A stretch of DNA of 63,534 nt, the filler included, from Planctomycetota bacterium (GTDB lineage Bacteria > Planctomycetota > Planctomycetia > JALXBF01), in NCBI GenBank assembly GCA_026991575.1. It is 6 parts of 6 records of this genome, joined end to end, with 100 filler letters (N's around TTAATTAATTAA, not from the genome) between each part and the next. Parts side by side here need not be neighbours in the genome. Positions count along the whole stretch, not along the records: positions 25,306 to 50,446 come from JALXBF010000032.1; 5 more parts are not named here. The stretch is one strand, 5' to 3'. The position numbers and the translations under genes are program-made. Within the stretch, counting starts at the first letter, position 1. Each line of letters opens with the position of its first letter. Below the pieces are notes generated by a model. It saw only the letters and a list, made by a program, of their open reading frames with translations, did no database searches and had not been told where the DNA came from. Below are positions 1-63,534 of this stretch, piece by piece.

Positions 1-117
1 GCGAACTTGATCCAGGCCCAGCGCGACTACTTCGGAGCCCACACGTACCGGCGAGTCGATCGGCCTGGCACGTTCCACACGGACTGGCTTCGGCTGCGCC
101 GTCCCTGGCCTGCTTAG
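1..117 (+). CDS. gnd: 6-phosphogluconate dehydrogenase, C-terminal fragment (partial)
   Basis: Frame +1 reads [29 protein letters not shown]...stop at 115-117. [15 protein letters not shown] is the conserved 6PGDH C-terminal motif. Not in the ORF track. Confidence 0.9.
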
Positions 118-298
118 CATGCCAACCAGTCTTGCTTCCGGTTGGACCGTACGGTCTCCCAGTCCGCGGCACAAGCCTGGCGGAGTGCGCCGTCGCGGCC
201 CGGCGTGGCAGCGACCGCAGCACATCGCGCCGCTGTGAGCAAGCGGCAGCGGTCGTTGCGGCAGGGCGATCGCCAAGGAAGGATGGCATTGGCCTCTG

Positions 299-3200
299 CT
301 AGGGCGCGGCGGTGGAGGAGGATGGCTCCAGGCCCAGAGGGGCCTCGCCGACGCGCACCTGCCGGAGCCGTTCGAGGTAGCGCTCGTAAAGTTCCGTTTG
401 CTTGTTCGTTGGCGGCAGCAGCCGCCCGGCGATCACGATGGCCTTCACCTGCGTGGCCGGCTGCAGGATGTCGCCGTCAGCGATCACCAGGTTTGCGATC
501 TTGCCTACTTCAATCGAACCCAGGATGTCGTCGACGCCGAGCAGCCGTGCCGGCGCAATCGTCACCGCCTCCAGCGCAGCCATCGGGGGCAGGCCGTACG
601 AGGCGGCCAGGGCCGCTTCGAAGGGCAAGTTCCGCGGCGCCGTTGCGCTCTCGGGGCCGAACGTGCTGGACTTCAGCGCAAAGGGCACGCCGTGTTCGTG
701 GAGCACGGCAGCGGTTCGGTAGTACGCGTCGTAGGGCTCATATTCGGAGCGCGGCAGCGTGGTTGCCGGTCCGAGCAGAACGCGGACACCATGCTGCTTA
801 AGCACTTCGGGGCACTTCCACGCCTGCGTCGCATCTGCCAGCAGCCACGTCAGCTTAAGCTCCCTGGCAAACCGGATCGCTTCAATGATTTCCATGTAAC
901 GGTTCGCGTGGATCACTACGAGCTTCTCGCCCCGGGCGAACGGTGCCAGAGCGGCCAGCTTCGGGTCGGGGGTGGGCGCTGTTACCTTGCCTTCGGCGGC
1001 CAGCTTCCGGAGCCGGTCGTAGTGCAGGGCGAGCCGGAACTGTTCCTTCAGTTCCTGTACCGCCTTCCGATAGTTCTTGTCCTTGATGCCCTTCTCCGGC
1101 ACGCGGGGTAACCGCACGTGCAGAGTGATGCCATCGCGCACGATCATTTCACGCGGCACCCAGCCATTCAGGTTGAACAGCACACCCTGGCCGGCAATGC
1201 CGGTGCCCGTCGGATGGGATAGGGCTGTGAGGACGCCGTTGGTACGGGTTACGCCGATCCAAGCACTTTCCGGATGCAACGCAATCGACGCGCGCAGGTC
1301 GGGGTTGAACGAGCCTTTCTCTCGGTAGTCATGCGTCTCGCGCACGGCACCGATCTCGCTCAGACCCAGCGTGCCGCCGCTGTTGATCATGCCCGGGTAG
1401 ACGCGAAGACCGCCGAGGTCAAGCTCGACTGCCCCATCGGGTGCCGGCAACTCCGCACCACCCAACGCCGCGATCTTCCCATCGGCGACGACGACCGTAC
1501 CGTCGCTGATCGGCTTGCCCACGACCGGGTGAATCTCGGCGTGACGCAGTACGAGCGGACGGTTTGCCGGGCCCTTCGGGATCGGAACCGTCTTCTTCCG
1601 CAGCTTCTCCGGCGGGCGGGGCGAACCGTAGCCGCTCGGCTTACGGTCAGCTGCTTCGAAGTAGACTTCGCCGTCTATCAAGGTCATCACGCAGCGGCTG
1701 TACCCGTTCAGCGGGTGGCCGTTGAAGATGGCCAGGTCGGCGTCCTTACCGGGCTCGATTGATCCGATCCGGTGATCCAGGCCGAGTTGGCGGGCCGCGT
1801 TGATCGTCACCAGAGCCAGTGCCTCGTCCTCACTGAGGCCACCATAACGCAGCGTCTTGGCTGCTTCCTGGTACATGTGGCGGATCAGATCTGCCGAGTC
1901 GCTCTTTAGCGTGCTAACCACACCGGCCCGGAGCAAGAACGCGGCGTTGTGTGGGATTGCGTCATAAGCTTCGACTTTGTAGGCCCACCAGTCCGCAAAC
2001 GTCGACGTGCTCGCGCCATGAGCCGCGATCTCCGCGGCCACCTTATAGCCCTCCAGAACATGCTGCAGTGACTGGACACGGATGCCGTAGCGAGCGGCAG
2101 TGTTGAGGATCATGAGGATTTCGTCGGCACGGTAGCAGTGGCAGTGAATCTTGTAGCGGCCCTCCAGGATCCTCACCAGCGCCTCCAGCCGCAGGTCGCG
2201 CCGTGGCTCCGGCACCGGCTTGCCTTCGGCCTTTGCCCGCAGGTAACGCTGCCACTCAGAACGATACGCACGCGCTTCCTCAAAGGCACGACGGATCACC
2301 GCTTCGACGCCAAGCCGCGTGTCGGGAAAGCGGCGTTCAGACCGCTTCGGGTTCTCCCCCAGCGCGAACTTCACACCCTGAGGCGCGTCGGCGATGAGCA
2401 TCTCGTCCACGGACTTGCCCCACTTCAGCTTGATCACCGCATCCTGGCCGCCGATCGGGTTTGCCGAGCCGTGCAACAGCCGAGCCGTGGTACATCCGCC
2501 TGCAACCGCACGATAGATCGCGATGTCGTCGCTACGTACCACGTCCTTAATGCGGACCTCCGGTACCACCGTCAACGTGAACTCGTTCACCCCCCGATCA
2601 ATCGCAATGTGAGCGTGCGTATCGATGATGCCGGGCATGACGTACAAGCCCGTGGCATCGATGACCTTCGTGCCCTCTGGTGCCTTGAGGTTCTTGCCCA
2701 CCTGAAGAATCTTGCCATTGCGAACGAGAATGTCGGCCTCGCGCAGCGTGCCGCGGGTGACGGTCAGCACCGTAGCGTTCTTGATCAGCACGTTGCCGCC
2801 AGTACGCGTCTTCGGCTTGCGGTCCTGCGGTAACTCGGTGGGGTATGGCTCCACTGCGTCAGGCTTGTCGGTTGCCTTCTGCGGCTTGCTCCCGGCCTTC
2901 TGCGGCTCCTTGCCCTTCTGGGCCGATGCCTGTTGCTCGGCTGACGGCTTGTCCTCGACAGCTTCCTTGCCTTCGGGCTGTTGCCCTGTACCATCGGGCT
3001 TCTGGTCCTGAGGCTTCTTCTGGTCGACTGAGGTGAACCCGACGCGACGTTCCCTGCCGTACTGGAAGACGACGCCGTCGGCAATGACCAGCGCAACGTT
3101 TGCCTTTTCCTCGAACGCCCCGTTCTCGAACGCGACCGCGTGAGCAAGGTAGCCCCGGGCGAGCCTGCCAAGCCGCTCACCCAGACCGGCGATCCGAGCC

Positions 3201-4450
3201 GGCGTCGTGGTCAAGGCGGCGAGGGCTGCTTTCTCCGGGAGCCCTTCCTTCACAACGAGCCGAAGCTTTGCCAGGAACTCGTCCGGCTTGGCCAGTCCGA
3301 TCGTGGAGAACGCTATCGGTACGCCGTGCTCGCTCAGGACCTTCGCACACCGAACGCGTTCCTGCCACCGCCGTAACCGGTCCTGCTGCACCCGAGGGCT
3401 TTCGGGTTCTTCGTTTGGCAAACCATCCTGGCCTTTCTCCGGTTCCTTAGCCGGCTTGGGCCGGTCCGGAAAATCGACCCGTAGCACGACTGTGACTTTG
3501 GCTTCAGCCAATGCTCGAGCTCGGCGCCAGGCGTCGCGACCGCCAACCAGCACCAGTCGGAACCCGAACTCCTTGCTCAGCTTCAACGCGCGGTCGATCT
3601 CATCAACCGTGTTCGCCTCCCAGAACACCGGCCGGCGCCGCTTAACGACCTGCCGGATCGCTTCCAGCGCCACGTCCTTCGGGGGATGCGGTCCGCCGTG
3701 TTCGCGATAGAACTGCCAGAGTCCCTCGTAGTACCGAGCATCGAGCACGATCTGACGCAGGTGGGCAATCTGGCCCATGAGTGTCATCGGGTATGCAAAC
3801 TCGGGGATACGAGCGAAAGCCACGTGCAGCCCAACGGGCGCCTGTAAGATCGCCTCTCGACGTGGCAGTCCGCTGTGGCTGACCGCAGCACCCTGGCCCG
3901 AGACGATCGCTCCGGGGGGGAAGACGACCGACGTGGTCAGACCGGCACGGTGCAACGCCTCCAAGCTGCCACTGTCCAGGCGAACCAGCTCGGCAGCCTC
4001 TACTTCCGGAGTGATCCCACGCCGGTTATCCGGAGGTGTCAGCGCAAGGCTGTAGCTTGTGTAGTCGATCGACCGGCCCGGTCCAACCTTCGACCGGACC
4101 TCCTCTGGCTTGATTCCCCGCGTGGTGAACGCATCCACGAAGCCTGGATATACGACCAGGCCCCGTCCGTCGTAACGCACCGCCTCAACCGGAATCTCCC
4201 CCTGCCGGAACGGACCCGCGTAGCGGATGACTCCACGGTGCACGACTAGTAGGCCGTCCTCAATCGTTTGACCGGGTTCGGTAACCAGCCTGGCATGCTC
4301 GATGGCAAACGTTTCCGGCTGGTAGCCGGCCTGCCATTCGGCACTTCCAACGGGCAGAAGCGCGGCGAGGGCTGCCACAACGCCGAGTACGATGCCGCGT
4401 GAAGGAGTCACACGAAGCACTCGGGGAAGATAGCGGTTGAGCATCGGCAC
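299..4450 (-). CDS. Secreted multi-domain amidohydrolase (three imidazolonepropionase-like units fused)
   Basis: Signal-peptide-like N-terminus and three amidohydrolase units, each ending in a G.i..GK.A.l-type motif. The middle unit has PGIIDTHAH, KFALGENPK, HCHCY, QH and KSDS. Confidence 0.85.
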   Translation of the reverse strand: MPMLNRYLPRVLRVTPSRGIVLGVVAALAALLPVGSAEWQAGYQPETFAIEHARLVTEPGQTIEDGLLVVHRGVIRYAGPFRQGEIPVEAVRYDGRGLVVYPGFVDAFTTRGIKPEEVRSKVGPGRSIDYTSYSLALTPPDNRRGITPEVEAAELVRLDSGSLEALHRAGLTTSVVFPPGAIVSGQGAAVSHSGLPRREAILQAPVGLHVAFARIPEFAYPMTLMGQIAHLRQIVLDARYYEGLWQFYREHGGPHPPKDVALEAIRQVVKRRRPVFWEANTVDEIDRALKLSKEFGFRLVLVGGRDAWRRARALAEAKVTVVLRVDFPDRPKPAKEPEKGQDGLPNEEPESPRVQQDRLRRWQERVRCAKVLSEHGVPIAFSTIGLAKPDEFLAKLRLVVKEGLPEKAALAALTTTPARIAGLGERLGRLARGYLAHAVAFENGAFEEKANVALVIADGVVFQYGRERRVGFTSVDQKKPQDQKPDGTGQQPEGKEAVEDKPSAEQQASAQKGKEPQKAGSKPQKATDKPDAVEPYPTELPQDRKPKTRTGGNVLIKNATVLTVTRGTLREADILVRNGKILQVGKNLKAPEGTKVIDATGLYVMPGIIDTHAHIAIDRGVNEFTLTVVPEVRIKDVVRSDDIAIYRAVAGGCTTARLLHGSANPIGGQDAVIKLKWGKSVDEMLIADAPQGVKFALGENPKRSERRFPDTRLGVEAVIRRAFEEARAYRSEWQRYLRAKAEGKPVPEPRRDLRLEALVRILEGRYKIHCHCYRADEILMILNTAARYGIRVQSLQHVLEGYKVAAEIAAHGASTSTFADWWAYKVEAYDAIPHNAAFLLRAGVVSTLKSDSADLIRHMYQEAAKTLRYGGLSEDEALALVTINAARQLGLDHRIGSIEPGKDADLAIFNGHPLNGYSRCVMTLIDGEVYFEAADRKPSGYGSPRPPEKLRKKTVPIPKGPANRPLVLRHAEIHPVVGKPISDGTVVVADGKIAALGGAELPAPDGAVELDLGGLRVYPGMINSGGTLGLSEIGAVRETHDYREKGSFNPDLRASIALHPESAWIGVTRTNGVLTALSHPTGTGIAGQGVLFNLNGWVPREMIVRDGITLHVRLPRVPEKGIKDKNYRKAVQELKEQFRLALHYDRLRKLAAEGKVTAPTPDPKLAALAPFARGEKLVVIHANRYMEIIEAIRFARELKLTWLLADATQAWKCPEVLKQHGVRVLLGPATTLPRSEYEPYDAYYRTAAVLHEHGVPFALKSSTFGPESATAPRNLPFEAALAASYGLPPMAALEAVTIAPARLLGVDDILGSIEVGKIANLVIADGDILQPATQVKAIVIAGRLLPPTNKQTELYERYLERLRQVRVGEAPLGLEPSSSTAAP

Positions 4451-4669
4451 AGGCTCCAGATCACCGTGGTGTCACGCGACGTTGCTGTTGGAGCGCGGGC
4501 TGGGAAGGGAGAGTTTACCTAGTTTACCATGACCGCTCCGGGCCGTAAACTCCCAGCCGGTCGTTTGGTCGCACCCGAATCAGAGTGGCCGGGCAGACGG
4601 GCCGTCGTGCTATGCTAGTTAGCCATGGTGGGCGAGCTGGTTCAGCCTCGAGCGAGGAGTGGGCTGGTC

Positions 4670-4963
4670 ATGGTGGAACACAGTCGTGTTGATCCGGAGC
4701 AGGTTGCGCGCGAATGGGCTGCTCGCGGTTTCTCCTGTGACCTTTGGGTCGATCCGCCGGGCCAGCGCTGGGAAAATTTCGTGCACGATGTCGATGAGCT
4801 CGTCGTCGTGCTGGAAGGGCAGATGGAATTCGAAGTAAACGGCAAGGTGTACCACCCGGCGCCGGGCGAGGAACTGCTCATCCCGGCTGGCGCAATCCAT
4901 TCGGCCCGCAACATCGGGACGACCACGGCCCGATGGTTGTATGGTTACCGCAAGCGGCGATGA
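4670..4963 (+). CDS. Cupin domain protein
   Basis: HDVDELVVVLEG and IPAGAIHSARN cupin motifs. GAGGAG RBS before ATG 4670; the ORF track starts at 4625. Confidence 0.85.
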   Translation: MVEHSRVDPEQVAREWAARGFSCDLWVDPPGQRWENFVHDVDELVVVLEGQMEFEVNGKVYHPAPGEELLIPAGAIHSARNIGTTTARWLYGYRKRR

Positions 4964-4991
4964 TGTGTAGCTTGACCGGGAGTAGGGAGCC

Positions 4992-5417
4992 ATGAGCGAC
5001 GAGAAACTCCGCTTTGTTACCGCAGCCGAGATGCAGGTCGAAGAGCTGCCGTGGGGGCCGCACGAGTGGCTGTCACGCCCGGGCCTGGTAGCGGCCGAAC
5101 AGCTCCTGCTGGTGCGTGTCCATATGCCGCCTCGCCAGGCCCACAAGTTTCACCGCCACCCGGAGCAGGAGGAGATCATCTACATTCTTGAGGGGGTGGC
5201 CGAGCAGTGGGTGGACCGCGAAAAGCGAATCCTGGGGCCGGGCGAGGTTGCACACATTCCGCGCGACGTCGTGCACGGTACGTACAACATCGGCGACAGC
5301 ACGTTGCGCTTCCTGGCAATCCTCTCGCCCGCCATCATCAGCGGGCCGCCGCTGATCGACATGAGCGAAGAGGAGCCGTGGAAGTCGCTCCGACCGTGGC
5401 CCCCCGCAACGTCCTAG
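4992..5417 (+). CDS. Cupin domain protein
   Basis: HKFHRHPEQEEIIYILEG and IPRDVVHGTYN cupin motifs. Confidence 0.85.
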   Translation: MSDEKLRFVTAAEMQVEELPWGPHEWLSRPGLVAAEQLLLVRVHMPPRQAHKFHRHPEQEEIIYILEGVAEQWVDREKRILGPGEVAHIPRDVVHGTYNIGDSTLRFLAILSPAIISGPPLIDMSEEEPWKSLRPWPPATS

Positions 5418-5435
5418 CAGCGAGGCCAAGCAACG

Positions 5436-6320
5436 ATGCAGCAGCCGGCCACGGATTTCGAGGGCTACGAACCGTCGCGCCCCTACCTGGTGGGCATCGA
5501 CTCAGACGGCTGCGCCTTCGACACCATGGAGCTGAAGCACAAGGAGTGCTTCATACCGAACATGATCTACGTCTGGGGGTTGCAGGCTGTCTCCAAGTAT
5601 GCGCGGCAGGCTGCCGAGTTTGTGAACCTGTACTCGAAGTGGCGCGGCATCAACCGGTTCCCGGCCCTCGTGAAAACGTTCGACTTGCTGCGGCAACGCC
5701 CTGAAGTGCTCCGCCGTGGCGTGAGTATCCCGGAAGTCCCCAATTTGCGGCAGTGGGTCGAACAGACAACGCGGCTGGATAACCAGAGCCTCACACAGGA
5801 GCTGGAGCGGACCGGCCACCAGGATCTAGCCCTGGCGCTAGAGTGGAGCAAACTGGTCAATGAAACCGTGGCCCGGATGGTGCGCGGTGTTCCCCCATTT
5901 CCGTACGTACGCGAGACGCTGGAGCGGCTGGCCGACGTGGCCGATGTGGTGGTCGTCTCGGCCACCCCTACGGAGGCTCTCTTGCGCGAATGGCACGAGC
6001 ACGGCATTAGCCGGTACGTCCGTGTGATCGCCGGTCAGGAGGCAGGTAGCAAGCAGGAGATGCTGCAGCGCCTGGCTGATTGCTACGAACCGTCAAGACG
6101 GTTGATGATCGGCGACGCGCCCGGGGACCGGCGAGCTGCCCAGGCCACCGACACGCTGTTCTATCCGGTGTGCCCGGGACAGGAAGAGGCTTCCTGGCAG
6201 CGCTTCTGCGAGGAAGCCTTGGATCGGTTTCTGACCGGCACTTACGGCGGTAGCTACGAGCAAGCACTGCTGGAGCAGTTCGATCGGTGCCTGTTGGAGC
6301 AGCCCCCGTGGGGTCCGTGA
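5436..6320 (+). CDS. HAD-superfamily hydrolase
   Basis: Motif I GIDSDGC, VVSAT, K, and motif IV MIGDAPGD. Confidence 0.85.
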   Translation: MQQPATDFEGYEPSRPYLVGIDSDGCAFDTMELKHKECFIPNMIYVWGLQAVSKYARQAAEFVNLYSKWRGINRFPALVKTFDLLRQRPEVLRRGVSIPEVPNLRQWVEQTTRLDNQSLTQELERTGHQDLALALEWSKLVNETVARMVRGVPPFPYVRETLERLADVADVVVVSATPTEALLREWHEHGISRYVRVIAGQEAGSKQEMLQRLADCYEPSRRLMIGDAPGDRRAAQATDTLFYPVCPGQEEASWQRFCEEALDRFLTGTYGGSYEQALLEQFDRCLLEQPPWGP

Positions 6321-6528
6321 CAGCCACGCGGTGCGCACCGGTCGGCATCACGCGCCGGTGGCCGTAGCAAATCGCCCTGGGGCCGCGTTCCCAAGAGCCG
6401 CGTCGCACCCGGTTGCCGGGCCGGGCTTGCGTGTACCTCAAGGGAAGGGGTGTGCGGTGCGGGCGGTGGTTGTTCGGGTTGACGGTCGCTGAGAGTGGCC
6501 GTAGAGTTCAAACGGAGCCGGTGACAGT

Positions 6529-6601
6529 GGGGGGTTAGCTCAGTTGGGAGAGCGCCAGAATGGCATTCTGGAGGTCACGGGTTCGAATCCCGTACCCTCC
6601 A
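6529..6601 (+). tRNA. tRNA-Ala(GGC), CCA not encoded
   Basis: Cloverleaf: acceptor GGGGGGT/ACCCTCC with the G3:U70 Ala identity pair, D-arm GCTC/GAGC, anticodon stem CCAGA/TCTGG with GGC, T-arm ACGGG-TTCGAAT-CCCGT. Confidence 0.97.
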
Positions 6602-6615
6602 CTGACTTAGGTGAC

Positions 6616-6646
6616 AAAGGCCGGTCCGAACGGGCCGGCCTTTATT
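6616..6646 (+). terminator. Intrinsic terminator after the tRNA (possibly bidirectional)
   Basis: AAAGGCCGGTCCG-AA-CGGGCCGGCCTTT hairpin followed by ATT. Confidence 0.6.
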
Positions 6647-6763
6647 GCTGCGCCCGGTGGTCGAGCAGACCCGGCCACAACCCACGTGGTGGTCCGTTTC
6701 GTGGCCGGCTCGGCAGTGGCAGCCCGGCAACAAGTCGACGTGGGCCGGCGCAGAATGGCTGGG

Positions 6764-6795
6764 CAAAAGGAACGGCACCGCTTTAGCGGTGCCGT
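6764..6795 (-). terminator. Intrinsic terminator of the putative selenoprotein gene
   Basis: ACGGCACCGC-TTTA-GCGGTGCCGT stem-loop followed on the minus strand by TCCTTTTG, 35 nt past the stop at 6830. Confidence 0.65.
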
Positions 6796-6829
6796 AACTG
6801 CCGGTTGCCCGTCCGAGGAAACAACGAGG

Positions 6830-7408
6830 TTACTCGAGCATGTTCTCCACGTCGCGGACGATCGACTTCACGACCTCGCTCTTCAGGTCGGTTGTCCCCG
6901 TGTAGCCGACGCTCTTGACCACCTTGACCGCCTTCCAGAGGATCACGGTGACCGCAGCGTCCTTGTCGATCTTGTAGCTGCTAGGAGGCGGTCCCTCGAT
7001 GTAGGTCAGCGGTACGTACTCGATGTTGTGTTTCTTGGCGAAGGCAGCCAGTTTTCGCTCGGCGACTTTGCCATCATTGGTCAGCAGCACGATGAACGCA
7101 CTCAGCTGCTTGTCCTGGTTGGCAGCGACGGCCTTGTCCAGTGCCTTGGCCAGACTGGCCAAGTTCCGGTCGAGTTTGCGCGTAAAGACGCAAACGACCG
7201 GATTTGGACCGTACTTTCACCTGTAGCAGAGGACGCCACGCTCGTCGCGTCCGATTCCCTTGACGGTCTGGCCCGTGACGTTGTGGACATTGAACGCCTG
7301 AGGCGTTGCGCCGGGCTCAAGCCCGGACCTGATTTCGCCGGCCAGCGCGAGGCCTGCGATGCAGGCGCCCGCTGCCAGCGCGCCTAAGACAATTGCTCTT
7401 CTGGACAT
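6830..7408 (-). CDS. Putative secreted thioredoxin-like selenoprotein (CxxU, in-frame UGA at 7217-7219), 192 aa
   Basis: ORFs 7217-7408 and 6830-7162 share a frame and are separated only by TGA: ...VLCYR-U-KYGPNPVVCVFTRKLD.... There is a signal peptide, a GGAGGAGG RBS and a hairpin 14 nt 3' of the UGA. Confidence 0.75.
7165..7202 (-). promoter_or_regulatory. Candidate SECIS-like stem-loop
   Basis: mRNA reads UCCGGUCG-UUUGCG-UCUUUACG-CGCAAA-CU-CGACCGGA: 8-bp and 6-bp stems starting 14 nt after the UGA. Confidence 0.5.
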
Positions 7409-7465
7409 ACGTTCCTCCTCCAGTGCTCATGCTGTCGACGCACCCGGTGCGCACGGACAACCGGC

Positions 7466-9220
7466 TCACTTCCGATTACTATACGCGTCGCAGCCGACTT
7501 GCGTTGGAAGCTGCTGGCTGGCCCAGACGATGCGCCCCGCCACGACCGTGGCGACGGTCGTGGCCCGGATAAGCGCGTCCGCCGGGCGGTCCAACACGTT
7601 CGGCGCGACCACGGTCAGGTCCGCGTCGTAGCCGACAGCAATCCGGCCGCGACGGTGCTCGACGAACGCCGCGTATGCGGCCTGGGCCGTAAACGCATCC
7701 AACGCCTCGTCCAGACGGAGTCTTTGCCCGGGCAACCACCCGCCCCGCGGCTCGCCATCGACGGTCTGCCTGGTTATCGCCGCGTAGAGCCCCAGATAGG
7801 GCGAGACTCGTTCAACTGGAAAGTCGCTGCCAAAGGCTAAGCGGACGCCGTGGTTGAGCAAGCTACGCCAGGCGTATGCTCCGACGAGCCGTCGCCGACC
7901 GAGCCGTCGTTCGGCCCAGCGCATGTCGGTCGTCGCGTGGGTGGGTTGCATCGACGCGATAATGTTCAGCTGGGCAAAGAGCGGCATGTCTTCGGGCCGG
8001 ACCAACTGCGCGTGCTCGATGCGCAAGCGTGGATCGTCGCATGGCACCGCCTCCAGCGCACGTCGGTACGCTTGGAGCACCTCGTAGTTTGCACGGTCCC
8101 CTATGGCATGCGTGCAGACCTGCCAGCCGGTCCGCAGACACTGTTTCGTGATCCGTTCGATTTGCGCTGGCGGAGTGAGCACCAGCCCGGTCGACATCGG
8201 TTCGTCGGCGTACGGTTCGAAGAGCCACGCACCGCGTGAGCCCATTGCCCCGTCGGCAAAGAGCTTGACCGCCCTGAGCACGAACAGACGGTCCGGGTCC
8301 TGCCATTGCGGTCGTTGAGCAAGCCAGCCCCAGGGGGGGCCATCCGGTGCGGCGAGCATGCCGTAGACGCGAAGTTGAAGGTCCCCTGCCAGGTCCATCT
8401 CACGCAGCACGGTAGCTTCCTGCTCGGACAAACCGGCATCGTGCACGCATGTCAGCCCCTGACGAAGGCATTCCCGCTGCGCGAGCAGGTAGCGTCGCTT
8501 CAAATCGGCCTTGCTTGGCGGCGGGATGTGACGGGTCACCAGGGACATGGCCGCATCGAGCAGGACACCGGTGGGTTCACCGCGCTGATCGCGCAGGATT
8601 CTACCCCCTTCCGGGTCGGGCGTGTTCCGATCGATTCCGGCAATCTGTAGCGCCTTGCGGTTGCACCAGCCGGCATGGCCGCCGACGCGGCGCAGCCAGA
8701 CTGGCCGGTCCGGAATCGCCTCAGACAGAGCGTCTGCTGTCGGGAATCGGCGGTCCGGCCACAAGCTCTGATCCCACCCGTAGCCGATGATCCAGGGCAG
8801 TTCGGGATGTTTGGCCGCATAACGACGAACCTTCTGCACGGCTTCAGCTTCGCTGCGGCAATCGCGCAGGTCGACCTGCTCAAGCAGTTCGCCCAGCGTC
8901 TGTAAGTGGGCATGGCAGTCTGCCAGTCCTGGCAGGATCACCGCACCATTGAACCGTCTGACCGCGACACCCACCTTGCCGAGCTGGCGTCGGACAGCCT
9001 GCTCCTGACCGACTGCCACGATCTTTCCGTTCCGAATTGCCACGGCGTTGCCCACCACGCCCCGGGTACGGTCGGCCCAGACGGCGTCGGCTACCAGGAC
9101 GAGAACGCTTGGTTCAGACGCTGGAGCGATCATGACCGCCCCTCTCAGCAACGCCAGCAGAAGCAGCGCGAAGATGGCCCGTGAGTGGCCTGGTCGAGGC
9201 ACGGTGCTCGCGATACGCAT
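7466..9220 (-). CDS. Amidohydrolase family 3 (YtcJ-like)
   Basis: PGLADCHAH, VKLFADGAMGSRGA, THAIGDRAN, RIEHAQ, SMQPTH and FGSDFPVE motifs. Start chosen at the signal-peptide-like ATG 9220; the ORF track starts at 9361. Confidence 0.9.
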   Translation of the reverse strand: MRIASTVPRPGHSRAIFALLLLALLRGAVMIAPASEPSVLVLVADAVWADRTRGVVGNAVAIRNGKIVAVGQEQAVRRQLGKVGVAVRRFNGAVILPGLADCHAHLQTLGELLEQVDLRDCRSEAEAVQKVRRYAAKHPELPWIIGYGWDQSLWPDRRFPTADALSEAIPDRPVWLRRVGGHAGWCNRKALQIAGIDRNTPDPEGGRILRDQRGEPTGVLLDAAMSLVTRHIPPPSKADLKRRYLLAQRECLRQGLTCVHDAGLSEQEATVLREMDLAGDLQLRVYGMLAAPDGPPWGWLAQRPQWQDPDRLFVLRAVKLFADGAMGSRGAWLFEPYADEPMSTGLVLTPPAQIERITKQCLRTGWQVCTHAIGDRANYEVLQAYRRALEAVPCDDPRLRIEHAQLVRPEDMPLFAQLNIIASMQPTHATTDMRWAERRLGRRRLVGAYAWRSLLNHGVRLAFGSDFPVERVSPYLGLYAAITRQTVDGEPRGGWLPGQRLRLDEALDAFTAQAAYAAFVEHRRGRIAVGYDADLTVVAPNVLDRPADALIRATTVATVVAGRIVWASQQLPTQVGCDAYSNRK

Positions 9221-9393
9221 GGCTCGTTGGTTACTGTTTGAGGTTTGGACGAGGGGCACGGCACGGGTTTTCTTCTCAGCACGCACCTCGCGTACCGTGT
9301 TCGCCGGTTGCAGATGCTTGTGCGCTTGAAGCCTCGGCGGCTTTTCGCGACAATCATACACGTTTCACCACTGTGCCAGGCGGAGAGAAGCCG

Positions 9394-12276
9394 ATGCGTG
9401 GTTTGCTGCGTGCAGGGAGTTTGTTGGGAGTTGCGGTGGCCGTTGTCTCGTATGGCGCGGCCGTTGGTGTCGGTGGCGAGGGAAGAGACGTGACCGAAAG
9501 CGTCGAGCAACGCATCCCGGATTTGAAGGTCGAACGGTACACACTGCCGAACGGCTTGCAGGTCATCCTGCACGAGGACCATTCCGTGCCGATCGTGGCC
9601 GTGAACCTCTGGTATCACGTCGGTTCGAAGAACGAGCGGCCTGGTCGTACGGGCTTTGCCCATCTGTTCGAGCATTTGATGTTCCAGGGATCGAAACACC
9701 ACGATGATGACTACTTCAAACCGCTTCAAGCGGTAGGCGGCTCGCTGAATGGCTCCACGACGTTCGACAGGACGAACTACTGGGAGGTGGTGCCGTCGAA
9801 TTGCCTCGAGTTGGCCCTGTGGTTGGAAGCGGATCGGATGGGCTTTCTGTTGCCTGCGTTGACGACGGAGCGGTTCGAAAACCAGCGTGCTGTGGTCAAG
9901 AACGAACGGCGCCAGCGGTATGAGAACCAGCCGTATGGACTGGCTGCCGAAGTGTTGTCTGCGGCCATGTACCCGCCGAACCATCCGTACCACTGGCCAG
10001 TGATCGGCTACATGAAGGACCTGGACGCGGCGACGCGCGACGACGCTGCCGAGTTTTTCCTGAAGTACTACCACCCCGGGAACGCGAGTCTGTGTATTGC
10101 GGGCGACTTTGATCCGGAGGAGGCGAAACGGCTGGTTGAGCGGTACTTTGGGCCGATTCCCCCCGGACCTGAGGTGCCCCGCTACGGCCCGTGGGTGCCT
10201 GAGATCACCGAGGAACGCCGCGTGGTCATGCACGACCGGGTAGCATTGCCGCGTATCTACATCGCGTGGCACACCGTGCCCTACTTTGCCGAGGACGATG
10301 CCGCGCTCGACATGCTGGCCAGCGTGCTTTCGGCCGGCAAGTCGGCCCGCTTGTACCGGTCGCTCGTTCACGAAAAGCAGCTTGCCGCTGAGGTGATGGC
10401 GTTCCAGGAATCGCGCGAGATTGCCGGCCGTTTCCTGGTCATTGCCAGCCCGCGGCCCGGCCACTCGCTGGAGGAGCTCGAAGAGGCAATCCTTGAGGAG
10501 ATCCGGAAGCTCCAACAGCAGCCCCCCTCGGTCGAAGAGCTGGAACGAGCCGTCAACATCTTTGAGGCCCGCTTCGTCCGTTCCTTTGAGGCCGTGGGTG
10601 GTTTCGGTGGCAAGGCCGACCAACTCAACGCCTACAACGTCTTCCTCGGTGATCCGCTCGCCTACAAGAAGGACTTTGCCCGCTACCTGAAGGTTACCCC
10701 CCACGACGTCCAACGCGTTGCGCGCCGTTACTTGAGTAAGCCTCGGGTCGTGCTCACGATCCTTCCCGGGTCCGAACGGACCGAGCCGCGGTACGTGAAG
10801 GGAAGCCCGCCTGCACGGGAGGTTCCGCCGCCGGGAGCGGTACCAGAAGAGCCCACGGTGACGGGTGAACGAGAAGTCGAGGATCGCATTGACCGGAGCC
10901 GTATGCCGGAACCAGGGCCGACTCCCGCATTCTCCGTGCCCCCGATCCATCGCTTCACGCTGGACAACGGGATCCAAGTGCTGCTGATGGAACATCATGA
11001 GTTGCCACTTCTATCGCTTGGCCTGATCTTCCGGGGGGGCAGTGCCGATGATCCTCCTGACAAGCCGGGGCTGTCCGACGCACTGGCAGCGATGCTGGAC
11101 GAAGGGACCGAGCAACGGTCTTCGTTAGAGATTGCCGAGGAGCTGGCTGGCATTGGCGCAACGTTTAGCGTCTCGGCGGGGACGCATTTCTTCACGGTCC
11201 GCCTGGGCACGTTGAAGCGTCAGCTGCACCGTGCCATGGACGTGCTCGCCGACGTGCTCCAGAACCCGGTGTTCCCGCAGGCTGAGCTGGAACGGCAGCG
11301 CGCGCTGGCTATCGCCAGCTTGATGCGGCTGCGGGATAACCCGAACGCGCTTGCAAGTCTGGCCTTTGCCCAGGAGCTCTTCGGACCCGAACACCCTTAC
11401 GGCAGGCCGAACATGGGCACGATCAGCTCGTGGCGAAGCTTTACCCGCGAGGACCTGATCACGCTGTACCGCAGGCGGGTGCGGCCTGAGCGTGCAACCA
11501 TTGTGGTCGTGGGCGATACGACGGTGGAGGAGGCACGGGAGTTCTTGAACCGGTATCTGGGCAAGTGGCGCCAGGACGGTGAACCAGAGGAGCTAGCCGC
11601 GGTGCCGACGCCCGAAGAGAAGCCGCTGCACGTGTTGCTGGTGAACAAGCCCGGTTCGGCACAGTCGGTCATCCGCATGGGACACCTGGCACCGCCCCGG
11701 ACGTCGCCGGACTACTACGCGCTACGTGTCATGAATACGGTCTTCGGCGGCCAGTTCTCCAGTCGGTTGAACATGAACCTGCGTGAGGACAAGGGCTTCA
11801 CCTACGGGGCCCGCAGCAATTTTGTGTGGCGGCTTGGTCCGAGCTACTTCGATGCTGCCGCTGCTGTGGCCACGGACGTCACGGCCCCTGCGTTGGTGGA
11901 GTTCTTCCGAGAGTTCGACCGTCTTGTCCGGAGCGACCCTCCGACGGACCAGGAGGTCTCCTTTGCGAAGAACTACATCATCAACGGCTATCCGAGTGGC
12001 TTCGAGACCACCGGTGACCTAGCGGCCAAGCTGGCGTTGCTCGTCCGGTTCGGTTTGCCGGACGACTACTTCAACACGTTCATTCCGAAGATCCAGGAGG
12101 TCACCGTCGACGACGTGCGTCGCGTGGCCCGCCAGTACATCCGCCCGGATCGCCTGACGGTGATCGTCGTAGGGGACCGGGAGCGGATTGCATCGGGGGT
12201 CCAGGAGGCGGTCGGCGAGCGCCCCGTCCGTGCCGCGACGATTGACGAGGAGTTCCGCCTCCAACCGCTGCCGTAG
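9394..12276 (+). CDS. M16 family zinc peptidase (pitrilysin/PqqL-like, two halves fused)
   Basis: Inverted zinc motif HLFEH, NGST..DRTNY and SSRLNMNLREDKGFTYG. Signal-peptide-like start at 9394. Confidence 0.92.
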   Translation: MRGLLRAGSLLGVAVAVVSYGAAVGVGGEGRDVTESVEQRIPDLKVERYTLPNGLQVILHEDHSVPIVAVNLWYHVGSKNERPGRTGFAHLFEHLMFQGSKHHDDDYFKPLQAVGGSLNGSTTFDRTNYWEVVPSNCLELALWLEADRMGFLLPALTTERFENQRAVVKNERRQRYENQPYGLAAEVLSAAMYPPNHPYHWPVIGYMKDLDAATRDDAAEFFLKYYHPGNASLCIAGDFDPEEAKRLVERYFGPIPPGPEVPRYGPWVPEITEERRVVMHDRVALPRIYIAWHTVPYFAEDDAALDMLASVLSAGKSARLYRSLVHEKQLAAEVMAFQESREIAGRFLVIASPRPGHSLEELEEAILEEIRKLQQQPPSVEELERAVNIFEARFVRSFEAVGGFGGKADQLNAYNVFLGDPLAYKKDFARYLKVTPHDVQRVARRYLSKPRVVLTILPGSERTEPRYVKGSPPAREVPPPGAVPEEPTVTGEREVEDRIDRSRMPEPGPTPAFSVPPIHRFTLDNGIQVLLMEHHELPLLSLGLIFRGGSADDPPDKPGLSDALAAMLDEGTEQRSSLEIAEELAGIGATFSVSAGTHFFTVRLGTLKRQLHRAMDVLADVLQNPVFPQAELERQRALAIASLMRLRDNPNALASLAFAQELFGPEHPYGRPNMGTISSWRSFTREDLITLYRRRVRPERATIVVVGDTTVEEAREFLNRYLGKWRQDGEPEELAAVPTPEEKPLHVLLVNKPGSAQSVIRMGHLAPPRTSPDYYALRVMNTVFGGQFSSRLNMNLREDKGFTYGARSNFVWRLGPSYFDAAAAVATDVTAPALVEFFREFDRLVRSDPPTDQEVSFAKNYIINGYPSGFETTGDLAAKLALLVRFGLPDDYFNTFIPKIQEVTVDDVRRVARQYIRPDRLTVIVVGDRERIASGVQEAVGERPVRAATIDEEFRLQPLP

Positions 12277-12362
12277 GCTCTGCAGCGCCCCGGGGCCGCA
12301 GGGCCCGGGTTGGCCTCATGGTGCCGGCTCGCCGGGCTCCACGCCACGGAGCGCTCCGCTGT

Positions 12363-13175
12363 TCATGCGCTCGCGCCGCGGTACGCCAGCAGGACGCGGC
12401 GGAAGACGAACCGCGACAGAGCAAACGCGGCCCCCGCAGCGACGGTGGCGATCAACAGACCCTGCACGCTGATCACCCGGTGTGCTAGCACCCGCGCCGG
12501 AACGCTGACCACCACAAGCACGGGGAACACGTACGTCAGCACCGTCCGAAGCGGCTTGGCCCACGTGCCAGTGAAGATTTCGGGCGGATAGCGTGCGAAC
12601 AGGTTCACGTAGAACCATTGCTCCCAGATACTCTGGTTCCGCACCAGGTACACGGCCGAGATAGCCAGCATGCTGAGCACGCTGTAGAAGAACACGAACG
12701 CACAGAAGATGCCCCAGCAGTACGCGGCCACTTCTGCCGCGGTTGGCCAGTGTTCGAGCCGAAACAGCGAGTAAGCCACCATGCCGCCGCCGTACAGCAA
12801 GTTGGATGCGTTGGCCCAGTCCAAGCGGGGCAGAGTCAGGATGAACTGCTCGTCCACCGGTTTCACCAACGCGTGATCCAGGTTGCCGGTGCGTACCTGT
12901 TCGGCCAATTCGGCGCAGTTGGGCATGACCAGCGTGTCGATCAGTCCGGTGACCAGGAAGAACGTCCCGATCAGCACCATGTACTGGAACTGCGTCCAGC
13001 CGCCGACGTGGGCGGTCTGTCCGTAGATGATGTCGTAGAACAGCACGAGCAGACAGAACCACAGGAACTCAACGGCTGCACGCATCAGGAAATTGCCGCG
13101 AAAGGACAGCTCCCGCGCCAGCGTGCAGCGGACGAAGGCAAGATACAGCTTGGCGTATCGGCGTAGCGTTCGCAT
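12363..13175 (-). CDS. ABC-2 type transporter permease
   Basis: About six TM helices with VRTGNLDHALVKPVD and FARYPPEIF motifs, in an operon with an ABC ATPase. Confidence 0.85.
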   Translation of the reverse strand: MRTLRRYAKLYLAFVRCTLARELSFRGNFLMRAAVEFLWFCLLVLFYDIIYGQTAHVGGWTQFQYMVLIGTFFLVTGLIDTLVMPNCAELAEQVRTGNLDHALVKPVDEQFILTLPRLDWANASNLLYGGGMVAYSLFRLEHWPTAAEVAAYCWGIFCAFVFFYSVLSMLAISAVYLVRNQSIWEQWFYVNLFARYPPEIFTGTWAKPLRTVLTYVFPVLVVVSVPARVLAHRVISVQGLLIATVAAGAAFALSRFVFRRVLLAYRGASA

Positions 13176-13206
13176 CGGTTCTGGGTGACGTCGCTGCCTG
13201 GAGGGT

Positions 13207-14058
13207 TCATCCTCCGAAGGCCGTGTATCGCCGCAGGCCGCGGCGTAGCAGAATGCGGCTGAGGCAGATCATGGCAGCAACCCAGGCGGCCTGGACGAGC
13301 AACCCGGCGAGCACCGTTTCCATCGAGGTCTTCTGGAGCCAGACGGTCGCCGGGAAGTATGCCAGGTACTGGAATGGCAGTGCCCAGGCTACGGCCCGCA
13401 CTGCCGAGGGCAGCAGCTCCAGCGGGATCATGTGTCCCGAGAAGAAGTAGTTGACACCCATCATGATGTAGAGGACGCCGGAGATTTCCAGGAACCAGAA
13501 CGCCAGCATACCTAGCGAGGCTTCCAGGTAGAAGCCGAGCAGGAACGCAAGAACCAGCGCAGCAATCCCACAAGCGAAGCGCCCTGGCGTTGGCCAGCCG
13601 GGCAAGTAGCTGCCGCAGAGCGTAAAGAGCACGACGAACGGAACCGCGGCGATCAGGTAGTAGACGAGCTTGTGCGCAACGCGGCAGGCGAGCAGGTAGC
13701 CGAGCAGGTCGATCGGTTGTAGCAGGAACCGGCGAATGGTGCCTTCGCGAATCTCACGCGCGATCCCCATGGCCAGGCCGGGCATGCTCGAGAACGCACG
13801 GCCCAGCGTGGTGAACAGGTAGTAAGCCACCACGTCCTCGAACCGGTATCCTGCCAGTTCGCTCCGGCCGGATCCGGCAAAAACGGCCTGCCACAGCAGG
13901 ATGGTCGTTGCGATTGGGGCAAAGCGGAGCAGGGTGGCGATGAAGAAGTCCGTCCGGTACACGAACCGTTCGCTGATTGCGGTCACTAGCACCGCGCGGT
14001 ATTTGGACCAGCGTGAAAGCCGCCGCCTGCTGCTTCCCGGTGCGATCGGCGCGCTCAT
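13207..14058 (-). CDS. ABC-2 type transporter permease
   Basis: Hydrophobic helices with IREGTIRRFLLQP and FSGHMIPLELLP...LPFQY motifs. Confidence 0.85.
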   Translation of the reverse strand: MSAPIAPGSSRRRLSRWSKYRAVLVTAISERFVYRTDFFIATLLRFAPIATTILLWQAVFAGSGRSELAGYRFEDVVAYYLFTTLGRAFSSMPGLAMGIAREIREGTIRRFLLQPIDLLGYLLACRVAHKLVYYLIAAVPFVVLFTLCGSYLPGWPTPGRFACGIAALVLAFLLGFYLEASLGMLAFWFLEISGVLYIMMGVNYFFSGHMIPLELLPSAVRAVAWALPFQYLAYFPATVWLQKTSMETVLAGLLVQAAWVAAMICLSRILLRRGLRRYTAFGG

Positions 14059-14062
14059 TGCC

Positions 14063-15115
14063 CTAGTGTCCTCCGTCCGCGGCCGGTCGGACCGTCTGCG
14101 GCTCGCGCGATTCGGTCGGCGGAGCCGTTGTGGTGAAGACGTCCGTGATGATTTCCTCCAGCGGCGGATCCTCGACGCTGATGTCGTCCAGTTGCCAGTG
14201 GGCGAGTAGCCCTTGCAGCAACCGGGAGACCTGGTCCCGCTCGACTCGCAGCTTCACCAGCGGTGGGCGGTGTTCGAGCACTTCGATCGAGCCGTTCCAG
14301 GTCTCTGGGCCGGGGGTGCCTGCGGCCGTGTGGAACTGAAGCCGCAAGACCTTGTGACGCCCAAACCGCTCCACTACCCCCTGCAGGCCTCCGTCATAAA
14401 CGATGCGGCCGGCGTTGATGACGATGATACGCTGGCATAGTTCCTCAACGTCGCGCATGTAGTGGCTGGTCAGTAGGATGGTCGTGCCGTAACGCCGGTT
14501 GAACTGTCGGAGGCAGTCCAGGATCGCGGCTTGAGCGACGACGTCGAGCCCCAGCGTCGGCTCATCGAGCAGCACCAGCCGAGGAGCGTGAAGGAAAGCG
14601 CCGATTAACTCCATCTTCATCCGCTCCCCGAGCGACAGCTCGCGCACCGGCTGATGGATCAGCTTGCCCACCTGCAGCGCTTCGGTCAATTCACGCAGGC
14701 GTTGTTGGAAATCGCCCGGGGGGATCTCGTAAAGCTCACGATGCAGCTGGAACGATTCGATCGCAGGCAAGTCCCACCAGAGCTGGTTCCGTTGGCCCAT
14801 GACCAGCGCAAACTGGCGGCGGAACGCGTTGTGCCGCTCCCAGGGCACGAAACCGAGCACGGTGGCCCGGCCGGCCGTGGGGTACAGGAGCCCCGCGAGC
14901 ATCTTCAGCGTTGTGGTCTTGCCGGCGCCGTTAGGACCGAGGAAGCCGACAATCTCGCCGGCTCGCACCTGGAAGGACACTCCGTCCACCGCACGGACCA
15001 ACCGGTACTCCCTGCGGAACAGGCCGCGGACCGCGGCCCAGAAACCCGCTCTCTTGCGGTAGACCTTGAAGTGTCTTGTCAAGCCCTCTGCGTCGATGAC
15101 AGTTTCGTCGCGCAT
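14063..15115 (-). CDS. ABC transporter ATP-binding protein
   Basis: Walker A GPNGAGKTT, signature LSLGERM, Walker B LLDEPT and H-loop TSH. Confidence 0.95.
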   Translation of the reverse strand: MRDETVIDAEGLTRHFKVYRKRAGFWAAVRGLFRREYRLVRAVDGVSFQVRAGEIVGFLGPNGAGKTTTLKMLAGLLYPTAGRATVLGFVPWERHNAFRRQFALVMGQRNQLWWDLPAIESFQLHRELYEIPPGDFQQRLRELTEALQVGKLIHQPVRELSLGERMKMELIGAFLHAPRLVLLDEPTLGLDVVAQAAILDCLRQFNRRYGTTILLTSHYMRDVEELCQRIIVINAGRIVYDGGLQGVVERFGRHKVLRLQFHTAAGTPGPETWNGSIEVLEHRPPLVKLRVERDQVSRLLQGLLAHWQLDDISVEDPPLEEIITDVFTTTAPPTESREPQTVRPAADGGH

Positions 15116-15127
15116 CGTGGCTGTCGT

Positions 15128-15934
15128 CTAGCGCTGCGGAGCGTCCAGCTCCTTGGGAACCGGCCAGGTAACCGGACGGCGAGCTGCCCACTGGATCGAG
15201 CGGATCATCAGCGTCTGAAAGCCCTTGCTCTTCATCGCATGGACGTCGTGGCCGAGCATGTTCGCAACCACGCGGCCTCGGCCATACCGCTTCACCCATA
15301 CCATCGGTTCGTGCTTGCCGGTGCCCTCCGGCAGGGAAGGATCTGAGTAAGCAGTGCACAACACCTCGTTCTCGGGGAACATGACCGAGTTCTGGTACAG
15401 TTCGTCCACCTCGTGCCGGAAGCTCTTCGGGAAGCCACGCGTGATCGGATGTTCTCGATTAACGACCGTCACGGTGAACTGGTGCTTCGGGCCGTGGTAG
15501 CCCTGACCACGCCAACCCCCGGCGATGCACCGTTCGAACTCGTACCAGCCGATGAAGGCCGAGGTGGCATGGTGGTAGGCGATCAGGCCACGGCCGCTAC
15601 GGACCGCTGCCAGAAACGCCGCCTTGTTTCCGTCAGACCAGCGTGTTTCCGGTTTCCCGCGGGGAGTGTCCTTGTAGTTCAGCAGCAGCACATCGTAGCG
15701 CCGCAGGTTCTGAATGGTAAGATCCCGCGCCGGCGTTGTCGTGACGTCGACCTGGATCAACTCGCTCGGCAGGAACTCCCGAAAGTACGCGGTCGTGGCC
15801 TGCCAGTTGTGGCCGTGGTCTCCGGTGATGATCAGCAGCTTGATCCTGCCCGGTTCGGTGCCCCGGCCTCGACCTGCGAGCACCAGCGCGGCGAAAACGA
15901 CGCACAGACCAATGGCACGCAACCAAGTTCTCAT
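15128..15934 (-). CDS. ThuA-like domain protein, secreted
   Basis: Signal peptide; GDHGHNW, DELY and GRGRVVANMLGHD are typical of the ThuA family. Confidence 0.8.
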   Translation of the reverse strand: MRTWLRAIGLCVVFAALVLAGRGRGTEPGRIKLLIITGDHGHNWQATTAYFREFLPSELIQVDVTTTPARDLTIQNLRRYDVLLLNYKDTPRGKPETRWSDGNKAAFLAAVRSGRGLIAYHHATSAFIGWYEFERCIAGGWRGQGYHGPKHQFTVTVVNREHPITRGFPKSFRHEVDELYQNSVMFPENEVLCTAYSDPSLPEGTGKHEPMVWVKRYGRGRVVANMLGHDVHAMKSKGFQTLMIRSIQWAARRPVTWPVPKELDAPQR

Positions 15935-16083
15935 GGTCCAGCTCCTTCCAGCCAGGGTTCGGCTTTGCTACTGCGACCGACGCGGAGCCGTGCCGCTGCT
16001 ACTGAGGTTGGCCAGCGCGGTGCAGGGAGAGCCGTGAAGCGGGACAAGCCCGGCGCCGTGGCCGGGCGCGGCGACCGCAAGAT

Positions 16084-16860
16084 CTATCGATCAAGATACA
16101 GCAAGCGGCCGCAGGAAGAGCACAAGACCCACTCACCGGCATGCAGCTGCATGCCAATCTGGGGGGGCAGCGTGCTATAACATCCCAGGCAGACGAACGT
16201 CAGATCTTCACGCTCCTCGACGGTTGCGATAGCGTCGGCCCCCTTCTGGCGCACCAGACGCTGGTATGTCTCACGCAACTCGGGCGGGGATTTCGGAATC
16301 TGCTGCTCCACACGCGCCAGCTCTTGCTCGGCCTGCTTCAACGCCTGCTCGTACTGGGCAATCTTCTCGGAAGTCTCGGCTTCAAACTGGGCGACTTCCT
16401 GTCGTACCTGCTCCAGCTCCCGCTTCAGCTCATCGAGCCGGGCTTTCAGCTGGTCTTCCCGCTCCATGAGCTCTAGCAGTTCGTCTTCCAAGCGGCCGGC
16501 TGCCGCTTCCTGAGCCTTGCGTTCCGAAAGCAGCAGCGCGTACTCGCGGTTCGTCTTGCACTCGTGCAGCCGTCTGGTCAGTTCAGCGATCCGTTGTTCT
16601 TTGGTTTTCTGGTCGATTTCCTTCAGGTCAATCTGGCGGCGGAGCTCCTTCAGTTGCTGGCGGGCCTGCTCCAACTGCTGTTCCTTCTCCGTGATTGCCT
16701 GACGACGCAGCTCACAGGTGCGCTGTGCCCGGCGAATCTTCTCCGCGGCGCGTGCCCGTTTCTGGTGCCAGCGGTGCAGACTTCTCAACACTGCCGCCGG
16801 ACTACTGTCCGCCTCAGGCTCGCTGTCGCCACGTGAGGCTGCGACCGATTCTTCTGCCAT
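16084..16860 (-). CDS. Coiled-coil protein with C-terminal C4 zinc ribbon (CT398/DUF164-like)
   Basis: Long coiled coil, KTNREY and CLGC...CSSCGRLLY; lies downstream of rpoD. Confidence 0.85.
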   Translation of the reverse strand: MAEESVAASRGDSEPEADSSPAAVLRSLHRWHQKRARAAEKIRRAQRTCELRRQAITEKEQQLEQARQQLKELRRQIDLKEIDQKTKEQRIAELTRRLHECKTNREYALLLSERKAQEAAAGRLEDELLELMEREDQLKARLDELKRELEQVRQEVAQFEAETSEKIAQYEQALKQAEQELARVEQQIPKSPPELRETYQRLVRQKGADAIATVEEREDLTFVCLGCYSTLPPQIGMQLHAGEWVLCSSCGRLLYLDR

Positions 16861-17024
16861 CGCTTCGTACCTCGCGCTGCTGTCCGCCGCCGTTCGGTTC
16901 GTTCGTTATTCTAGTGGCAGCTCTGCTCGCACGTGCGCGCCGCGGCCGCGCACCAAAGGGGCGACCGCCACCGTGCGGTAGATCGGTCGCCTGCGGCAGT
17001 TCGAATCGATCGGTCGGTGGGAGA

Positions 17025-18704
17025 CTAGGTGTCGCTGACGAGCCCGATGAACTCCTCCAGGTACCTGCTGCGCACGGGATGCTTCAGCTTGCGCACCGCT
17101 TTGGCCTCGATCTGTCGCACCCGTTCACGCGTCACCTTAAAGATCCGGCCAACCTCCTCGAGCGTGTACGAGTAGCCGTCGCCGAGGCCGTAGCGGAGTT
17201 TGATGATCTCGCGTTCGCGGAAAGTCAGCGTCTTGAGCACCTGTTCGATGCGGTCACGCAACATCTCGCGGAACGCCTTCTGCTGCGGCGACTCGGCGGA
17301 GGGATCCTCGATGAAGTCGCCGAAGTAGCTGTCTTCGCCGTCGCCTACCGGCCGATCCAGGCTCACAGGTTGCTTGGCAATCGACAGCACACGGCGGGTT
17401 TCTTCCACGGACAGATCAGCCGCCTCGGCACACTCCTCGATGGTCGGCTCGCGGCCTTTTTCCTGGTAGAGGATCCGTGAGATGTTCCGCAGGCGCGTGA
17501 TCGTCTCGATCATGTGCACCGGAATACGGATCGTGCGTGCCTGGTCCGCGATTGCTCGGGTGATCGCCTGTCGGATCCACCAGGTCGCGTACGTTGAGAA
17601 CTTGTAACCCCTGCGGTACTCGAACTTGTCCACAGCCCTCATCAACCCGGTGTTGCCTTCCTGGATCAGGTCCAAGAAGCTGAGGCCGCGGTTGCGGTAC
17701 TTCTTAGCGATCGACACGACCAGACGCAGGTTGCCTTTCGACAAGTCACGCTTGGCCTGCTCGTAGGCCGCGAACCGTTCGCGCATCTGGGCGGTGCGCC
17801 GCCGCAGCGAACCGGGCGTTTCGAGGGTCATCAGCATCAGGTCCCGCAGCTCCTTCTGAAGGTTGCCGATCTCCTCGCGCGGTGCACCCCGCTGCCGCGC
17901 GTCACGGATCAACTCAACCAGCTCGTCCATGCGGGCCGACATCTGCTGGAGCCGCTTCATCTGAGGTTGAATCTTCTGGGTGCGGATCGACAGCTCCTCG
18001 ATCAGACGCACCATCTTGAAGCGGCGGTACTGCATCTGGCGGCGTAGCTGGCGGCGCTCCTCGCGTGGCGTTCGCCGATTGATGTAGCGCCGGAAGTCGC
18101 GCTGCTGCTGATCCATGAGCTGACGAAGTGTCTTCAGGTTGTGGGGCATGCGCGCGAGGATCTGGGGTTTGTCCAGGTTCTCAGTGACCGAGATCTTGAT
18201 GTTGCGGTCAAAGGGCAGCTCGTTTTGGTGGACCTGTTCGAGGACGGTGTACACGATCCGCAGCGCGTAGAAACATTCCAAGACCTTGTGCCGGAACTTG
18301 CGCCGCGTGATTTCGATCTGACGAGCCAGCTCGATTTCTTGCCGCCGGGTCAGCAGCGGCATCTCGCCCATCTGGGCCAGATACACTCGGACCGGATCGT
18401 CACTGCGTCGGTCAATCTCCTCGTCGTCCAGCAAGGTCAGCGGTTCACCGAGCTGGGCCGAGATGTCCTCAATGCATACCTCATCTTCCTCTCCGGTTTC
18501 TGCTGCCGCCAACCGTTCCTTCGCCTCCGCTTCGCTGATCAGCTCAATCCCTTCTTCCTCCAGGGTATCGATCAATGATTCCAGTTCCTCTGGCGTGACC
18601 TCTTCGGCCGGGAGATGTTCGTTGATCGTCTCGTAGCTAAGGTAGCCCTGTTCCTTTCCCAGTTCGATCAGCTGCCGAACGATGTCGCTGTGATTGCCAG
18701 ACAT
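17025..18704 (-). CDS. rpoD: RNA polymerase primary sigma factor
   Basis: Region 1.1, DPVRVYL (1.2), [45 protein letters not shown] and region 4 [20 protein letters not shown] before ATG 18704. Confidence 0.96.
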
Positions 18705-18725
18705 ACAGGTCCTCCTCACCGTGGC

Positions 18726-20591
18726 TCATTTGGCCGAGCGGGCGGCTCGCTGATGCCGGGCACGGGTCAGCTCCGCCAGTCGCTGCAGCAGCTCCCGCTC
18801 CCGGGCATCGTCGCCCCGGGCCCCTTCAAGGGCGGCATGCAGCGTAGCCGCTTCCCGGTCCAACTCACGCTCCTCCATGCGTCGCACGACGTCACGCAGC
18901 CAGGACTCGACGGGCTGCTCGCGCGCAAGCTGCGCGCCCAGCTCCGCCAACCGTTGCAACTCCAACAGCGGTTCTGTCTCGTTGATCTGCCAGCACAACC
19001 GCTCCAACGTGACCTCTTCGCCCGAACGCCACAACTGGTAGCAGACCGAAAGCATCTGGCGCAACCAGGGATCCCGCACCAGATCGACCGGAATCTGATC
19101 TACCAACAGCTCCAGCGCACGCGGCCAGACCAGAACCAGAGCAAGCAGCTCCCTTTCCAGCGGGTCGGCCATTCGGGGCGGTCCACCAGGGGCCGGCTCG
19201 GCCGTAGATTCCTGACGACGCGGCGTGCGGTTTGCCCGCGGGCGCAATGTGTGCCAGCGAGCCACAACCGTATCGCGACTCAACCGCAACGCCTCAGCCA
19301 CACGATCCAACAGCAGCGATTCCTGTGCCGTCAGCGTCGATGGCCGACCCCGCTCGGCAAGCGGCGCGAGCACATAGTCCAATGCCGCCCGTTTGCCGGA
19401 GAGACTGCTTAGGTCGAACCGCTCGCCAGCGCGTGCAATGCGGAACTCCAACGGGTCGCGCGCGTCATCGAGGATCCTTTCCAGGCTCTCAAGCCCGTGC
19501 GCAGCCACGAAATCGGCCGGGTCCACACCCGCTGGCAAGACCGCGACACGCACGTCGAATTCCGTCTCAGCAAGCAGACCGATGGCCCGGTCCGCGGCCC
19601 GTAAGCCAGCTTCATCTCCGTCAAAGAGCAGCACGGCTGAGTCACCGAAGCGGCGCAACAGCTTGATATGCTCGACCGTCAGCGCCGTACCTAACGTGCC
19701 CACGACGCCGACCAGGCCGGCCTGCACCAGGCTCATGCAATCGGTATACCCTTCCACCACGACGAACCGGCGCTGGCCACTTCGCCGCTGCGTCAACAGC
19801 TGACGGCGCGCCAGGTCTAAGCCATATAGGGTTCGTCCCTTAGAGAAGATCGCCGTTTCCGGTGAGTTCAAGTACTTGGGACTCTCGGGAGTCTCGTACT
19901 CAGGGAGCACGCGCGCGCCAAAGGCGACAGGACGCCCCTGCGTGTCGAAGATTGGAAACATGACGCGGCCGCGGAAGTAGTCGTAATAGCCCCCGTCCCG
20001 CCTGGCTCGCAGTAACCCGGCACGGGCAAGAAGCGCCAGGTCCATGCCGGCTGCGCGCGCCCGGTCTGCCAACCAAGACCACTGGTTCGGGGCAAAGCCG
20101 ATGCGGAACTCACGCAATGTCTGCGTCGTGTAGCCACGTTGCTGCAGATAGGCTCGTGCTTGCTCTCCCGCTGCCGGCTGCCACAGCGCTGCAACGAACT
20201 GATCCATCGCCCAGCGGACCGCCTCGAAGAGCTGCTCTGCGACGCGGTCACCGGCACCAGATCGGCGGCCGACCGTGCTCAAGCGCACACCGGCCCGCTC
20301 GGCCAGCCGCTCCAACGCCTCGCGAAAGGAGACCTTCTCCATAGCCATCACAAAGGAGAAGATGTCACCGACCGCGCCACAGGCCCAACAGCGGTACCGC
20401 TGCCGCTCCGGGTCAACATCCAGCGAAGGACGATGATCATCATGAAAAGGGCATAGGCCGACGAAAATACGCCCGCGCCGCCGCAGGGCTACGTAATCAC
20501 CGACCAGATCAACGATGGAGAGGGTGTCTTTGATCGCTTTGACGGCGCTCGTATCGAAACGGGTCACCGGAGTCCCCACCGCATCCAGCAT
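18726..20591 (-). CDS. dnaG: DNA primase
   Basis: Zinc finger CPFHDD...CWAC, PKYLNSPET, TOPRIM VVEGYTD and FDGDEAG. Start uncertain (20591 or 20567). Confidence 0.95.
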   Translation of the reverse strand: MLDAVGTPVTRFDTSAVKAIKDTLSIVDLVGDYVALRRRGRIFVGLCPFHDDHRPSLDVDPERQRYRCWACGAVGDIFSFVMAMEKVSFREALERLAERAGVRLSTVGRRSGAGDRVAEQLFEAVRWAMDQFVAALWQPAAGEQARAYLQQRGYTTQTLREFRIGFAPNQWSWLADRARAAGMDLALLARAGLLRARRDGGYYDYFRGRVMFPIFDTQGRPVAFGARVLPEYETPESPKYLNSPETAIFSKGRTLYGLDLARRQLLTQRRSGQRRFVVVEGYTDCMSLVQAGLVGVVGTLGTALTVEHIKLLRRFGDSAVLLFDGDEAGLRAADRAIGLLAETEFDVRVAVLPAGVDPADFVAAHGLESLERILDDARDPLEFRIARAGERFDLSSLSGKRAALDYVLAPLAERGRPSTLTAQESLLLDRVAEALRLSRDTVVARWHTLRPRANRTPRRQESTAEPAPGGPPRMADPLERELLALVLVWPRALELLVDQIPVDLVRDPWLRQMLSVCYQLWRSGEEVTLERLCWQINETEPLLELQRLAELGAQLAREQPVESWLRDVVRRMEERELDREAATLHAALEGARGDDARERELLQRLAELTRARHQRAARSAK

Positions 20592-21161
20592 GCTTTCCCG
20601 ACTCCGACGGCTGCTACAGCACTCCTCCGTGAGGCTGCCACAAGTAGCAACCATGCCAATGCTAGGAAGCCGCCAAAGCAGGGTCAACCCGATGCAATTC
20701 CGGTGCCGAACCGCCCACCTGTACCATCACCGAGGGCCGCTGCGACTGATCCCACCGGCGCCAGCCGGCGCCGCCCAAAAACCGCTCTGGCGCGTCTGTC
20801 GAGGGCTCCGGTTGGCGGCCGGGTCGCTCACAACGGCACGTCCCCGACCAGTCCACGAGCGCGCCGTAAGCAGGGCACCGCCTGGACCATTACGGTCTAT
20901 ACACGGTGCAGACCCCACTATGCCGTCGTGCTTGCCGCCGCTGGTGCGCAGAGAGGTAGAAGCGTGGGCGTCGGCCGCGTGCGGGCATCACGCGGTAGAC
21001 TCGGCCGGGAAAAGCCGTCGCGCCCCCCTGGCCAGGTCACTTCCAGGTGCTAGACTAGCGTGGAACCGAAACTCGCCCACCAACCCCCCTTTGCCACCAC
21101 CAGCATAGCTGACGAGCCCTCGATGGGCCAGGATCCCGTTGCGGTTCACAGGGAGCTGGAC

Positions 21162-22250
21162 ATGCGCGCCCCGATAAGCAACCGACTGCTAATGGTCTCG
21201 ATGCCGTTGGTGCTGACAATGACGCTTGCCCCGACGGCAGCTCACAGCGGTGTGAACCAGACGCTGGCCAAAGCAGACGCACTGAAGGAGCACCTGGAAC
21301 ACGTGCTCGACCTGACGCGGCGGCGTTACCTGATTGCCGGACGCCACACGCCGTGGCAGATCTTCCACGGCATCCTGGCCTTCGGTCGCGACTTCATGAT
21401 CAAAGGCCCGGATGACCGGGTCATCCCCGCCATCGACTACGTGTGTCGTCACGCTACGCTCGACGACCAGCGGATCTTCCAGCCGACACGCTACGGCTTG
21501 CGGGTCCTGTCTTCTGGTGCGACCGAGGGGCACCCGGATCAGTTCCTGGCAGTCTTCGCCATGAACAACGTCCCGATCGATTATCCGATCATCGTCGGCG
21601 ATCTTCAGTACCAGGTCCATCATCTGGTGACGCAGGCCCAGTACGACTACTACTGGGGCAGGGAAGCGTCCTGGACGCTCATTGCCTTGAGTACCTACCT
21701 GTCTCCGGACACCCGCTGGCGAAACAAGTACAACGACGTTGTCAGCGTGGAGCAGATCGTGCGCTACGAGGTAAGCCTGCCGCCGGACGGAGCCCCGTGT
21801 GCCGGGACCCATAACCTGTATGCACTGGCCCACGCCCTGCGTGAGGCGGAGCGCAAGAGCAAGGGGACGGAATTGACCGGGGTCTGGCAGGCAGCACGGG
21901 ATAAGCTTCACCGTTACGTCCAGCTAACCCGTCAGCTTCAGTCGTCTGACGGCAGCTTCGTGGCGGCCTTCAGACGTCATGCCCTCTCCGCCGACGATCC
22001 CGAGGACGTCATGTACGCGACGGGGCATACGCTCGAGTGGCTGGTGCTGTTTCTGCCAGAGGACGAACTGCAGAGCCGTTGGATCGAACAGGCGGTGGAG
22101 CGGTTGCTGACGGCGTTCGACGTAACCGCGACCGATCCGGTACGCTGCGGACCACTGTACCACGCTGCCCATGCACTGCGGCTCTACTATGAACGCCGCT
22201 TCGGCCGGTGGACACAGTCCACCGAGCCGGCTTTGCCTGCAGGCCAATGA
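21162..22250 (+). CDS. Secreted conserved hypothetical protein (planctomycete-type)
   Basis: Signal-peptide-like N-terminus with His-rich blocks HTPWQIFHG, GHPDQFLA, CAGTH, GHTLEWL and LYHAAH. Function unknown. Confidence 0.65.
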   Translation: MRAPISNRLLMVSMPLVLTMTLAPTAAHSGVNQTLAKADALKEHLEHVLDLTRRRYLIAGRHTPWQIFHGILAFGRDFMIKGPDDRVIPAIDYVCRHATLDDQRIFQPTRYGLRVLSSGATEGHPDQFLAVFAMNNVPIDYPIIVGDLQYQVHHLVTQAQYDYYWGREASWTLIALSTYLSPDTRWRNKYNDVVSVEQIVRYEVSLPPDGAPCAGTHNLYALAHALREAERKSKGTELTGVWQAARDKLHRYVQLTRQLQSSDGSFVAAFRRHALSADDPEDVMYATGHTLEWLVLFLPEDELQSRWIEQAVERLLTAFDVTATDPVRCGPLYHAAHALRLYYERRFGRWTQSTEPALPAGQ

Positions 22251-22427
22251 CCGGAGAGATGTCCCACCGGCAGGACGGTTGGCCGGAAGCGGCGGCCATG
22301 TCGAGGCGGCGATGACCAGATCCGGTCGGGCTTCCGATGCCGGCGCGGCTTGCATGTGCGAAGACCGGTAGCTTCAGCCGATTGCCTGGCGTGCCGTTGC
22401 CACTGCCGCTTCCAGATCGGGTTGCCA

Positions 22428-24779
22428 TTACTTGACCGCACGCGGGGGCGCTGGTGGACCGATCTGATGCAGAAGGCGGCCATTGTTCAGGTCCCAGAGC
22501 CACAGGATACTGGCCTGGCCACCGGCCGCGATCCAGCGCCCCTGGCCGTCGACTGAGACGGCGTACAGGAAGTCGCGCGCGCCGCCGTAGGTACGGACGG
22601 TGCCCCCGTTGTCGGTGTTGTACCGCCGCACCTGCGCGTCCGCCCCACAGGAGACCACCTGGTTCGTGCGCGGTACGACCGCCAGCGACGTCACCTGCTT
22701 GCTGTGCCCTCCGATTGTCCTGACTTGCTCGCCCGTCTGGAAGTCCCAGACCTTCAGCACGTTGTCTGCGCCACAGGTGACCAGCCGCCGTCCGTCCCAG
22801 CGCCACACTACGTCCAGCACGTGGTGTGTGTGCCCTTCGAACTTGCGTAGCTGCTGACCGGAGGCGAGATCGAACACGCGGGCGATCTTGTCCGCCCCGC
22901 AGCTAGCCAGCATCGTCCCGTCCGGGCGAAAATCGAGCCCGAAGACCGTATCGCTGTGCGGTTCGCCAAAGTCCCGTACCAGTTCGCCGGTCCGCACATC
23001 GAACAGCTTGATTTCGCCAAAACGACTGGGCTCGCCACCACCGGTGGCAAGCAACCGGCCGTCGGGGCTGAAGTCCAAGGCAAGCACCCGGTGGGCAAAG
23101 CCAGAGGTGAGCTCCAGGTAAGGTTGCCACTGTGTCGAGCAGTCCCAAAGCCGCACGGATCGGTCTGCGCCGACAGACACCAGCCACGTGGTGCCTTTCA
23201 GATAGGCCAGCGCATGTACCGATCCCACGTGCCCGGCAAATTCGTGCAGCATCCGGCCAGTCGCCACCTCCCAGGTGCGGATCTCACCGTTGTCCGAACC
23301 GATCGCCACGCGAATCCCGTCAGGCGAAAGCACGGCTGAGCGGAGTGCGCCTGTGTACCCCCCCAACACTCGCTGATTCTTGCCGCCAGCGGGGAACGGT
23401 TTGAAGTCGCCATACTGCCAGACGCGGGCGAGTTTGTCCGCGCCGGCCGTTACCAGCAGATTGCCCAGTGGGCTGATCGCAACGGCGCGAACGGCACCGC
23501 TGCCGTGCTGAAGCGCCCGGAGCTGCTTGCCATTCTGTGGGTCCCATGCGATGACGCGACCGTCGGTTGAACCGCTAACCAGCTCCTTGCCATCGCGTGC
23601 GAAGGCCAGCGCGGTGACGGCGCCGCCGTGAGCTTTCCATTGCTTGAGGAGCTCCAGTTCAGGAAGCCGTACGACATGCACCTCACCGTTCGCATAGCCG
23701 ATGGCTGCCAGGCCTGCCCGTGGCTCCGCGGCGATGGCGCGAACGGCCACCTTGGACGGCCGCCGCTTAAGTAGTTTGCCCTGCGGCCCAAGGAGGATCA
23801 GCTCATTCGATGTACCCATTAGCAGCCGGTCCTCCGGCAGTGCAATCAGCGCTTCGGGCGGCCCCGCCGGCGACCGGACGCGCTGCAGTGGCGTCTCGCT
23901 CTGTGCCGCCCACCACTTAAGCTCCCCGTCAAGACCACCGGTAACGAAGCGCCCTGTTGTCGCATCCACCACAGCCAGCGCCGTGGCCGAGCCGGCATGT
24001 GCCATCACGCCCCGAGTCCTTTCGGGATCCACATAGTGAACCAGTTGCACGTTGCCCGGGGCACGCCAGATCTTGACCAGCCGATAGGATCCGGATGCCA
24101 GCAGCGAGCCGTCCGGACTCCACGCCAGGCTCTGTACGTAATCCAGATGGCCACCCAACGAGACCACTTCTGCTCCGGATTGAGCATCGTAGACCTGGAC
24201 GCGGTTCCCACGCCCCACCGCCACGTAACGCCCGTCAGGGCTGAACTCGATGGCAAGGATTGCATTCAGCTGCGGCGGCAGCGGACGAAGTTCCAGCTCG
24301 GTGTCATCGACTGCCTCACTGTCGTCCTTCGCGCCCTGATCGATCCAGAGCTGGATAAGCCCGAGCTCTTCGGGCGTCAACGGCGGGTAGTCCTTCCGGT
24401 CCGGTGGCGGCATGAACGGTTCGCTGCGCCGCGCAGCGACCTTGATCAATAGACTCTCTGCCCCGTTGCCCGGGATGATCGCCGGCCCACGTTTGCCGCC
24501 CTTCAGCATCGTGCTTACTTCTTCCAGGTTGAGCTTGCCTTCAGCAAGGCTCAGACTGTGGCAGGCCAGGCACTTCTCCTCCAGGATGGGCAGCACTTCT
24601 TCAAAGAAACTGACCGGGGTGTCCCTGCGAGGCACGGCGATAGGGATCGGCTTGACGTCCGGTTTGGGTGCTGCCTCCTGCTGCGCGACGACCGGGGCAA
24701 GTCGTGCGATAGCCAGCAGACAGCCGGCTAGCCAGCACAGAATCCGAGCGCGGGTCACGGTGGGCATGGTTCCGAACAC
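22428..24779 (-). CDS. Planctomycete cytochrome c domain + WD40-repeat protein
   Basis: VSFFEEVLPILEEKCLACH heme-binding motif and MPP...WIDQGA, followed by many GH...WD repeats. Confidence 0.9.
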   Translation of the reverse strand: MFGTMPTVTRARILCWLAGCLLAIARLAPVVAQQEAAPKPDVKPIPIAVPRRDTPVSFFEEVLPILEEKCLACHSLSLAEGKLNLEEVSTMLKGGKRGPAIIPGNGAESLLIKVAARRSEPFMPPPDRKDYPPLTPEELGLIQLWIDQGAKDDSEAVDDTELELRPLPPQLNAILAIEFSPDGRYVAVGRGNRVQVYDAQSGAEVVSLGGHLDYVQSLAWSPDGSLLASGSYRLVKIWRAPGNVQLVHYVDPERTRGVMAHAGSATALAVVDATTGRFVTGGLDGELKWWAAQSETPLQRVRSPAGPPEALIALPEDRLLMGTSNELILLGPQGKLLKRRPSKVAVRAIAAEPRAGLAAIGYANGEVHVVRLPELELLKQWKAHGGAVTALAFARDGKELVSGSTDGRVIAWDPQNGKQLRALQHGSGAVRAVAISPLGNLLVTAGADKLARVWQYGDFKPFPAGGKNQRVLGGYTGALRSAVLSPDGIRVAIGSDNGEIRTWEVATGRMLHEFAGHVGSVHALAYLKGTTWLVSVGADRSVRLWDCSTQWQPYLELTSGFAHRVLALDFSPDGRLLATGGGEPSRFGEIKLFDVRTGELVRDFGEPHSDTVFGLDFRPDGTMLASCGADKIARVFDLASGQQLRKFEGHTHHVLDVVWRWDGRRLVTCGADNVLKVWDFQTGEQVRTIGGHSKQVTSLAVVPRTNQVVSCGADAQVRRYNTDNGGTVRTYGGARDFLYAVSVDGQGRWIAAGGQASILWLWDLNNGRLLHQIGPPAPPRAVK

Positions 24780-24798
24780 CTATGGCCCAAAGGTCAGG

Positions 24799-25205
24799 TT
24801 AGGCCCCGAGGTTTTCGAGGCCGAGTTCGGCGAGTTTTTCTCGGGTGGGAATTCCCTCTGAGGTCCAGCCGCGGATCTTGTAGTACTCTTCGAGCATCGG
24901 TTCTAGGTTAACGGTCACGCCCTTGGACCGTCCAGAGGGTAGCGGCACACGGGTGATCCGCTCCGGTAACGTGTCCGTGTGGCGGCCGTGCCCGGCGCGC
25001 AGGTTAAAGAGGTGCTCCAGGTTCCAGGTCCGCTCACCGACCTTCACATGGGCATCCATTGAGTAGTCCAGCCCGGTCGCAGCGGCGGTCATGGCCACCA
25101 GGTCCTCGGGCGGCGAGCCCGCGAAGCCGGTGAACAGGCAGACACCCGTGTTATCGTGCGCCGTGCTCTTGTTCTGCTCGCTGACCACCCAGGGCGCCTT
25201 GCCTT
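24799..25205 (-). CDS. Aldehyde:ferredoxin oxidoreductase, C-terminal fragment (cut at contig end)
   Basis: EHLFNLRAG...DTLPERI...MLEEYYKIRGW...GIPTREKLAELGL matches the AOR-family C-terminus. Confidence 0.88.
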
Positions 25206-25305
25206 NNNNNNNNNNNNNNNNNNNNNNNNNNNNNNNNNNNNNNNNNNNNTTAATTAATTAANNNNNNNNNNNNNNNNNNNNNNNNNNNNNNNNNNNNNNN
25301 NNNNN
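25206..25305. other. Artificial contig linker
   Basis: N44-TTAATTAATTAA-N44 (stops in all six frames). Confidence 0.98.
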
Positions 25306-25434
25306 CTGCACCGGTGTGTCCGCGACCAAGCTATTCACGGCGCTCGTGTCAGAAATGGCTCCGCCCGCGCGTTGTAGTAGCAGAGGATGCTGCCCCGCAC
25401 ACCGCAGACGGTCCTCAGAGCCGGAGGATTGGGG

Positions 25435-28400
25435 ATGTACGTGGTGGTCACCGATGAACAGTTCAACAAAACCTGCGCAGAGCAGGGCCTAGGGTCCAAG
25501 ATTGAGCAAATCCAGAAACGGCTCGAGGAATGCACTGCCCCTGACCGGCCTTACATTCCCGGCTTCAAGCCCCTCAAGGGGCTATGGTTCGTTCGGCCCT
25601 TGGACGGGCGCACGATCGTGGCCCGCTACGCTCGGCACAAGCACCCGAAAGGCAGCGAGTTTGTCGCCGTCTACCTCCTAGATGTTAGGAACGAGCCGGT
25701 CCACAAGGTGCGCGAAAGCGCTGATGAGCTGATTCCGCTGCTGGAACAGCGATTCTGCGAATGCCGCAGGCGGTTCAGCCCAAGCGTGGCGACCGCGGTC
25801 AGCGCTTCGGTTACGTTGCCCTCGCTACCACTGCCGCCGCCCCTGTTCGGCGATTGGCCATCGCGGATTGGAGGCTTCTCGGCAAACGAATACATCTTCG
25901 AATCGCCCGATTGGACCGAGCGTCTCGGGAGCCTGACCCCTGGCGTGGTCAGCGGCCTGTTCGGCCTGCTTCGACGCATCGCAGATGCTGCGATCCGCGC
26001 GCCGCGCGGGGTGGGCTCTGTCAAGTCGGATGGCGTGGACGGCTGGAGAGCTTACTATGCAACCGCTTACGGTCACGTTTACTGCTTGGACATCGTGCCC
26101 GCCAGTGAGGCCTCGGCTGCCGAGCCGGCGCTATCTCAGCGTTGGAACGCAATAGCCGCCGACCTGCGCCGGGCCGGCCTTTCGGGCGCTGCCACCGCGC
26201 CAACACTAGCGGCGGACGTCCTTGGGCCGTACACGGCCCGTGCCTATCCGAGCTACCTATTGGCGGATGAGGCGTGCTGGCAAAAGCTTGTCGCGCTCGC
26301 GCACTCGCGGGTGTCTCCTGCCGCGGCCCGCTATCAGCAGCTCGCCCTGTCTGCGGAGGAGATACGCCAGCTTGACGAGTTGCTCCGTGGCCAACAGTTG
26401 CCCTGCTTCATCGAGGGCAGGGCAGGCAGCGGAAAATCTACGATTCTGTTCTACTTTCTCAGTTCGCTGGTCCAGGATCTGTCGCGGGACCTTGCCACAG
26501 AGGGTGCTATAGGCTTTGTGACCCACAGCAGCTACCTGCGGGACGCTGCCGCGGAGATCGTTCGCGCGCTGCTCTCCATCGAGCACACGCCCCATGAGAC
26601 CACTAACATGCTGCGCACGATTCAGTTCGAGACGTTCCCTAGCCTTGCCCTGAAGAAGCTCCCGCCGGCCGAGCGTGCCCGTTTTGGCGATCCGTTCGCC
26701 GCAGGCGACAGCAGACGCATTGACCATGTGCGGTTCCGCGACCTCTACACGAAGCCCACTTCTCCCCACAGCTTCCACGGGCAGAGGGCGGTGCCCTGGC
26801 AGATCGCATGGCATGTGATACGGACTTACATCAAAGGCTCGTGCCTTGCCCCGGGGGAGCCCTGGATGGATCCTGACACCTACAACGAGGTCGTGCCAGC
26901 CAAGCATCGCACGGTTACGACTGACCAATACCAAGCGGTTTTCGAGAAAGTATGGCCTTGGTACGCCTCACTTACAGATCAGACCCGTTCTAACCCATTT
27001 TGGGACGACACCGATCTCGCGCGTCACCTGCTTGCCCACCGTGTCAGCGACTTGGAGGGTGGGGCGTCATTTTTCGCCCTGGTGTGCGACGAGGCCCAGG
27101 ACTTTGCGTTGGTCGAGGTCATGGCCCTCCTGCGACTACTGCGCTGGGCTACGTGTGACCTGACCGGAATCGTCAAGAATGGGTACTGCCCTTTGCCCTT
27201 CGTGCTTGCGGGCGATCCGCTCCAGACGGTGAATCCAGCGGGCTTTCGATGGGGACGGGCTCACCTCGCTGTGCAGACAGCGCTGGCCGGCGCGTTGCAC
27301 ACCGAAAGCCATATCAAGATCCACCGTGCCTGTCTCACCTACAACTACCGTAACCCACCGGTTGTAGCGAAAGGCGCTAACGCTATCCAGATGGTGCGGT
27401 CTATCCTTTTCCCGGATGCGTACATCTCGTTGCGGCCGCAGCGTATTTGGCACCGGGACATCGTCGGACGCCTGGGGTTGGCTGCGTACGATGATCCAGA
27501 AGAACTCCACGTGCTCGAGAAGATGGGCGCTATGGTGATCGTTCCCAACCGGGCGGACGCGGAAGCCTGGTTAAAAGCGGGGGAGGCGAATGGGGCGTCC
27601 AACCAACATCGTCCAGAGGTTATGACGCCGTTCGAAGCGAAAGGGCTTGAATACCCTACGGTTGTCCTGCTGAACTTTGGAGAGGCGTTCGTCCGGCAGC
27701 GACTCGATGCAATATTCAGGAAGAGTCCGCCGTTGGACGAGGAGGCGGCGGCTACAATCGTAGCACAGCACTTCTTCAACGCGCTGTACGTGGCATTCAC
27801 CAGAGCGACGGCGGACCTTTTCATTGTCGATACGAAGCGGGGCATTGATCGATTCTGGAAGCCGCTACGCGACTTCGTGGAAGCTTACTGCCGGGACGAG
27901 TGGGTCGGTTGTTCGGACTTGGAGTGGGATGAGGTGCCCATTTCGTCCCTTGAGCCGGCGAACGTGTCTCCGGTGTATCTGGCGCAGCAGCTGTGGGCGA
28001 ATGCCATGTGCGATGCCGATCCGGTGCTCGCAAATCAGGCGGCTGCGCTGTTCCAGAAGGCTGGGAACCCCACTCAGGCTCGTATCTGCAAGGCGCACGC
28101 CTTGTACTGGGAGGGGAATGCCGAGACGGCAGCCGACATGCTTGCTTCGCTGCCGGCCGAGGCGGCCACGGCGTGCCAGTGGTATTGGGAGGCCGGACGG
28201 TGGGATGCGGTGAACAGACATGGGCGCTCTCTATGCGGTGCTCAATGGCGGCCCATGGTCGACGTCGCTGGCCTACTCTGCCAGAGGGAATGGGATCCGA
28301 GCCGAGTTCGCGCGTTGATGGAGATCTTGACCCAAATCGCTGCTGAGGGCGTTTCGCCGGTGTCGGGCACGTCATGGCGGGGGTGGCGCAAGGCTGCGGT

Positions 28401-30108
28401 CGCTGCTCTGGCCGCCGTCTCCCGCGTGACGGAGTCAGCAGCGCCCACAGAACTTGGGACGTGGTGTCGCGCGCTGGAGCGTCTGCTGTGCGTGGGTGGC
28501 AGCCCATCGGCCGAAGAGTATGCCGCATTATACGATATCGCCTACGCAGCGGCCAGGCGCGAGGATGTGCCGACAATGAAGCGCGAGCTCTTTGCCGCAG
28601 TGAAGAAATATGGTGAGGCGAGTGGTAAGACAAATGACTCAGCCTACCGGCACGCTGTCGCCGAGTTGGCAGACTTTCCTGAGAACATAGCGCTCTTCTG
28701 GGATGCGAAACGACCAGAGGACGCGCTCGCTGCTTGGGCCAGGGCTGACCGGCCGTTCGGGAGTCTTCCGGACGACGTCCAGGAGGCCGTCCTGAAATGC
28801 TACTGGGAGTTGGGGCGCGTCGAGAGCGGTATTGCGGAGGCCGTCTGCGACGATACAGTGCTTGCGTACCGACTGATTCTATCCACCATTCGCTCGCAGA
28901 GAGGTGCTATTAGTCCAGAGCGCGTACTAGCCGACGCAAAGGCGCAATTGATGAAGCGCTACGGGACTAAGGAGAAGGGGGAATCACGCTTTGTAGACTT
29001 GATCACCGATCTGGTCGATGTCCTGACAAGGGGTGATCCCGCGCCCCGGGGTGACCCACGGGCCATCCGAGAGGTCCGAACGCGGTGGATCCGTGCGGCC
29101 GCGCATGCGCTCGTCGAGTGCGGGACGCAGCGTAGCCGTATCGTGTCGGCGATGCGGGCAACTGGCGAGAGGCACCCCCAACCTAGAGGCAGCGTGGCAT
29201 GTGCACGCCGCAACGTGCTGGCCCACGCCATCATCGACAGGATCGACCGGCTTACTCGTTCGGACCGGAGGACGAAGTCACGTTTCCGCAGGGAAGACGT
29301 CCTTGCGAGCGCTTTGGATAGCTGGTTGTTCGTGGGTGAGTTCTACTATGATTTCGAGCCGGAGGGCAACTTACGCGGTGCCCGCAAAGCAAACTGGGAT
29401 GTCTACCGAAGAGATGATTATCCACAGCTCAGTGAGGAGGCCAAGGTTATCCTGAGGTGGCTACGCCAACTGATCAAGTTCTTACGCATGCGGCGAATCG
29501 CGCGCAAGTCCGCTGCGTTGGCCGAGCTTCTGGACTGTGCCAGGTCGCGGGCGCGCACCGTCGTGGAGCACTTGGTGGAGGGGCTTAAGGAAGGCAGCGA
29601 CCGCACAACCGATGAGCCTCCACCGGTGGATGCCACGGCCGATTGGCGAACCCTCGTTGAGGCAGGCTGCGCGTTGTTAGAGCCGCCGGCTCGGTCGGAA
29701 TTGCGTGCCACGCTTGAGCGCCTGGGCGTCGATCAGCTGAAAATCAATCTGTCGGTACTTGACGATCCGGGGTTAGGCGGAGCCGAGGTGCTGACGCGGG
29801 ATAGGCCTCGCGCGGAATACAAGGGAGTGAGGATTGAGGTAAACCTAGCCACAAGAGAACTGGTTATCGAGAGATTGAGAGACCGTCGCATGGCGTATTT
29901 CTCGCTTCCCCACCGCTGCTTCTCGCCCGACAGCACGTTGGAGGCCCGGACGATCGAGGAGGAAAGGCAGTGGGAGGTGGTAATCGAGGATGGTCCGAAA
30001 GGGAATGCGGGGCGAGTCCTGTACATCTGGGTGTCGCAGAAGCGCTCAGAGTGGCTGTGCGTTGAACTGGAGGGACGGCGGTGGCGTACACGGCTCACCA
30101 ACGGCTAG
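25435..30108 (+). CDS. Giant SF1A (UvrD-like) helicase with possible RelE-like N-terminal units and a helical/TPR-like C-terminal region
   Basis: IEGRAGSGKST, VCDEAQD, AGDPLQTVNP, LTYNYRN, AKGLEYPTVVL and LYVAFTRA are helicase motifs I-VI. GGAGG RBS before ATG 25435. The accessory domains are inferred. Confidence 0.8.
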   Translation: MYVVVTDEQFNKTCAEQGLGSKIEQIQKRLEECTAPDRPYIPGFKPLKGLWFVRPLDGRTIVARYARHKHPKGSEFVAVYLLDVRNEPVHKVRESADELIPLLEQRFCECRRRFSPSVATAVSASVTLPSLPLPPPLFGDWPSRIGGFSANEYIFESPDWTERLGSLTPGVVSGLFGLLRRIADAAIRAPRGVGSVKSDGVDGWRAYYATAYGHVYCLDIVPASEASAAEPALSQRWNAIAADLRRAGLSGAATAPTLAADVLGPYTARAYPSYLLADEACWQKLVALAHSRVSPAAARYQQLALSAEEIRQLDELLRGQQLPCFIEGRAGSGKSTILFYFLSSLVQDLSRDLATEGAIGFVTHSSYLRDAAAEIVRALLSIEHTPHETTNMLRTIQFETFPSLALKKLPPAERARFGDPFAAGDSRRIDHVRFRDLYTKPTSPHSFHGQRAVPWQIAWHVIRTYIKGSCLAPGEPWMDPDTYNEVVPAKHRTVTTDQYQAVFEKVWPWYASLTDQTRSNPFWDDTDLARHLLAHRVSDLEGGASFFALVCDEAQDFALVEVMALLRLLRWATCDLTGIVKNGYCPLPFVLAGDPLQTVNPAGFRWGRAHLAVQTALAGALHTESHIKIHRACLTYNYRNPPVVAKGANAIQMVRSILFPDAYISLRPQRIWHRDIVGRLGLAAYDDPEELHVLEKMGAMVIVPNRADAEAWLKAGEANGASNQHRPEVMTPFEAKGLEYPTVVLLNFGEAFVRQRLDAIFRKSPPLDEEAAATIVAQHFFNALYVAFTRATADLFIVDTKRGIDRFWKPLRDFVEAYCRDEWVGCSDLEWDEVPISSLEPANVSPVYLAQQLWANAMCDADPVLANQAAALFQKAGNPTQARICKAHALYWEGNAETAADMLASLPAEAATACQWYWEAGRWDAVNRHGRSLCGAQWRPMVDVAGLLCQREWDPSRVRALMEILTQIAAEGVSPVSGTSWRGWRKAAVAALAAVSRVTESAAPTELGTWCRALERLLCVGGSPSAEEYAALYDIAYAAARREDVPTMKRELFAAVKKYGEASGKTNDSAYRHAVAELADFPENIALFWDAKRPEDALAAWARADRPFGSLPDDVQEAVLKCYWELGRVESGIAEAVCDDTVLAYRLILSTIRSQRGAISPERVLADAKAQLMKRYGTKEKGESRFVDLITDLVDVLTRGDPAPRGDPRAIREVRTRWIRAAAHALVECGTQRSRIVSAMRATGERHPQPRGSVACARRNVLAHAIIDRIDRLTRSDRRTKSRFRREDVLASALDSWLFVGEFYYDFEPEGNLRGARKANWDVYRRDDYPQLSEEAKVILRWLRQLIKFLRMRRIARKSAALAELLDCARSRARTVVEHLVEGLKEGSDRTTDEPPPVDATADWRTLVEAGCALLEPPARSELRATLERLGVDQLKINLSVLDDPGLGGAEVLTRDRPRAEYKGVRIEVNLATRELVIERLRDRRMAYFSLPHRCFSPDSTLEARTIEEERQWEVVIEDGPKGNAGRVLYIWVSQKRSEWLCVELEGRRWRTRLTNG

Positions 30109-30275
30109 GAGAGCAACAGTGCGGGCGACGTGAGCAGGTGGGTTCTAAGGAGCGCTCGGGGGTAGTGGTCGTTATGGTGCGCCGGAGAACCAGTAACGGA
30201 AAGGGTGGGCCGGCGGACCGCGGGGGTCAGTGGTACGTAGGAGCAATAGTCGTTTAGGGGTGGTACCAGAGCACG

Positions 30276-31925
30276 ATGAAATGGGTAGTTCTCTTCGATG
30301 TGCCGTCGATAAAGCAGTACGTGTTTGGGTCGGATGCGTTGGCCGAGATCAGGGGGGCGAGCGCGCTGTTGGACTGGTTGAACCGCGAACAGATGCATAG
30401 CCAGCTGCGCGACGCGCTGCCAGCCGGTGCCAAGGTAGAGGTGGTGTACGCTGCGGGTGGCTTCGCCCAGTTCGTTATCACCGCCGACCATACTGCCGAC
30501 ATCGAAGCCGCTTGCCAGGCGGTGGAGCGACACGTCGCGGAACAAACCGGTGGCGCCGTCCAACCGGTCTACGGGTTCGCTCCGCTGGCGCCGAACGACT
30601 ACGCCGAGACGCTCAGTCAGGCATTCTTCCAGCTGCGCATGCAGCGGGAGATGGGTGGCACCCGCCCGACGGTTGCCCAGTTCCCATTGCTGGCGGAATG
30701 TCAGTCGCTGGCCCATCTGCCTGCCGAGGAGCTGGTCAGCTGGGGCGGTGAACAACTGGCCCTTTCGGAAGTCGCCGCACGAAAGCGACGGTTCAGCCGC
30801 CAGGCAACGCGCTACGGGGCGTGGGCCAAATGGATGAAACACCTGGCCAAGACCGGCCCGTGGCCCAAGGAGCCCGACCAGTGGCAACAGCTCCGTCCGG
30901 ACACATTCGAGGCCATCGGTAGCGCCGCCCGCGGTCGCAACTACCTGGGAATCGTCTACGCAGACGGTAACGCCATGGGCCGAATCGTGCGCGGACTCGA
31001 CAGCGAACAAGCCTGCCGTGCATTCAGCCGACTGGTCGACAATAGCGTCCACGACGCGTGCTTTGAAGCGCTCGATACCGTCTGCGCTCATGAAATCGCC
31101 GACATCCGCGAAGGCGGTCGCAACCAGGGCCTGCCGGTCGACATCCTCCTGCTCGGCGGCGACGACCTGCTGGTTGCCTTGCCGATCGACCGCGCACTGG
31201 ACTTTGCCCGGCACGCCACCAGGCGGTTCAGCGAGCTGACCGCCGAAGCAATCCAGCAGATACCGGACCAGGCCGTCCGCCACCGGCTACAAGAGCTTAC
31301 CGGAAACTGCGGCCTGTCGATCTCCTGCGGAGTGGCGTTCGCCCGCCCGCAGTACCCGTTCTACTTGCTCCTGGAGTTGAGCGAAGCGCTATTGCGCAGC
31401 GCCAAGCGAGCCGGCGACATCGCCGCCCGAGACGCGAACCGAACGGTGCCCGAACCCCACATCGACTTCCACCTCGTCACGGGCGGCCACTCTGTTGCGC
31501 TCGACGAACTACGACGCACCGACTATGGCGTCACCTTCCACGCACCCCCGACTGCCCAGTCCGCGAGCACAGCCCACGTCGCAGCACGCACGCTGAGACC
31601 CTATTCGCTCGGTCGGCTCGACCTCCTCCGGGATGCCGTTCTCAAGCTACGTGCCCAGCGCTTCCCGCGCTCCAAGATCCACGCTCTATACGACGCGGCC
31701 CTCGAACCCAACCCAGCCAGGGCCGAGCAAAGACTGCGGGAACTGTTTGCCCGCTGCCGTATCGGGAAACAAGGCGAAGGCGAACGCCGCGCGCTCTGGG
31801 AAGCAACCAGGATGCTCTGCCCGAACGGTTACACATACGACTATCCGTGGTTCAAGCAAGGAAACGTGCGCGTAACACCGATCGCCGACCTGGCGGAAGC
31901 ATACGACCTGTTCTGCGAGCCATGA
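30276..31925 (+). CDS. cas10: Type III CRISPR Cas10 lacking the HD domain
   Basis: DVPSIKQYVF...IRGASALL (Palm1), GIVYADGNAMG and LLLGGDDLL (Palm2), SCGVAF and LLRSAK. 549 aa, starting directly at Palm1. Confidence 0.93.
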   Translation: MKWVVLFDVPSIKQYVFGSDALAEIRGASALLDWLNREQMHSQLRDALPAGAKVEVVYAAGGFAQFVITADHTADIEAACQAVERHVAEQTGGAVQPVYGFAPLAPNDYAETLSQAFFQLRMQREMGGTRPTVAQFPLLAECQSLAHLPAEELVSWGGEQLALSEVAARKRRFSRQATRYGAWAKWMKHLAKTGPWPKEPDQWQQLRPDTFEAIGSAARGRNYLGIVYADGNAMGRIVRGLDSEQACRAFSRLVDNSVHDACFEALDTVCAHEIADIREGGRNQGLPVDILLLGGDDLLVALPIDRALDFARHATRRFSELTAEAIQQIPDQAVRHRLQELTGNCGLSISCGVAFARPQYPFYLLLELSEALLRSAKRAGDIAARDANRTVPEPHIDFHLVTGGHSVALDELRRTDYGVTFHAPPTAQSASTAHVAARTLRPYSLGRLDLLRDAVLKLRAQRFPRSKIHALYDAALEPNPARAEQRLRELFARCRIGKQGEGERRALWEATRMLCPNGYTYDYPWFKQGNVRVTPIADLAEAYDLFCEP

Positions 31926-31963
31926 ACACCCGTTGAAAAGGCCGGAGGCTCGGGGAAACACCA

Positions 31964-32710
31964 ATGAGCACGGGAGCAAACCGCCTGGACATCGATTTCA
32001 CCATCCACTGGCAGACAAGCTGGCACGTCGGCAGCGGTTTCGCTTCGGCCGGCGTCAACCGCTTGATCAAGCGATGGCCGGGTACGAGGCTGCCCTACGT
32101 GCCGGGTAGCCAGCTAAAGGGGGTCTTACGTGAAGCCTGCGAGCGGATCGCTTCTGCCTTCGGCTTGGCGGTCGTCAACCCGCACGCGGTCGACCGCGAC
32201 ACGCAGGAGGCCTTGGTCCGCTCGTTCGTGCCGTTGAAAGAAAGCGATCTGGTCATCGATCGCCTGTTTGGCTCCCGATACTGCGGCGACTGTTTGTTCG
32301 TCGACAATGCAGTCCCGGTCGATCCGCCGCTCCACTACACGATCCCTGCTACACGTACCCGGACCGCAGTGGATCGGGTCACTGGGACCGTGTTGGAGCG
32401 GAGGCTGTTCAGCTCAGAGCTGGCAGACCGTTTCCTTCAGCTCCGCAGTGCCATCCATTGCCGCCATCCTGCCGGTGTGCTCACTCAGCATGAGGGTGGC
32501 TTTCCTTACGAGTACATGCTGCTTGTTGGTGGCCTGCTGTCAATCGACGCTCTCGGTGGTGACAAGAGTGCAGGGCTGGGGCGCTGCCGGATCGTCATCG
32601 ACCAGGTACGGTGGCAGGGACGAGAAATATCGCTGGCGGAGTGCCTGTCCGGTTTAAAGGATGAGTGGGCAGAATGGCTGCAGTTGATCCGTCAGGAAAA
32701 CAAGGGGTAA
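31964..32710 (+). CDS. cas7: Cas7-group RAMP (Csm3-like)
   Basis: WHVGSG, PYVPGSQLKGVLR, RLFGS, RTAVDRVTG and G-rich loop LGGDKSAGLG. Confidence 0.88.
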   Translation: MSTGANRLDIDFTIHWQTSWHVGSGFASAGVNRLIKRWPGTRLPYVPGSQLKGVLREACERIASAFGLAVVNPHAVDRDTQEALVRSFVPLKESDLVIDRLFGSRYCGDCLFVDNAVPVDPPLHYTIPATRTRTAVDRVTGTVLERRLFSSELADRFLQLRSAIHCRHPAGVLTQHEGGFPYEYMLLVGGLLSIDALGGDKSAGLGRCRIVIDQVRWQGREISLAECLSGLKDEWAEWLQLIRQENKG

Positions 32711-32715
32711 CGGTT

Positions 32716-33957
32716 GTGGCGCTCAGATCCTATAAGTTGGTGGCCCGGCTGCTGGCACCAGTAGTGATCAAACGTAACCGTCAGTCGCAGCGTTCTGAGT
32801 CGCTTGGATCGGCCAGCGGCTCGGTCGTGCGCGGTGCGCTGGCAGCCGAGTACCTTCGCCAGCACGGCGAGCCCGATGAGATGTTCCGAATGCTCTTTCT
32901 TGACCCAAGTTGCTGCCGCTTCGGACCGCTCGATCCCGGCCCGATGGTCCTGCCTGCAACGGCGGCTGCCTGCAAACGGCACGGTGCTCGGCATGGGTTC
33001 GTAGACCTACTGTGGCTCCGGATGCTCCAACATCTTGTCGGTCCAGGTTACCGGCCGGAGGCAGTCGGCCGGTGGCAGAGCTGCCGGGCGGCGGACTGCG
33101 CGGCGGATCTCAAGCGATATGACGGGTTCGCGGTTACCAACGGCCGAGGACTTGAACCGGCCAATGCCAGCATGTTCGTGTCGATGCACGTTGGGATCGA
33201 CCGGCTGACCGGCACGGCCGCTCAGGGCGTGCTGTACACGCTGGAAGCGATCGCTCCAAACACGCCTCTGGTGGCGACGGTCCGTGCGACGGAGGAAGCG
33301 GCAAACGGTCTACGGACTCTGTTAACCGCTGCTGACGGGGTCATCTACCTGGGCCACCATCGCACGCGGGGCTATGGCCGCGTGCAGCTTACCCTCCAGG
33401 ACATGCCGCAACCGGACGAGGCGGCCGAACAGGAACGTTGGCTGACCTGGAGTGCGCGGTTCATTGAGTTCGCACGCGAGTGGGGCCCCAGGCTGACCGG
33501 CGGGCCTGCCCCGGAGCTGAGCGAAGAGCAGGACTTCTTCTTCGCACTGGGCTTTCCCAACGGTGCGATCCTCGTGGACGAGGTGCTCCGCTACACACTC
33601 GATCCGGGCTACGCGATCGATTGGCTGCCGCCCTTGCCTCGGCCACAGGAGCTCTTTCCCTTCGATCGCCGTCCGACCCGCGGCCTTGGTAATGGCGGGA
33701 CGCTGGTCTGTGTGGCCGCAGTCACCGAGCACGAACTGCTTCGGGGCTGGCACGCTGCTCAGGGCTTACCCAAACAGGACGAATCCATGGTCGCACGTGG
33801 CGCCGTCTATGCCTACCGGTACCGCGGCGACAGAGCGGGGCGCACCGAGCTGCTCCAACGCCTGGCCGCGCTCACAGCCTCGGCCGTCGGCCTGCGTCGC
33901 AGCGAAGGCTTTGGCGAGGTCAGTGTCAGTGACGAATTCCACCAGCGGTACGTATAG
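32716..33957 (+). CDS. csx10: Cas5-group RAMP (Csx10-like)
   Basis: GSVVRGALA, HVGIDRLTG and two G-rich loops (LGHHRTRGYG, VGLRRSEGFG). Position matches the III-D gene order. Confidence 0.8.
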   Translation: MALRSYKLVARLLAPVVIKRNRQSQRSESLGSASGSVVRGALAAEYLRQHGEPDEMFRMLFLDPSCCRFGPLDPGPMVLPATAAACKRHGARHGFVDLLWLRMLQHLVGPGYRPEAVGRWQSCRAADCAADLKRYDGFAVTNGRGLEPANASMFVSMHVGIDRLTGTAAQGVLYTLEAIAPNTPLVATVRATEEAANGLRTLLTAADGVIYLGHHRTRGYGRVQLTLQDMPQPDEAAEQERWLTWSARFIEFAREWGPRLTGGPAPELSEEQDFFFALGFPNGAILVDEVLRYTLDPGYAIDWLPPLPRPQELFPFDRRPTRGLGNGGTLVCVAAVTEHELLRGWHAAQGLPKQDESMVARGAVYAYRYRGDRAGRTELLQRLAALTASAVGLRRSEGFGEVSVSDEFHQRYV

Positions 33958-33971
33958 GAAAGGCCTGAGCT

Positions 33972-34394
33972 ATGATTGCGCTCACACCACAGGTGCTTGC
34001 CGAAATCGATAAGCGGCTCGAGTCCAGCCTCAATGCGTATCAGAAGGCCGGCGACCAACTGTTCGCCGTTTTTGAGCCGGACGAGGGACGCGTCAGCTCA
34101 CAGGTGCGCAATCTACAGCAGACAACCTGCGCAGCAGTGCGGCTGTCGCAGGTGGAAAACTTCATCAAAAACCAGATGGGCCGGTCTCGGGAAGTCGCTG
34201 AGAAATGGGTACGCGTCGGGCCGCTTCTGCTGGAGCAGGTCGACATGCTGCGGAAGCAGGCGGAAAACATAGCCAAGAAGTTTGGCCTCAGCGAGGACGA
34301 GGAACTCGAAGTCCGACTGCGGCTCGCCCGTGGCTGGGTCAGCACGCTTGTGTCGCAGTACATGTACCGCTTCGGATTGGCACGACTGAAATAG
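33972..34394 (+). CDS. Cas11/Csm2-like small subunit
   Basis: 140-aa all-helical protein with SSQVRNL...NFIKNQMGR at the Cas11 position of the operon. Confidence 0.65.
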   Translation: MIALTPQVLAEIDKRLESSLNAYQKAGDQLFAVFEPDEGRVSSQVRNLQQTTCAAVRLSQVENFIKNQMGRSREVAEKWVRVGPLLLEQVDMLRKQAENIAKKFGLSEDEELEVRLRLARGWVSTLVSQYMYRFGLARLK

Positions 34395-34404
34395 GGGAAG
34401 CACG

Positions 34405-34848
34405 ATGCCCACACTTGACGCCCTTGCGGACACGGAGTTGCACGAAAAAGCACAGGAATTTGCAGACCGTTTCTTCCAGGAATGGGGTGGGGGCGTATCC
34501 GATAGCCAGCTTAACGGACTGCGCCAGGTGGCCATGCAGGATCCCCTGAAGGTGGCCGAGCTGGCGAAGCGTCAGGCTGACCGATACGGCAAGCTCGGAG
34601 GCGATAAGCCAACGGCGCACTTCTGGCGCACGGTCCTACTCGCCCTGGGCGAGACCGGCAACGAACGGTGGAGCATCAAGAAGTTCGTGGAAAAACTGGC
34701 TAGTCAAGAGTTTGCACGAGCTGGCATCACCCCCAGCAAGAACCAGCTCCGCGCGGCAATGGACGAGTGGCGTCGTCGGGTGATTCCGCTCTTCATGGTC
34801 TCCTTCTGTGTGCACTACCAGTACCGGCGTAGCCTCCGACAGTCTTGA
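34405..34848 (+). CDS. Second Cas11/Csm2-like small subunit
   Basis: 147-aa helical protein; SQLNGL...AKRQADR...FW...HYQY parallels the preceding gene. Confidence 0.55.
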   Translation: MPTLDALADTELHEKAQEFADRFFQEWGGGVSDSQLNGLRQVAMQDPLKVAELAKRQADRYGKLGGDKPTAHFWRTVLLALGETGNERWSIKKFVEKLASQEFARAGITPSKNQLRAAMDEWRRRVIPLFMVSFCVHYQYRRSLRQS

Positions 34849-34857
34849 GGTGGTCTG

Positions 34858-35712
34858 ATGAGCACTGCAACGAGCGCTGTTGGCGTTTGGCAGCTTCGCA
34901 GCAAACTGCTGATTCAGGCAACCCTGGTCTTCGACACGGCATGGCGCATCGGGTCGGGACGCGAGGGGCAGACGCTGAGTGACCTCGGTGTTCTGCTTGA
35001 CCCAACCGGCCTGCCACTGTTGCCCGGGTCCAGTCTGAAGGGCCGCTTGCGCAGCACCTGCGAGCAGCTGGCCAGCATCCTGGGAATGACCGCATGCATG
35101 TTGGACTCCGATGCGACCGGCGTGGAGTGCGTCTCTGACGTGGACCAGTACAAGAGGCTCCGAGCCGAGTACGCCAAGACGCTCCCGGGCGGCGCCGCGT
35201 CGACCGGTACAGACCAACGGCTGACCTGGATCGACGAGCACACCTGCGACGTATGCAAGCTGTTCGGTTCACCAGTCCGCCGTGGGCGGCTGCGTGTTGC
35301 GGACGGGCAACTGCTTTCCTGGCCAGGCGTTATCGAAGTGCGTGACGGCGTGGTGGTCGACCGGGATAGCCGTACCGCGGTTGAGGGTCTGAAGTACGAC
35401 TACGAAACCGTGCCGGCGGGCACTCAGTTCCGCCTTTGGATCGAGCTGGAGAACGCCAGCGACCGTGAGCTTGCGCTGGTCGGTGCAGCGCTGTTTGAGT
35501 GGGCTGGCGGGTCAAGTCTAGGTGGTTTCACGAGCCGAGGCCTCGGACGCTTTCACCTGGAGAACATCACGATCTCAGGAGTGGATTTCTCCAACCCGCA
35601 GGAACGGATCAAGTACCTGACCACACCGGACCCTGAAAAGCGATTCAGCGACCGTGGCGATTGGCAGGAATTTTTCCAGAAGCGCATTGAGCAACAACTG
35701 GGCAGCTGTTGA
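34858..35712 (+). CDS. cas7: Cas7-group RAMP (Csx7/SSO1426-like)
   Basis: WRIGSG, PGSSLKGRLRS, CDVCKLFGS, RDGVVVDR and LGGFTSRGLG. Confidence 0.88.
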   Translation: MSTATSAVGVWQLRSKLLIQATLVFDTAWRIGSGREGQTLSDLGVLLDPTGLPLLPGSSLKGRLRSTCEQLASILGMTACMLDSDATGVECVSDVDQYKRLRAEYAKTLPGGAASTGTDQRLTWIDEHTCDVCKLFGSPVRRGRLRVADGQLLSWPGVIEVRDGVVVDRDSRTAVEGLKYDYETVPAGTQFRLWIELENASDRELALVGAALFEWAGGSSLGGFTSRGLGRFHLENITISGVDFSNPQERIKYLTTPDPEKRFSDRGDWQEFFQKRIEQQLGSC

Positions 35713-35727
35713 GCGAGGAACCCTACC

Positions 35728-36678
35728 ATGCTACGACGGTTCTTATGTCAGGTTGATATTGAACTCCACATCATTCCACGCGATCCGCTTCTGGTCAAAG
35801 CCGGCTACGCTACGCTGGATACGGCCGACATGGTACCCGTTTCCACGATGCGCAACGGAGAGCAGACCCATTACTTGCCGGGAACAAGCCTGAAGGGCGT
35901 GCTTCGTAGCCATTTTGAGCGGATCGCCCGCTCGCTGGCGCCCGGTAGCGTGTGCCTGCCGTACTACGACCCAAGGCGGACCAGCGAACGGAACATCCCG
36001 GTGGAATCTGAGCGGCGTTCGTACGGCTGCGGATTCCGTAACCGAGAGGCAGCATTGACGTCGGAGCGCTACCGCGAGTCGTGTGCCGCTTGTCGCCTGT
36101 TTGGTTCCTTGAAATACGGTGGCCGCTTTACCATTGGGGACGCGTATCCACTTCCGGGCCACAAACCCACCGTGGAGCACCGCCATGGCGTCGGCATCGA
36201 CCGTTTCACGGGTGGCACGGTGCAGGGAGTACTGTTCGACCAGTGCGTTCTGGTAGGGGGCCGGTACGGCACAAGCGTGCAGATTACGAACTTCGAGCAG
36301 TGGCAACTTGCCGCAGCGCTTGTGTTGGTGAATGACATGCGCGACGAGCTGATCCCGATAGGCTCTGGACGCAGCCGTGGGCTGGGCCGGGTCACGGCCG
36401 AGGTGACGAGCGTGCGAATCTCATACACACGCCCTGTCGATCGGCTGGTTGGGCTGGCCGAGTTGGTAGACGACGCCGAGCGGGCCGCGTACGGTCTGCA
36501 CGCCTGGCAACCATCCGAACCAATCCCGCTTCCCGAGCCGCAGCGCCGCGGCATCCGCTTAAGCTACGACCTGACCGAACAGTGGGAGCGGACCATGGCC
36601 GCGTTGCTGCCTGGACTGATCGAGTACCTAACCGAACACAGTCGTCCTGGGGAAAAGCCGCAGCCAACCCGTTCGTAA
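35728..36678 (+). CDS. cas7: Cas7-group RAMP
   Basis: LPGTSLKGVLRS, CAACRLFGS, RHGVGIDRFTGG and IGSGRSRGLG. Confidence 0.88.
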   Translation: MLRRFLCQVDIELHIIPRDPLLVKAGYATLDTADMVPVSTMRNGEQTHYLPGTSLKGVLRSHFERIARSLAPGSVCLPYYDPRRTSERNIPVESERRSYGCGFRNREAALTSERYRESCAACRLFGSLKYGGRFTIGDAYPLPGHKPTVEHRHGVGIDRFTGGTVQGVLFDQCVLVGGRYGTSVQITNFEQWQLAAALVLVNDMRDELIPIGSGRSRGLGRVTAEVTSVRISYTRPVDRLVGLAELVDDAERAAYGLHAWQPSEPIPLPEPQRRGIRLSYDLTEQWERTMAALLPGLIEYLTEHSRPGEKPQPTRS

Positions 36679-36719
36679 CCGTACCACACCGAACCGGGCT
36701 CTGACGAACCGAGGTTAAT

Positions 36720-37310
36720 ATGGGTGCCATCCTGAAAGCGGGAGACGTTGGCTTGGACGCACTCGAGCAGCTACTTGCCGCGGCAGCTAACGCGTGGACC
36801 AACTATCCCGTGCGCGTCTGGCTGGATGCCCCCGATGGCTGGGCGCTGGACTGGTGGCCCGGGGACCGCGGGCAGCTCCGCTGGTACGCCGCGGGCAGAT
36901 TGCCTTCTAGCCAACCATTTAACGAACTGCTAGCCCGCTCAGAGTGGGGGCGACTCTTCTGTCCCGCCGGCGAGCTGAAGTGGCGGTGTGTCGACAGCAG
37001 AATTCCACGCCGCTATCGCGCGGTCTATTTGGGCGACGAGGACGTTGTGGGGCCGGAGCTTGCAGATCGCACCGAGCTGCTTAAGGACCTTACCCGAACG
37101 GAGCACAGGGCTTTCCTTTGGGGACAGCGCACGCAGGTGAGTGAAGGGGATTGGATCGAGCTGCGCATTCCGCACCGACTGCAGTATCCCGTTGATAAGC
37201 CTGCCCAGCGCCTCTACTTGATTACCGAGTTATGGCTTGATGGAGCGGGGGTCGTCCAGTTCCGCCGTCTCTGTGATATCCAGCCCGAAGGGAGCAGCAG
37301 CCATGCCTGA
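36720..37310 (+). CDS. csx19: Csx19-like type III-D subunit
   Basis: GRLFCPAGELKW, FLWG, RIP..LQYP and C-terminal GVVQFRRL; sits before the last RAMP. Confidence 0.65.
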   Translation: MGAILKAGDVGLDALEQLLAAAANAWTNYPVRVWLDAPDGWALDWWPGDRGQLRWYAAGRLPSSQPFNELLARSEWGRLFCPAGELKWRCVDSRIPRRYRAVYLGDEDVVGPELADRTELLKDLTRTEHRAFLWGQRTQVSEGDWIELRIPHRLQYPVDKPAQRLYLITELWLDGAGVVQFRRLCDIQPEGSSSHA

Positions 37311-38457
37311 GCAGGAATCGTTCTGGAACCCGTACCGTTGGGTCACGTATGAGAAGTCCAGGCCGAGCTACCGGAGTCCGAACTACCAGCATGCCTTTGC
37401 CGGAGCGCGCGGCCTGTTGGACTGCGAGTTGGAGGTTCTAACGCCACTGGTAATCGGCAACGGCAAGCAGGGAGCACTGGAGAATTTCACGCGCCACGGC
37501 GTTGGCGGCGTGGGCAAACCGTTCATTCCCGCTACGTCCCTCAAGGGGGCGATACGATCCCTGGCGGAACTAATTGGCGACTCGGCTGTGCCCTTCAGCA
37601 GGAAGAGAAACGCGCCTATGCGGCTCGACCCGGGAAGGTCCGTCGAGAGCGGTGCCCGAGGCCGGCCGGGCACCAACTGGGAGCTGGACCCCGTTGCTCG
37701 CTCCTTTGGCTACCTTGATCACGATGGCAACGTGTTCGCCGGATTGATCCAGTTCAGTGACGCAGAACTTGTCGGCGAACCAAACACGCAGAAATGGCCC
37801 CGCTTCGAGGTGGACGTCGGGACGCCAAGACCAGAACGGCACGCGCCGTTCTACCCCGACAACAAACGCTGGAAGTTCTATCACCACCTGCCGGGCGCAA
37901 CAACGCTCAGACCGGCGATCACGGGGCAAACCAGGCGTCCGGTCGCGGCCCCGCCAGGAACGCGATTCCGGTTCACCGTTTCGTTCTGGAATTTAGACGA
38001 GGAAGCACTAAATCTTCTGGTTTATTGCCTGGCCCTGGAAGAAGACGTCACCGTTACGCTCAGTGCCGCTGCCCTGGGACGGCCGGGCAACTCCAACGAG
38101 AGCGTTCCACTCACCGGGCCACTGAGGCACAAGATCGGCGGGTGCAAGCCGGCATGGGGAGGCAGTGTCCACATTCGCATTGTGCGGGTCCGGATCGAGG
38201 AAGACCCCCTCAGCCGCTACCGCTCGGGCCAGCCACCCACCGTCCTGGAAGACGAAGCGGAAATCCGTGCTTGGATCGAGAAGCGCACCGCAAGCATCCG
38301 CCGGCGCAACGATCGCACCATGCGTGAACTACGCGCGATGCTGATCTACAGCCCCAACGATCCGCGCCGAGACATTCGCTACCCAGACAAGAGCTGGTTC
38401 GACAGGGACAAACAGCTTCCGCCAGACCAGAAGCGAAAGCTGAAACCGACGGTGTAG
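37303..38457 (+). CDS. cas7: Cas7-group RAMP with insertion (III-D terminal subunit)
   Basis: FWNPYRWV N-terminus, IPATSLKGAIRS, KFYHH, FWNL..EAL and KIGGCKPAWGG. ATG 37303 overlaps the csx19 end. Confidence 0.8.
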   Translation: MPEQESFWNPYRWVTYEKSRPSYRSPNYQHAFAGARGLLDCELEVLTPLVIGNGKQGALENFTRHGVGGVGKPFIPATSLKGAIRSLAELIGDSAVPFSRKRNAPMRLDPGRSVESGARGRPGTNWELDPVARSFGYLDHDGNVFAGLIQFSDAELVGEPNTQKWPRFEVDVGTPRPERHAPFYPDNKRWKFYHHLPGATTLRPAITGQTRRPVAAPPGTRFRFTVSFWNLDEEALNLLVYCLALEEDVTVTLSAAALGRPGNSNESVPLTGPLRHKIGGCKPAWGGSVHIRIVRVRIEEDPLSRYRSGQPPTVLEDEAEIRAWIEKRTASIRRRNDRTMRELRAMLIYSPNDPRRDIRYPDKSWFDRDKQLPPDQKRKLKPTV

Positions 38458-38938
38458 CAGCTGCATCCCGTGTACGGGGCTCGTGCAGTGATTTCGCACG
38501 TGTTGGGTTCATTGCTGCGGCTAGCCCGGCAGCCGCACTGACGGCCACCGCGGGCCGCATCACCCATGCAGCGGTCCCGGCTGGCAGGGCCACATGCCTG
38601 TTTGCTGCCACCGATGGGATGGCCGGTTTAGGGGCGGGCCGGTTGTCGTGGATACGTGCCTCAGCTCCTTTGCCGGCATCGTCGGCCGACAGGTTGCAGC
38701 TGCGATGGCCTGCCGGTGCCGCTGGAGGAAGCGGTCGACCGGCGCGCTTGTAGTCGACGTACCCGTTCGGGTTGCCGCTGCCATGCCCGGCGCAGGCGGT
38801 TCCTTCGACGGGAGAGGGCCGGGTTGGTTTCTGTGCAGCAGAGCGTGCAAGGGGTGCAGATACTCTGCCGTTTGTGGGGGATCGGCGGAGGCTGGCTCAG
38901 CTGTTTGTGGCTCATCGGCGAGCGTGGGGGTGGAAGCC

Positions 38939-40168
38939 ATGGGCGGCAACGGTTTGAGACAATCAGTTCCATGCGAATTGCCTGAAAACGAGTTTGGCTT
39001 GCCGGACCTGAGTCTTGTTCCTGACGAATTCGAGCTGGCTGACCGCTGGATCCAGGCGTACCTTGAGCAGCTCCACCTTGCCGGAACGCAACGGCCTGCT
39101 GAGGCAGCCGGGCTGGTTTCTGCCTGGTCTGCCCTGTGGCGGATCGACCCCGTGTTGATTCGTGCAGTGCGCGCGGTCAACGGACCATGGCAGCTCGTTC
39201 CTGAACGGGACCTGTGGTGCGAGATCCTCGGTATCAGCCGCTATCGCGCAGATGAGCGCCTGTTCCGCGAGCGACTGCCGGCGCTGGCCGAAGTGGCGTG
39301 TCATGCACTGCATCCGGAGCGGTGGGCGGAGGAGGTGGGCCGGTTGGCCGAGTGTGTCGGTGAGCACGAGGAGTCGCTGAGCCGTGAGGAGCAGATCGAG
39401 CTTCTGGTGAGGTTGGACACGATGGAGTTGATCGGCTGGGCCGCGGCGCGGTGGGCTTCGCCCGGCCGGCAGGTGGCGGACGTACTGCAGGCCCTGGAAC
39501 ACGCTCGTTTGCAGCTGGGCCGATGCGCATGGCTGTTCCGCGACGCTGAGCCGTGGCTTCGATCATTCGCTCGGGCGGTCCGTTACAAAGCGGTCGACGC
39601 GGGACTGCGCACGACGCTGGCCAAGCTCCACGTACTGCTGGACGCGGCCGCTCTGGCCCGCAGTGCGCACCAGGCTGAGGGTGAGCAGCAGCTGACGTGG
39701 TCGCCGGTGCCGCAGGTCGTTGCCAGAGCGGTCGACGTGCTGCTGTCGCTTGCCGAACAGATCGCGTGCTACCACTCTCCTCGTCGAGTTATCCTGCACG
39801 CGGCAACCGCCGCGTCTTGGACGCTCGCCACGGCCGACGTCCGCTGGATCAGCCCGGACGGTCGCTACGTTGCACTGCTTGAGCTGCCCCCCGATCTGCC
39901 GACTGATGCGCTGCCAGACCGCTTGCCAGTGCGTTTCCGTCGAACGGTACGGGGCATCAGCCGCCCCGTACCGGCAGAACCGGCGACGGAACTGGCGGGG
40001 GCTCATGTGAAGTTCCTCGCGGCAGAGCACACCGTTCGTCCCGATGCTCGCATAGCGCTTGAGCCGCAGCAGCTGCTCCGCTCGCTGCGGCCGGGCACAC
40101 CGTTGACCCTTGAGCTTGTTGGTCCAGGCTGGCGACAGCACTGGCGGCTGGCCGGCACCGCGTCGTAG
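38939..40168 (+). CDS. Hypothetical protein (about 409 aa)
   Basis: Protein-like composition from ATG 38939; the upstream Cys/Gly-rich extension from 38594 looks non-coding. No recognisable motif. Confidence 0.55.
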   Translation: MGGNGLRQSVPCELPENEFGLPDLSLVPDEFELADRWIQAYLEQLHLAGTQRPAEAAGLVSAWSALWRIDPVLIRAVRAVNGPWQLVPERDLWCEILGISRYRADERLFRERLPALAEVACHALHPERWAEEVGRLAECVGEHEESLSREEQIELLVRLDTMELIGWAAARWASPGRQVADVLQALEHARLQLGRCAWLFRDAEPWLRSFARAVRYKAVDAGLRTTLAKLHVLLDAAALARSAHQAEGEQQLTWSPVPQVVARAVDVLLSLAEQIACYHSPRRVILHAATAASWTLATADVRWISPDGRYVALLELPPDLPTDALPDRLPVRFRRTVRGISRPVPAEPATELAGAHVKFLAAEHTVRPDARIALEPQQLLRSLRPGTPLTLELVGPGWRQHWRLAGTAS

Positions 40169-40386
40169 CGGCCGGTCGACCAGTACGGACATGCCCCTGT
40201 CAGATCTGGCCATCGCTGGCCGTACACGGGGAGAAGGGGGTGCCGCGAGGGCCCCTTTATCAGAAGAGCGTGGACGGACAGCGGCACTGCTGCACGCCCA
40301 GAGGGTGGGCTCCGGGATCGGGCAGTCGATTCGTTGTCACCAACGCGAACGAACCTGCACGGACCGTCCGTGATCGAGGGTGATCC

Positions 40387-43300
40387 ATGAACATCCTGCG
40401 GCGATTATTCGGCTGGGGCGGTGAGAAACGGACGCAGGGGGCCCGACGACAAAGCGACGCTCGCCGTGGTGGTCGCGAGCCGGAGCCGGTGCCAGGCCAG
40501 CCGGAAGCTGAGACCGATCGAAAAGGTGACCAAGTCAACCAAGCGCAACGCACCGGCGGCCAGCGGAGTCGTACAACCGGGGGGCAAACGCGATCGCAGC
40601 GTTCAGAAGCCGCCACCGAGCGGGATCAGGCGCCATCGGGCCGCCTCTACTTGCAGTTCCGGGGCGCGTCTCGGGACGTAGACCGGGAAGTGAAGCTGAC
40701 GGGAGACCTTGAGAAGATCCGAGCGCGGCACAACTTCCAGGTCTTTCCACCGGGTAGCACAACCGCTCCACTGCTTGACGCCTTCATGGACATCTTTTTC
40801 CCGGACGGGTGCCAGGGTGAGTACCTGGTGGCCAACGTTAGTCTGGATCCGAAGCGACCCCGGCTGTTGATCCGTCCGGCGGTCATTTCTCCCCGGATGC
40901 GGGACGTGCTGCCCGCTGGTATTTCCCTAGCGATCAAGGGATACCTATGGGACAACCGATCGGACCCGGATAATCCCGTGTTGTACGTGAGCGAAATCGT
41001 GGACCTGAGCCACTGCGACCCGCGTCCATTTGAGCGGCGTCTCCGTGCCCAGACGATCACTGACCAGGAACATGTATTCCCAGCGTCTCGCCGCACCGCG
41101 AACTGCCTGACGCAAGAGTTCGTGCAATCTCTTCCGCTGATCTCCCGCGAGACGGACCACCGGCTGGCGGAGTGGATGACGTACCTTCGTGTCCGGGAGC
41201 GTCTCATCGCCGCTGCGGCCCGCGGGCTCCGTTATGTTGCGGTCGAGGTGACTGACGAGGGGTTGGTTCGTTTTCTGGTCGTGTGCCCGTCGGAAGCGGT
41301 GCTGCGCAGGCATGGCTTCCTGTTGCGCAGCACCGAGCTGGTGGCGGTCCCGGTGGATGACTCGTCGGATTCGTGGGAGTTCCGGCCCGATCCGGATGCC
41401 CGATTGCACGAGGAAGAGCTGGGTGAGGTGGTCGGCAAGTACGAACCTGCGAGCTTTGTGCCAGCCAGTGACATTCCATGGCCGGAGCCGTTTGCTGCTT
41501 GGTTGACGGTGCGCCCTGCGGAGCGCTTCCAGGACGAGTTTTCTGCGGCGAGTACGGAGAGCGAACGGGAAGCGGTCTGCCAGGCGATCCGCCAGGCTTA
41601 TCCGGCTGAGGGATTCCTGACGGTCTCGTCCATAGGCGACCGTGTCCTGTTGTCGCGCATGCGTGCCGCGATTCGAACGCTGCGCGAGCAGGGGGGATAT
41701 GCTCCGTTTCTGACGAGTTACTTCTTTGACATCTCACAGGCACGGGTCCCCCGGGAGCTGGTGGAAGTGCCCGAAGACCAGTGGGCTCTACGGCTGAATG
41801 ACTCCCAGCGGCACGCCGTTCGCGTCATGCTCAGTGCTCCGGACATCGCGCTGATTCAGGGGCCGCCGGGTACTGGAAAGACGACCGTGATTGCAGAGGG
41901 GGTGTATCAGTTCGTGCGTCGCGGCCGGACGGTGCTGGTGGCCTCTCAGGCAAATCTCGCCGTCGATAACGCGCTGGAGCGGCTGCCCCGAGTGCCTGAG
42001 ATCCGTGCCGTACGCCTGACGCACAAAGGCGATCCGGACAATCCGTACAGCTTAAGGAACGTGCTGTCCACCTACTACGGAAGCATTGCCGACCGCTGTG
42101 AACGGGAGACGCTCGGTCGGTTTCAGGAACTGGACGATCAACGCCCCACGCTGCAGGAGTGGCTGCAACGTGCGACGCTCGTGGAACACGATGCCGATGA
42201 AGCTCGTAGGTTGCTTGCTGAACGTGAGCGCACGTGGCGCAGCGTCTGTGATCGACTCGAGCGTGCGCGGCGGCTGAATCAGCGGGTTGAGCGTGCCCGG
42301 CAGGAGGCGGATGCGGTTCTTGCGTGCGCGGATCTGATCGATGGCGCCGCGGTGACCGCCGCAGCGACCACTGTCCCTGAACACGTTTCCAATGAGATCG
42401 CGCGTGAACTCATCGGGCCGCTCACGGAGCGCCTTCGAACAGCTGGCTTTGCCTTGAGCGATGCCTCTTCTGCCGGCACGACCACCGCGCCATTGGGGAC
42501 GCGCCTGCAACGCGTGCTGAAGCGGTGGGAGCAAGTCCACCGGGCGGCCGCGCGACTCAGGCAAGACCTCACCACGGCAGAGCGGCAAACGGGCGAGACG
42601 TTCATTGACCCGAAGCTGAACGAGGAGATCCAGGAGCTGCGCGCTTACCAGCAGACCCTGGCGAAGCAGCTCGAAACGGACGCGAGTGTTCTGCGAGAAT
42701 TCCAGGATGTGAGCAGGAAGCTGCGTGAGCTCCAATCGTCGGCCACCGCCGCGCTGGACCTGGACTGGTACCGCGGCCTCCTACGCAGCGACCACGTGCT
42801 ACTGCGGCCCGATCTGACGCGGGCTGCCGTAGTCGAGCAACTCTCTGGGCTGCTTGCGGCGATCGAGCAGATCGACAGCTGGCTTCGCTCTAGCCGCCGC
42901 GCTCTGGTCACCTGGCTGCGTCAGGAGGCGGTGCGGTTGCGTCGGGCTGCCGGCGAGCCGACGGCGACCGATGGCCTCGAAGCCGAGTGCCGGGTGGCGG
43001 AGGCGGAACTGCGCGACACGCGCCGCCGGCTGGAGGACGTTGAGCGAAGGATCGAGCAGCTGCGGCAGGAGGCATGCCGGCGGTGGCACATCGACCAGGG
43101 CGAGCTGGCCGCATGCCGGCAGCAGGTGGACGCACGACTCCGTGAACTCACCAGGCAAGCTAACGACCTGGCCCCCCTGCGCGAGGCCTGCGAAGGCCTG
43201 CTCCGCTGGTGGGTCGGGGCTCTGCGCGATCGAAATCGTGCTGCTAGGGACCAGGCAACCTTTCTCGACACGTACATACAGAGCTGTAACGTCGTCGGGG

Positions 43301-44487
43301 TGAGCTGCACGGAGAACCCGCGCACGCTCGAAAGCCACGGCCATACCTCGTTCGATGTCGTGATTGTCGACGAAGTCAGCAAGGTCACGCCCCCCGAGCT
43401 GCTGATCCCGCTGCTTCGCGGCCGCGTCGCGATTCTCGTCGGCGACCATCGCCAGCTGCCGCCGCTGTTTCGAGACACCGGCCTGAGCTGGGAAGAGGTG
43501 CGCGAGGAAGTAACCGCCGCCAGTGCTTCGGAAGGGGGCGACGAGGACGGCGACGACGATGCGTTGCCGCTGTCAGTGTTTTCCGACGAGCAGTGGGGCC
43601 GATTCCGGCGGATGGTGACCTCCAGTCTGTTCAAGGAGCTCTTCGAGACGGCCCCCGAGCCGCTTCGCGCGTTTCTGACAATCCAGTACCGCATGCACCC
43701 TCAGATCATGGAGGTGGTGAACTATTTCTACGACCACTTGCTTGAGTGCGGTCTGGCGAATGCCGACAGCGGTCCGGACGGTCGCGCACACGGCATCACG
43801 CTATGTGGACCGCGCGGCCGGCCCTACCTGACCCCAGACGTGCACGTCCTCTGGGTCGACACCAGCGTCGGCCCCCAGGGCAGGCCTTTCTTTGAGGAGT
43901 CCATGGGCACAAGCAAGGTGAACCGCCTTGAGGCTGCGGTAATTGCTTGGCTGCTCGGTGAACTTGACGACGCATTCGGTCGGCTCGGCTATGGCTCCAG
44001 TGGCAGGGCGGCCAAGCGCGTCGGGGTGGTCAGCTTCTACGGCCGCCAGATTCGGGCGATTCGTGAAAGCCAGCGGCGGTTGCAGCGGTTCCGGTCGCGC
44101 GCGTACCGAGCCATTCGGGTCGATATCGACACGGTGGATCGCTACCAGGGAAGGGAGCGGCCCGTGATCCTTGTCAGCTTGGTGCGCAGGCCACGCAGGC
44201 GGCTATCCCCGCATGCACTGACGGCCCAATACCAGCGAATCAATGTCGCGCTTTCCCGCGCGCAGGAGTTGCTCATTATCGTCGGGTCATGCGAGGTGTT
44301 CCAGAAGTATCCGGTCGACTTGCCGTACGTGCAGAGACCGGGCAGCAGAAAGGTGCCCGTGTACCGGTACATCGTCGACCACGTTGGCCGGATGGGGGGG
44401 CTGGCCCGGCTGTGCGATGTCGCCACGCGCGATCAGTTGCACGATCTGCTCTGGCAGCCAGCAGGTTTGAGAGAGGCGAGATTATGA
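40387..44487 (+). CDS. SF1B DNA2/NAM7/UPF1-like helicase with large coiled-coil insertion
   Basis: IQGPPGTGKTT, SQANLAVDNAL, VIVDEVSK, VGDHRQLPP, QYRMHP, TVDRYQGRE and RINVALSRA. About 400 helical residues lie between motifs Ia and II. Confidence 0.92.
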   Translation: MNILRRLFGWGGEKRTQGARRQSDARRGGREPEPVPGQPEAETDRKGDQVNQAQRTGGQRSRTTGGQTRSQRSEAATERDQAPSGRLYLQFRGASRDVDREVKLTGDLEKIRARHNFQVFPPGSTTAPLLDAFMDIFFPDGCQGEYLVANVSLDPKRPRLLIRPAVISPRMRDVLPAGISLAIKGYLWDNRSDPDNPVLYVSEIVDLSHCDPRPFERRLRAQTITDQEHVFPASRRTANCLTQEFVQSLPLISRETDHRLAEWMTYLRVRERLIAAAARGLRYVAVEVTDEGLVRFLVVCPSEAVLRRHGFLLRSTELVAVPVDDSSDSWEFRPDPDARLHEEELGEVVGKYEPASFVPASDIPWPEPFAAWLTVRPAERFQDEFSAASTESEREAVCQAIRQAYPAEGFLTVSSIGDRVLLSRMRAAIRTLREQGGYAPFLTSYFFDISQARVPRELVEVPEDQWALRLNDSQRHAVRVMLSAPDIALIQGPPGTGKTTVIAEGVYQFVRRGRTVLVASQANLAVDNALERLPRVPEIRAVRLTHKGDPDNPYSLRNVLSTYYGSIADRCERETLGRFQELDDQRPTLQEWLQRATLVEHDADEARRLLAERERTWRSVCDRLERARRLNQRVERARQEADAVLACADLIDGAAVTAAATTVPEHVSNEIARELIGPLTERLRTAGFALSDASSAGTTTAPLGTRLQRVLKRWEQVHRAAARLRQDLTTAERQTGETFIDPKLNEEIQELRAYQQTLAKQLETDASVLREFQDVSRKLRELQSSATAALDLDWYRGLLRSDHVLLRPDLTRAAVVEQLSGLLAAIEQIDSWLRSSRRALVTWLRQEAVRLRRAAGEPTATDGLEAECRVAEAELRDTRRRLEDVERRIEQLRQEACRRWHIDQGELAACRQQVDARLRELTRQANDLAPLREACEGLLRWWVGALRDRNRAARDQATFLDTYIQSCNVVGVSCTENPRTLESHGHTSFDVVIVDEVSKVTPPELLIPLLRGRVAILVGDHRQLPPLFRDTGLSWEEVREEVTAASASEGGDEDGDDDALPLSVFSDEQWGRFRRMVTSSLFKELFETAPEPLRAFLTIQYRMHPQIMEVVNYFYDHLLECGLANADSGPDGRAHGITLCGPRGRPYLTPDVHVLWVDTSVGPQGRPFFEESMGTSKVNRLEAAVIAWLLGELDDAFGRLGYGSSGRAAKRVGVVSFYGRQIRAIRESQRRLQRFRSRAYRAIRVDIDTVDRYQGRERPVILVSLVRRPRRRLSPHALTAQYQRINVALSRAQELLIIVGSCEVFQKYPVDLPYVQRPGSRKVPVYRYIVDHVGRMGGLARLCDVATRDQLHDLLWQPAGLREARL

Positions 44488-46838
44488 AGTGTCGTGCGCA
44501 GATCTGGGTGCCGGCCATCGAGTACACCGCCACGGTCACCGTTGCGCTACCGCGGCACGCAAACGTGTTCGAGGAGGCGATCCTGAGGGTATGCGCACAA
44601 CTGGCTAACCACCAAGACTACGGCAGCTACACCTGGCGGCAAGTTTTCGAGGAACTCCTCCATGTGCCGCAAGCAGATCGAGTGGTCGGGCCAGTGCTGC
44701 AAGGCCTTATCGATCTCGGTGCATTGAGTACCAACACACCGGGCCAGGAGCTCATGGACATCCCGGTACGGCGGTTCCAGATTCGTAGCCAGGGGCAACA
44801 GCTTCTGGAACGGGGCGAACTGCCGGCAAACCCCCAAGAATACTCCGTGACGGTTTACTACGACCCGATCGAGCACAGAGTGCTGGACAGAGTCCCGTTG
44901 GCAGACGCCCCCGGCGAAGCAGCGCTTCAGCCGCCGGAGCAGCCGGTCGAACCGCGTGAGCACGTGCGGCTATGGCTTGAGCGGAATCCCACGCAATACT
45001 GGCCGGCTTCGTGCCAGATCCTCTCCTGCCGGCTCAGCGCACTCGGGCAGAAGTGGCGGTGTGTGCCGTGTGTGCTGGAACTGAGAGATGGCGAGTTGGT
45101 GTTTCAGGCCGAAAGCTCGGCTCTTGCCGAGTACGTCGAAGCGCTGGACGCCCAGAAGGCGGCGGCTCTGGTGCAGCACCTTGTCGAGCCGCCAGGAAGT
45201 GTGACTGCGCCGGTGACCGCCACCTTGCCAGAGGTTGACCTTCGCGGCGCGGCTGTGGGGGAGGGTGAACAGTGGACGACGCTCCGCGACGCATTCGAAC
45301 AAGTCAGTCGCTCGAGCGGTGTGGCGATCGTGCACGCCGCCTGGGCCGAGTGCCTCAAGCTTTCTACGCCTCGCTCGTCCACCCTCATCTTCGCGGCCGA
45401 TGGCGGTTGCCAACATGAACCGGCCGTCGTGGCAGAAAGAGACCGTGTTGTCATCCGGACGGAGCGGCGGCCCCGGATGGCTGGATTCGTTGCAGCAACC
45501 GAGGACGCAGTGTTCTGGGCGGCTCACGTGACGGTTCGCCTGGCGCGCGGGACGGCACGCTTCGTACTCGCGCGGCGCGATAGCGAACCGCACGCACTCG
45601 CCGCCCGGGCGGACTTCCTTCGTTCGCTTGCCCTGGAACTGATGCGCAGCGGCGACGAACGTGCATCGCTGCCCGCTCGGTGGCTGAAGGAACGCGACTA
45701 TTGCACACTGTTGGTCCAAGCCGCCCGCGACCATTCGGAGGATCTTGGCCAACGGTGCGCGTTCCTGACGGACGTTCTGACTCGGCTGCCCGAGCAGGCC
45801 GGCTTTAGCCCAAAGCAGCTGGCGAGCACGTTCCTGGCGTTGCTGGACGAGCAGCAAGGGCCCGTTCCATGTGGTCATGGCATCGCGGTCATCCAGGCCG
45901 CCTGCCGGTTGGCCGGATTCGCTCCCGGCATACCACGCCGCATTGCCGACTGGATTGCATCCCGTGTGGCAGCAGCGTCGCTTGCAGAATACGAGCAATT
46001 AAGGCGCGCCATGTGCCGCCTGCTACCCAACTGGCGGCCCCACGAGGGAGCGCCGCTTTACACGGAGAGCCTCCTGCGGGAAGCGTGTCACGCGATTGCC
46101 CGCTCAAGTCGGCTGCCGCTGCAGTCGGACAACAAGCTGGAGGAGATCTTGCTGCGGCTGCACCGTCAGTGGCAACAGCTACGTTCGCGTCTTGGTGATG
46201 ACTTTGTGGCAGAGCGTTTCTCTGCGGATGACATGCACTCGGTGGCGGAGCGCCTGCTGACGGATCCGCAGGCTCTCGGCTCGGCACAGGCGTTCCTCGC
46301 GCTCTGGCAACGGGCCTGTGGTCGGTTCCGGCTACTGGCGAAGGCGGGAGCGGAGAGCGCTCTGGGACAAGTGATCGATCGGCTAGAGCGTCTGGTCCAG
46401 CAGTGGGACGAACTTGCTACGGAACGGCCCATCCGAGTGCTCTTCGACACGTCGGCGCTGATGGTTGCCCCGGAAGCGCTGCGGGCGGTGAAGCACTGCG
46501 AAGTGCTGATCCCCTCTGTGGTGCTGGAGGAGCTGGACGAGCTGAAGACACGCTGGCACAAGCAGCAGGCGGCCCGCAAGGCGATTCGCCTTCTGGAGGA
46601 GTTACGTCCTCACCTGCGTATCGTGCCGGTAAGGCCCGACCAGCTACCGGCCGGTGCCAGCCTCAGTGCGGACAACCTGATCCTCTCGGCCGCCATGGCC
46701 AGCAAGGATCAAAGCGTCGTCGTGCTCGTCTCGGAAGACCGGAACCTGAGGGTGAAAGCAACCGGTGCCGGAATCCACGCCATGACGGTCGACGAGTTCA
46801 ACGGCTTCTGGTGCCAGCGTTGGGGGAGCAGTTGGTAG
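44484..46838 (+). CDS. Large protein with C-terminal PIN ribonuclease domain (PhoH2/Smg6/Swt1-like)
   Basis: FDTSALM, IPSVVLEELDELK, ADNLIL and VSEDRNLRVKA supply the acidic PIN residues. ATGA overlap with the helicase stop at 44484-44487. Confidence 0.85.
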   Translation: MKCRAQIWVPAIEYTATVTVALPRHANVFEEAILRVCAQLANHQDYGSYTWRQVFEELLHVPQADRVVGPVLQGLIDLGALSTNTPGQELMDIPVRRFQIRSQGQQLLERGELPANPQEYSVTVYYDPIEHRVLDRVPLADAPGEAALQPPEQPVEPREHVRLWLERNPTQYWPASCQILSCRLSALGQKWRCVPCVLELRDGELVFQAESSALAEYVEALDAQKAAALVQHLVEPPGSVTAPVTATLPEVDLRGAAVGEGEQWTTLRDAFEQVSRSSGVAIVHAAWAECLKLSTPRSSTLIFAADGGCQHEPAVVAERDRVVIRTERRPRMAGFVAATEDAVFWAAHVTVRLARGTARFVLARRDSEPHALAARADFLRSLALELMRSGDERASLPARWLKERDYCTLLVQAARDHSEDLGQRCAFLTDVLTRLPEQAGFSPKQLASTFLALLDEQQGPVPCGHGIAVIQAACRLAGFAPGIPRRIADWIASRVAAASLAEYEQLRRAMCRLLPNWRPHEGAPLYTESLLREACHAIARSSRLPLQSDNKLEEILLRLHRQWQQLRSRLGDDFVAERFSADDMHSVAERLLTDPQALGSAQAFLALWQRACGRFRLLAKAGAESALGQVIDRLERLVQQWDELATERPIRVLFDTSALMVAPEALRAVKHCEVLIPSVVLEELDELKTRWHKQQAARKAIRLLEELRPHLRIVPVRPDQLPAGASLSADNLILSAAMASKDQSVVVLVSEDRNLRVKATGAGIHAMTVDEFNGFWCQRWGSSW

Positions 46839-46886
46839 CCGAACAGCGATCGGCTCAGGCCGCTTGCCACCGACGAGGGCGAGACT

Positions 46887-48779
46887 ATGCAGAGCACACG
46901 TGAGAACCAGTGGCTGGCAAACTTCAAGCGCGAAGCGGGGGTGCGGCGGTGCTTGATCGTCTACGGCAACGTGGCGGATCTGTGCTATGACCGCGACACG
47001 GGCACGTACGCACCCGTGCGCGATGTGATCGTTCGAGCATTGCTGCAGAAGGGGTTCGACCACGTCGCAATCTGGGATGCCGTCTGCGGGCTGTCGAACC
47101 TGGATGCCGACGTGCAGCGCAGGCTGGTTCACCGGGCGGCCTACGGTGCTGAGCGGCAGGAGGGGGAAGCGGCGGATGGCGGGGCTGGCGGCGGGCAGCC
47201 GTATGACCTCGGCGGGCCTGCACCGGGCCCGACCAGCGGTCAAGCCACACCGGCCGTGGAGACGTTGGAAGATTTCCTGGCAATTGTGCATGCCCAGTTT
47301 GTTGACCCGATTCGGGAGCGGATTGCGTTCGTGGTCGATCTGGCCGACTACCTCTTCGGCAATGCCAACGCGCTCTCCGACGCGGAGCGCCGGGCGCTGC
47401 TGGTCTTGTCCCGTGCTCTGGCCTATCGCGGCACACTGCTTGAGGGTGCCGACACCCTAACCAAGCCGGACAACCTGGTCGTGTTCTTGTGCCGTTCGCT
47501 TGGTGCCATCCCACCGGTCCTTTACCAGGGAAATCCGGCGGTGACCCAGCTACCGGTGCCTCAGCCGGGTCGCGTGGAGCGAGAAAACTTCGTGTCGCGC
47601 CATATCGATGTGTTCCGGCTCCGTTCTCCGCTCCAAGCCGGCACGCTCCCCTTCGACGACTTCGTCGACCGGCTCGACGGCCTGACGCTGACGGACCTGT
47701 TCCAGCTCGTTCGGCTGTCGCGTCAGTCCGGCCCAGAACCGCTTTCCGCCGAGCAGTTGGTCAGTCTCTACAAGTACGGCGAACGCACGAGCCCATGGGA
47801 AGAGTTGAGCCGCGAGAAGCTGGCGACGATTGAAGAGGCACTGAAGCGGCGTGTGAAAGGCCAGGACGAAGCCGTGCGCAAGGTGGCCGATGTCATTATC
47901 CGTGCCTACACTGGGCTTGCCGGCTTGCAGCATTCCCGCAAGCAGCGCATGCCCAAGGGCGTTCTGTTCTTCGTCGGTCCGACCGGTGTGGGCAAGACGG
48001 AACTGGCCAAAGCGCTGGCGGAGTTCCTGTTCGGCGACGAGGAGTCGTGCATTCGCTTCGACATGTCGGAATACAACCTGGAGCACAGCGACCAGCGGCT
48101 TATCGGTGCGCCGCCAGGCTATGTCGGCTACGAGGAGGGAGGGCAGCTGACGAACGCAGTGCGCGAACGTCCGTTCTCGGTGCTGCTCTTTGACGAGATC
48201 GAGAAGGCGCACGTCAGGATCCTGGACAAGTTCCTGCAGATCCTGGAGGACGGTCGCCTGACGGACAGCCGAGGTGAGACGGTCTACTTCTCGGAGACGG
48301 TCATCGTGTTCACGTCAAACATCGGCGCTGCCGAGATCCCCCCGGACCTGCCGCCGGAAGAAGTCAAACAGCAGTTCCTGCACAAAGTACGTCGTCACTT
48401 TGTGGAAGTGGCTGGTCGTCCAGAGCTCCTGAACCGCATCGGCGATAACATTGTGCCGTTCAACTTCATCACTTCGAGCGACTTCCTGGTGGAGATCGCG
48501 CGCGCGAAGATCCAGCCGATTCGTGAACGGCTGCGCGAGAAGTACGGCATCCGCGACTTTGTGTTCAACGACGAACAGCGTGCCCTGCGAGCTATCGCCG
48601 CTCAGGTGGATCGTGCCATGGGAGGCCGAGCTGTGGTGAACGAAATCGTCAGCCGAATCATCAACCCGCTGGCTCGCTTCCTGTTCGAGAACGCGACCGA
48701 CCCACGCTACTACAGGGAACGGATCGTAAAAGCGTACCAGGTCGAGAACCGGGCGGAATTCGTGTTCACTCTTGAGTAG
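46887..48779 (+). CDS. AAA+ ATPase with a ClpB-like NBD2 and a divergent N-terminal half
   Basis: GPTGVGKTE, RFDMSEY, GAPPGYVGY, LFDEIEKAH and GRLTD. No Clp N-domain and no canonical NBD1 Walker A. Confidence 0.88.
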   Translation: MQSTRENQWLANFKREAGVRRCLIVYGNVADLCYDRDTGTYAPVRDVIVRALLQKGFDHVAIWDAVCGLSNLDADVQRRLVHRAAYGAERQEGEAADGGAGGGQPYDLGGPAPGPTSGQATPAVETLEDFLAIVHAQFVDPIRERIAFVVDLADYLFGNANALSDAERRALLVLSRALAYRGTLLEGADTLTKPDNLVVFLCRSLGAIPPVLYQGNPAVTQLPVPQPGRVERENFVSRHIDVFRLRSPLQAGTLPFDDFVDRLDGLTLTDLFQLVRLSRQSGPEPLSAEQLVSLYKYGERTSPWEELSREKLATIEEALKRRVKGQDEAVRKVADVIIRAYTGLAGLQHSRKQRMPKGVLFFVGPTGVGKTELAKALAEFLFGDEESCIRFDMSEYNLEHSDQRLIGAPPGYVGYEEGGQLTNAVRERPFSVLLFDEIEKAHVRILDKFLQILEDGRLTDSRGETVYFSETVIVFTSNIGAAEIPPDLPPEEVKQQFLHKVRRHFVEVAGRPELLNRIGDNIVPFNFITSSDFLVEIARAKIQPIRERLREKYGIRDFVFNDEQRALRAIAAQVDRAMGGRAVVNEIVSRIINPLARFLFENATDPRYYRERIVKAYQVENRAEFVFTLE

Positions 48780-49407
48780 GATGACTGCTGTTGGAGATGG
48801 CCGTGCTGAGCAGCGCTCGGAACGAGGCCAGATCGAGAAGCGGATAGCCATTGGCCATGACCGTGCCGTCGGTGCAAATCCGGATTTCCATGGACGGCCG
48901 GTACCGGGGATCGTATTCGATGCCCGGCTGATAGCGATCCGTCAGGAAGTGGAACCGCTGGTTGCGGGAGCCAACCCAGTTCCGTTCGTGGTCCGGTTGA
49001 TCCTGGAGGTAAGGGCCGTCGACGACGACGTCGCACCAGCGGAGCAGTTCCCACGCACCTGGGAGGTCGAGCGCATCCAGCTGCTCGAGGCGGTATCCCG
49101 TGAACAGCATCACCGAGAGTCCCGCCTGTTGCGCCCGGCGAGCCACGACCGCCAGACCACGTGCCTGCAACAGCGGTTCGCCGCCCAGTAGCGTTATCCC
49201 CTCCAGCGCATGGGTCCGGGCAGCACGCACCACCCGCTCGGCAAACTGGTCTGCGTCGACAACGTGGCGGGGTACCAGCTCGAACATGTGAGGGTTGCAG
49301 CAGCCGGGACAGCGCAGCAGACAGCCCTGCACCCACAGCGCGAACCGCCTTCCCGGTCCTTCAGCCTCAGTGCACTCCAGCCAGGCTGCCAGGTTAAGCT
49401 TCGGCAT
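48766..49407 (-). CDS. Radical SAM protein (NrdG-like, single 4Fe-4S cluster)
   Basis: EGPGRRFALWVQGCLLRCPGCCNP (CxxxCxxC), GGEP, FTGY, DGPY and GSRNQR. Confidence 0.9.
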   Translation of the reverse strand: MPKLNLAAWLECTEAEGPGRRFALWVQGCLLRCPGCCNPHMFELVPRHVVDADQFAERVVRAARTHALEGITLLGGEPLLQARGLAVVARRAQQAGLSVMLFTGYRLEQLDALDLPGAWELLRWCDVVVDGPYLQDQPDHERNWVGSRNQRFHFLTDRYQPGIEYDPRYRPSMEIRICTDGTVMANGYPLLDLASFRALLSTAISNSSHPTQE

Positions 49408-49447
49408 GGCTGATTGTGTCCTCGCTGCGCGGTGCCACGCCCTGACG

Positions 49448-50446
49448 TTAGCGAGTGATTCCGCGGGCATGACTCAACGGTTCGGCACCTTTCTTGATCC
49501 GGTCCGGGTTCTGCCAGAACACGCGCCGCTCGGTTACCGGTAGGCCATAGACCTCCTGCAGCAACTTCATCACAGCATCCACGTCCTTCCGACACTCCAT
49601 GCCCTCGTAGCCATCCAGCTTGTAGTGGACACGGCCTTCCCTGTCCACGGCCAGCCAGCTGACCTGGCCGGCAGGCTTGCGCGCCTGGATGATAACCAGG
49701 TCCCTACCCTGTTCGGTTCGGTGCATCGGGGGTTGGACGGCGAAACCGACCTGATTCAACGCCTGGATCACCGAACGAACGATCTGTTTGCGGTGCTCTT
49801 CATTGAAGGCCGGTTCTGCTGTGTCACCTCCGGCCATGCCACTCAACGTGCGCACGGCGTTTTTCAATTCTCGAGCGGCCTCCTGCTGGGTCGTCGTACC
49901 CTGAGCCAGCGCTTCGCGCAGCCGCCGGAGCGCATCCAGAGCGGCCCGAGCTGCCTGGTCCTCCCGCTGTTCCTCCCGCAACTGCTCCTCGCCTTCAGCA
50001 AGCGCTGCTTCGACCAACTCCATCGTCGCGCGGCGCTCTTCCTCGGCCAGTTCGGTGTGCCACTGTGCGGCCCTTGCCGCAGCATCTTGCCGGATCTGTT
50101 CGATCCTCTGCCGGACAGTTGCAACGGCATCTTCAGGACTGCTCAGGGCAACGATCTGGTCGACTTGGTCCATCAGCTCGCGGAGCTGCTCCACCGCAAA
50201 GTCCCGCTCAATCGGATCGGCCAGTGCGGCCATCGCATCGGCAATCTGAAGGCGGATCTCCTCAGCGACCTGTGGCGCGCCCTGTGGAACCGGCCGGTAA
50301 CTGAGGCCCGCCGTAGCCTGCAACCGTTGCTTACGCACGCGCTGCCCCGCTTCACGCACGTGCCGTCTGCCGGCGGCAACCTGCCGCTCACGCCGTTCCC
50401 TGCGCAGCCGGCGTGCTGCCCGTGGTAGTGGTCCGACCAGCTGACC
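49448..50446 (-). CDS. Coiled-coil protein with DUF2997-like C-terminal domain (5' partial)
   Basis: Frame open to the contig edge. Long helical region, then AVDREGRVHYKLDGYEGMECRKDV resembling the DUF2997 dG.v...v.G..G..C pattern. Confidence 0.55.
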   Translation of the reverse strand, partial: GQLVGPLPRAARRLRRERRERQVAAGRRHVREAGQRVRKQRLQATAGLSYRPVPQGAPQVAEEIRLQIADAMAALADPIERDFAVEQLRELMDQVDQIVALSSPEDAVATVRQRIEQIRQDAAARAAQWHTELAEEERRATMELVEAALAEGEEQLREEQREDQAARAALDALRRLREALAQGTTTQQEAARELKNAVRTLSGMAGGDTAEPAFNEEHRKQIVRSVIQALNQVGFAVQPPMHRTEQGRDLVIIQARKPAGQVSWLAVDREGRVHYKLDGYEGMECRKDVDAVMKLLQEVYGLPVTERRVFWQNPDRIKKGAEPLSHARGITR

Positions 50447-50546
50447 NNNNNNNNNNNNNNNNNNNNNNNNNNNNNNNNNNNNNNNNNNNNTTAATTAATT
50501 AANNNNNNNNNNNNNNNNNNNNNNNNNNNNNNNNNNNNNNNNNNNN
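50447..50546. other. Artificial contig linker
   Basis: N44-TTAATTAATTAA-N44. Confidence 0.98.
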
Positions 50547-50888
50547 GGTAAAGACCCCCCTCCCCCGAGTTCGCGGTGGCTGGCGAGTTGTACGGTGCCC
50601 GGCAGCCGGCGTAACGAGCTCCCAACGCAGCCGAAACCAACCCGCCAACGCGGGTGAGACCGTTGCCCAAACGTAGCCGAAACGGACCCGCGCGGAGGCG
50701 TTCGCGTCGGAGCGGCGGTTGAACATCGCAACCAGCACGTACTGGAGCAGTTCGGGGATTCGCCACGGCTAGCGGTGCCGCGTGCCTGGATCCAGTCGGA
50801 CAGACCTCCGCTGGTGTCTCTGTGCCACCGCGGTTCGGTCCGTCGGTTCGACGCGGGCTACGATGGCAGCATTCCTGATCAAGCATCC

Positions 50889-51442
50889 GTTTCAATCGCA
50901 TCTTGGTTCGATTGGTCAGCGTGACTTATCGTGCGGTCTGCCCTAGTAGGAGAACGCCCTAGGTTTCAATCCCATCGTGGTTCGATTGGCCGGTGCGACC
51001 TCGAAATGCCTTTCGTTTCCCAAAATCCTGCTTACGGTTTCAATCCCATCGTGGTTCGATTGGCCGGTGCGACTCCCCGAAGTTCCTCACGTACTTGCGG
51101 TAGTTCGCCGTTTCAATCCCATCGTGGTTCGATTGGCCGGTGCGACCTGGGAGTTGGGATTGGCGCTCCGCGACGAAAAGTGGGTTTCAATCCCATCGTG
51201 GTTCGATTGGCCGGTGCGACATACGTAAATGTATTTTCAGTTGATTTTAAAACGTTGGTTTCAATCCCATCGTGGTTCGATTGGCCGGTGCGACTGAAGA
51301 GTCTGAAGGACGATCCAGGGTGGAATTATATGTTTCAATCCCATCGTGGTTCGATTGGCCGGTGCGACGATGGCAAACACATTGGTCTTTTAACATTAAA
51401 AGATGGTTTCAATCCCATCGTGGTTCGATTGGCCGGTGCGAC
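50889..51442 (-). CRISPR. CRISPR array: 8 repeats of 37 bp and 7 spacers of 36-37 bp
   Basis: Repeat (+) GTTTCAATCCCATCGTGGTTCGATTGGCCGGTGCGAC at 50963, 51037, 51110, 51184, 51258, 51332 and 51406, plus a 6-mismatch copy at 50889. The minus-strand repeat ends in ATTGAAAC, and the degenerate copy marks the trailer. Confidence 0.97.
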
Positions 51443-51721
51443 AGACCTGTTCGCAAGTGGGGACAAGTCAAGGGGTTGGGTGCGATCTTGCCCGGACCTC
51501 GCCAAACGCCGGGCCAGAGAGCCGGCGCGGTGCGCGCCCGTAGTCGTATCTGTTTGCCAAAGAACAACTTGCGGTTGCCCGCACCTGGCCGATTTTCGCC
51601 CGCGCCAACGGTGCGGGCAAACGCCAGCGAAACGGGCGACCAAACCACGCAAGCAGCCCAAAACTAAGGCCAATCCCCGCAGCGACCAGCTCGGAGGGTC
51701 ACTGCGACCGTGATTCTAACA
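51443..51721 (-). promoter_or_regulatory. Putative CRISPR leader with extended -10 element
   Basis: Non-coding region opposite the degenerate repeat. TGTTAGAAT on the minus strand at 51713-51721 faces the array. Confidence 0.4.
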
Positions 51722-52142
51722 AACTACCGCAGCGGCCCGCCAGCCGCCGTGGAGAGAGGAGCCAGCGAGCTCCGGGGCTGCCCACGGGCGGGGGACGTGC
51801 TACGGTGCGGGCCGCCGCCGCGGGCGCCACGCCCTCAGTTGTACGCGCCAGGATGCTGCATCACGCGAATCGCCCGATGGGCACGATCCGACGCAGGATA
51901 ATCGTGGGGAATCGGGGACCTGCTTCCGGTCGAGCCTAGCTACGTGCCGAAGTGCCGTCGACCACTGCGGTCCATACTCCGCTTCCGTCTACTCGCCCGT
52001 GAAGCAGCACTGGCGGCGGCACGGACTCGGTAAAGGAAAGACGGCCATGCACAGCAAAGTGCGACCCGGCTCGTTGGGATAGCGGGATCCTGCCGGAGGC
52101 AGCCAGCGTCCGGCCAGCAGGCGGTTCAGGCGGAGGTGCCCG

Positions 52143-52736
52143 ATGGGGCGGCGCAGGCGGAAGAGGCAGAGGGGCGGATCGAGAAAGTCAGTGCTTACGG
52201 CTATCGTCCTCGTCCCTCCCGGGAAGCTATGGGGGCCGATCCAAGCGATCCGCTCACGTTACGACCGCCGCTACCACCGCTGGATGCCTCACATCACACT
52301 GATCTTCCCCTTCGTCCCGGAGCTCGAAATCCCTCGGCTACTGCCTGGGCTTACCGCCGCACTGGCCGATGTCGTGCCTTTCCGCATCCGCCTGGAACGG
52401 TTCCGCTACTTTCGTCACCCGTCCGGAACGGCCACCGTGTGGCTTGCGCCAGTGCCGGCCGAGCCGGTCGGCGAGGTCCAGTGGCGACTGCAGCAAGTGG
52501 TGCCCTGGTGTGACGATCAGCGCAGGCATCCCGAAGGCTTCACCCCGCACCTGAGCGTTGGCCAGGCGATGAGTTGGGAGGAAGCCGAGCGCCTGGTGGC
52601 CCAGTTGCAGCGCTCCTGGTCTTCCCTCGAATTCCACGTCGATCACGTTTCCATCGTCGTCCGCGGTCCAACCACGCCTTTTCGCGAAGCGCATCGTTTG
52701 CCGTTCGGGGCGCGCGACGGTGTTACTTGTCCGTAA
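52143..52736 (+). CDS. 2H phosphoesterase (2'-5' RNA ligase family)
   Basis: Two HxT/S motifs, PHITL and PHLSV. Confidence 0.88.
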   Translation: MGRRRRKRQRGGSRKSVLTAIVLVPPGKLWGPIQAIRSRYDRRYHRWMPHITLIFPFVPELEIPRLLPGLTAALADVVPFRIRLERFRYFRHPSGTATVWLAPVPAEPVGEVQWRLQQVVPWCDDQRRHPEGFTPHLSVGQAMSWEEAERLVAQLQRSWSSLEFHVDHVSIVVRGPTTPFREAHRLPFGARDGVTCP

Positions 52737-52932
52737 CCTGCCCGGCGCGGAGGCAGTGCGTAGCAGCCAGCGGTGCCCGCGCCCTCGGGACGCTCCGGCG
52801 TGACAGCCATCTGGCGCGCCGCGTACCGCAGCCGTTCTTTGGCGGCCGCCTGGTCTGCGTGCCGGTCGCGCGTCGCTGGGCTAAACTGATGATTGCTGAG
52901 CTAACCGTTTGGAGCTTGTGGGGGGAGCGAAC

Positions 52933-55900
52933 ATGAGTGGTTCTCGACTCAATTCGCGGTCGGGTGAGGTGGATCCCCGTGAGCTCATTCGGCAGTTCGC
53001 CGCGGCCTGGGAGGCTGCATTGCGCGAAGGAAGTAACCCACCGTTCATCGACGAGTTCGCCGATGCATTCTCCGGCAGCGAACCCGAAGAACGCGCTCGG
53101 TTGCTGCTCGAACTGGTGCAGATCGACATGCACTTTCGTAGTCGCCGGGGGGAGGAAGTAACGGTCGGTTGGTACCTGGATCGGTTTCCCCTGCTGGTGG
53201 ACCAGGTCAGCACTCTGGACGCTGTCGGTGGTCCGGTCACGCCAGGACTGCTCGATGGTGATCGCGGCCAGGGGGCGGACTCGACCGCTGACCCGCAGCT
53301 TCGGCTGGGCACCGTCGTTGCCGGCCGCTATCGGCTGGAGGAGCTGGTGGGCAGCGGCGGCATGGGGATAGTGTATCGGGCCTGGGACGTGCAGTTAGAA
53401 AGGGAAGTAGCCATCAAGACGATTCGCCTGGACCTGCTGCAGCGGCTCGAGCTGCGCGATCGCTTTCGCAGGGAGGCAAAGCTCTGCGCCGTGCTGCAGC
53501 ATCCGGGCGTCCCTGCGGTGCATGAGCTAGGCAGTTTGCCCGATGGTCGGCCGTTTCTGGCGATGACGCTGGTGCGTGGACGAACGCTGCGCGAACTGCT
53601 CGCCCGCCGTCAAGGAACGGACGAAGAGACATGGCGGCTGGTTGGCATCGTGGAGCGGGTTGCTCAGACGGTGGCCTATGCCCACGCCAACGGCATCGTG
53701 CACCGTGACCTGAAGCCGACCAACATCATGGTGGGAGCCCATGGCGAGGTGCAGGTCATGGACTGGGGGCTGGCCAAGTCGATTGGCCAGGGCGAATCCA
53801 CAGGGGCTGGACAGCGGTCGACCACGCAGGAGACGGTCGGCGGCGACGATGCATGCGTGGAGCCGCCTTCGACGCTGACGCAACCTGCCGGCGAGCTGCC
53901 GACCGACGATGGGGCGGTCCGCACGGTGCCCGGAGCAGTGATGGGGACGCCGAGCTACGCGGCTCCGGAGCAGGTGCGTGGGGAGCTGGAGCGTGTGGGG
54001 CCGGCGTCGGACGTTTTCTCGCTGGGGGCAATTCTGTGCGAGGTGCTCACCGGTGCGCCGCCTTATGGCCACGTCGCCCGTGCCGGGGGTGACGCTACAG
54101 AGCGGATCGCGCGCGGCGAGTTGGCGGAAGCCTTCGAGGCGCTTGACCGCTGCGACGCGGAACCGGAGCTGGTACGGCTATGCTGCGAGTGCCTTCGGCC
54201 GGATCCAGAGGACCGACTTGCCGACGCGGGCCTCGTGAGCCAGCGGCTGGCGCGGATCCGCGACACGGTGGCCGAGCGTGCACGTCAGGCGGAGCTGGAG
54301 CGGGCCCGCGCGCTAGTGCGCGAAGAGGAGGCGCGTCGCAGGCGCCGGATCATGGTCGCAGCCACAGCCGCTACGTTGCTTGTCCTCCTGGCCGGGCTGG
54401 CTGGAACAACGGTCGGATTCCTCCGCGCTCGCGAGCAACAACGGCTGGCCGAAGTCGCCCGGCAGCGCGAGGCACTGCAGCGGCGGCGGGCCGAAGAGAA
54501 CGCTCGCCGTGCGCTCGCCGCCGCCGAGGCCGAAAAGGCGGCACGCCAGGCGGCCGAACGAAATCTGACCTTCGCCCGCCGCGCCTACCGTCTGCTCGGC
54601 TCGGTCTTCAACAACCTCTCCACCGACTCGGCTTACGAGACCGTGGCCGATTTCCGACGCACCCTGCGGCAGTCGGTGCTGCGCGCGATCGAGCAGCTCG
54701 AAGAGCAGGAACTGGGCGAACCGTACGATGTCGCCGCGCTGCGCACCGAGCTCGGCGTTGCTCTCACGTCACTGGGCGATGCGAAGACAGCGATCGAGCA
54801 CCTCCAACTGGCGTACCAGACGCAGCGTGACGTGTTGGGGCCGGAACATCCCGATACGCTCCGTGCCCTGAACGGCCTGGCCCTTGCCTACGCGGCGATT
54901 GGCGACCTGTCGAATGCGGAACGGCTGCTGAAGCAGGTGGTCCAACTACGCACGGAGGTGCTCGGCAGAGACCATCCCGACACGCTGGCGGCCATGGGCA
55001 GCCTCGGCTCAGTCTACGTGTCGCAGGGGAAGTACCGGGACGCCGTGCCATTACTGCAGGAAACGATACGCCTGGCGGAGGCCGCCGGTGACCAGCGTCT
55101 CGGGCCGATGTCCACGTTGGCCACAGTTCTGTTCCAGCTTGGCCAGACCGACGAAGCACTTCGCCTTGCAGAGCAGGTGCTGAAGTTGACCGAAGAGGCC
55201 GTCGGTCCGGACCACACGGCAACCGCCAGAGCACTCAACAACCTGGCCGCGTTCTATATGCGAACGGGACAGCGGAAACAGGCCGCGGCGTTGCTGCGCC
55301 GGGCCTATGAGATCGTCAGCGTCCAACTGGGGGCAGACCATCCAACCACGCTTCAAATCATGGCAAACCTGGCAGCGGTCCACTTGAGTCAGGGTGACCT
55401 GAGCAGAGCCGCCGACTGGCTCCGCCGCGCGTACCACCTACAGCGCCAGAGGCTCGGTCCGGACGACGTGCGGACACTCCGGACGGCCATGATATTGGCC
55501 GGCGTACTGAGCCAAGAACAGGGCGATCAGGAAGCGCTACCGCTGCTAGAGCAGGCTGCGGCAGGCCTGCGGGCGCAGCTCGGAATCAGCCATGGTGACA
55601 CCCTCGAAGCGTACGCCCGGCTGGGTGATTGCTATCTGAGGCTCGGGAGGCACCAGGACGCGGTGCGGGTATGCAAGGAGGTTCTGCAGGCACTGGAGGA
55701 GGGCGAGATATCCAGCGACCGGGATACCCTCATCGGTCTCAATAACGTTGCCTTCGTGCTGTTGGATGCTCGTGCAGCCGGCGAAGCGGCACGGATCTTC
55801 GAGCATGTCGTGCGGGAAAGGGAGAGACTCTTTGGCAAAAAGCATCCGGCCGTGGTCCGTGCCCTGGGCAACCTGGGGGCGGCACTCTGGCATGCCGGCA

Positions 55901-56775
55901 GACTTTCGGAAGCCGCGGAGACGATGGAGCGGGCCGTTGCGCTGGCCCGCCAAGTGCACGGCGAGGACGATCCCAACACGTTGGCCTGGACGGAAACCCT
56001 CGTGCGAATCCATACGGAAGCCGGCCAGGTGGAGCGGGCCATTGAGCTCGGCGAACAGGTGCTGGCCAGGGTAATCCGCCTGAAGGGACAGGACTCGCTG
56101 GACGCAGCGGCAAGCCGCTACAACCTGGCGCTGGCCTATCAGCGGGCAGGCCAGACGGATCGTGCCCGTGAGTTGTTGAAGCAGGCTGCGGATCTGATCG
56201 CCCAACACGGGCCAACGGGCGCGTGGGCGTTGAAGGCGCTGGCTTTGGCCGCCGACTTGCACGAGCAGGTAGGGCGTTACGCGGAGGCGGAACGGTGGCG
56301 GAGAGTACGCATGAGGTTTCACGAGAGCCGCCCGAACACGCCGCCCTTGTTGTTGGCAGCAGAGTACGACGCATTGGTTCTGAACCTGCAGGCACAGGAG
56401 AAGTTTGCCGAGGCGCTGGAGCTAGCTAGCAAGAGTGTCGCGATCCGGCAGAAGCACGCGCCCGACGCCTGGCTCACCCATAATGCCCGCGGGCTGCTAG
56501 CACGCTCTCTGGCGGGCATGGCCCTGGCACGCCCGCAGGGTGAGCAGCGACGGAGCGAGCTGCTTCGGGCAGAGCAGATGTTGGTGGCCGCGATTGCGGC
56601 AATGCGCGACACCAAGACGACGTTACCTGAGCCGGTACAGCGGCGTCACCTGACACGCCTCGTGCGCGGCCTCATCGAGGTGTACCGGGCGTTGGAACGG
56701 GACGAAGAGCTCCGGCGCTGGGAGCGCGAACTGGCGAAGCTGGCGGGCGAAGCGGACGAGGGGGCAGAAGAGTGA
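52933..56775 (+). CDS. Hanks-type Ser/Thr kinase with TM helix and TPR repeats
   Basis: GSGGMGIVY, VAIK, HRDLKPTN, DWG and GTPSYAAPEQ; one TM segment; repeated LG.dHPdTL..mnNLA kinesin-light-chain-like TPRs. Confidence 0.93.
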   Translation: MSGSRLNSRSGEVDPRELIRQFAAAWEAALREGSNPPFIDEFADAFSGSEPEERARLLLELVQIDMHFRSRRGEEVTVGWYLDRFPLLVDQVSTLDAVGGPVTPGLLDGDRGQGADSTADPQLRLGTVVAGRYRLEELVGSGGMGIVYRAWDVQLEREVAIKTIRLDLLQRLELRDRFRREAKLCAVLQHPGVPAVHELGSLPDGRPFLAMTLVRGRTLRELLARRQGTDEETWRLVGIVERVAQTVAYAHANGIVHRDLKPTNIMVGAHGEVQVMDWGLAKSIGQGESTGAGQRSTTQETVGGDDACVEPPSTLTQPAGELPTDDGAVRTVPGAVMGTPSYAAPEQVRGELERVGPASDVFSLGAILCEVLTGAPPYGHVARAGGDATERIARGELAEAFEALDRCDAEPELVRLCCECLRPDPEDRLADAGLVSQRLARIRDTVAERARQAELERARALVREEEARRRRRIMVAATAATLLVLLAGLAGTTVGFLRAREQQRLAEVARQREALQRRRAEENARRALAAAEAEKAARQAAERNLTFARRAYRLLGSVFNNLSTDSAYETVADFRRTLRQSVLRAIEQLEEQELGEPYDVAALRTELGVALTSLGDAKTAIEHLQLAYQTQRDVLGPEHPDTLRALNGLALAYAAIGDLSNAERLLKQVVQLRTEVLGRDHPDTLAAMGSLGSVYVSQGKYRDAVPLLQETIRLAEAAGDQRLGPMSTLATVLFQLGQTDEALRLAEQVLKLTEEAVGPDHTATARALNNLAAFYMRTGQRKQAAALLRRAYEIVSVQLGADHPTTLQIMANLAAVHLSQGDLSRAADWLRRAYHLQRQRLGPDDVRTLRTAMILAGVLSQEQGDQEALPLLEQAAAGLRAQLGISHGDTLEAYARLGDCYLRLGRHQDAVRVCKEVLQALEEGEISSDRDTLIGLNNVAFVLLDARAAGEAARIFEHVVRERERLFGKKHPAVVRALGNLGAALWHAGRLSEAAETMERAVALARQVHGEDDPNTLAWTETLVRIHTEAGQVERAIELGEQVLARVIRLKGQDSLDAAASRYNLALAYQRAGQTDRARELLKQAADLIAQHGPTGAWALKALALAADLHEQVGRYAEAERWRRVRMRFHESRPNTPPLLLAAEYDALVLNLQAQEKFAEALELASKSVAIRQKHAPDAWLTHNARGLLARSLAGMALARPQGEQRRSELLRAEQMLVAAIAAMRDTKTTLPEPVQRRHLTRLVRGLIEVYRALERDEELRRWERELAKLAGEADEGAEE

Positions 56776-56889
56776 GTGGTCCCGATAGGGAATGGCCTCC
56801 GCGTGAGCACGGGGCAGGGCGCAAGAGCGAGGGGGTGCGGCGGGCCGCATCCCCCGATGTGGATCGTCGCAGTAGGTCGACCAGGTCAG

Positions 56890-57836
56890 TTACCGGAGCC
56901 GGAACTGACTGACCAGGGACCGGAGCCGTTCTGCCACGTCGGCAAGATTGCGACTGGCCTGGCGGGTCTCCGTTGCACCGGAGGCCACGTCCTTTGCGGC
57001 CCGCTCCACCTCGGTCATCGCGTTGCTCACATCCGAGGAGGTCTGAGCCGCTGCGCTGACGCTCTCGGTGATCGTGTCCGCCGCTTTGGAGACGGTAGCC
57101 ACGTTCTCGGAAACCTCCCTGGTCGTGATGCTCTGCTCCTCGACCGCCGCGGCGATCGCCCGGGACGTCTCGCTCACGTCGTTGATCACCGAATTGATCT
57201 TGGCCACTGCGTCGACCGCCCGCTGGGCCGACTCCTGCATGTGCCGGATTCGTTGGCGGATGTCGTTCGTGGACTCGGCAGTCTGATGCGCGAGCTCCTT
57301 AACCTGGTTCGCCACCACGGCAAATCCTTTGCCCGAATCGCCGGCCCGCGCGGCCTCGATGGCCGCATTCAGCGCCAGCAGGTTCGTCTGAGCCGCAATG
57401 TCCTCGATCGTTTCGATGACCTGCCCGATCTCCTGGGCAGCTGCTCCAAGATCGCTGATTTCCTCGTTGCTCTGCCGCACCAGGCCGCGGGCTTCTTCGG
57501 CCACCTCTGCCGCCTTCGTGGCGTTGGTGGCGATCTCTGAGATGCTCGCGGTCATCTCATCGATAGCCGCTGCGACGGAACGGATGTTGTTGGCCACTTC
57601 CTCAATGGACTGCGCGACAGTGCCCATGCGCCGGTGGTTTGCCTCCACCGCGTCCTTGACCACCGTCACACGCTGGCTTGTTTCGTCTGCAGTCTCTGAC
57701 ATCTGTTGCGCCGTGCCGGCCAGCAGGTCAACCGACGCGGTGACCTCGTCGGCTAATTCGTGGATGCGTCCCACGATCGAGCGAAGCTGATGGCCCATGT
57801 TGCTCAAGGCCGCGGCCAATTGTCCGACTTCGTCGC
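56890..57836 (-). CDS. Methyl-accepting chemotaxis protein (5' partial)
   Basis: [37 protein letters not shown] hairpin tip; HAMP end [10 protein letters not shown] at the contig edge. Confidence 0.95.
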
Positions 57837-57936
57837 NNNNNNNNNNNNNNNNNNNNNNNNNNNNNNNNNNNNNNNNNNNNTTAATTAATTAANNNNNNNN
57901 NNNNNNNNNNNNNNNNNNNNNNNNNNNNNNNNNNNN
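57837..57936. other. Artificial contig linker
   Basis: N44-TTAATTAATTAA-N44. Confidence 0.98.
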
Positions 57937-59223
57937 GAGCCGGTCCTTTGGAATGCGCACCAGGTACAGGAAGGCCAGACCCGCTATCAGGAAACCGGCC
58001 TGAGAGCAGATTGCCACACGGAGCCCGAACAGGTCGCTGAGTAAGCCGAACACGGTGCTACCGATTACGGATAGCTTTGTCGTGATTCCGTACAGTCCAA
58101 AGTACTCGCCGACCTTCTCCGGCGGCGCCAGGACAAGCAGCACCTTGCGGCCAGCGGTCCAGATGCCCGCCAGACCGATTGCTCCCACCACCGCCATCGT
58201 CAGCACATAGCCGGTCGCGTGCCGGCCGCCGAAAACGGCTCCTCCGGCCAAGGCCACTACCAGGCACCAGCCGGAGAAGCGGAGCGGACGTAGTCCCGAA
58301 CCACGATTGGCCCAGGCGCCGATCACCACGCCGAAGATGATTGCGGCCGTGGTAAGCACCATGCCGACCACCTGAATGAACGGCCTGATGCCGCCGCCTG
58401 CCGGCTCGGGCCGGAAGGCGACGCCGAACAGGGTCAGTTGGCCAGAGTCGAGCACGGGCGTGAAGAACTCGCCTGTGACGTCGGCAAAGTACAGAATGGC
58501 CGTGTTCAACGTGTCCACCAGCAGGAAATTCCCGAGCAGGAAATAGAGCACGGCGCGGTCCCGCGGCAGACTGCGCAGAGTCGCCAGGAGACCGGCCCAG
58601 GCATCACTCAGCAATCCCTTCAGCGGCACACGGTCCCGGGCGATCTGCCGTTCGTCCCGGACCAGGCACAGGCAGGGGAGGGCAAAGAGCAGAAACAACA
58701 GGGCAAACGCAACCAGGGACCGCTGCGTGCCGAGCCAGTTGCCCAGCGGGATGAACAGCATCAGCGTTACGATGTTGCCAAAGTATCCCAACGCGACCCC
58801 GAGCCCGCTGACCAATCCCGTGTTTGGGCCGGCTGCCGATGGCAGCAACGCGTTGTAGAAGACCAGTGCCGTCTGGTATGCAACGTTCGCCGCGAAGACC
58901 GCGGCGAGGAGCCCCGGTTCCAGTCGAACCAGGCCCATGAGGATGAAGGCAGCGATACAGAGTAGGGTGCTCCAGGTCAGATAGAGCCTGGCCCGGCCGG
59001 TCCGGTCCGCCAGTGCGCCCAGCACGGGCACGGCAAGGCCGGCCAGAACCATGGAGACCGTCTGTGTCGCGCCCAGCGGCGTGCGGTGGCCATACGTTTC
59101 CCGGTAGAAGGGCGCGAAGATGTAGGTCAGGGAGGCGGCGTAGATGGTGTTGGCCAGGTCATAGAGAACCCATGCCCCGGCCTTGGCCCAGATTGCGGTT
59201 CGCGCCGGTGCGGATCGGTCCAT
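57937..59223 (-). CDS. MFS transporter, UMF1/Atg22-like (3' end cut)
   Basis: WVLYDLANT, LGALADRTG, FYNALLP and GEYFGLY; about 12 TM helices. Confidence 0.88.
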
Positions 59224-59303
59224 CCAACCTGCTCACGCCAGCCGCGGGGTGCCACCCGGTGGCCGGGGCACCTGAACGTTGGATCGCGAGTCGTTCCGAG
59301 CGG

Positions 59304-59546
59304 TTACTCGGGGACAAACGGCAACAACGCCATGAAACGGGCCCGTTTCACGGCGCGGGCCACCGCACGCTGGAACGCAGCGCAGTTGCCCGTGCGGCTC
59401 CGCGGCAGTAGTCGCGCCTGGGCTGTGCACATCTTCTTGAGCAGGTTGATGTCCTTGTAGTCCACGTAGGCTGGACGTGGGCAGCCCTGGGGGGTACAGA
59501 ACCGACAGCGATTTCGTCCCCGCAACTTGGACCGCTTACGTACCAT
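59304..59546 (-). CDS. rpsR: 30S ribosomal protein S18
   Basis: CRFC...VDYKD...LLPRSRTG...QRAVARAVKRARFMALLPF; GGAG RBS. Confidence 0.95.
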   Translation of the reverse strand: MVRKRSKLRGRNRCRFCTPQGCPRPAYVDYKDINLLKKMCTAQARLLPRSRTGNCAAFQRAVARAVKRARFMALLPFVPE

Positions 59547-59769
59547 TCGTTAGTACTCCTGCCGACGACTCCTGAACGCAACAACCCTGTGGACGGTAGG
59601 TGCTTGAGAACTATAGGAAGCTTGTGCAGTTCGGTCAAGGAAAAGCGGCCTGCCTCTCCTAGGAGGATTCCTGCTCGGAGACTCGTTCGACGAATTTCTT
59701 CGTCGCCGTGTCGATGCGTACCACCTCACCGGGCCTCAAGTACGGCGGGACTTGTACCTTCAGGCCGGT

Positions 59770-59869
59770 NNNNNNNNNNNNNNNNNNNNNNNNNNNNNNN
59801 NNNNNNNNNNNNNTTAATTAATTAANNNNNNNNNNNNNNNNNNNNNNNNNNNNNNNNNNNNNNNNNNNN
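59770..59869. other. Artificial contig linker
   Basis: N44-TTAATTAATTAA-N44. Confidence 0.98.
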
Positions 59870-59957
59870 CACATGCCGTGCCAAAGCGGGCGGCGGGTGT
59901 GAGGCGTGGAGACATGTCGTTGTGCGATAATGCCTTATGGTGAACGCTGTGACGACG

Positions 59958-60764
59958 TTAGTCGGGAAATATGGGGCTGCGCGCGCCGCGCGCGCGGCGC
60001 TTGTCGGACAGGATTGGCTGCGTTTGCTGCGTAGGCATGGTACGGCGGGGAGGCAATTGGGCTGTTGGGCGGATCGTTTTGCTCGACCCCAATCTTGTTC
60101 GGCCGGTCGTTTGGACCGGCTGCGCTGCCCACTGCGTGAGACCCGTTGGGAACGATCTAAGCCTGCGGGGGATAGGGACGCACGCGACGAGGACCGTGGT
60201 CGCGGCGAAAGCCGCGGCACACGCATCAGGTACCAGAAGGGCACTGTAGGCGAGCACCGTGGGGGAAAAACAATACATCGCGGCCGCAGCCAGCCCCACA
60301 CGCGCGCCCCAGTAGCGTGCCCCGAGCATGTAGAGCGAAACCGGTCCCAGGAGCAAGACGGGCATCAGAGCGCAGCGGGCGGCGTGATACAGCCCGAACA
60401 AGTCTTCTCCGGCAAGCTTGATCAAGTCGTATGCAGCGTCCCACTCCGGACGGTCGCCACTGTGCGGAACCAGGCCTCTGGCTGCCGGCGTGTACAGCAC
60501 CGGCAGGGCAGCGATCAGGCGGACCAGGGGTGGATTCACGGCGTACGGCCGGAAATCGCCGTAGCGCCAATGCAGAATCCCAGCCGGCAGATGGCCAAGC
60601 TCATCCCACGCAGGACTGTGCTGGAAGTTCTCGGTGAGCACAAGGCAGGCATAGCTGCAGAGGATCAAGCTGAGCAGAAGGTGGGGCCAGGAGCCGAACT
60701 CGCGTTGCGGTTGCCGCGACGCTACGGCGTGGTCGGCTTTGGGCATGCGGCTCAACAGCGGCAC
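59958..60764 (-). pseudogene. Truncated ArnT/PMT (GT39/GT83-like) membrane glycosyltransferase
   Basis: SPAWDELGHLPAG...VNPPLVR and FSPTVLAY..LLVPD N-terminal motifs. Membrane character stops after about 200 aa and the ORF ends early. Confidence 0.5.
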
Positions 60765-60858
60765 TTCTCATGCCCCCATGACGCGCCCGCCTTGCCCAGA
60801 AGCAGATGGCCGGGGCGAGGCTCTGATGTGTGCCTGGCCGCGTGAACCTGTCGCGTCC

Positions 60859-61658
60859 TCATGCGCGTGCGCGGTGGCGGGCATAGAAGAGGATCAAGGC
60901 AAGCGTGGCACAGAGGACGGCCAGCCCCAGCCACAGCCGCCACGGGTGCGGGTCAACCAGAGGCCGGGAGGTCGTGCGGACCTCCCAACTGTTGACGATG
61001 TCCCCGTTGTGGTCCAGTTCGTACACAATCGTGCCCGGAGGAAACTTCACTGCAAGCTGTTCCGACGACAGCGGCTCCAAGAGACGTTCAACCCGAACCA
61101 AACGGCGGCACTTCCAGACCCAGTAATCGCCCCACCTTTCGCGACCGGCGGGGCCTGGAGGCGGCGACCAGCCGACGGACCAGGTGATCGCCGGGAACCA
61201 CAGTCCGGGCTCAAACTCCAGCCAGTCCCGCACCTCGCTGCGGTATGACGATATGGGCCACGATCCGTCGTCTTCCTGGTACCACCAATGAGTGCTGTGT
61301 TGCCAGCAGATGTAGTTGCGGTCGATTGCAAAGATCATCTCGTAGTATGCCCCTTCTCCACGGTATGGCTCGCTGCCGCGCAATGCCTCGAGCACGATAC
61401 TTCGGATCCCACCGATGTTCCTGGGACCGCTGATTCGGATCCTGGAAGTGAGCTCCTTTAGCTCCTCGAGGTAGCTGATCCTCAAGTCAGGCAGAAGGAG
61501 GTTGAAGTAGTTGTCGCTGAGCGTTCCGGCCGGTGCAACGTTCGCAAGCGCTTGGAGTTCCGGGTCGTCGTCGAGCGGTGCGCTCAACCACCGGTCCTGT
61601 ATGCCGTCTGAAGCATATTGTTCAAGCAAGCGGCGAGTCCCTTTGTAGGAGCGGTAGA
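60859..61658 (-). CDS. Hypothetical protein with C-terminal membrane anchor (5' partial)
   Basis: Frame open to the contig edge, with FPPGTIVY and a terminal TM helix followed by a basic tail. Confidence 0.6.
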
Positions 61659-61758
61659 NNNNNNNNNNNNNNNNNNNNNNNNNNNNNNNNNNNNNNNNNN
61701 NNTTAATTAATTAANNNNNNNNNNNNNNNNNNNNNNNNNNNNNNNNNNNNNNNNNNNN
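61659..61758. other. Artificial contig linker
   Basis: N44-TTAATTAATTAA-N44. Confidence 0.98.
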
Positions 61759-62865
61759 GGCTGGCGTAACGTGACAGCGCGCGCCTGCACGTTGTCGTGG
61801 AGCGGCCACTACTACCAGGGCGGCGACGGTCGGGACCGCCCCTACGAGCGACCCGACGGACTGGGCACCGAGCCCTCGGACGGGCCGCTGCTGATCGAGG
61901 ACACGGTGGTCGAGCACAACTGCGGGGACGGGCTGGATTCGAAGACGGCGCGAACGACCATCCGCCGCTGCGTGGTCGCCAACAACCGCTGCGACGGCGT
62001 GAAACTGTGGGCGGACAGCAGCCTCGTGCTCAACACCCTGATCTACGGCCGAGGCGACGGAGATCCTCAGCCCACCCCCTGGGCAGCGCTGGTGATTGAC
62101 CAGGTGGAACAGGCCGGCGCCCACTTCGAAATCACCAACGTCACGATCGACGACTCGCTTGGTCAAAACTACCTGGTGTACGTTCAGTACGGCAATCACG
62201 TGCCGGTGGAGGTAAAGTTCCGGAATTGCATTTTCAGCGCCCGTGGCCCGGAGTCGCCCATCTACGTCAATGAGGCCAGTCGGCTGGAGGCCAACTACTG
62301 CCTTTTCTACTTTCCGCGCTCAGCTTCTCCGGTCGTGTACGGAAACCGCACGATTTCCTGCAGCGATCTCGACTCCCTTGGAACCGGCAACTTTTGCGCA
62401 AACCCCCTCTTTGTGCGCACAGCCTGGGGCAACCGGGGTGACTACCACCTGCTGCCGGGCAGTCCGGCCATCGACGCAGGTGATCCCTCCGTGACCTGGA
62501 ACGACACCGACGGCAGCCGCAACGACCTGGGCGCGTTCGGTGGCCCCGGGCCCCTGCTGACCCGCGTCGTTCCCTTTCAAGACGCCCCACGGGGCAGACC
62601 GACACGTTTTGAGCTGCTGGCTGTCCAGCCCAATCCAGCCCGGAACCGGATCACCATCCGCTACCGCCTGGCGTCTCCAGCTACCGTACGCGTCGCACTC
62701 TACGACGTCCTCGGACGCCGGGTAATGGGACCAACGACCCGCCGCCTGACAGCAGGCTACCACGAGTTCTCACTGGACGTCGCAGGCCTGCCGGCAGGCG
62801 TGTACGTGCTGCACGTGCGGGCGGGTTCGGCCTCCGCGACGCGGAAATTCTGCGTGGTCAGGTGA
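61759..62865 (+). CDS. Right-handed beta-helix protein with T9SS type A-like sorting domain (5' partial)
   Basis: Beta-helix repeats and DYHLLPGSPAIDAG, then QPNP....TIRY.L...VRVALYDVLGRRV...LPAGVYVL....RKFCVVR. Confidence 0.8.
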   Translation, partial: GWRNVTARACTLSWSGHYYQGGDGRDRPYERPDGLGTEPSDGPLLIEDTVVEHNCGDGLDSKTARTTIRRCVVANNRCDGVKLWADSSLVLNTLIYGRGDGDPQPTPWAALVIDQVEQAGAHFEITNVTIDDSLGQNYLVYVQYGNHVPVEVKFRNCIFSARGPESPIYVNEASRLEANYCLFYFPRSASPVVYGNRTISCSDLDSLGTGNFCANPLFVRTAWGNRGDYHLLPGSPAIDAGDPSVTWNDTDGSRNDLGAFGGPGPLLTRVVPFQDAPRGRPTRFELLAVQPNPARNRITIRYRLASPATVRVALYDVLGRRVMGPTTRRLTAGYHEFSLDVAGLPAGVYVLHVRAGSASATRKFCVVR

Positions 62866-62934
62866 TTCGCCGGGCCTTTCCGACTAGGACCTCGCCCGTT
62901 CGTCTCGCCAAACGCCAGAAAATCCAACTCTTCG

Positions 62935-62963
62935 TTGACATTTGGGCAAGAATCCGCTAATTT
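62935..62963 (+). promoter_or_regulatory. Sigma70-type promoter
   Basis: TTGACA-17 bp-TAATTT, about 90 nt upstream of ATG 63053. Confidence 0.6.
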
Positions 62964-63052
62964 ACGGCAAGGTAACAAAGCCAGGAGCAGAGCTCCGCAT
63001 TTCAAACCGTGACCCTGGTGCAAGCCGCAAATCCACACAACGAGGTAAAGCT

Positions 63053-63534
63053 ATGAGCGAAAACCGGCGCGAACAACGCGATCTCGACCGCCGCGATTTT
63101 CTGAAGCTTGGCGCAGCCGCCGGCGTGGGCGTAGCCCTGGCGTCGGCCCCGGCGCTGGCCAGATCCACAGGCGAGAGTCCACTGGATGGGCCTGCTAAAG
63201 AGTTTGTCGCCCCGCCCATCGAAAAAGTCCGCATCGGCTACGTGGGCGTGGGAGGCATGGGGACGAACCACGTGCGCAATCTGGTGCGCATCCCCGGCTG
63301 CGAGATTCACGCCGTCTGCGACATTGTGCCGGAGCGCGCCGAGCGCGCCCAGAAGATCGTGATGGACGCCGGTTTCCCGAAGCCCGAAGCCTACACGCGC
63401 GGTCCGTACGACTTCAAGCGCCTGTGCGAACGGGACGACCTGGATCTCGTCTACACCGCAACCCCCTGGGAGTGGCACGTGCCGGTTTGCGTGGCCGCGA
63501 TGGAAGCGGGCAAACATGCGGCCACGGAGGTGCC
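63053..63534 (+). CDS. Tat-exported Gfo/Idh/MocA oxidoreductase, GH109-like (3' partial)
   Basis: MSENRREQRDLDRRDFLK Tat signal, VRIGYVGVGGMG and DLVYTATPWEWHVPVCVAAMEAGKHAATEV; GAGG RBS. Not in the ORF track because it runs off the window. Confidence 0.88.
   Translation, partial: MSENRREQRDLDRRDFLKLGAAAGVGVALASAPALARSTGESPLDGPAKEFVAPPIEKVRIGYVGVGGMGTNHVRNLVRIPGCEIHAVCDIVPERAERAQKIVMDAGFPKPEAYTRGPYDFKRLCERDDLDLVYTATPWEWHVPVCVAAMEAGKHAATEV

Follow-up and report, generated by a model that had tools for sequence, protein, structure and literature searches.

A conserved five-gene cassette with a UPF1-like helicase, a PIN-domain protein and a ClpB-type ATPase, possibly a new defence system, within a type III-D CRISPR locus

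We analysed a stretch of 63,534 nucleotides, filler included, from a Planctomycetota bacterium (assembly GCA_026991575.1), which we call the window. Three genes follow each other on its plus strand. The first (40387..44487) encodes an SF1B helicase of the UPF1/MkoA-like type (1366 amino acids), the second (44484..46838) a protein of 784 amino acids with a C-terminal SMG6-type PIN domain, and the third (46887..48779) a ClpB-NBD2-type AAA+ ATPase of 630 amino acids. ORF calling thus recovered the three co-oriented genes of the original prediction at the same positions. The first two genes overlap in an ATGA at 44484-44487, which we read directly from the sequence; its internal ATG starts the 784-amino-acid protein, and a purine run, GAGAGAGG, lies just 5' of it. 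The proposed translational coupling of helicase and PIN protein stands, as does the 48-bp gap between the PIN and ATPase genes (46838 to 46887). The three genes are genuine: their GC3 is 0.73-0.77, their products match Pfam families, and they have full-length homologues elsewhere.

Two more genes, missed in the first reading, lie on the minus strand directly downstream of the ATPase gene. Gene Y (48766..49407) encodes a NrdG-like radical-SAM protein of 213 amino acids, counted from a conserved methionine; its ORF remains open to 49470. It is convergent with the ATPase gene, and the 3' ends of the two overlap by 14 bp. The readable part of gene X (49448..50359; 303 amino acids) encodes no known domain, and its ORF runs upstream into a run of N's, so that its start is unreadable within the window. 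A database protein of 433 amino acids (P0213) is identical to X across the readable part.

A CRISPR array, also missed at first, lies at 50889..51442, probably oriented on the minus strand. It has seven identical 37-nt repeats (seven exact matches, with none expected by chance), one degenerate repeat with six mismatches at the low-coordinate end, nearest X, and seven spacers, each about 36-37 nt long. Read as its reverse complement, the repeat ends in ATTGAAAC, which we take to be typical of type I and type III systems. On the other side of the helicase gene, type III-D effector genes occupy 30276..38457 on the plus strand, in the order Cas10, Csm3/Cas7, Csx10/Cas5, Cas11/Csm2, two Cas7, Csx19 and a large Cas7. 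The last of these ends 1.9 kb upstream of the helicase gene, in agreement with the roughly 2 kb that had been noted. Because X, Y and the array are all located downstream, the five genes sit between the cas genes and the array. The space between the cas genes and the helicase gene holds a plus-strand ORF of 524 amino acids (38594..40168) that we could not assign to a family: it had no sequence match in Pfam, PADLOC, NCBIfam or the PDB, and it was not found beside related cassettes. The helicases of two related loci (L001 and L004) have long N-terminal extensions, and these did not match the 524-amino-acid protein.

Homologues of the three plus-strand genes do co-occur, and strictly so. In all nine related loci with enough sequence (four contigs from metagenome-assembled genomes and five distinct plasmid loci), the order is fixed as helicase, PIN protein, X (about 380 amino acids), ATPase and Y. 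A tenth related contig, which is truncated, carries PIN-X-ATPase. When we ran tblastn with the window proteins, every PIN-family gene whose locus was fetched (L001-L004; L005 is truncated) had the helicase gene directly upstream and the ATPase gene downstream, and in L001-L004 X lies between the PIN and ATPase genes and Y after the ATPase gene. The RefSeq annotation of the five plasmid loci gives the identical five-gene order. Among 72,556 plasmids, the N-domain of the ATPase and X match the same 10 records. The window carries both on its minus strand, X being matched there at E = 3e-29 and Y at E = 7e-74 (51% identity). Across the nine other cassettes, identity to the third gene is 24-35% for the window's X, and identity to the fifth is 44-58% for its Y. 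The three flagged genes are thus part of a conserved, horizontally mobile five-gene cassette. The conserved unit is not the three-gene operon that had been proposed, and a model built on that trio omits two conserved components, X and the radical-SAM protein Y. The window's version is rearranged, with X and Y inverted onto the minus strand directly after the ATPase gene, so its genes form two convergent units (helicase-PIN-ATPase and X-Y).

The helicase begins with a low-complexity extension rich in R, G and Q (residues 1-103), followed by a family-specific N-domain (about 104-460) that Pfam does not match. A helical insertion of some 350 amino acids lies between Walker A (at 492) and DEVS (at 995), and RecA2 extends to about 1310. 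It matches AAA_11 (5e-39) and AAA_12 (8e-35) in Pfam, MkoA (6e-100) and MkoC (9e-33) in PADLOC, and SMUBP-2, DNA2 and UPF1/NAM7 among PDB sequences, which agrees with its earlier assignment to the UPF1/DNA2/MkoA type. It shares 29-39% identity with the protein encoded first in each of the nine related cassettes, and the motifs GPPGTGKTT, DEVSK, VGDHRQLPP, QxRMHP, RYQG and INVAxSRA are kept in 10 of 10 loci.

Three regions make up the PIN protein: residues 1-366 form a beta-rich N-domain, 369-647 a helical-repeat region, and 650-780 the SMG6-type PIN domain (PIN_4, 4e-20). Its AF2 model (pLDDT 88) was searched against the PDB, and the top fold matches of the PIN domain were SMG6 (2hww; E = 1e-5, 29% identity), Nmd4 (8rdd and 8rd3, both solved bound to Upf1) and SMG5, in support of a PIN domain of the SMG6/Nmd4 type. 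The acidic positions D655, E683, D730 and D752 are kept in 9 of 9 loci. The family comprises 297 representative clusters at E ≤ 1e-3 (100 at E ≤ 1e-10). Of the five proteins, this one evolves fastest (mean pairwise identity 22%).

The ATPase is the most conserved component, at 47-61% identity to its counterparts. A family-specific N-domain (1-300) that lacks a Walker A motif precedes a module of the ClpB-NBD2 type (AAA_2, 1e-50) and a D2-small domain. Walker A (GPTGVGKTE), Walker B (LFDEIEKA), the pore loop (GYVG), sensor-1 (TSN) and RPELLxR are kept in 10 of 10 loci, so that the protein is a ClpB NBD2 whose pore loop is of the threading kind. The catalytic motifs of the helicase, the PIN protein and the ATPase are all intact, as first described, and identical or nearly so across the loci compared. 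The N-domain of the ATPase had no sequence match in Pfam or the PDB and no similarity to the protein's own AAA module by hhalign; judged by sequence comparison, it is a separate family of its own.

The readable part of X consists of a long helical region and a small alpha/beta C-terminal domain. It had no match in Pfam, NCBIfam or PADLOC, and its AF2 model (pLDDT 77) had no PDB fold match below E = 0.1. The cassette keeps all its enzymatic motifs; Y has the motifs CxxxCxxCC and GGEP, matches Fer4_12 in Pfam (6e-32), and scores 91 bits against the NCBIfam NrdG model (6e-26; the cutoff is 126). We saw no glycyl-radical-type partner motif in X by eye. A radical-SAM enzyme nearest to glycyl-radical activases sits awkwardly with an aerobic host, and the hosts include the aerobes Acinetobacter and Polaromonas.

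The position of the cassette raises the possibility that it serves the type III-D system here in an accessory or effector role, clearing RNA or DNA after target detection. X and Y lie immediately downstream of the array, on the strand of its putative transcript. Cas10 has an intact GGDD cyclase motif and no HD nuclease domain, and the locus ORFs that we scanned gave no CARF or SAVED match. Helicase-nuclease pairs also appear among the non-CARF type III accessory genes in the accessible text of an earlier paper (PMC6546367). Against this, none of the eight related loci with flanking sequence has a cas gene, according to PADLOC searches of the flanks and RefSeq annotation, and the cassette therefore looks autonomous. 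Nor were CARF or SAVED domains detected in the five proteins, the only CARF match (E = 1e-3) falling within the helicase's helical insertion. The 524-amino-acid ORF and a UvrD_C-like ORF of 1573 amino acids in the locus are equally possible effectors, and defence genes often cluster without joint function. We consider an accessory role quite unlikely.

The flanks of the related loci speak partly for and partly against a defence role. At E ≤ 1e-6, PADLOC matches occur near four of the eight loci with flanks: a methyltransferase and PDC-S70 in one, a type I S subunit and PDC-S26 in the second, a VakA-like kinase and a pVip-like enzyme in the third, and pVip-like and NsnC-like proteins in the fourth. 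The annotation of all five plasmid loci shows ArdA, IS elements, integrases or genes of plasmid replication no more than 10 kb away. There was no PADLOC match near the other four (L001, L003, L006 and L010); this is a raw count over eight loci. Matches at this level need care, because two PADLOC matches elsewhere in the window turned out to be housekeeping genes, RpoD (matched as "MzaA") and DnaG (matched as "RT_UG29").

The cassette might instead have nothing to do with immunity. It could be a maintenance or competition module of plasmids or other mobile elements, or a cellular machine for RNA-protein quality control in which the helicase strips RNA, the PIN domain cuts it and the unfoldase clears bound protein. 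Ten plasmid records carry the cassette, which adjoins repABC in one of them. Every part also has a housekeeping analogue: mRNA decay has UPF1-SMG6, and disaggregation has ClpB. However, its spread is sparse and patchy (Planctomycetota, Desulfobacteraceae, and Alpha-, Beta- and Gammaproteobacteria), unlike that of a housekeeping system: it is on 10 of 72,556 plasmids, and a scan with one subfamily's patterns found five loci in 185,579 species genomes. Its components evolve fast, and its neighbours include restriction, viperin-like and CRISPR genes. A role outside immunity seems rather unlikely to us. The cassette was not found in the phage collection that we searched or in complete E. coli genomes, which is uninformative on function.

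Reading function from context, we favour a new defence system of the helicase-nuclease class, autonomous and directed against phages or plasmids; we judge this about equally likely to be right or wrong. The UPF1-like 5'-3' helicase and the coupled PIN protein would form a sensor-effector pair, which would load either on foreign RNA or on intermediates of replication or transcription that contain RNA. Recognition might lie in the variable helicase N-terminus and the N-domains of the PIN protein: the extension before the common helicase core ranges from 13 to 558 amino acids across loci, and this range, together with the 22% identity of the PIN protein, suits recognition parts under diversifying pressure. 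The PIN domain would then cut RNA, by analogy to UPF1 with SMG6 or Nmd4. A hexameric, single-ring unfoldase with its pore loop intact may remodel or release a protein component and so turn the nuclease on; its target might be X or a phage protein, or else some part of the PIN protein that is inhibitory. Y may supply a required SAM-dependent radical step, by modifying a partner protein or nucleic acid or by making a small-molecule product. The scheme as a whole is our best guess, and the unfoldase switch and the radical step are its weakest parts.

The division of the window's genes into two convergent units would allow separable modules, as in restriction-modification: X and Y would put a radical-SAM mark on host nucleic acid or protein, and the helicase, PIN protein and ATPase would attack unmarked molecules. 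Y is strongly conserved (50% mean identity), like a housekeeping modifier, and the PIN protein diverges fast. But in the nine other loci the genes are tightly packed and the ATPase gene always separates X from Y, so the split is seen once. Y is also nearest to the protein-activating NrdG and PflA, not to known nucleic-acid-modifying radical-SAM families, and PIN_4 and SMG6-type domains are, to our knowledge, RNases and not DNases. We regard such a scheme as improbable.

Returning to the autonomous defence system that we favour, the combination of genes has no name in the libraries and literature that we searched, as was originally supposed: PADLOC, NCBIfam, Pfam and RefSeq give no system name for the PIN protein or X, and a full-text literature search found no description of the cassette. 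Y resembles the NrdG and PflA activases, its best families, in its CxxxCxxC cluster and GGEP SAM motif, but it falls below every curated cutoff and no glycyl-radical enzyme is encoded near it. Viperin is a precedent for a radical-SAM enzyme in defence, and viperin models match Y only at 1e-3 to 2.5e-7. The ATPase (P0003) shares a ClpB-like single AAA+ module with PDC-M37 (PDC-M37B, 2e-33) and Dodola (DolA/DolB; DolB, 1e-19). Membership in either is ruled out: the matches span the AAA_2 module only, and searches of the cassette proteins turned up no DolA, DUF6414 or PDC-M37A partner. The core of nonsense-mediated decay (UPF1 with SMG6 or Nmd4) shares the helicase family and the PIN fold class, which the cassette encodes as a translationally coupled pair. 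Unlike that core, the cassette has no UPF2 or UPF3 counterparts, its helicase has no UPF1 CH zinc-knuckle domain that Pfam detects, and its PIN protein carries 650 amino acids of unrelated N-terminal domains.

Mokosh (types I and II; MkoA/MkoB and MkoC) likewise combines a COG1112/Upf1-like SF1B helicase with a nuclease, and the available text on Mokosh notes the resemblance of its helicase to Upf1 (10.1101/2022.05.11.491447). The original prediction saw a three-gene variant of Mokosh, with an MkoA-type helicase, PIN in place of PLD and an added unfoldase. Only the helicase family survives of this likeness. The MkoA model covers just the helicase part (profile positions 548-1082 of 1112), leaving out the N-domain and the helical insertion that are the cassette helicase's own. 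The cassette has neither the PLD nuclease nor the Ser/Thr kinase of type I; its nuclease is an SMG6-type PIN on a separate protein, and it has three more conserved genes, for X, the ClpB-type unfoldase and the radical-SAM enzyme, making five and not three. Membership in Mokosh is thus contradicted, and we find the variant highly unlikely. A 2026 preprint describes bacterial neighbourhoods with a Upf1-like helicase domain and a PIN nuclease domain (10.64898/2026.09.30.754977). In these neighbourhoods, the two domains are in one protein beside a Tiamat-like GHL ATPase, and the accessible text mentions no unfoldase, X or radical-SAM enzyme. As far as that text goes, the pairing of a Upf1-like helicase with a PIN domain recurs in candidate defence loci.

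The helicase, the PIN protein and the AAA+ ATPase are encoded on the plus strand of the window at 40387-44487 (1,366 aa), 44484-46838 (784 aa, counted from its ATG) and 46887-48779 (630 aa). The PIN gene overlaps the helicase's stop codon as ATGA, the ATPase gene starts 48 bp after the PIN gene, and GC at third positions is 0.73-0.77 in all three genes. The original prediction had placed the ORFs at these positions, and our ORF read-out, with the ATGA read directly, agrees with it. The motifs that it described as intact are all intact, and they are kept in every relative that we aligned. It had also treated the trio as the unit, but the conserved unit, as seen in loci from MAGs and from plasmids, is a cassette of five genes, which includes X (a protein without a known domain) and Y (a small NrdG-like radical-SAM enzyme). 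The finding is real, and it is richer than the trio.

To define this unit, we scanned genomes, one for each species, using an alignment of 10 PIN-family sequences, which samples just one subfamily. This identified five loci, in MAGs labelled as Gemmataceae, Desulfobacteraceae, Gammaproteobacteria, Planctomycetota, and one unclassified bacterium. Four of the loci are long enough to show the neighbours. In all four, the gene directly upstream of the PIN gene encodes a helicase that shares 37-39% identity with the window's, and an ATPase gene (58-61% identity) lies downstream of the PIN gene after a gap of 1.1-1.4 kb. The gap is occupied by gene X (381-451 aa), and the ATPase is followed by gene Y, which encodes a radical-SAM protein of about 200 amino acids (Fer4_12, 2e-32). 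In the fifth, a contig of 3.3 kb, the genes are PIN-X-ATPase. In one MAG locus (L003), the PIN-family gene at 5451-8003 is full-length by tblastn, yet it is broken into shorter ORFs in the ORF scan; this may reflect frameshifts or assembly errors. A long ORF of that locus (11116-14232) resembled a Y fusion at first sight; since its frame differs from that of Y and no family matches it, we treated it as spurious.

We also searched 72,556 plasmids with tblastn, using the family-specific N-domain of the ATPase and X as queries. The N-domain matched 10 records and X matched the same 10, so the two co-occur strictly. Six of these plasmids are from Moellerella wisconsensis, and there is one each from Polaromonas naphthalenivorans CJ2, Acinetobacter sp. 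WCHA55, Photobacterium toruni, and Leisingera thetidis. They represent five distinct loci, and in the RefSeq annotation each has the same five tightly packed genes in the same order: "AAA domain-containing protein" (the helicase), "PIN domain-containing protein", "hypothetical protein" (X), "AAA family ATPase", and "4Fe-4S single cluster domain-containing protein" (Y).

Overall, the gene set is conserved, and the order helicase-PIN-X-AAA+-Y was found in all nine related loci with full sequence. Only the window's copy, among ten loci, has X and Y inverted. With the proteins of the scan loci as queries, Y was found right behind the ATPase gene on the minus strand (48766-49407; 51% identity, E = 7e-74), and X follows it on the same strand (49448-50359; E = 3e-29). 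This layout cannot be derived from the canonical order by a single inversion, and thus fits a divergent lineage. Across the ten loci, the mean pairwise identity is 55% for the ATPase, 50% for Y, 34% for both the helicase and X, and 22% for the PIN protein. The cassette is about 10 kb in size and occurs in five or more phyla or classes of bacteria and on conjugative plasmids.

None of the five proteins has a specific name in NCBIfam (as of June 2026), and we found no description of the five-gene set in the full-text literature. The statement that the combination is not a named system therefore holds in these texts and in the libraries that we searched. Supplementary tables and subscription journals lie outside this search, so the set may have been listed before as an unnamed candidate.

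The helicase belongs with AAA_11 (5e-39) and AAA_12 (8e-35) in Pfam, and PADLOC's MkoA models match it strongly (PDLC03920, E = 6.3e-100; PDLC03921, 1.8e-82). The closest solved structures by sequence are SMUBP-2, DNA2, and UPF1/NAM7. The core that is common to the loci corresponds to residues ~104-1340 of the window's protein; it has a helical insertion of about 350 amino acids between Walker A and the DExx box, and its N-domain has no match in Pfam. Residues 1-103 (40387-40695) are an extension, probably disordered, with many Arg, Gly, and Gln residues, which occurs in the window's copy only. Across the loci, the extension ahead of the core varies from 13 to 558 amino acids, and these extensions are unrelated to the window's. 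An NCBIfam model called "PLuB" matches the helicase weakly; we did not find this name in the full texts searched.

In the PIN protein, Pfam identifies PIN_4 at residues 654-768 (4e-20), and PADLOC has no match. A word-index search returned only the query itself, while an exhaustive HMMER search showed a family with 297 representative clusters at E ≤ 1e-3, of which 100 reach E ≤ 1e-10. Proteins of about 800 amino acids with a common N-terminal region and a C-terminal PIN domain make up most of the family. We modelled the protein with AlphaFold2 (mean pLDDT of 88, from 51 sequences). The top PDB fold match of the PIN domain is human SMG6 (E = 1e-5, 29% identity), and further matches include SMG5 and yeast Nmd4, among them an entry solved on the Upf1 helicase domain. 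The first 650 residues form a beta-rich part and then helical repeats, for which PDB gave no convincing fold match (only helical-repeat matches with high rmsd). The cassette contains UPF1-type and SMG6-type folds.

The ATPase matches AAA_2 (1e-50), and among solved structures it is closest to the second nucleotide-binding domains of ClpB, ClpC, and Hsp104. The module has Walker A and B, sensor 1, the arginine finger region, and a GYVG pore loop, and judging from sequence the protein is of the ClpB NBD2 type. Of the ClpB model TIGR03346, positions 552-835 align with residues 308-604, and the score (288 bits) falls short of the cutoff of 1232. The 300-residue N-domain is a family of its own that lacks Walker A, and it has no sequence match in Pfam or PDB. 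Its beta-strand and Walker-B-like patterns suggested a degenerate AAA fold, but this is no more than a guess; hhalign against the protein's own AAA module gave a probability below 1%.

In the window, the ORF of X extends upstream into Ns, and the database protein (P0213, 433 aa) is identical over the readable 303 amino acids. (The window contains five pairs of 44-N runs, ten in all, and one pair breaks the 5' part of X.) X has no family in Pfam, NCBIfam, or PADLOC. The model (pLDDT of 77) has long helices and then a small alpha/beta domain that holds most of the invariant residues, and no PDB fold match has E < 0.1. The strongest local one, to 85 residues of the N-domain of spermine synthase, does not seem meaningful to us.

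In Y, C50, C54, C57, and GGEP are invariant across all 10 sequences, and a CxxxCxxCC motif is present. The closest families are NrdG (6e-26) and then PflA, but Y falls under every curated cutoff (for NrdG, 91.2 bits versus 126.1). No glycyl-radical enzyme was found in the cassette. X was considered for this role, but by eye it has no RVxG[FYW]-type motif, which we take to be the glycyl-radical motif. Prediction of a complex of X and Y stayed below the mark in both runs, which counts neither for nor against binding.

Upstream of the window's cassette is a type III-D effector operon (30276-38457, plus strand) that encodes Cas10, copies of Cas7/Csm3, Csx10, Cas11, and Csx19. Its Cas10 (30276-31925) is short (549 aa), keeps the GGDD cyclase motif, and lacks the HD domain. 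On the other side of the cassette is a CRISPR array (50889-51442) with seven identical 37-nt repeats, one degenerate repeat, and seven spacers. In a plain ORF list the array reads as a 260-aa ORF (50931-51713), and the original prediction overlooked it. The array appears to be transcribed on the minus strand, because the degenerate repeat is at the X-proximal end and because of the motif at the repeat's end, which we presume to be a sign of orientation; X and Y would therefore be just downstream of the array. With the cas operon on one side and the array on the other, the cassette is embedded in the CRISPR-Cas locus.

No cas6, cas1, or cas2 was found among the ORFs scanned. After the cas operon is a 524-aa ORF (38594-40168, plus strand) with no detectable family, and a 1,573-aa ORF with only weak matches to UvrD_C and AAA_22 flanks the operon (25387-30108, plus strand); each might be an accessory gene of the type III system or a defence gene in its own right. 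Just past the leader inferred for the array are a LigT-like 2H phosphoesterase (52143-52736; 2_5_RNA_ligase2, 6e-38) and a 1,288-aa Ser/Thr kinase-TPR protein (52909-56775) that matches PADLOC's PD-T4-6 models. That the phosphoesterase adjoins a cOA-producing type III system is possibly of interest.

Could the cassette be a functional partner of the type III-D system in this genome? The locus has no recognised cOA effector (no CARF or SAVED protein was recognised in it), which leaves room for such a partner. However, the association is seen in the window only: PADLOC and the annotations show no cas gene at any of the eight related loci for which flanks are available. Also, CARF and SAVED have no significant match in any cassette protein, and the sole CARF line from PADLOC (E = 1.3e-3) falls in the helical insertion of the helicase. 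Type III accessory genes without CARF do exist, according to the accessible portion of PMC6546367, so a functional link would not require CARF or SAVED. We consider such a partnership quite unlikely, and the cassette looks like an autonomous, mobile unit.

Within 10 kb of the cassette, every one of the five plasmid loci carries IS elements, integrases, ArdA, or replication genes. Among the eight related loci with flanks, PADLOC matched flanking genes in four and none in the other four. The matches are a methyltransferase and PDC-S70 at one locus, a type I S subunit and PDC-S26 at another, a VakA-like kinase and a pVip-like enzyme at a third, and pVip-like and NsnC-like proteins at the fourth. 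This is suggestive of residence in defence islands, although eight loci are far from a statistic. Beside the cassette, the Acinetobacter plasmid has a VakA-like kinase and a viperin-like radical-SAM gene (12733-14715 of L008), and the Photobacterium plasmid has two radical-SAM genes (1-1496 of L009). These extra radical-SAM genes may be a coincidence or a recurring partnership.

The remainder of the window is chromosomal (dnaG, rpoD, an ABC transporter, peptidases). At 17025-20687, PADLOC matches to "MzaA" (6.5e-68) and "RT_UG29/RTasDnaG-like" (8e-52) were rejected as defence neighbours, as Pfam identifies these genes as the housekeeping rpoD and dnaG; this is an example of the cross-matches of defence models that need to be filtered. 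A protein at 61771-62865 has a Por_Secre_tail domain (type IX secretion sorting), which gives a clue to the phylum that the DNA comes from.

Given these results, we lean modestly towards the cassette being a defence system of the helicase-nuclease kind. The helicase and the PIN protein might be a sensor-effector pair that acts on RNA, the unfoldase might thread a protein and so switch or reset the complex, and Y might provide a needed modification or product; we have much lower confidence in these specific steps than in the assignment to defence. More ambitiously, the cassette could be an RNA-surveying immune machine of bacteria, in which a UPF1 and SMG6/Nmd4-type PIN pair, as in eukaryotic nonsense-mediated decay (NMD), depends on two surprising partners, a Hsp104/ClpB-type unfoldase and a radical-SAM enzyme, and which here may serve as the missing effector arm of the HD-less type III-D system. 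We view this as rather improbable. If true, it would be a prokaryotic relative of the NMD core turned on viruses.

If the cassette defends cells, it would be a new multi-gene system in the helicase-nuclease class, where to our knowledge ClpB-type unfoldases and NrdG-like radical-SAM enzymes have little or no worked-out role. A UPF1-like helicase with an SMG6-like PIN domain would also offer a bacterial model of how such a pair recognises and cuts RNA, and the pairing bears on the possible roots of the eukaryotic decay machinery in prokaryotic conflict systems. Because the cassette is on sequenced plasmids of culturable bacteria, it is open to direct testing. The copy inside a type III-D locus without a recognised effector is a specific case for cooperation of CRISPR with another system.

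Among known systems, Mokosh was the model for the original prediction, which saw a Mokosh-like module with PIN in place of PLD. Mokosh is defined, in the available part of 10.1101/2022.05.11.491447, by a COG1112 helicase and a PLD nuclease, to which type I adds a kinase. The cassette shares just the Upf1-like (COG1112) helicase. In type I the kinase is on the helicase protein, whereas the window's helicase (P0001) has no Pkinase match and aligns to the MkoA profile only at positions 548-1082 of 1112; and none of the five proteins matches PLD or MkoB, whereas Mokosh has its PLD nuclease in MkoB or the C terminus of MkoC. The kinase part of MkoA does match the 1,288-aa kinase-TPR protein (3.5e-35), whose gene is separate from the helicase gene, beyond the array, and absent from the related loci.

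The likeness to Dodola and to the PADLOC candidate PDC-M37 is confined to the generic ClpB-type module of the ATPase. For Dodola, DolB matches the AAA module only (1.4e-19), and no cassette protein matches DolA/DUF6414; for PDC-M37, PDC-M37B matches residues 306-491 only (2e-33), and no cassette protein matches PDC-M37A. The ClpB/Hsp104 disaggregase itself has two rings (NBD1 and NBD2) and an M-domain, whereas the cassette's ATPase has NBD2 alone. Y has the radical-SAM cluster and SAM motifs of the glycyl-radical activases (NrdG/PflA) but is under the family cutoff and has no cognate glycyl-radical enzyme nearby. With the NMD core (UPF1-SMG6), the cassette shares the UPF1-family helicase core and an SMG6-class PIN domain with four acidic residues; this likeness is borne out by PDB sequence matches, by the SMG6, Nmd4, and SMG5 folds, and by the acidic residues. 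In contrast, Pfam found no UPF1 CH domain in P0001, and there are no genes for UPF2/UPF3 partners near the cassette. A preprint on Tiamat from 2026 describes, in its accessible part, fusions of Upf1-like helicases and PIN domains in some neighbourhoods, and that part does not mention the other three genes of the cassette (10.64898/2026.09.30.754977). What is new here is the five-gene cassette, unnamed in the libraries searched, in which an unfoldase and a radical-SAM enzyme accompany a helicase-PIN pair like that of NMD.
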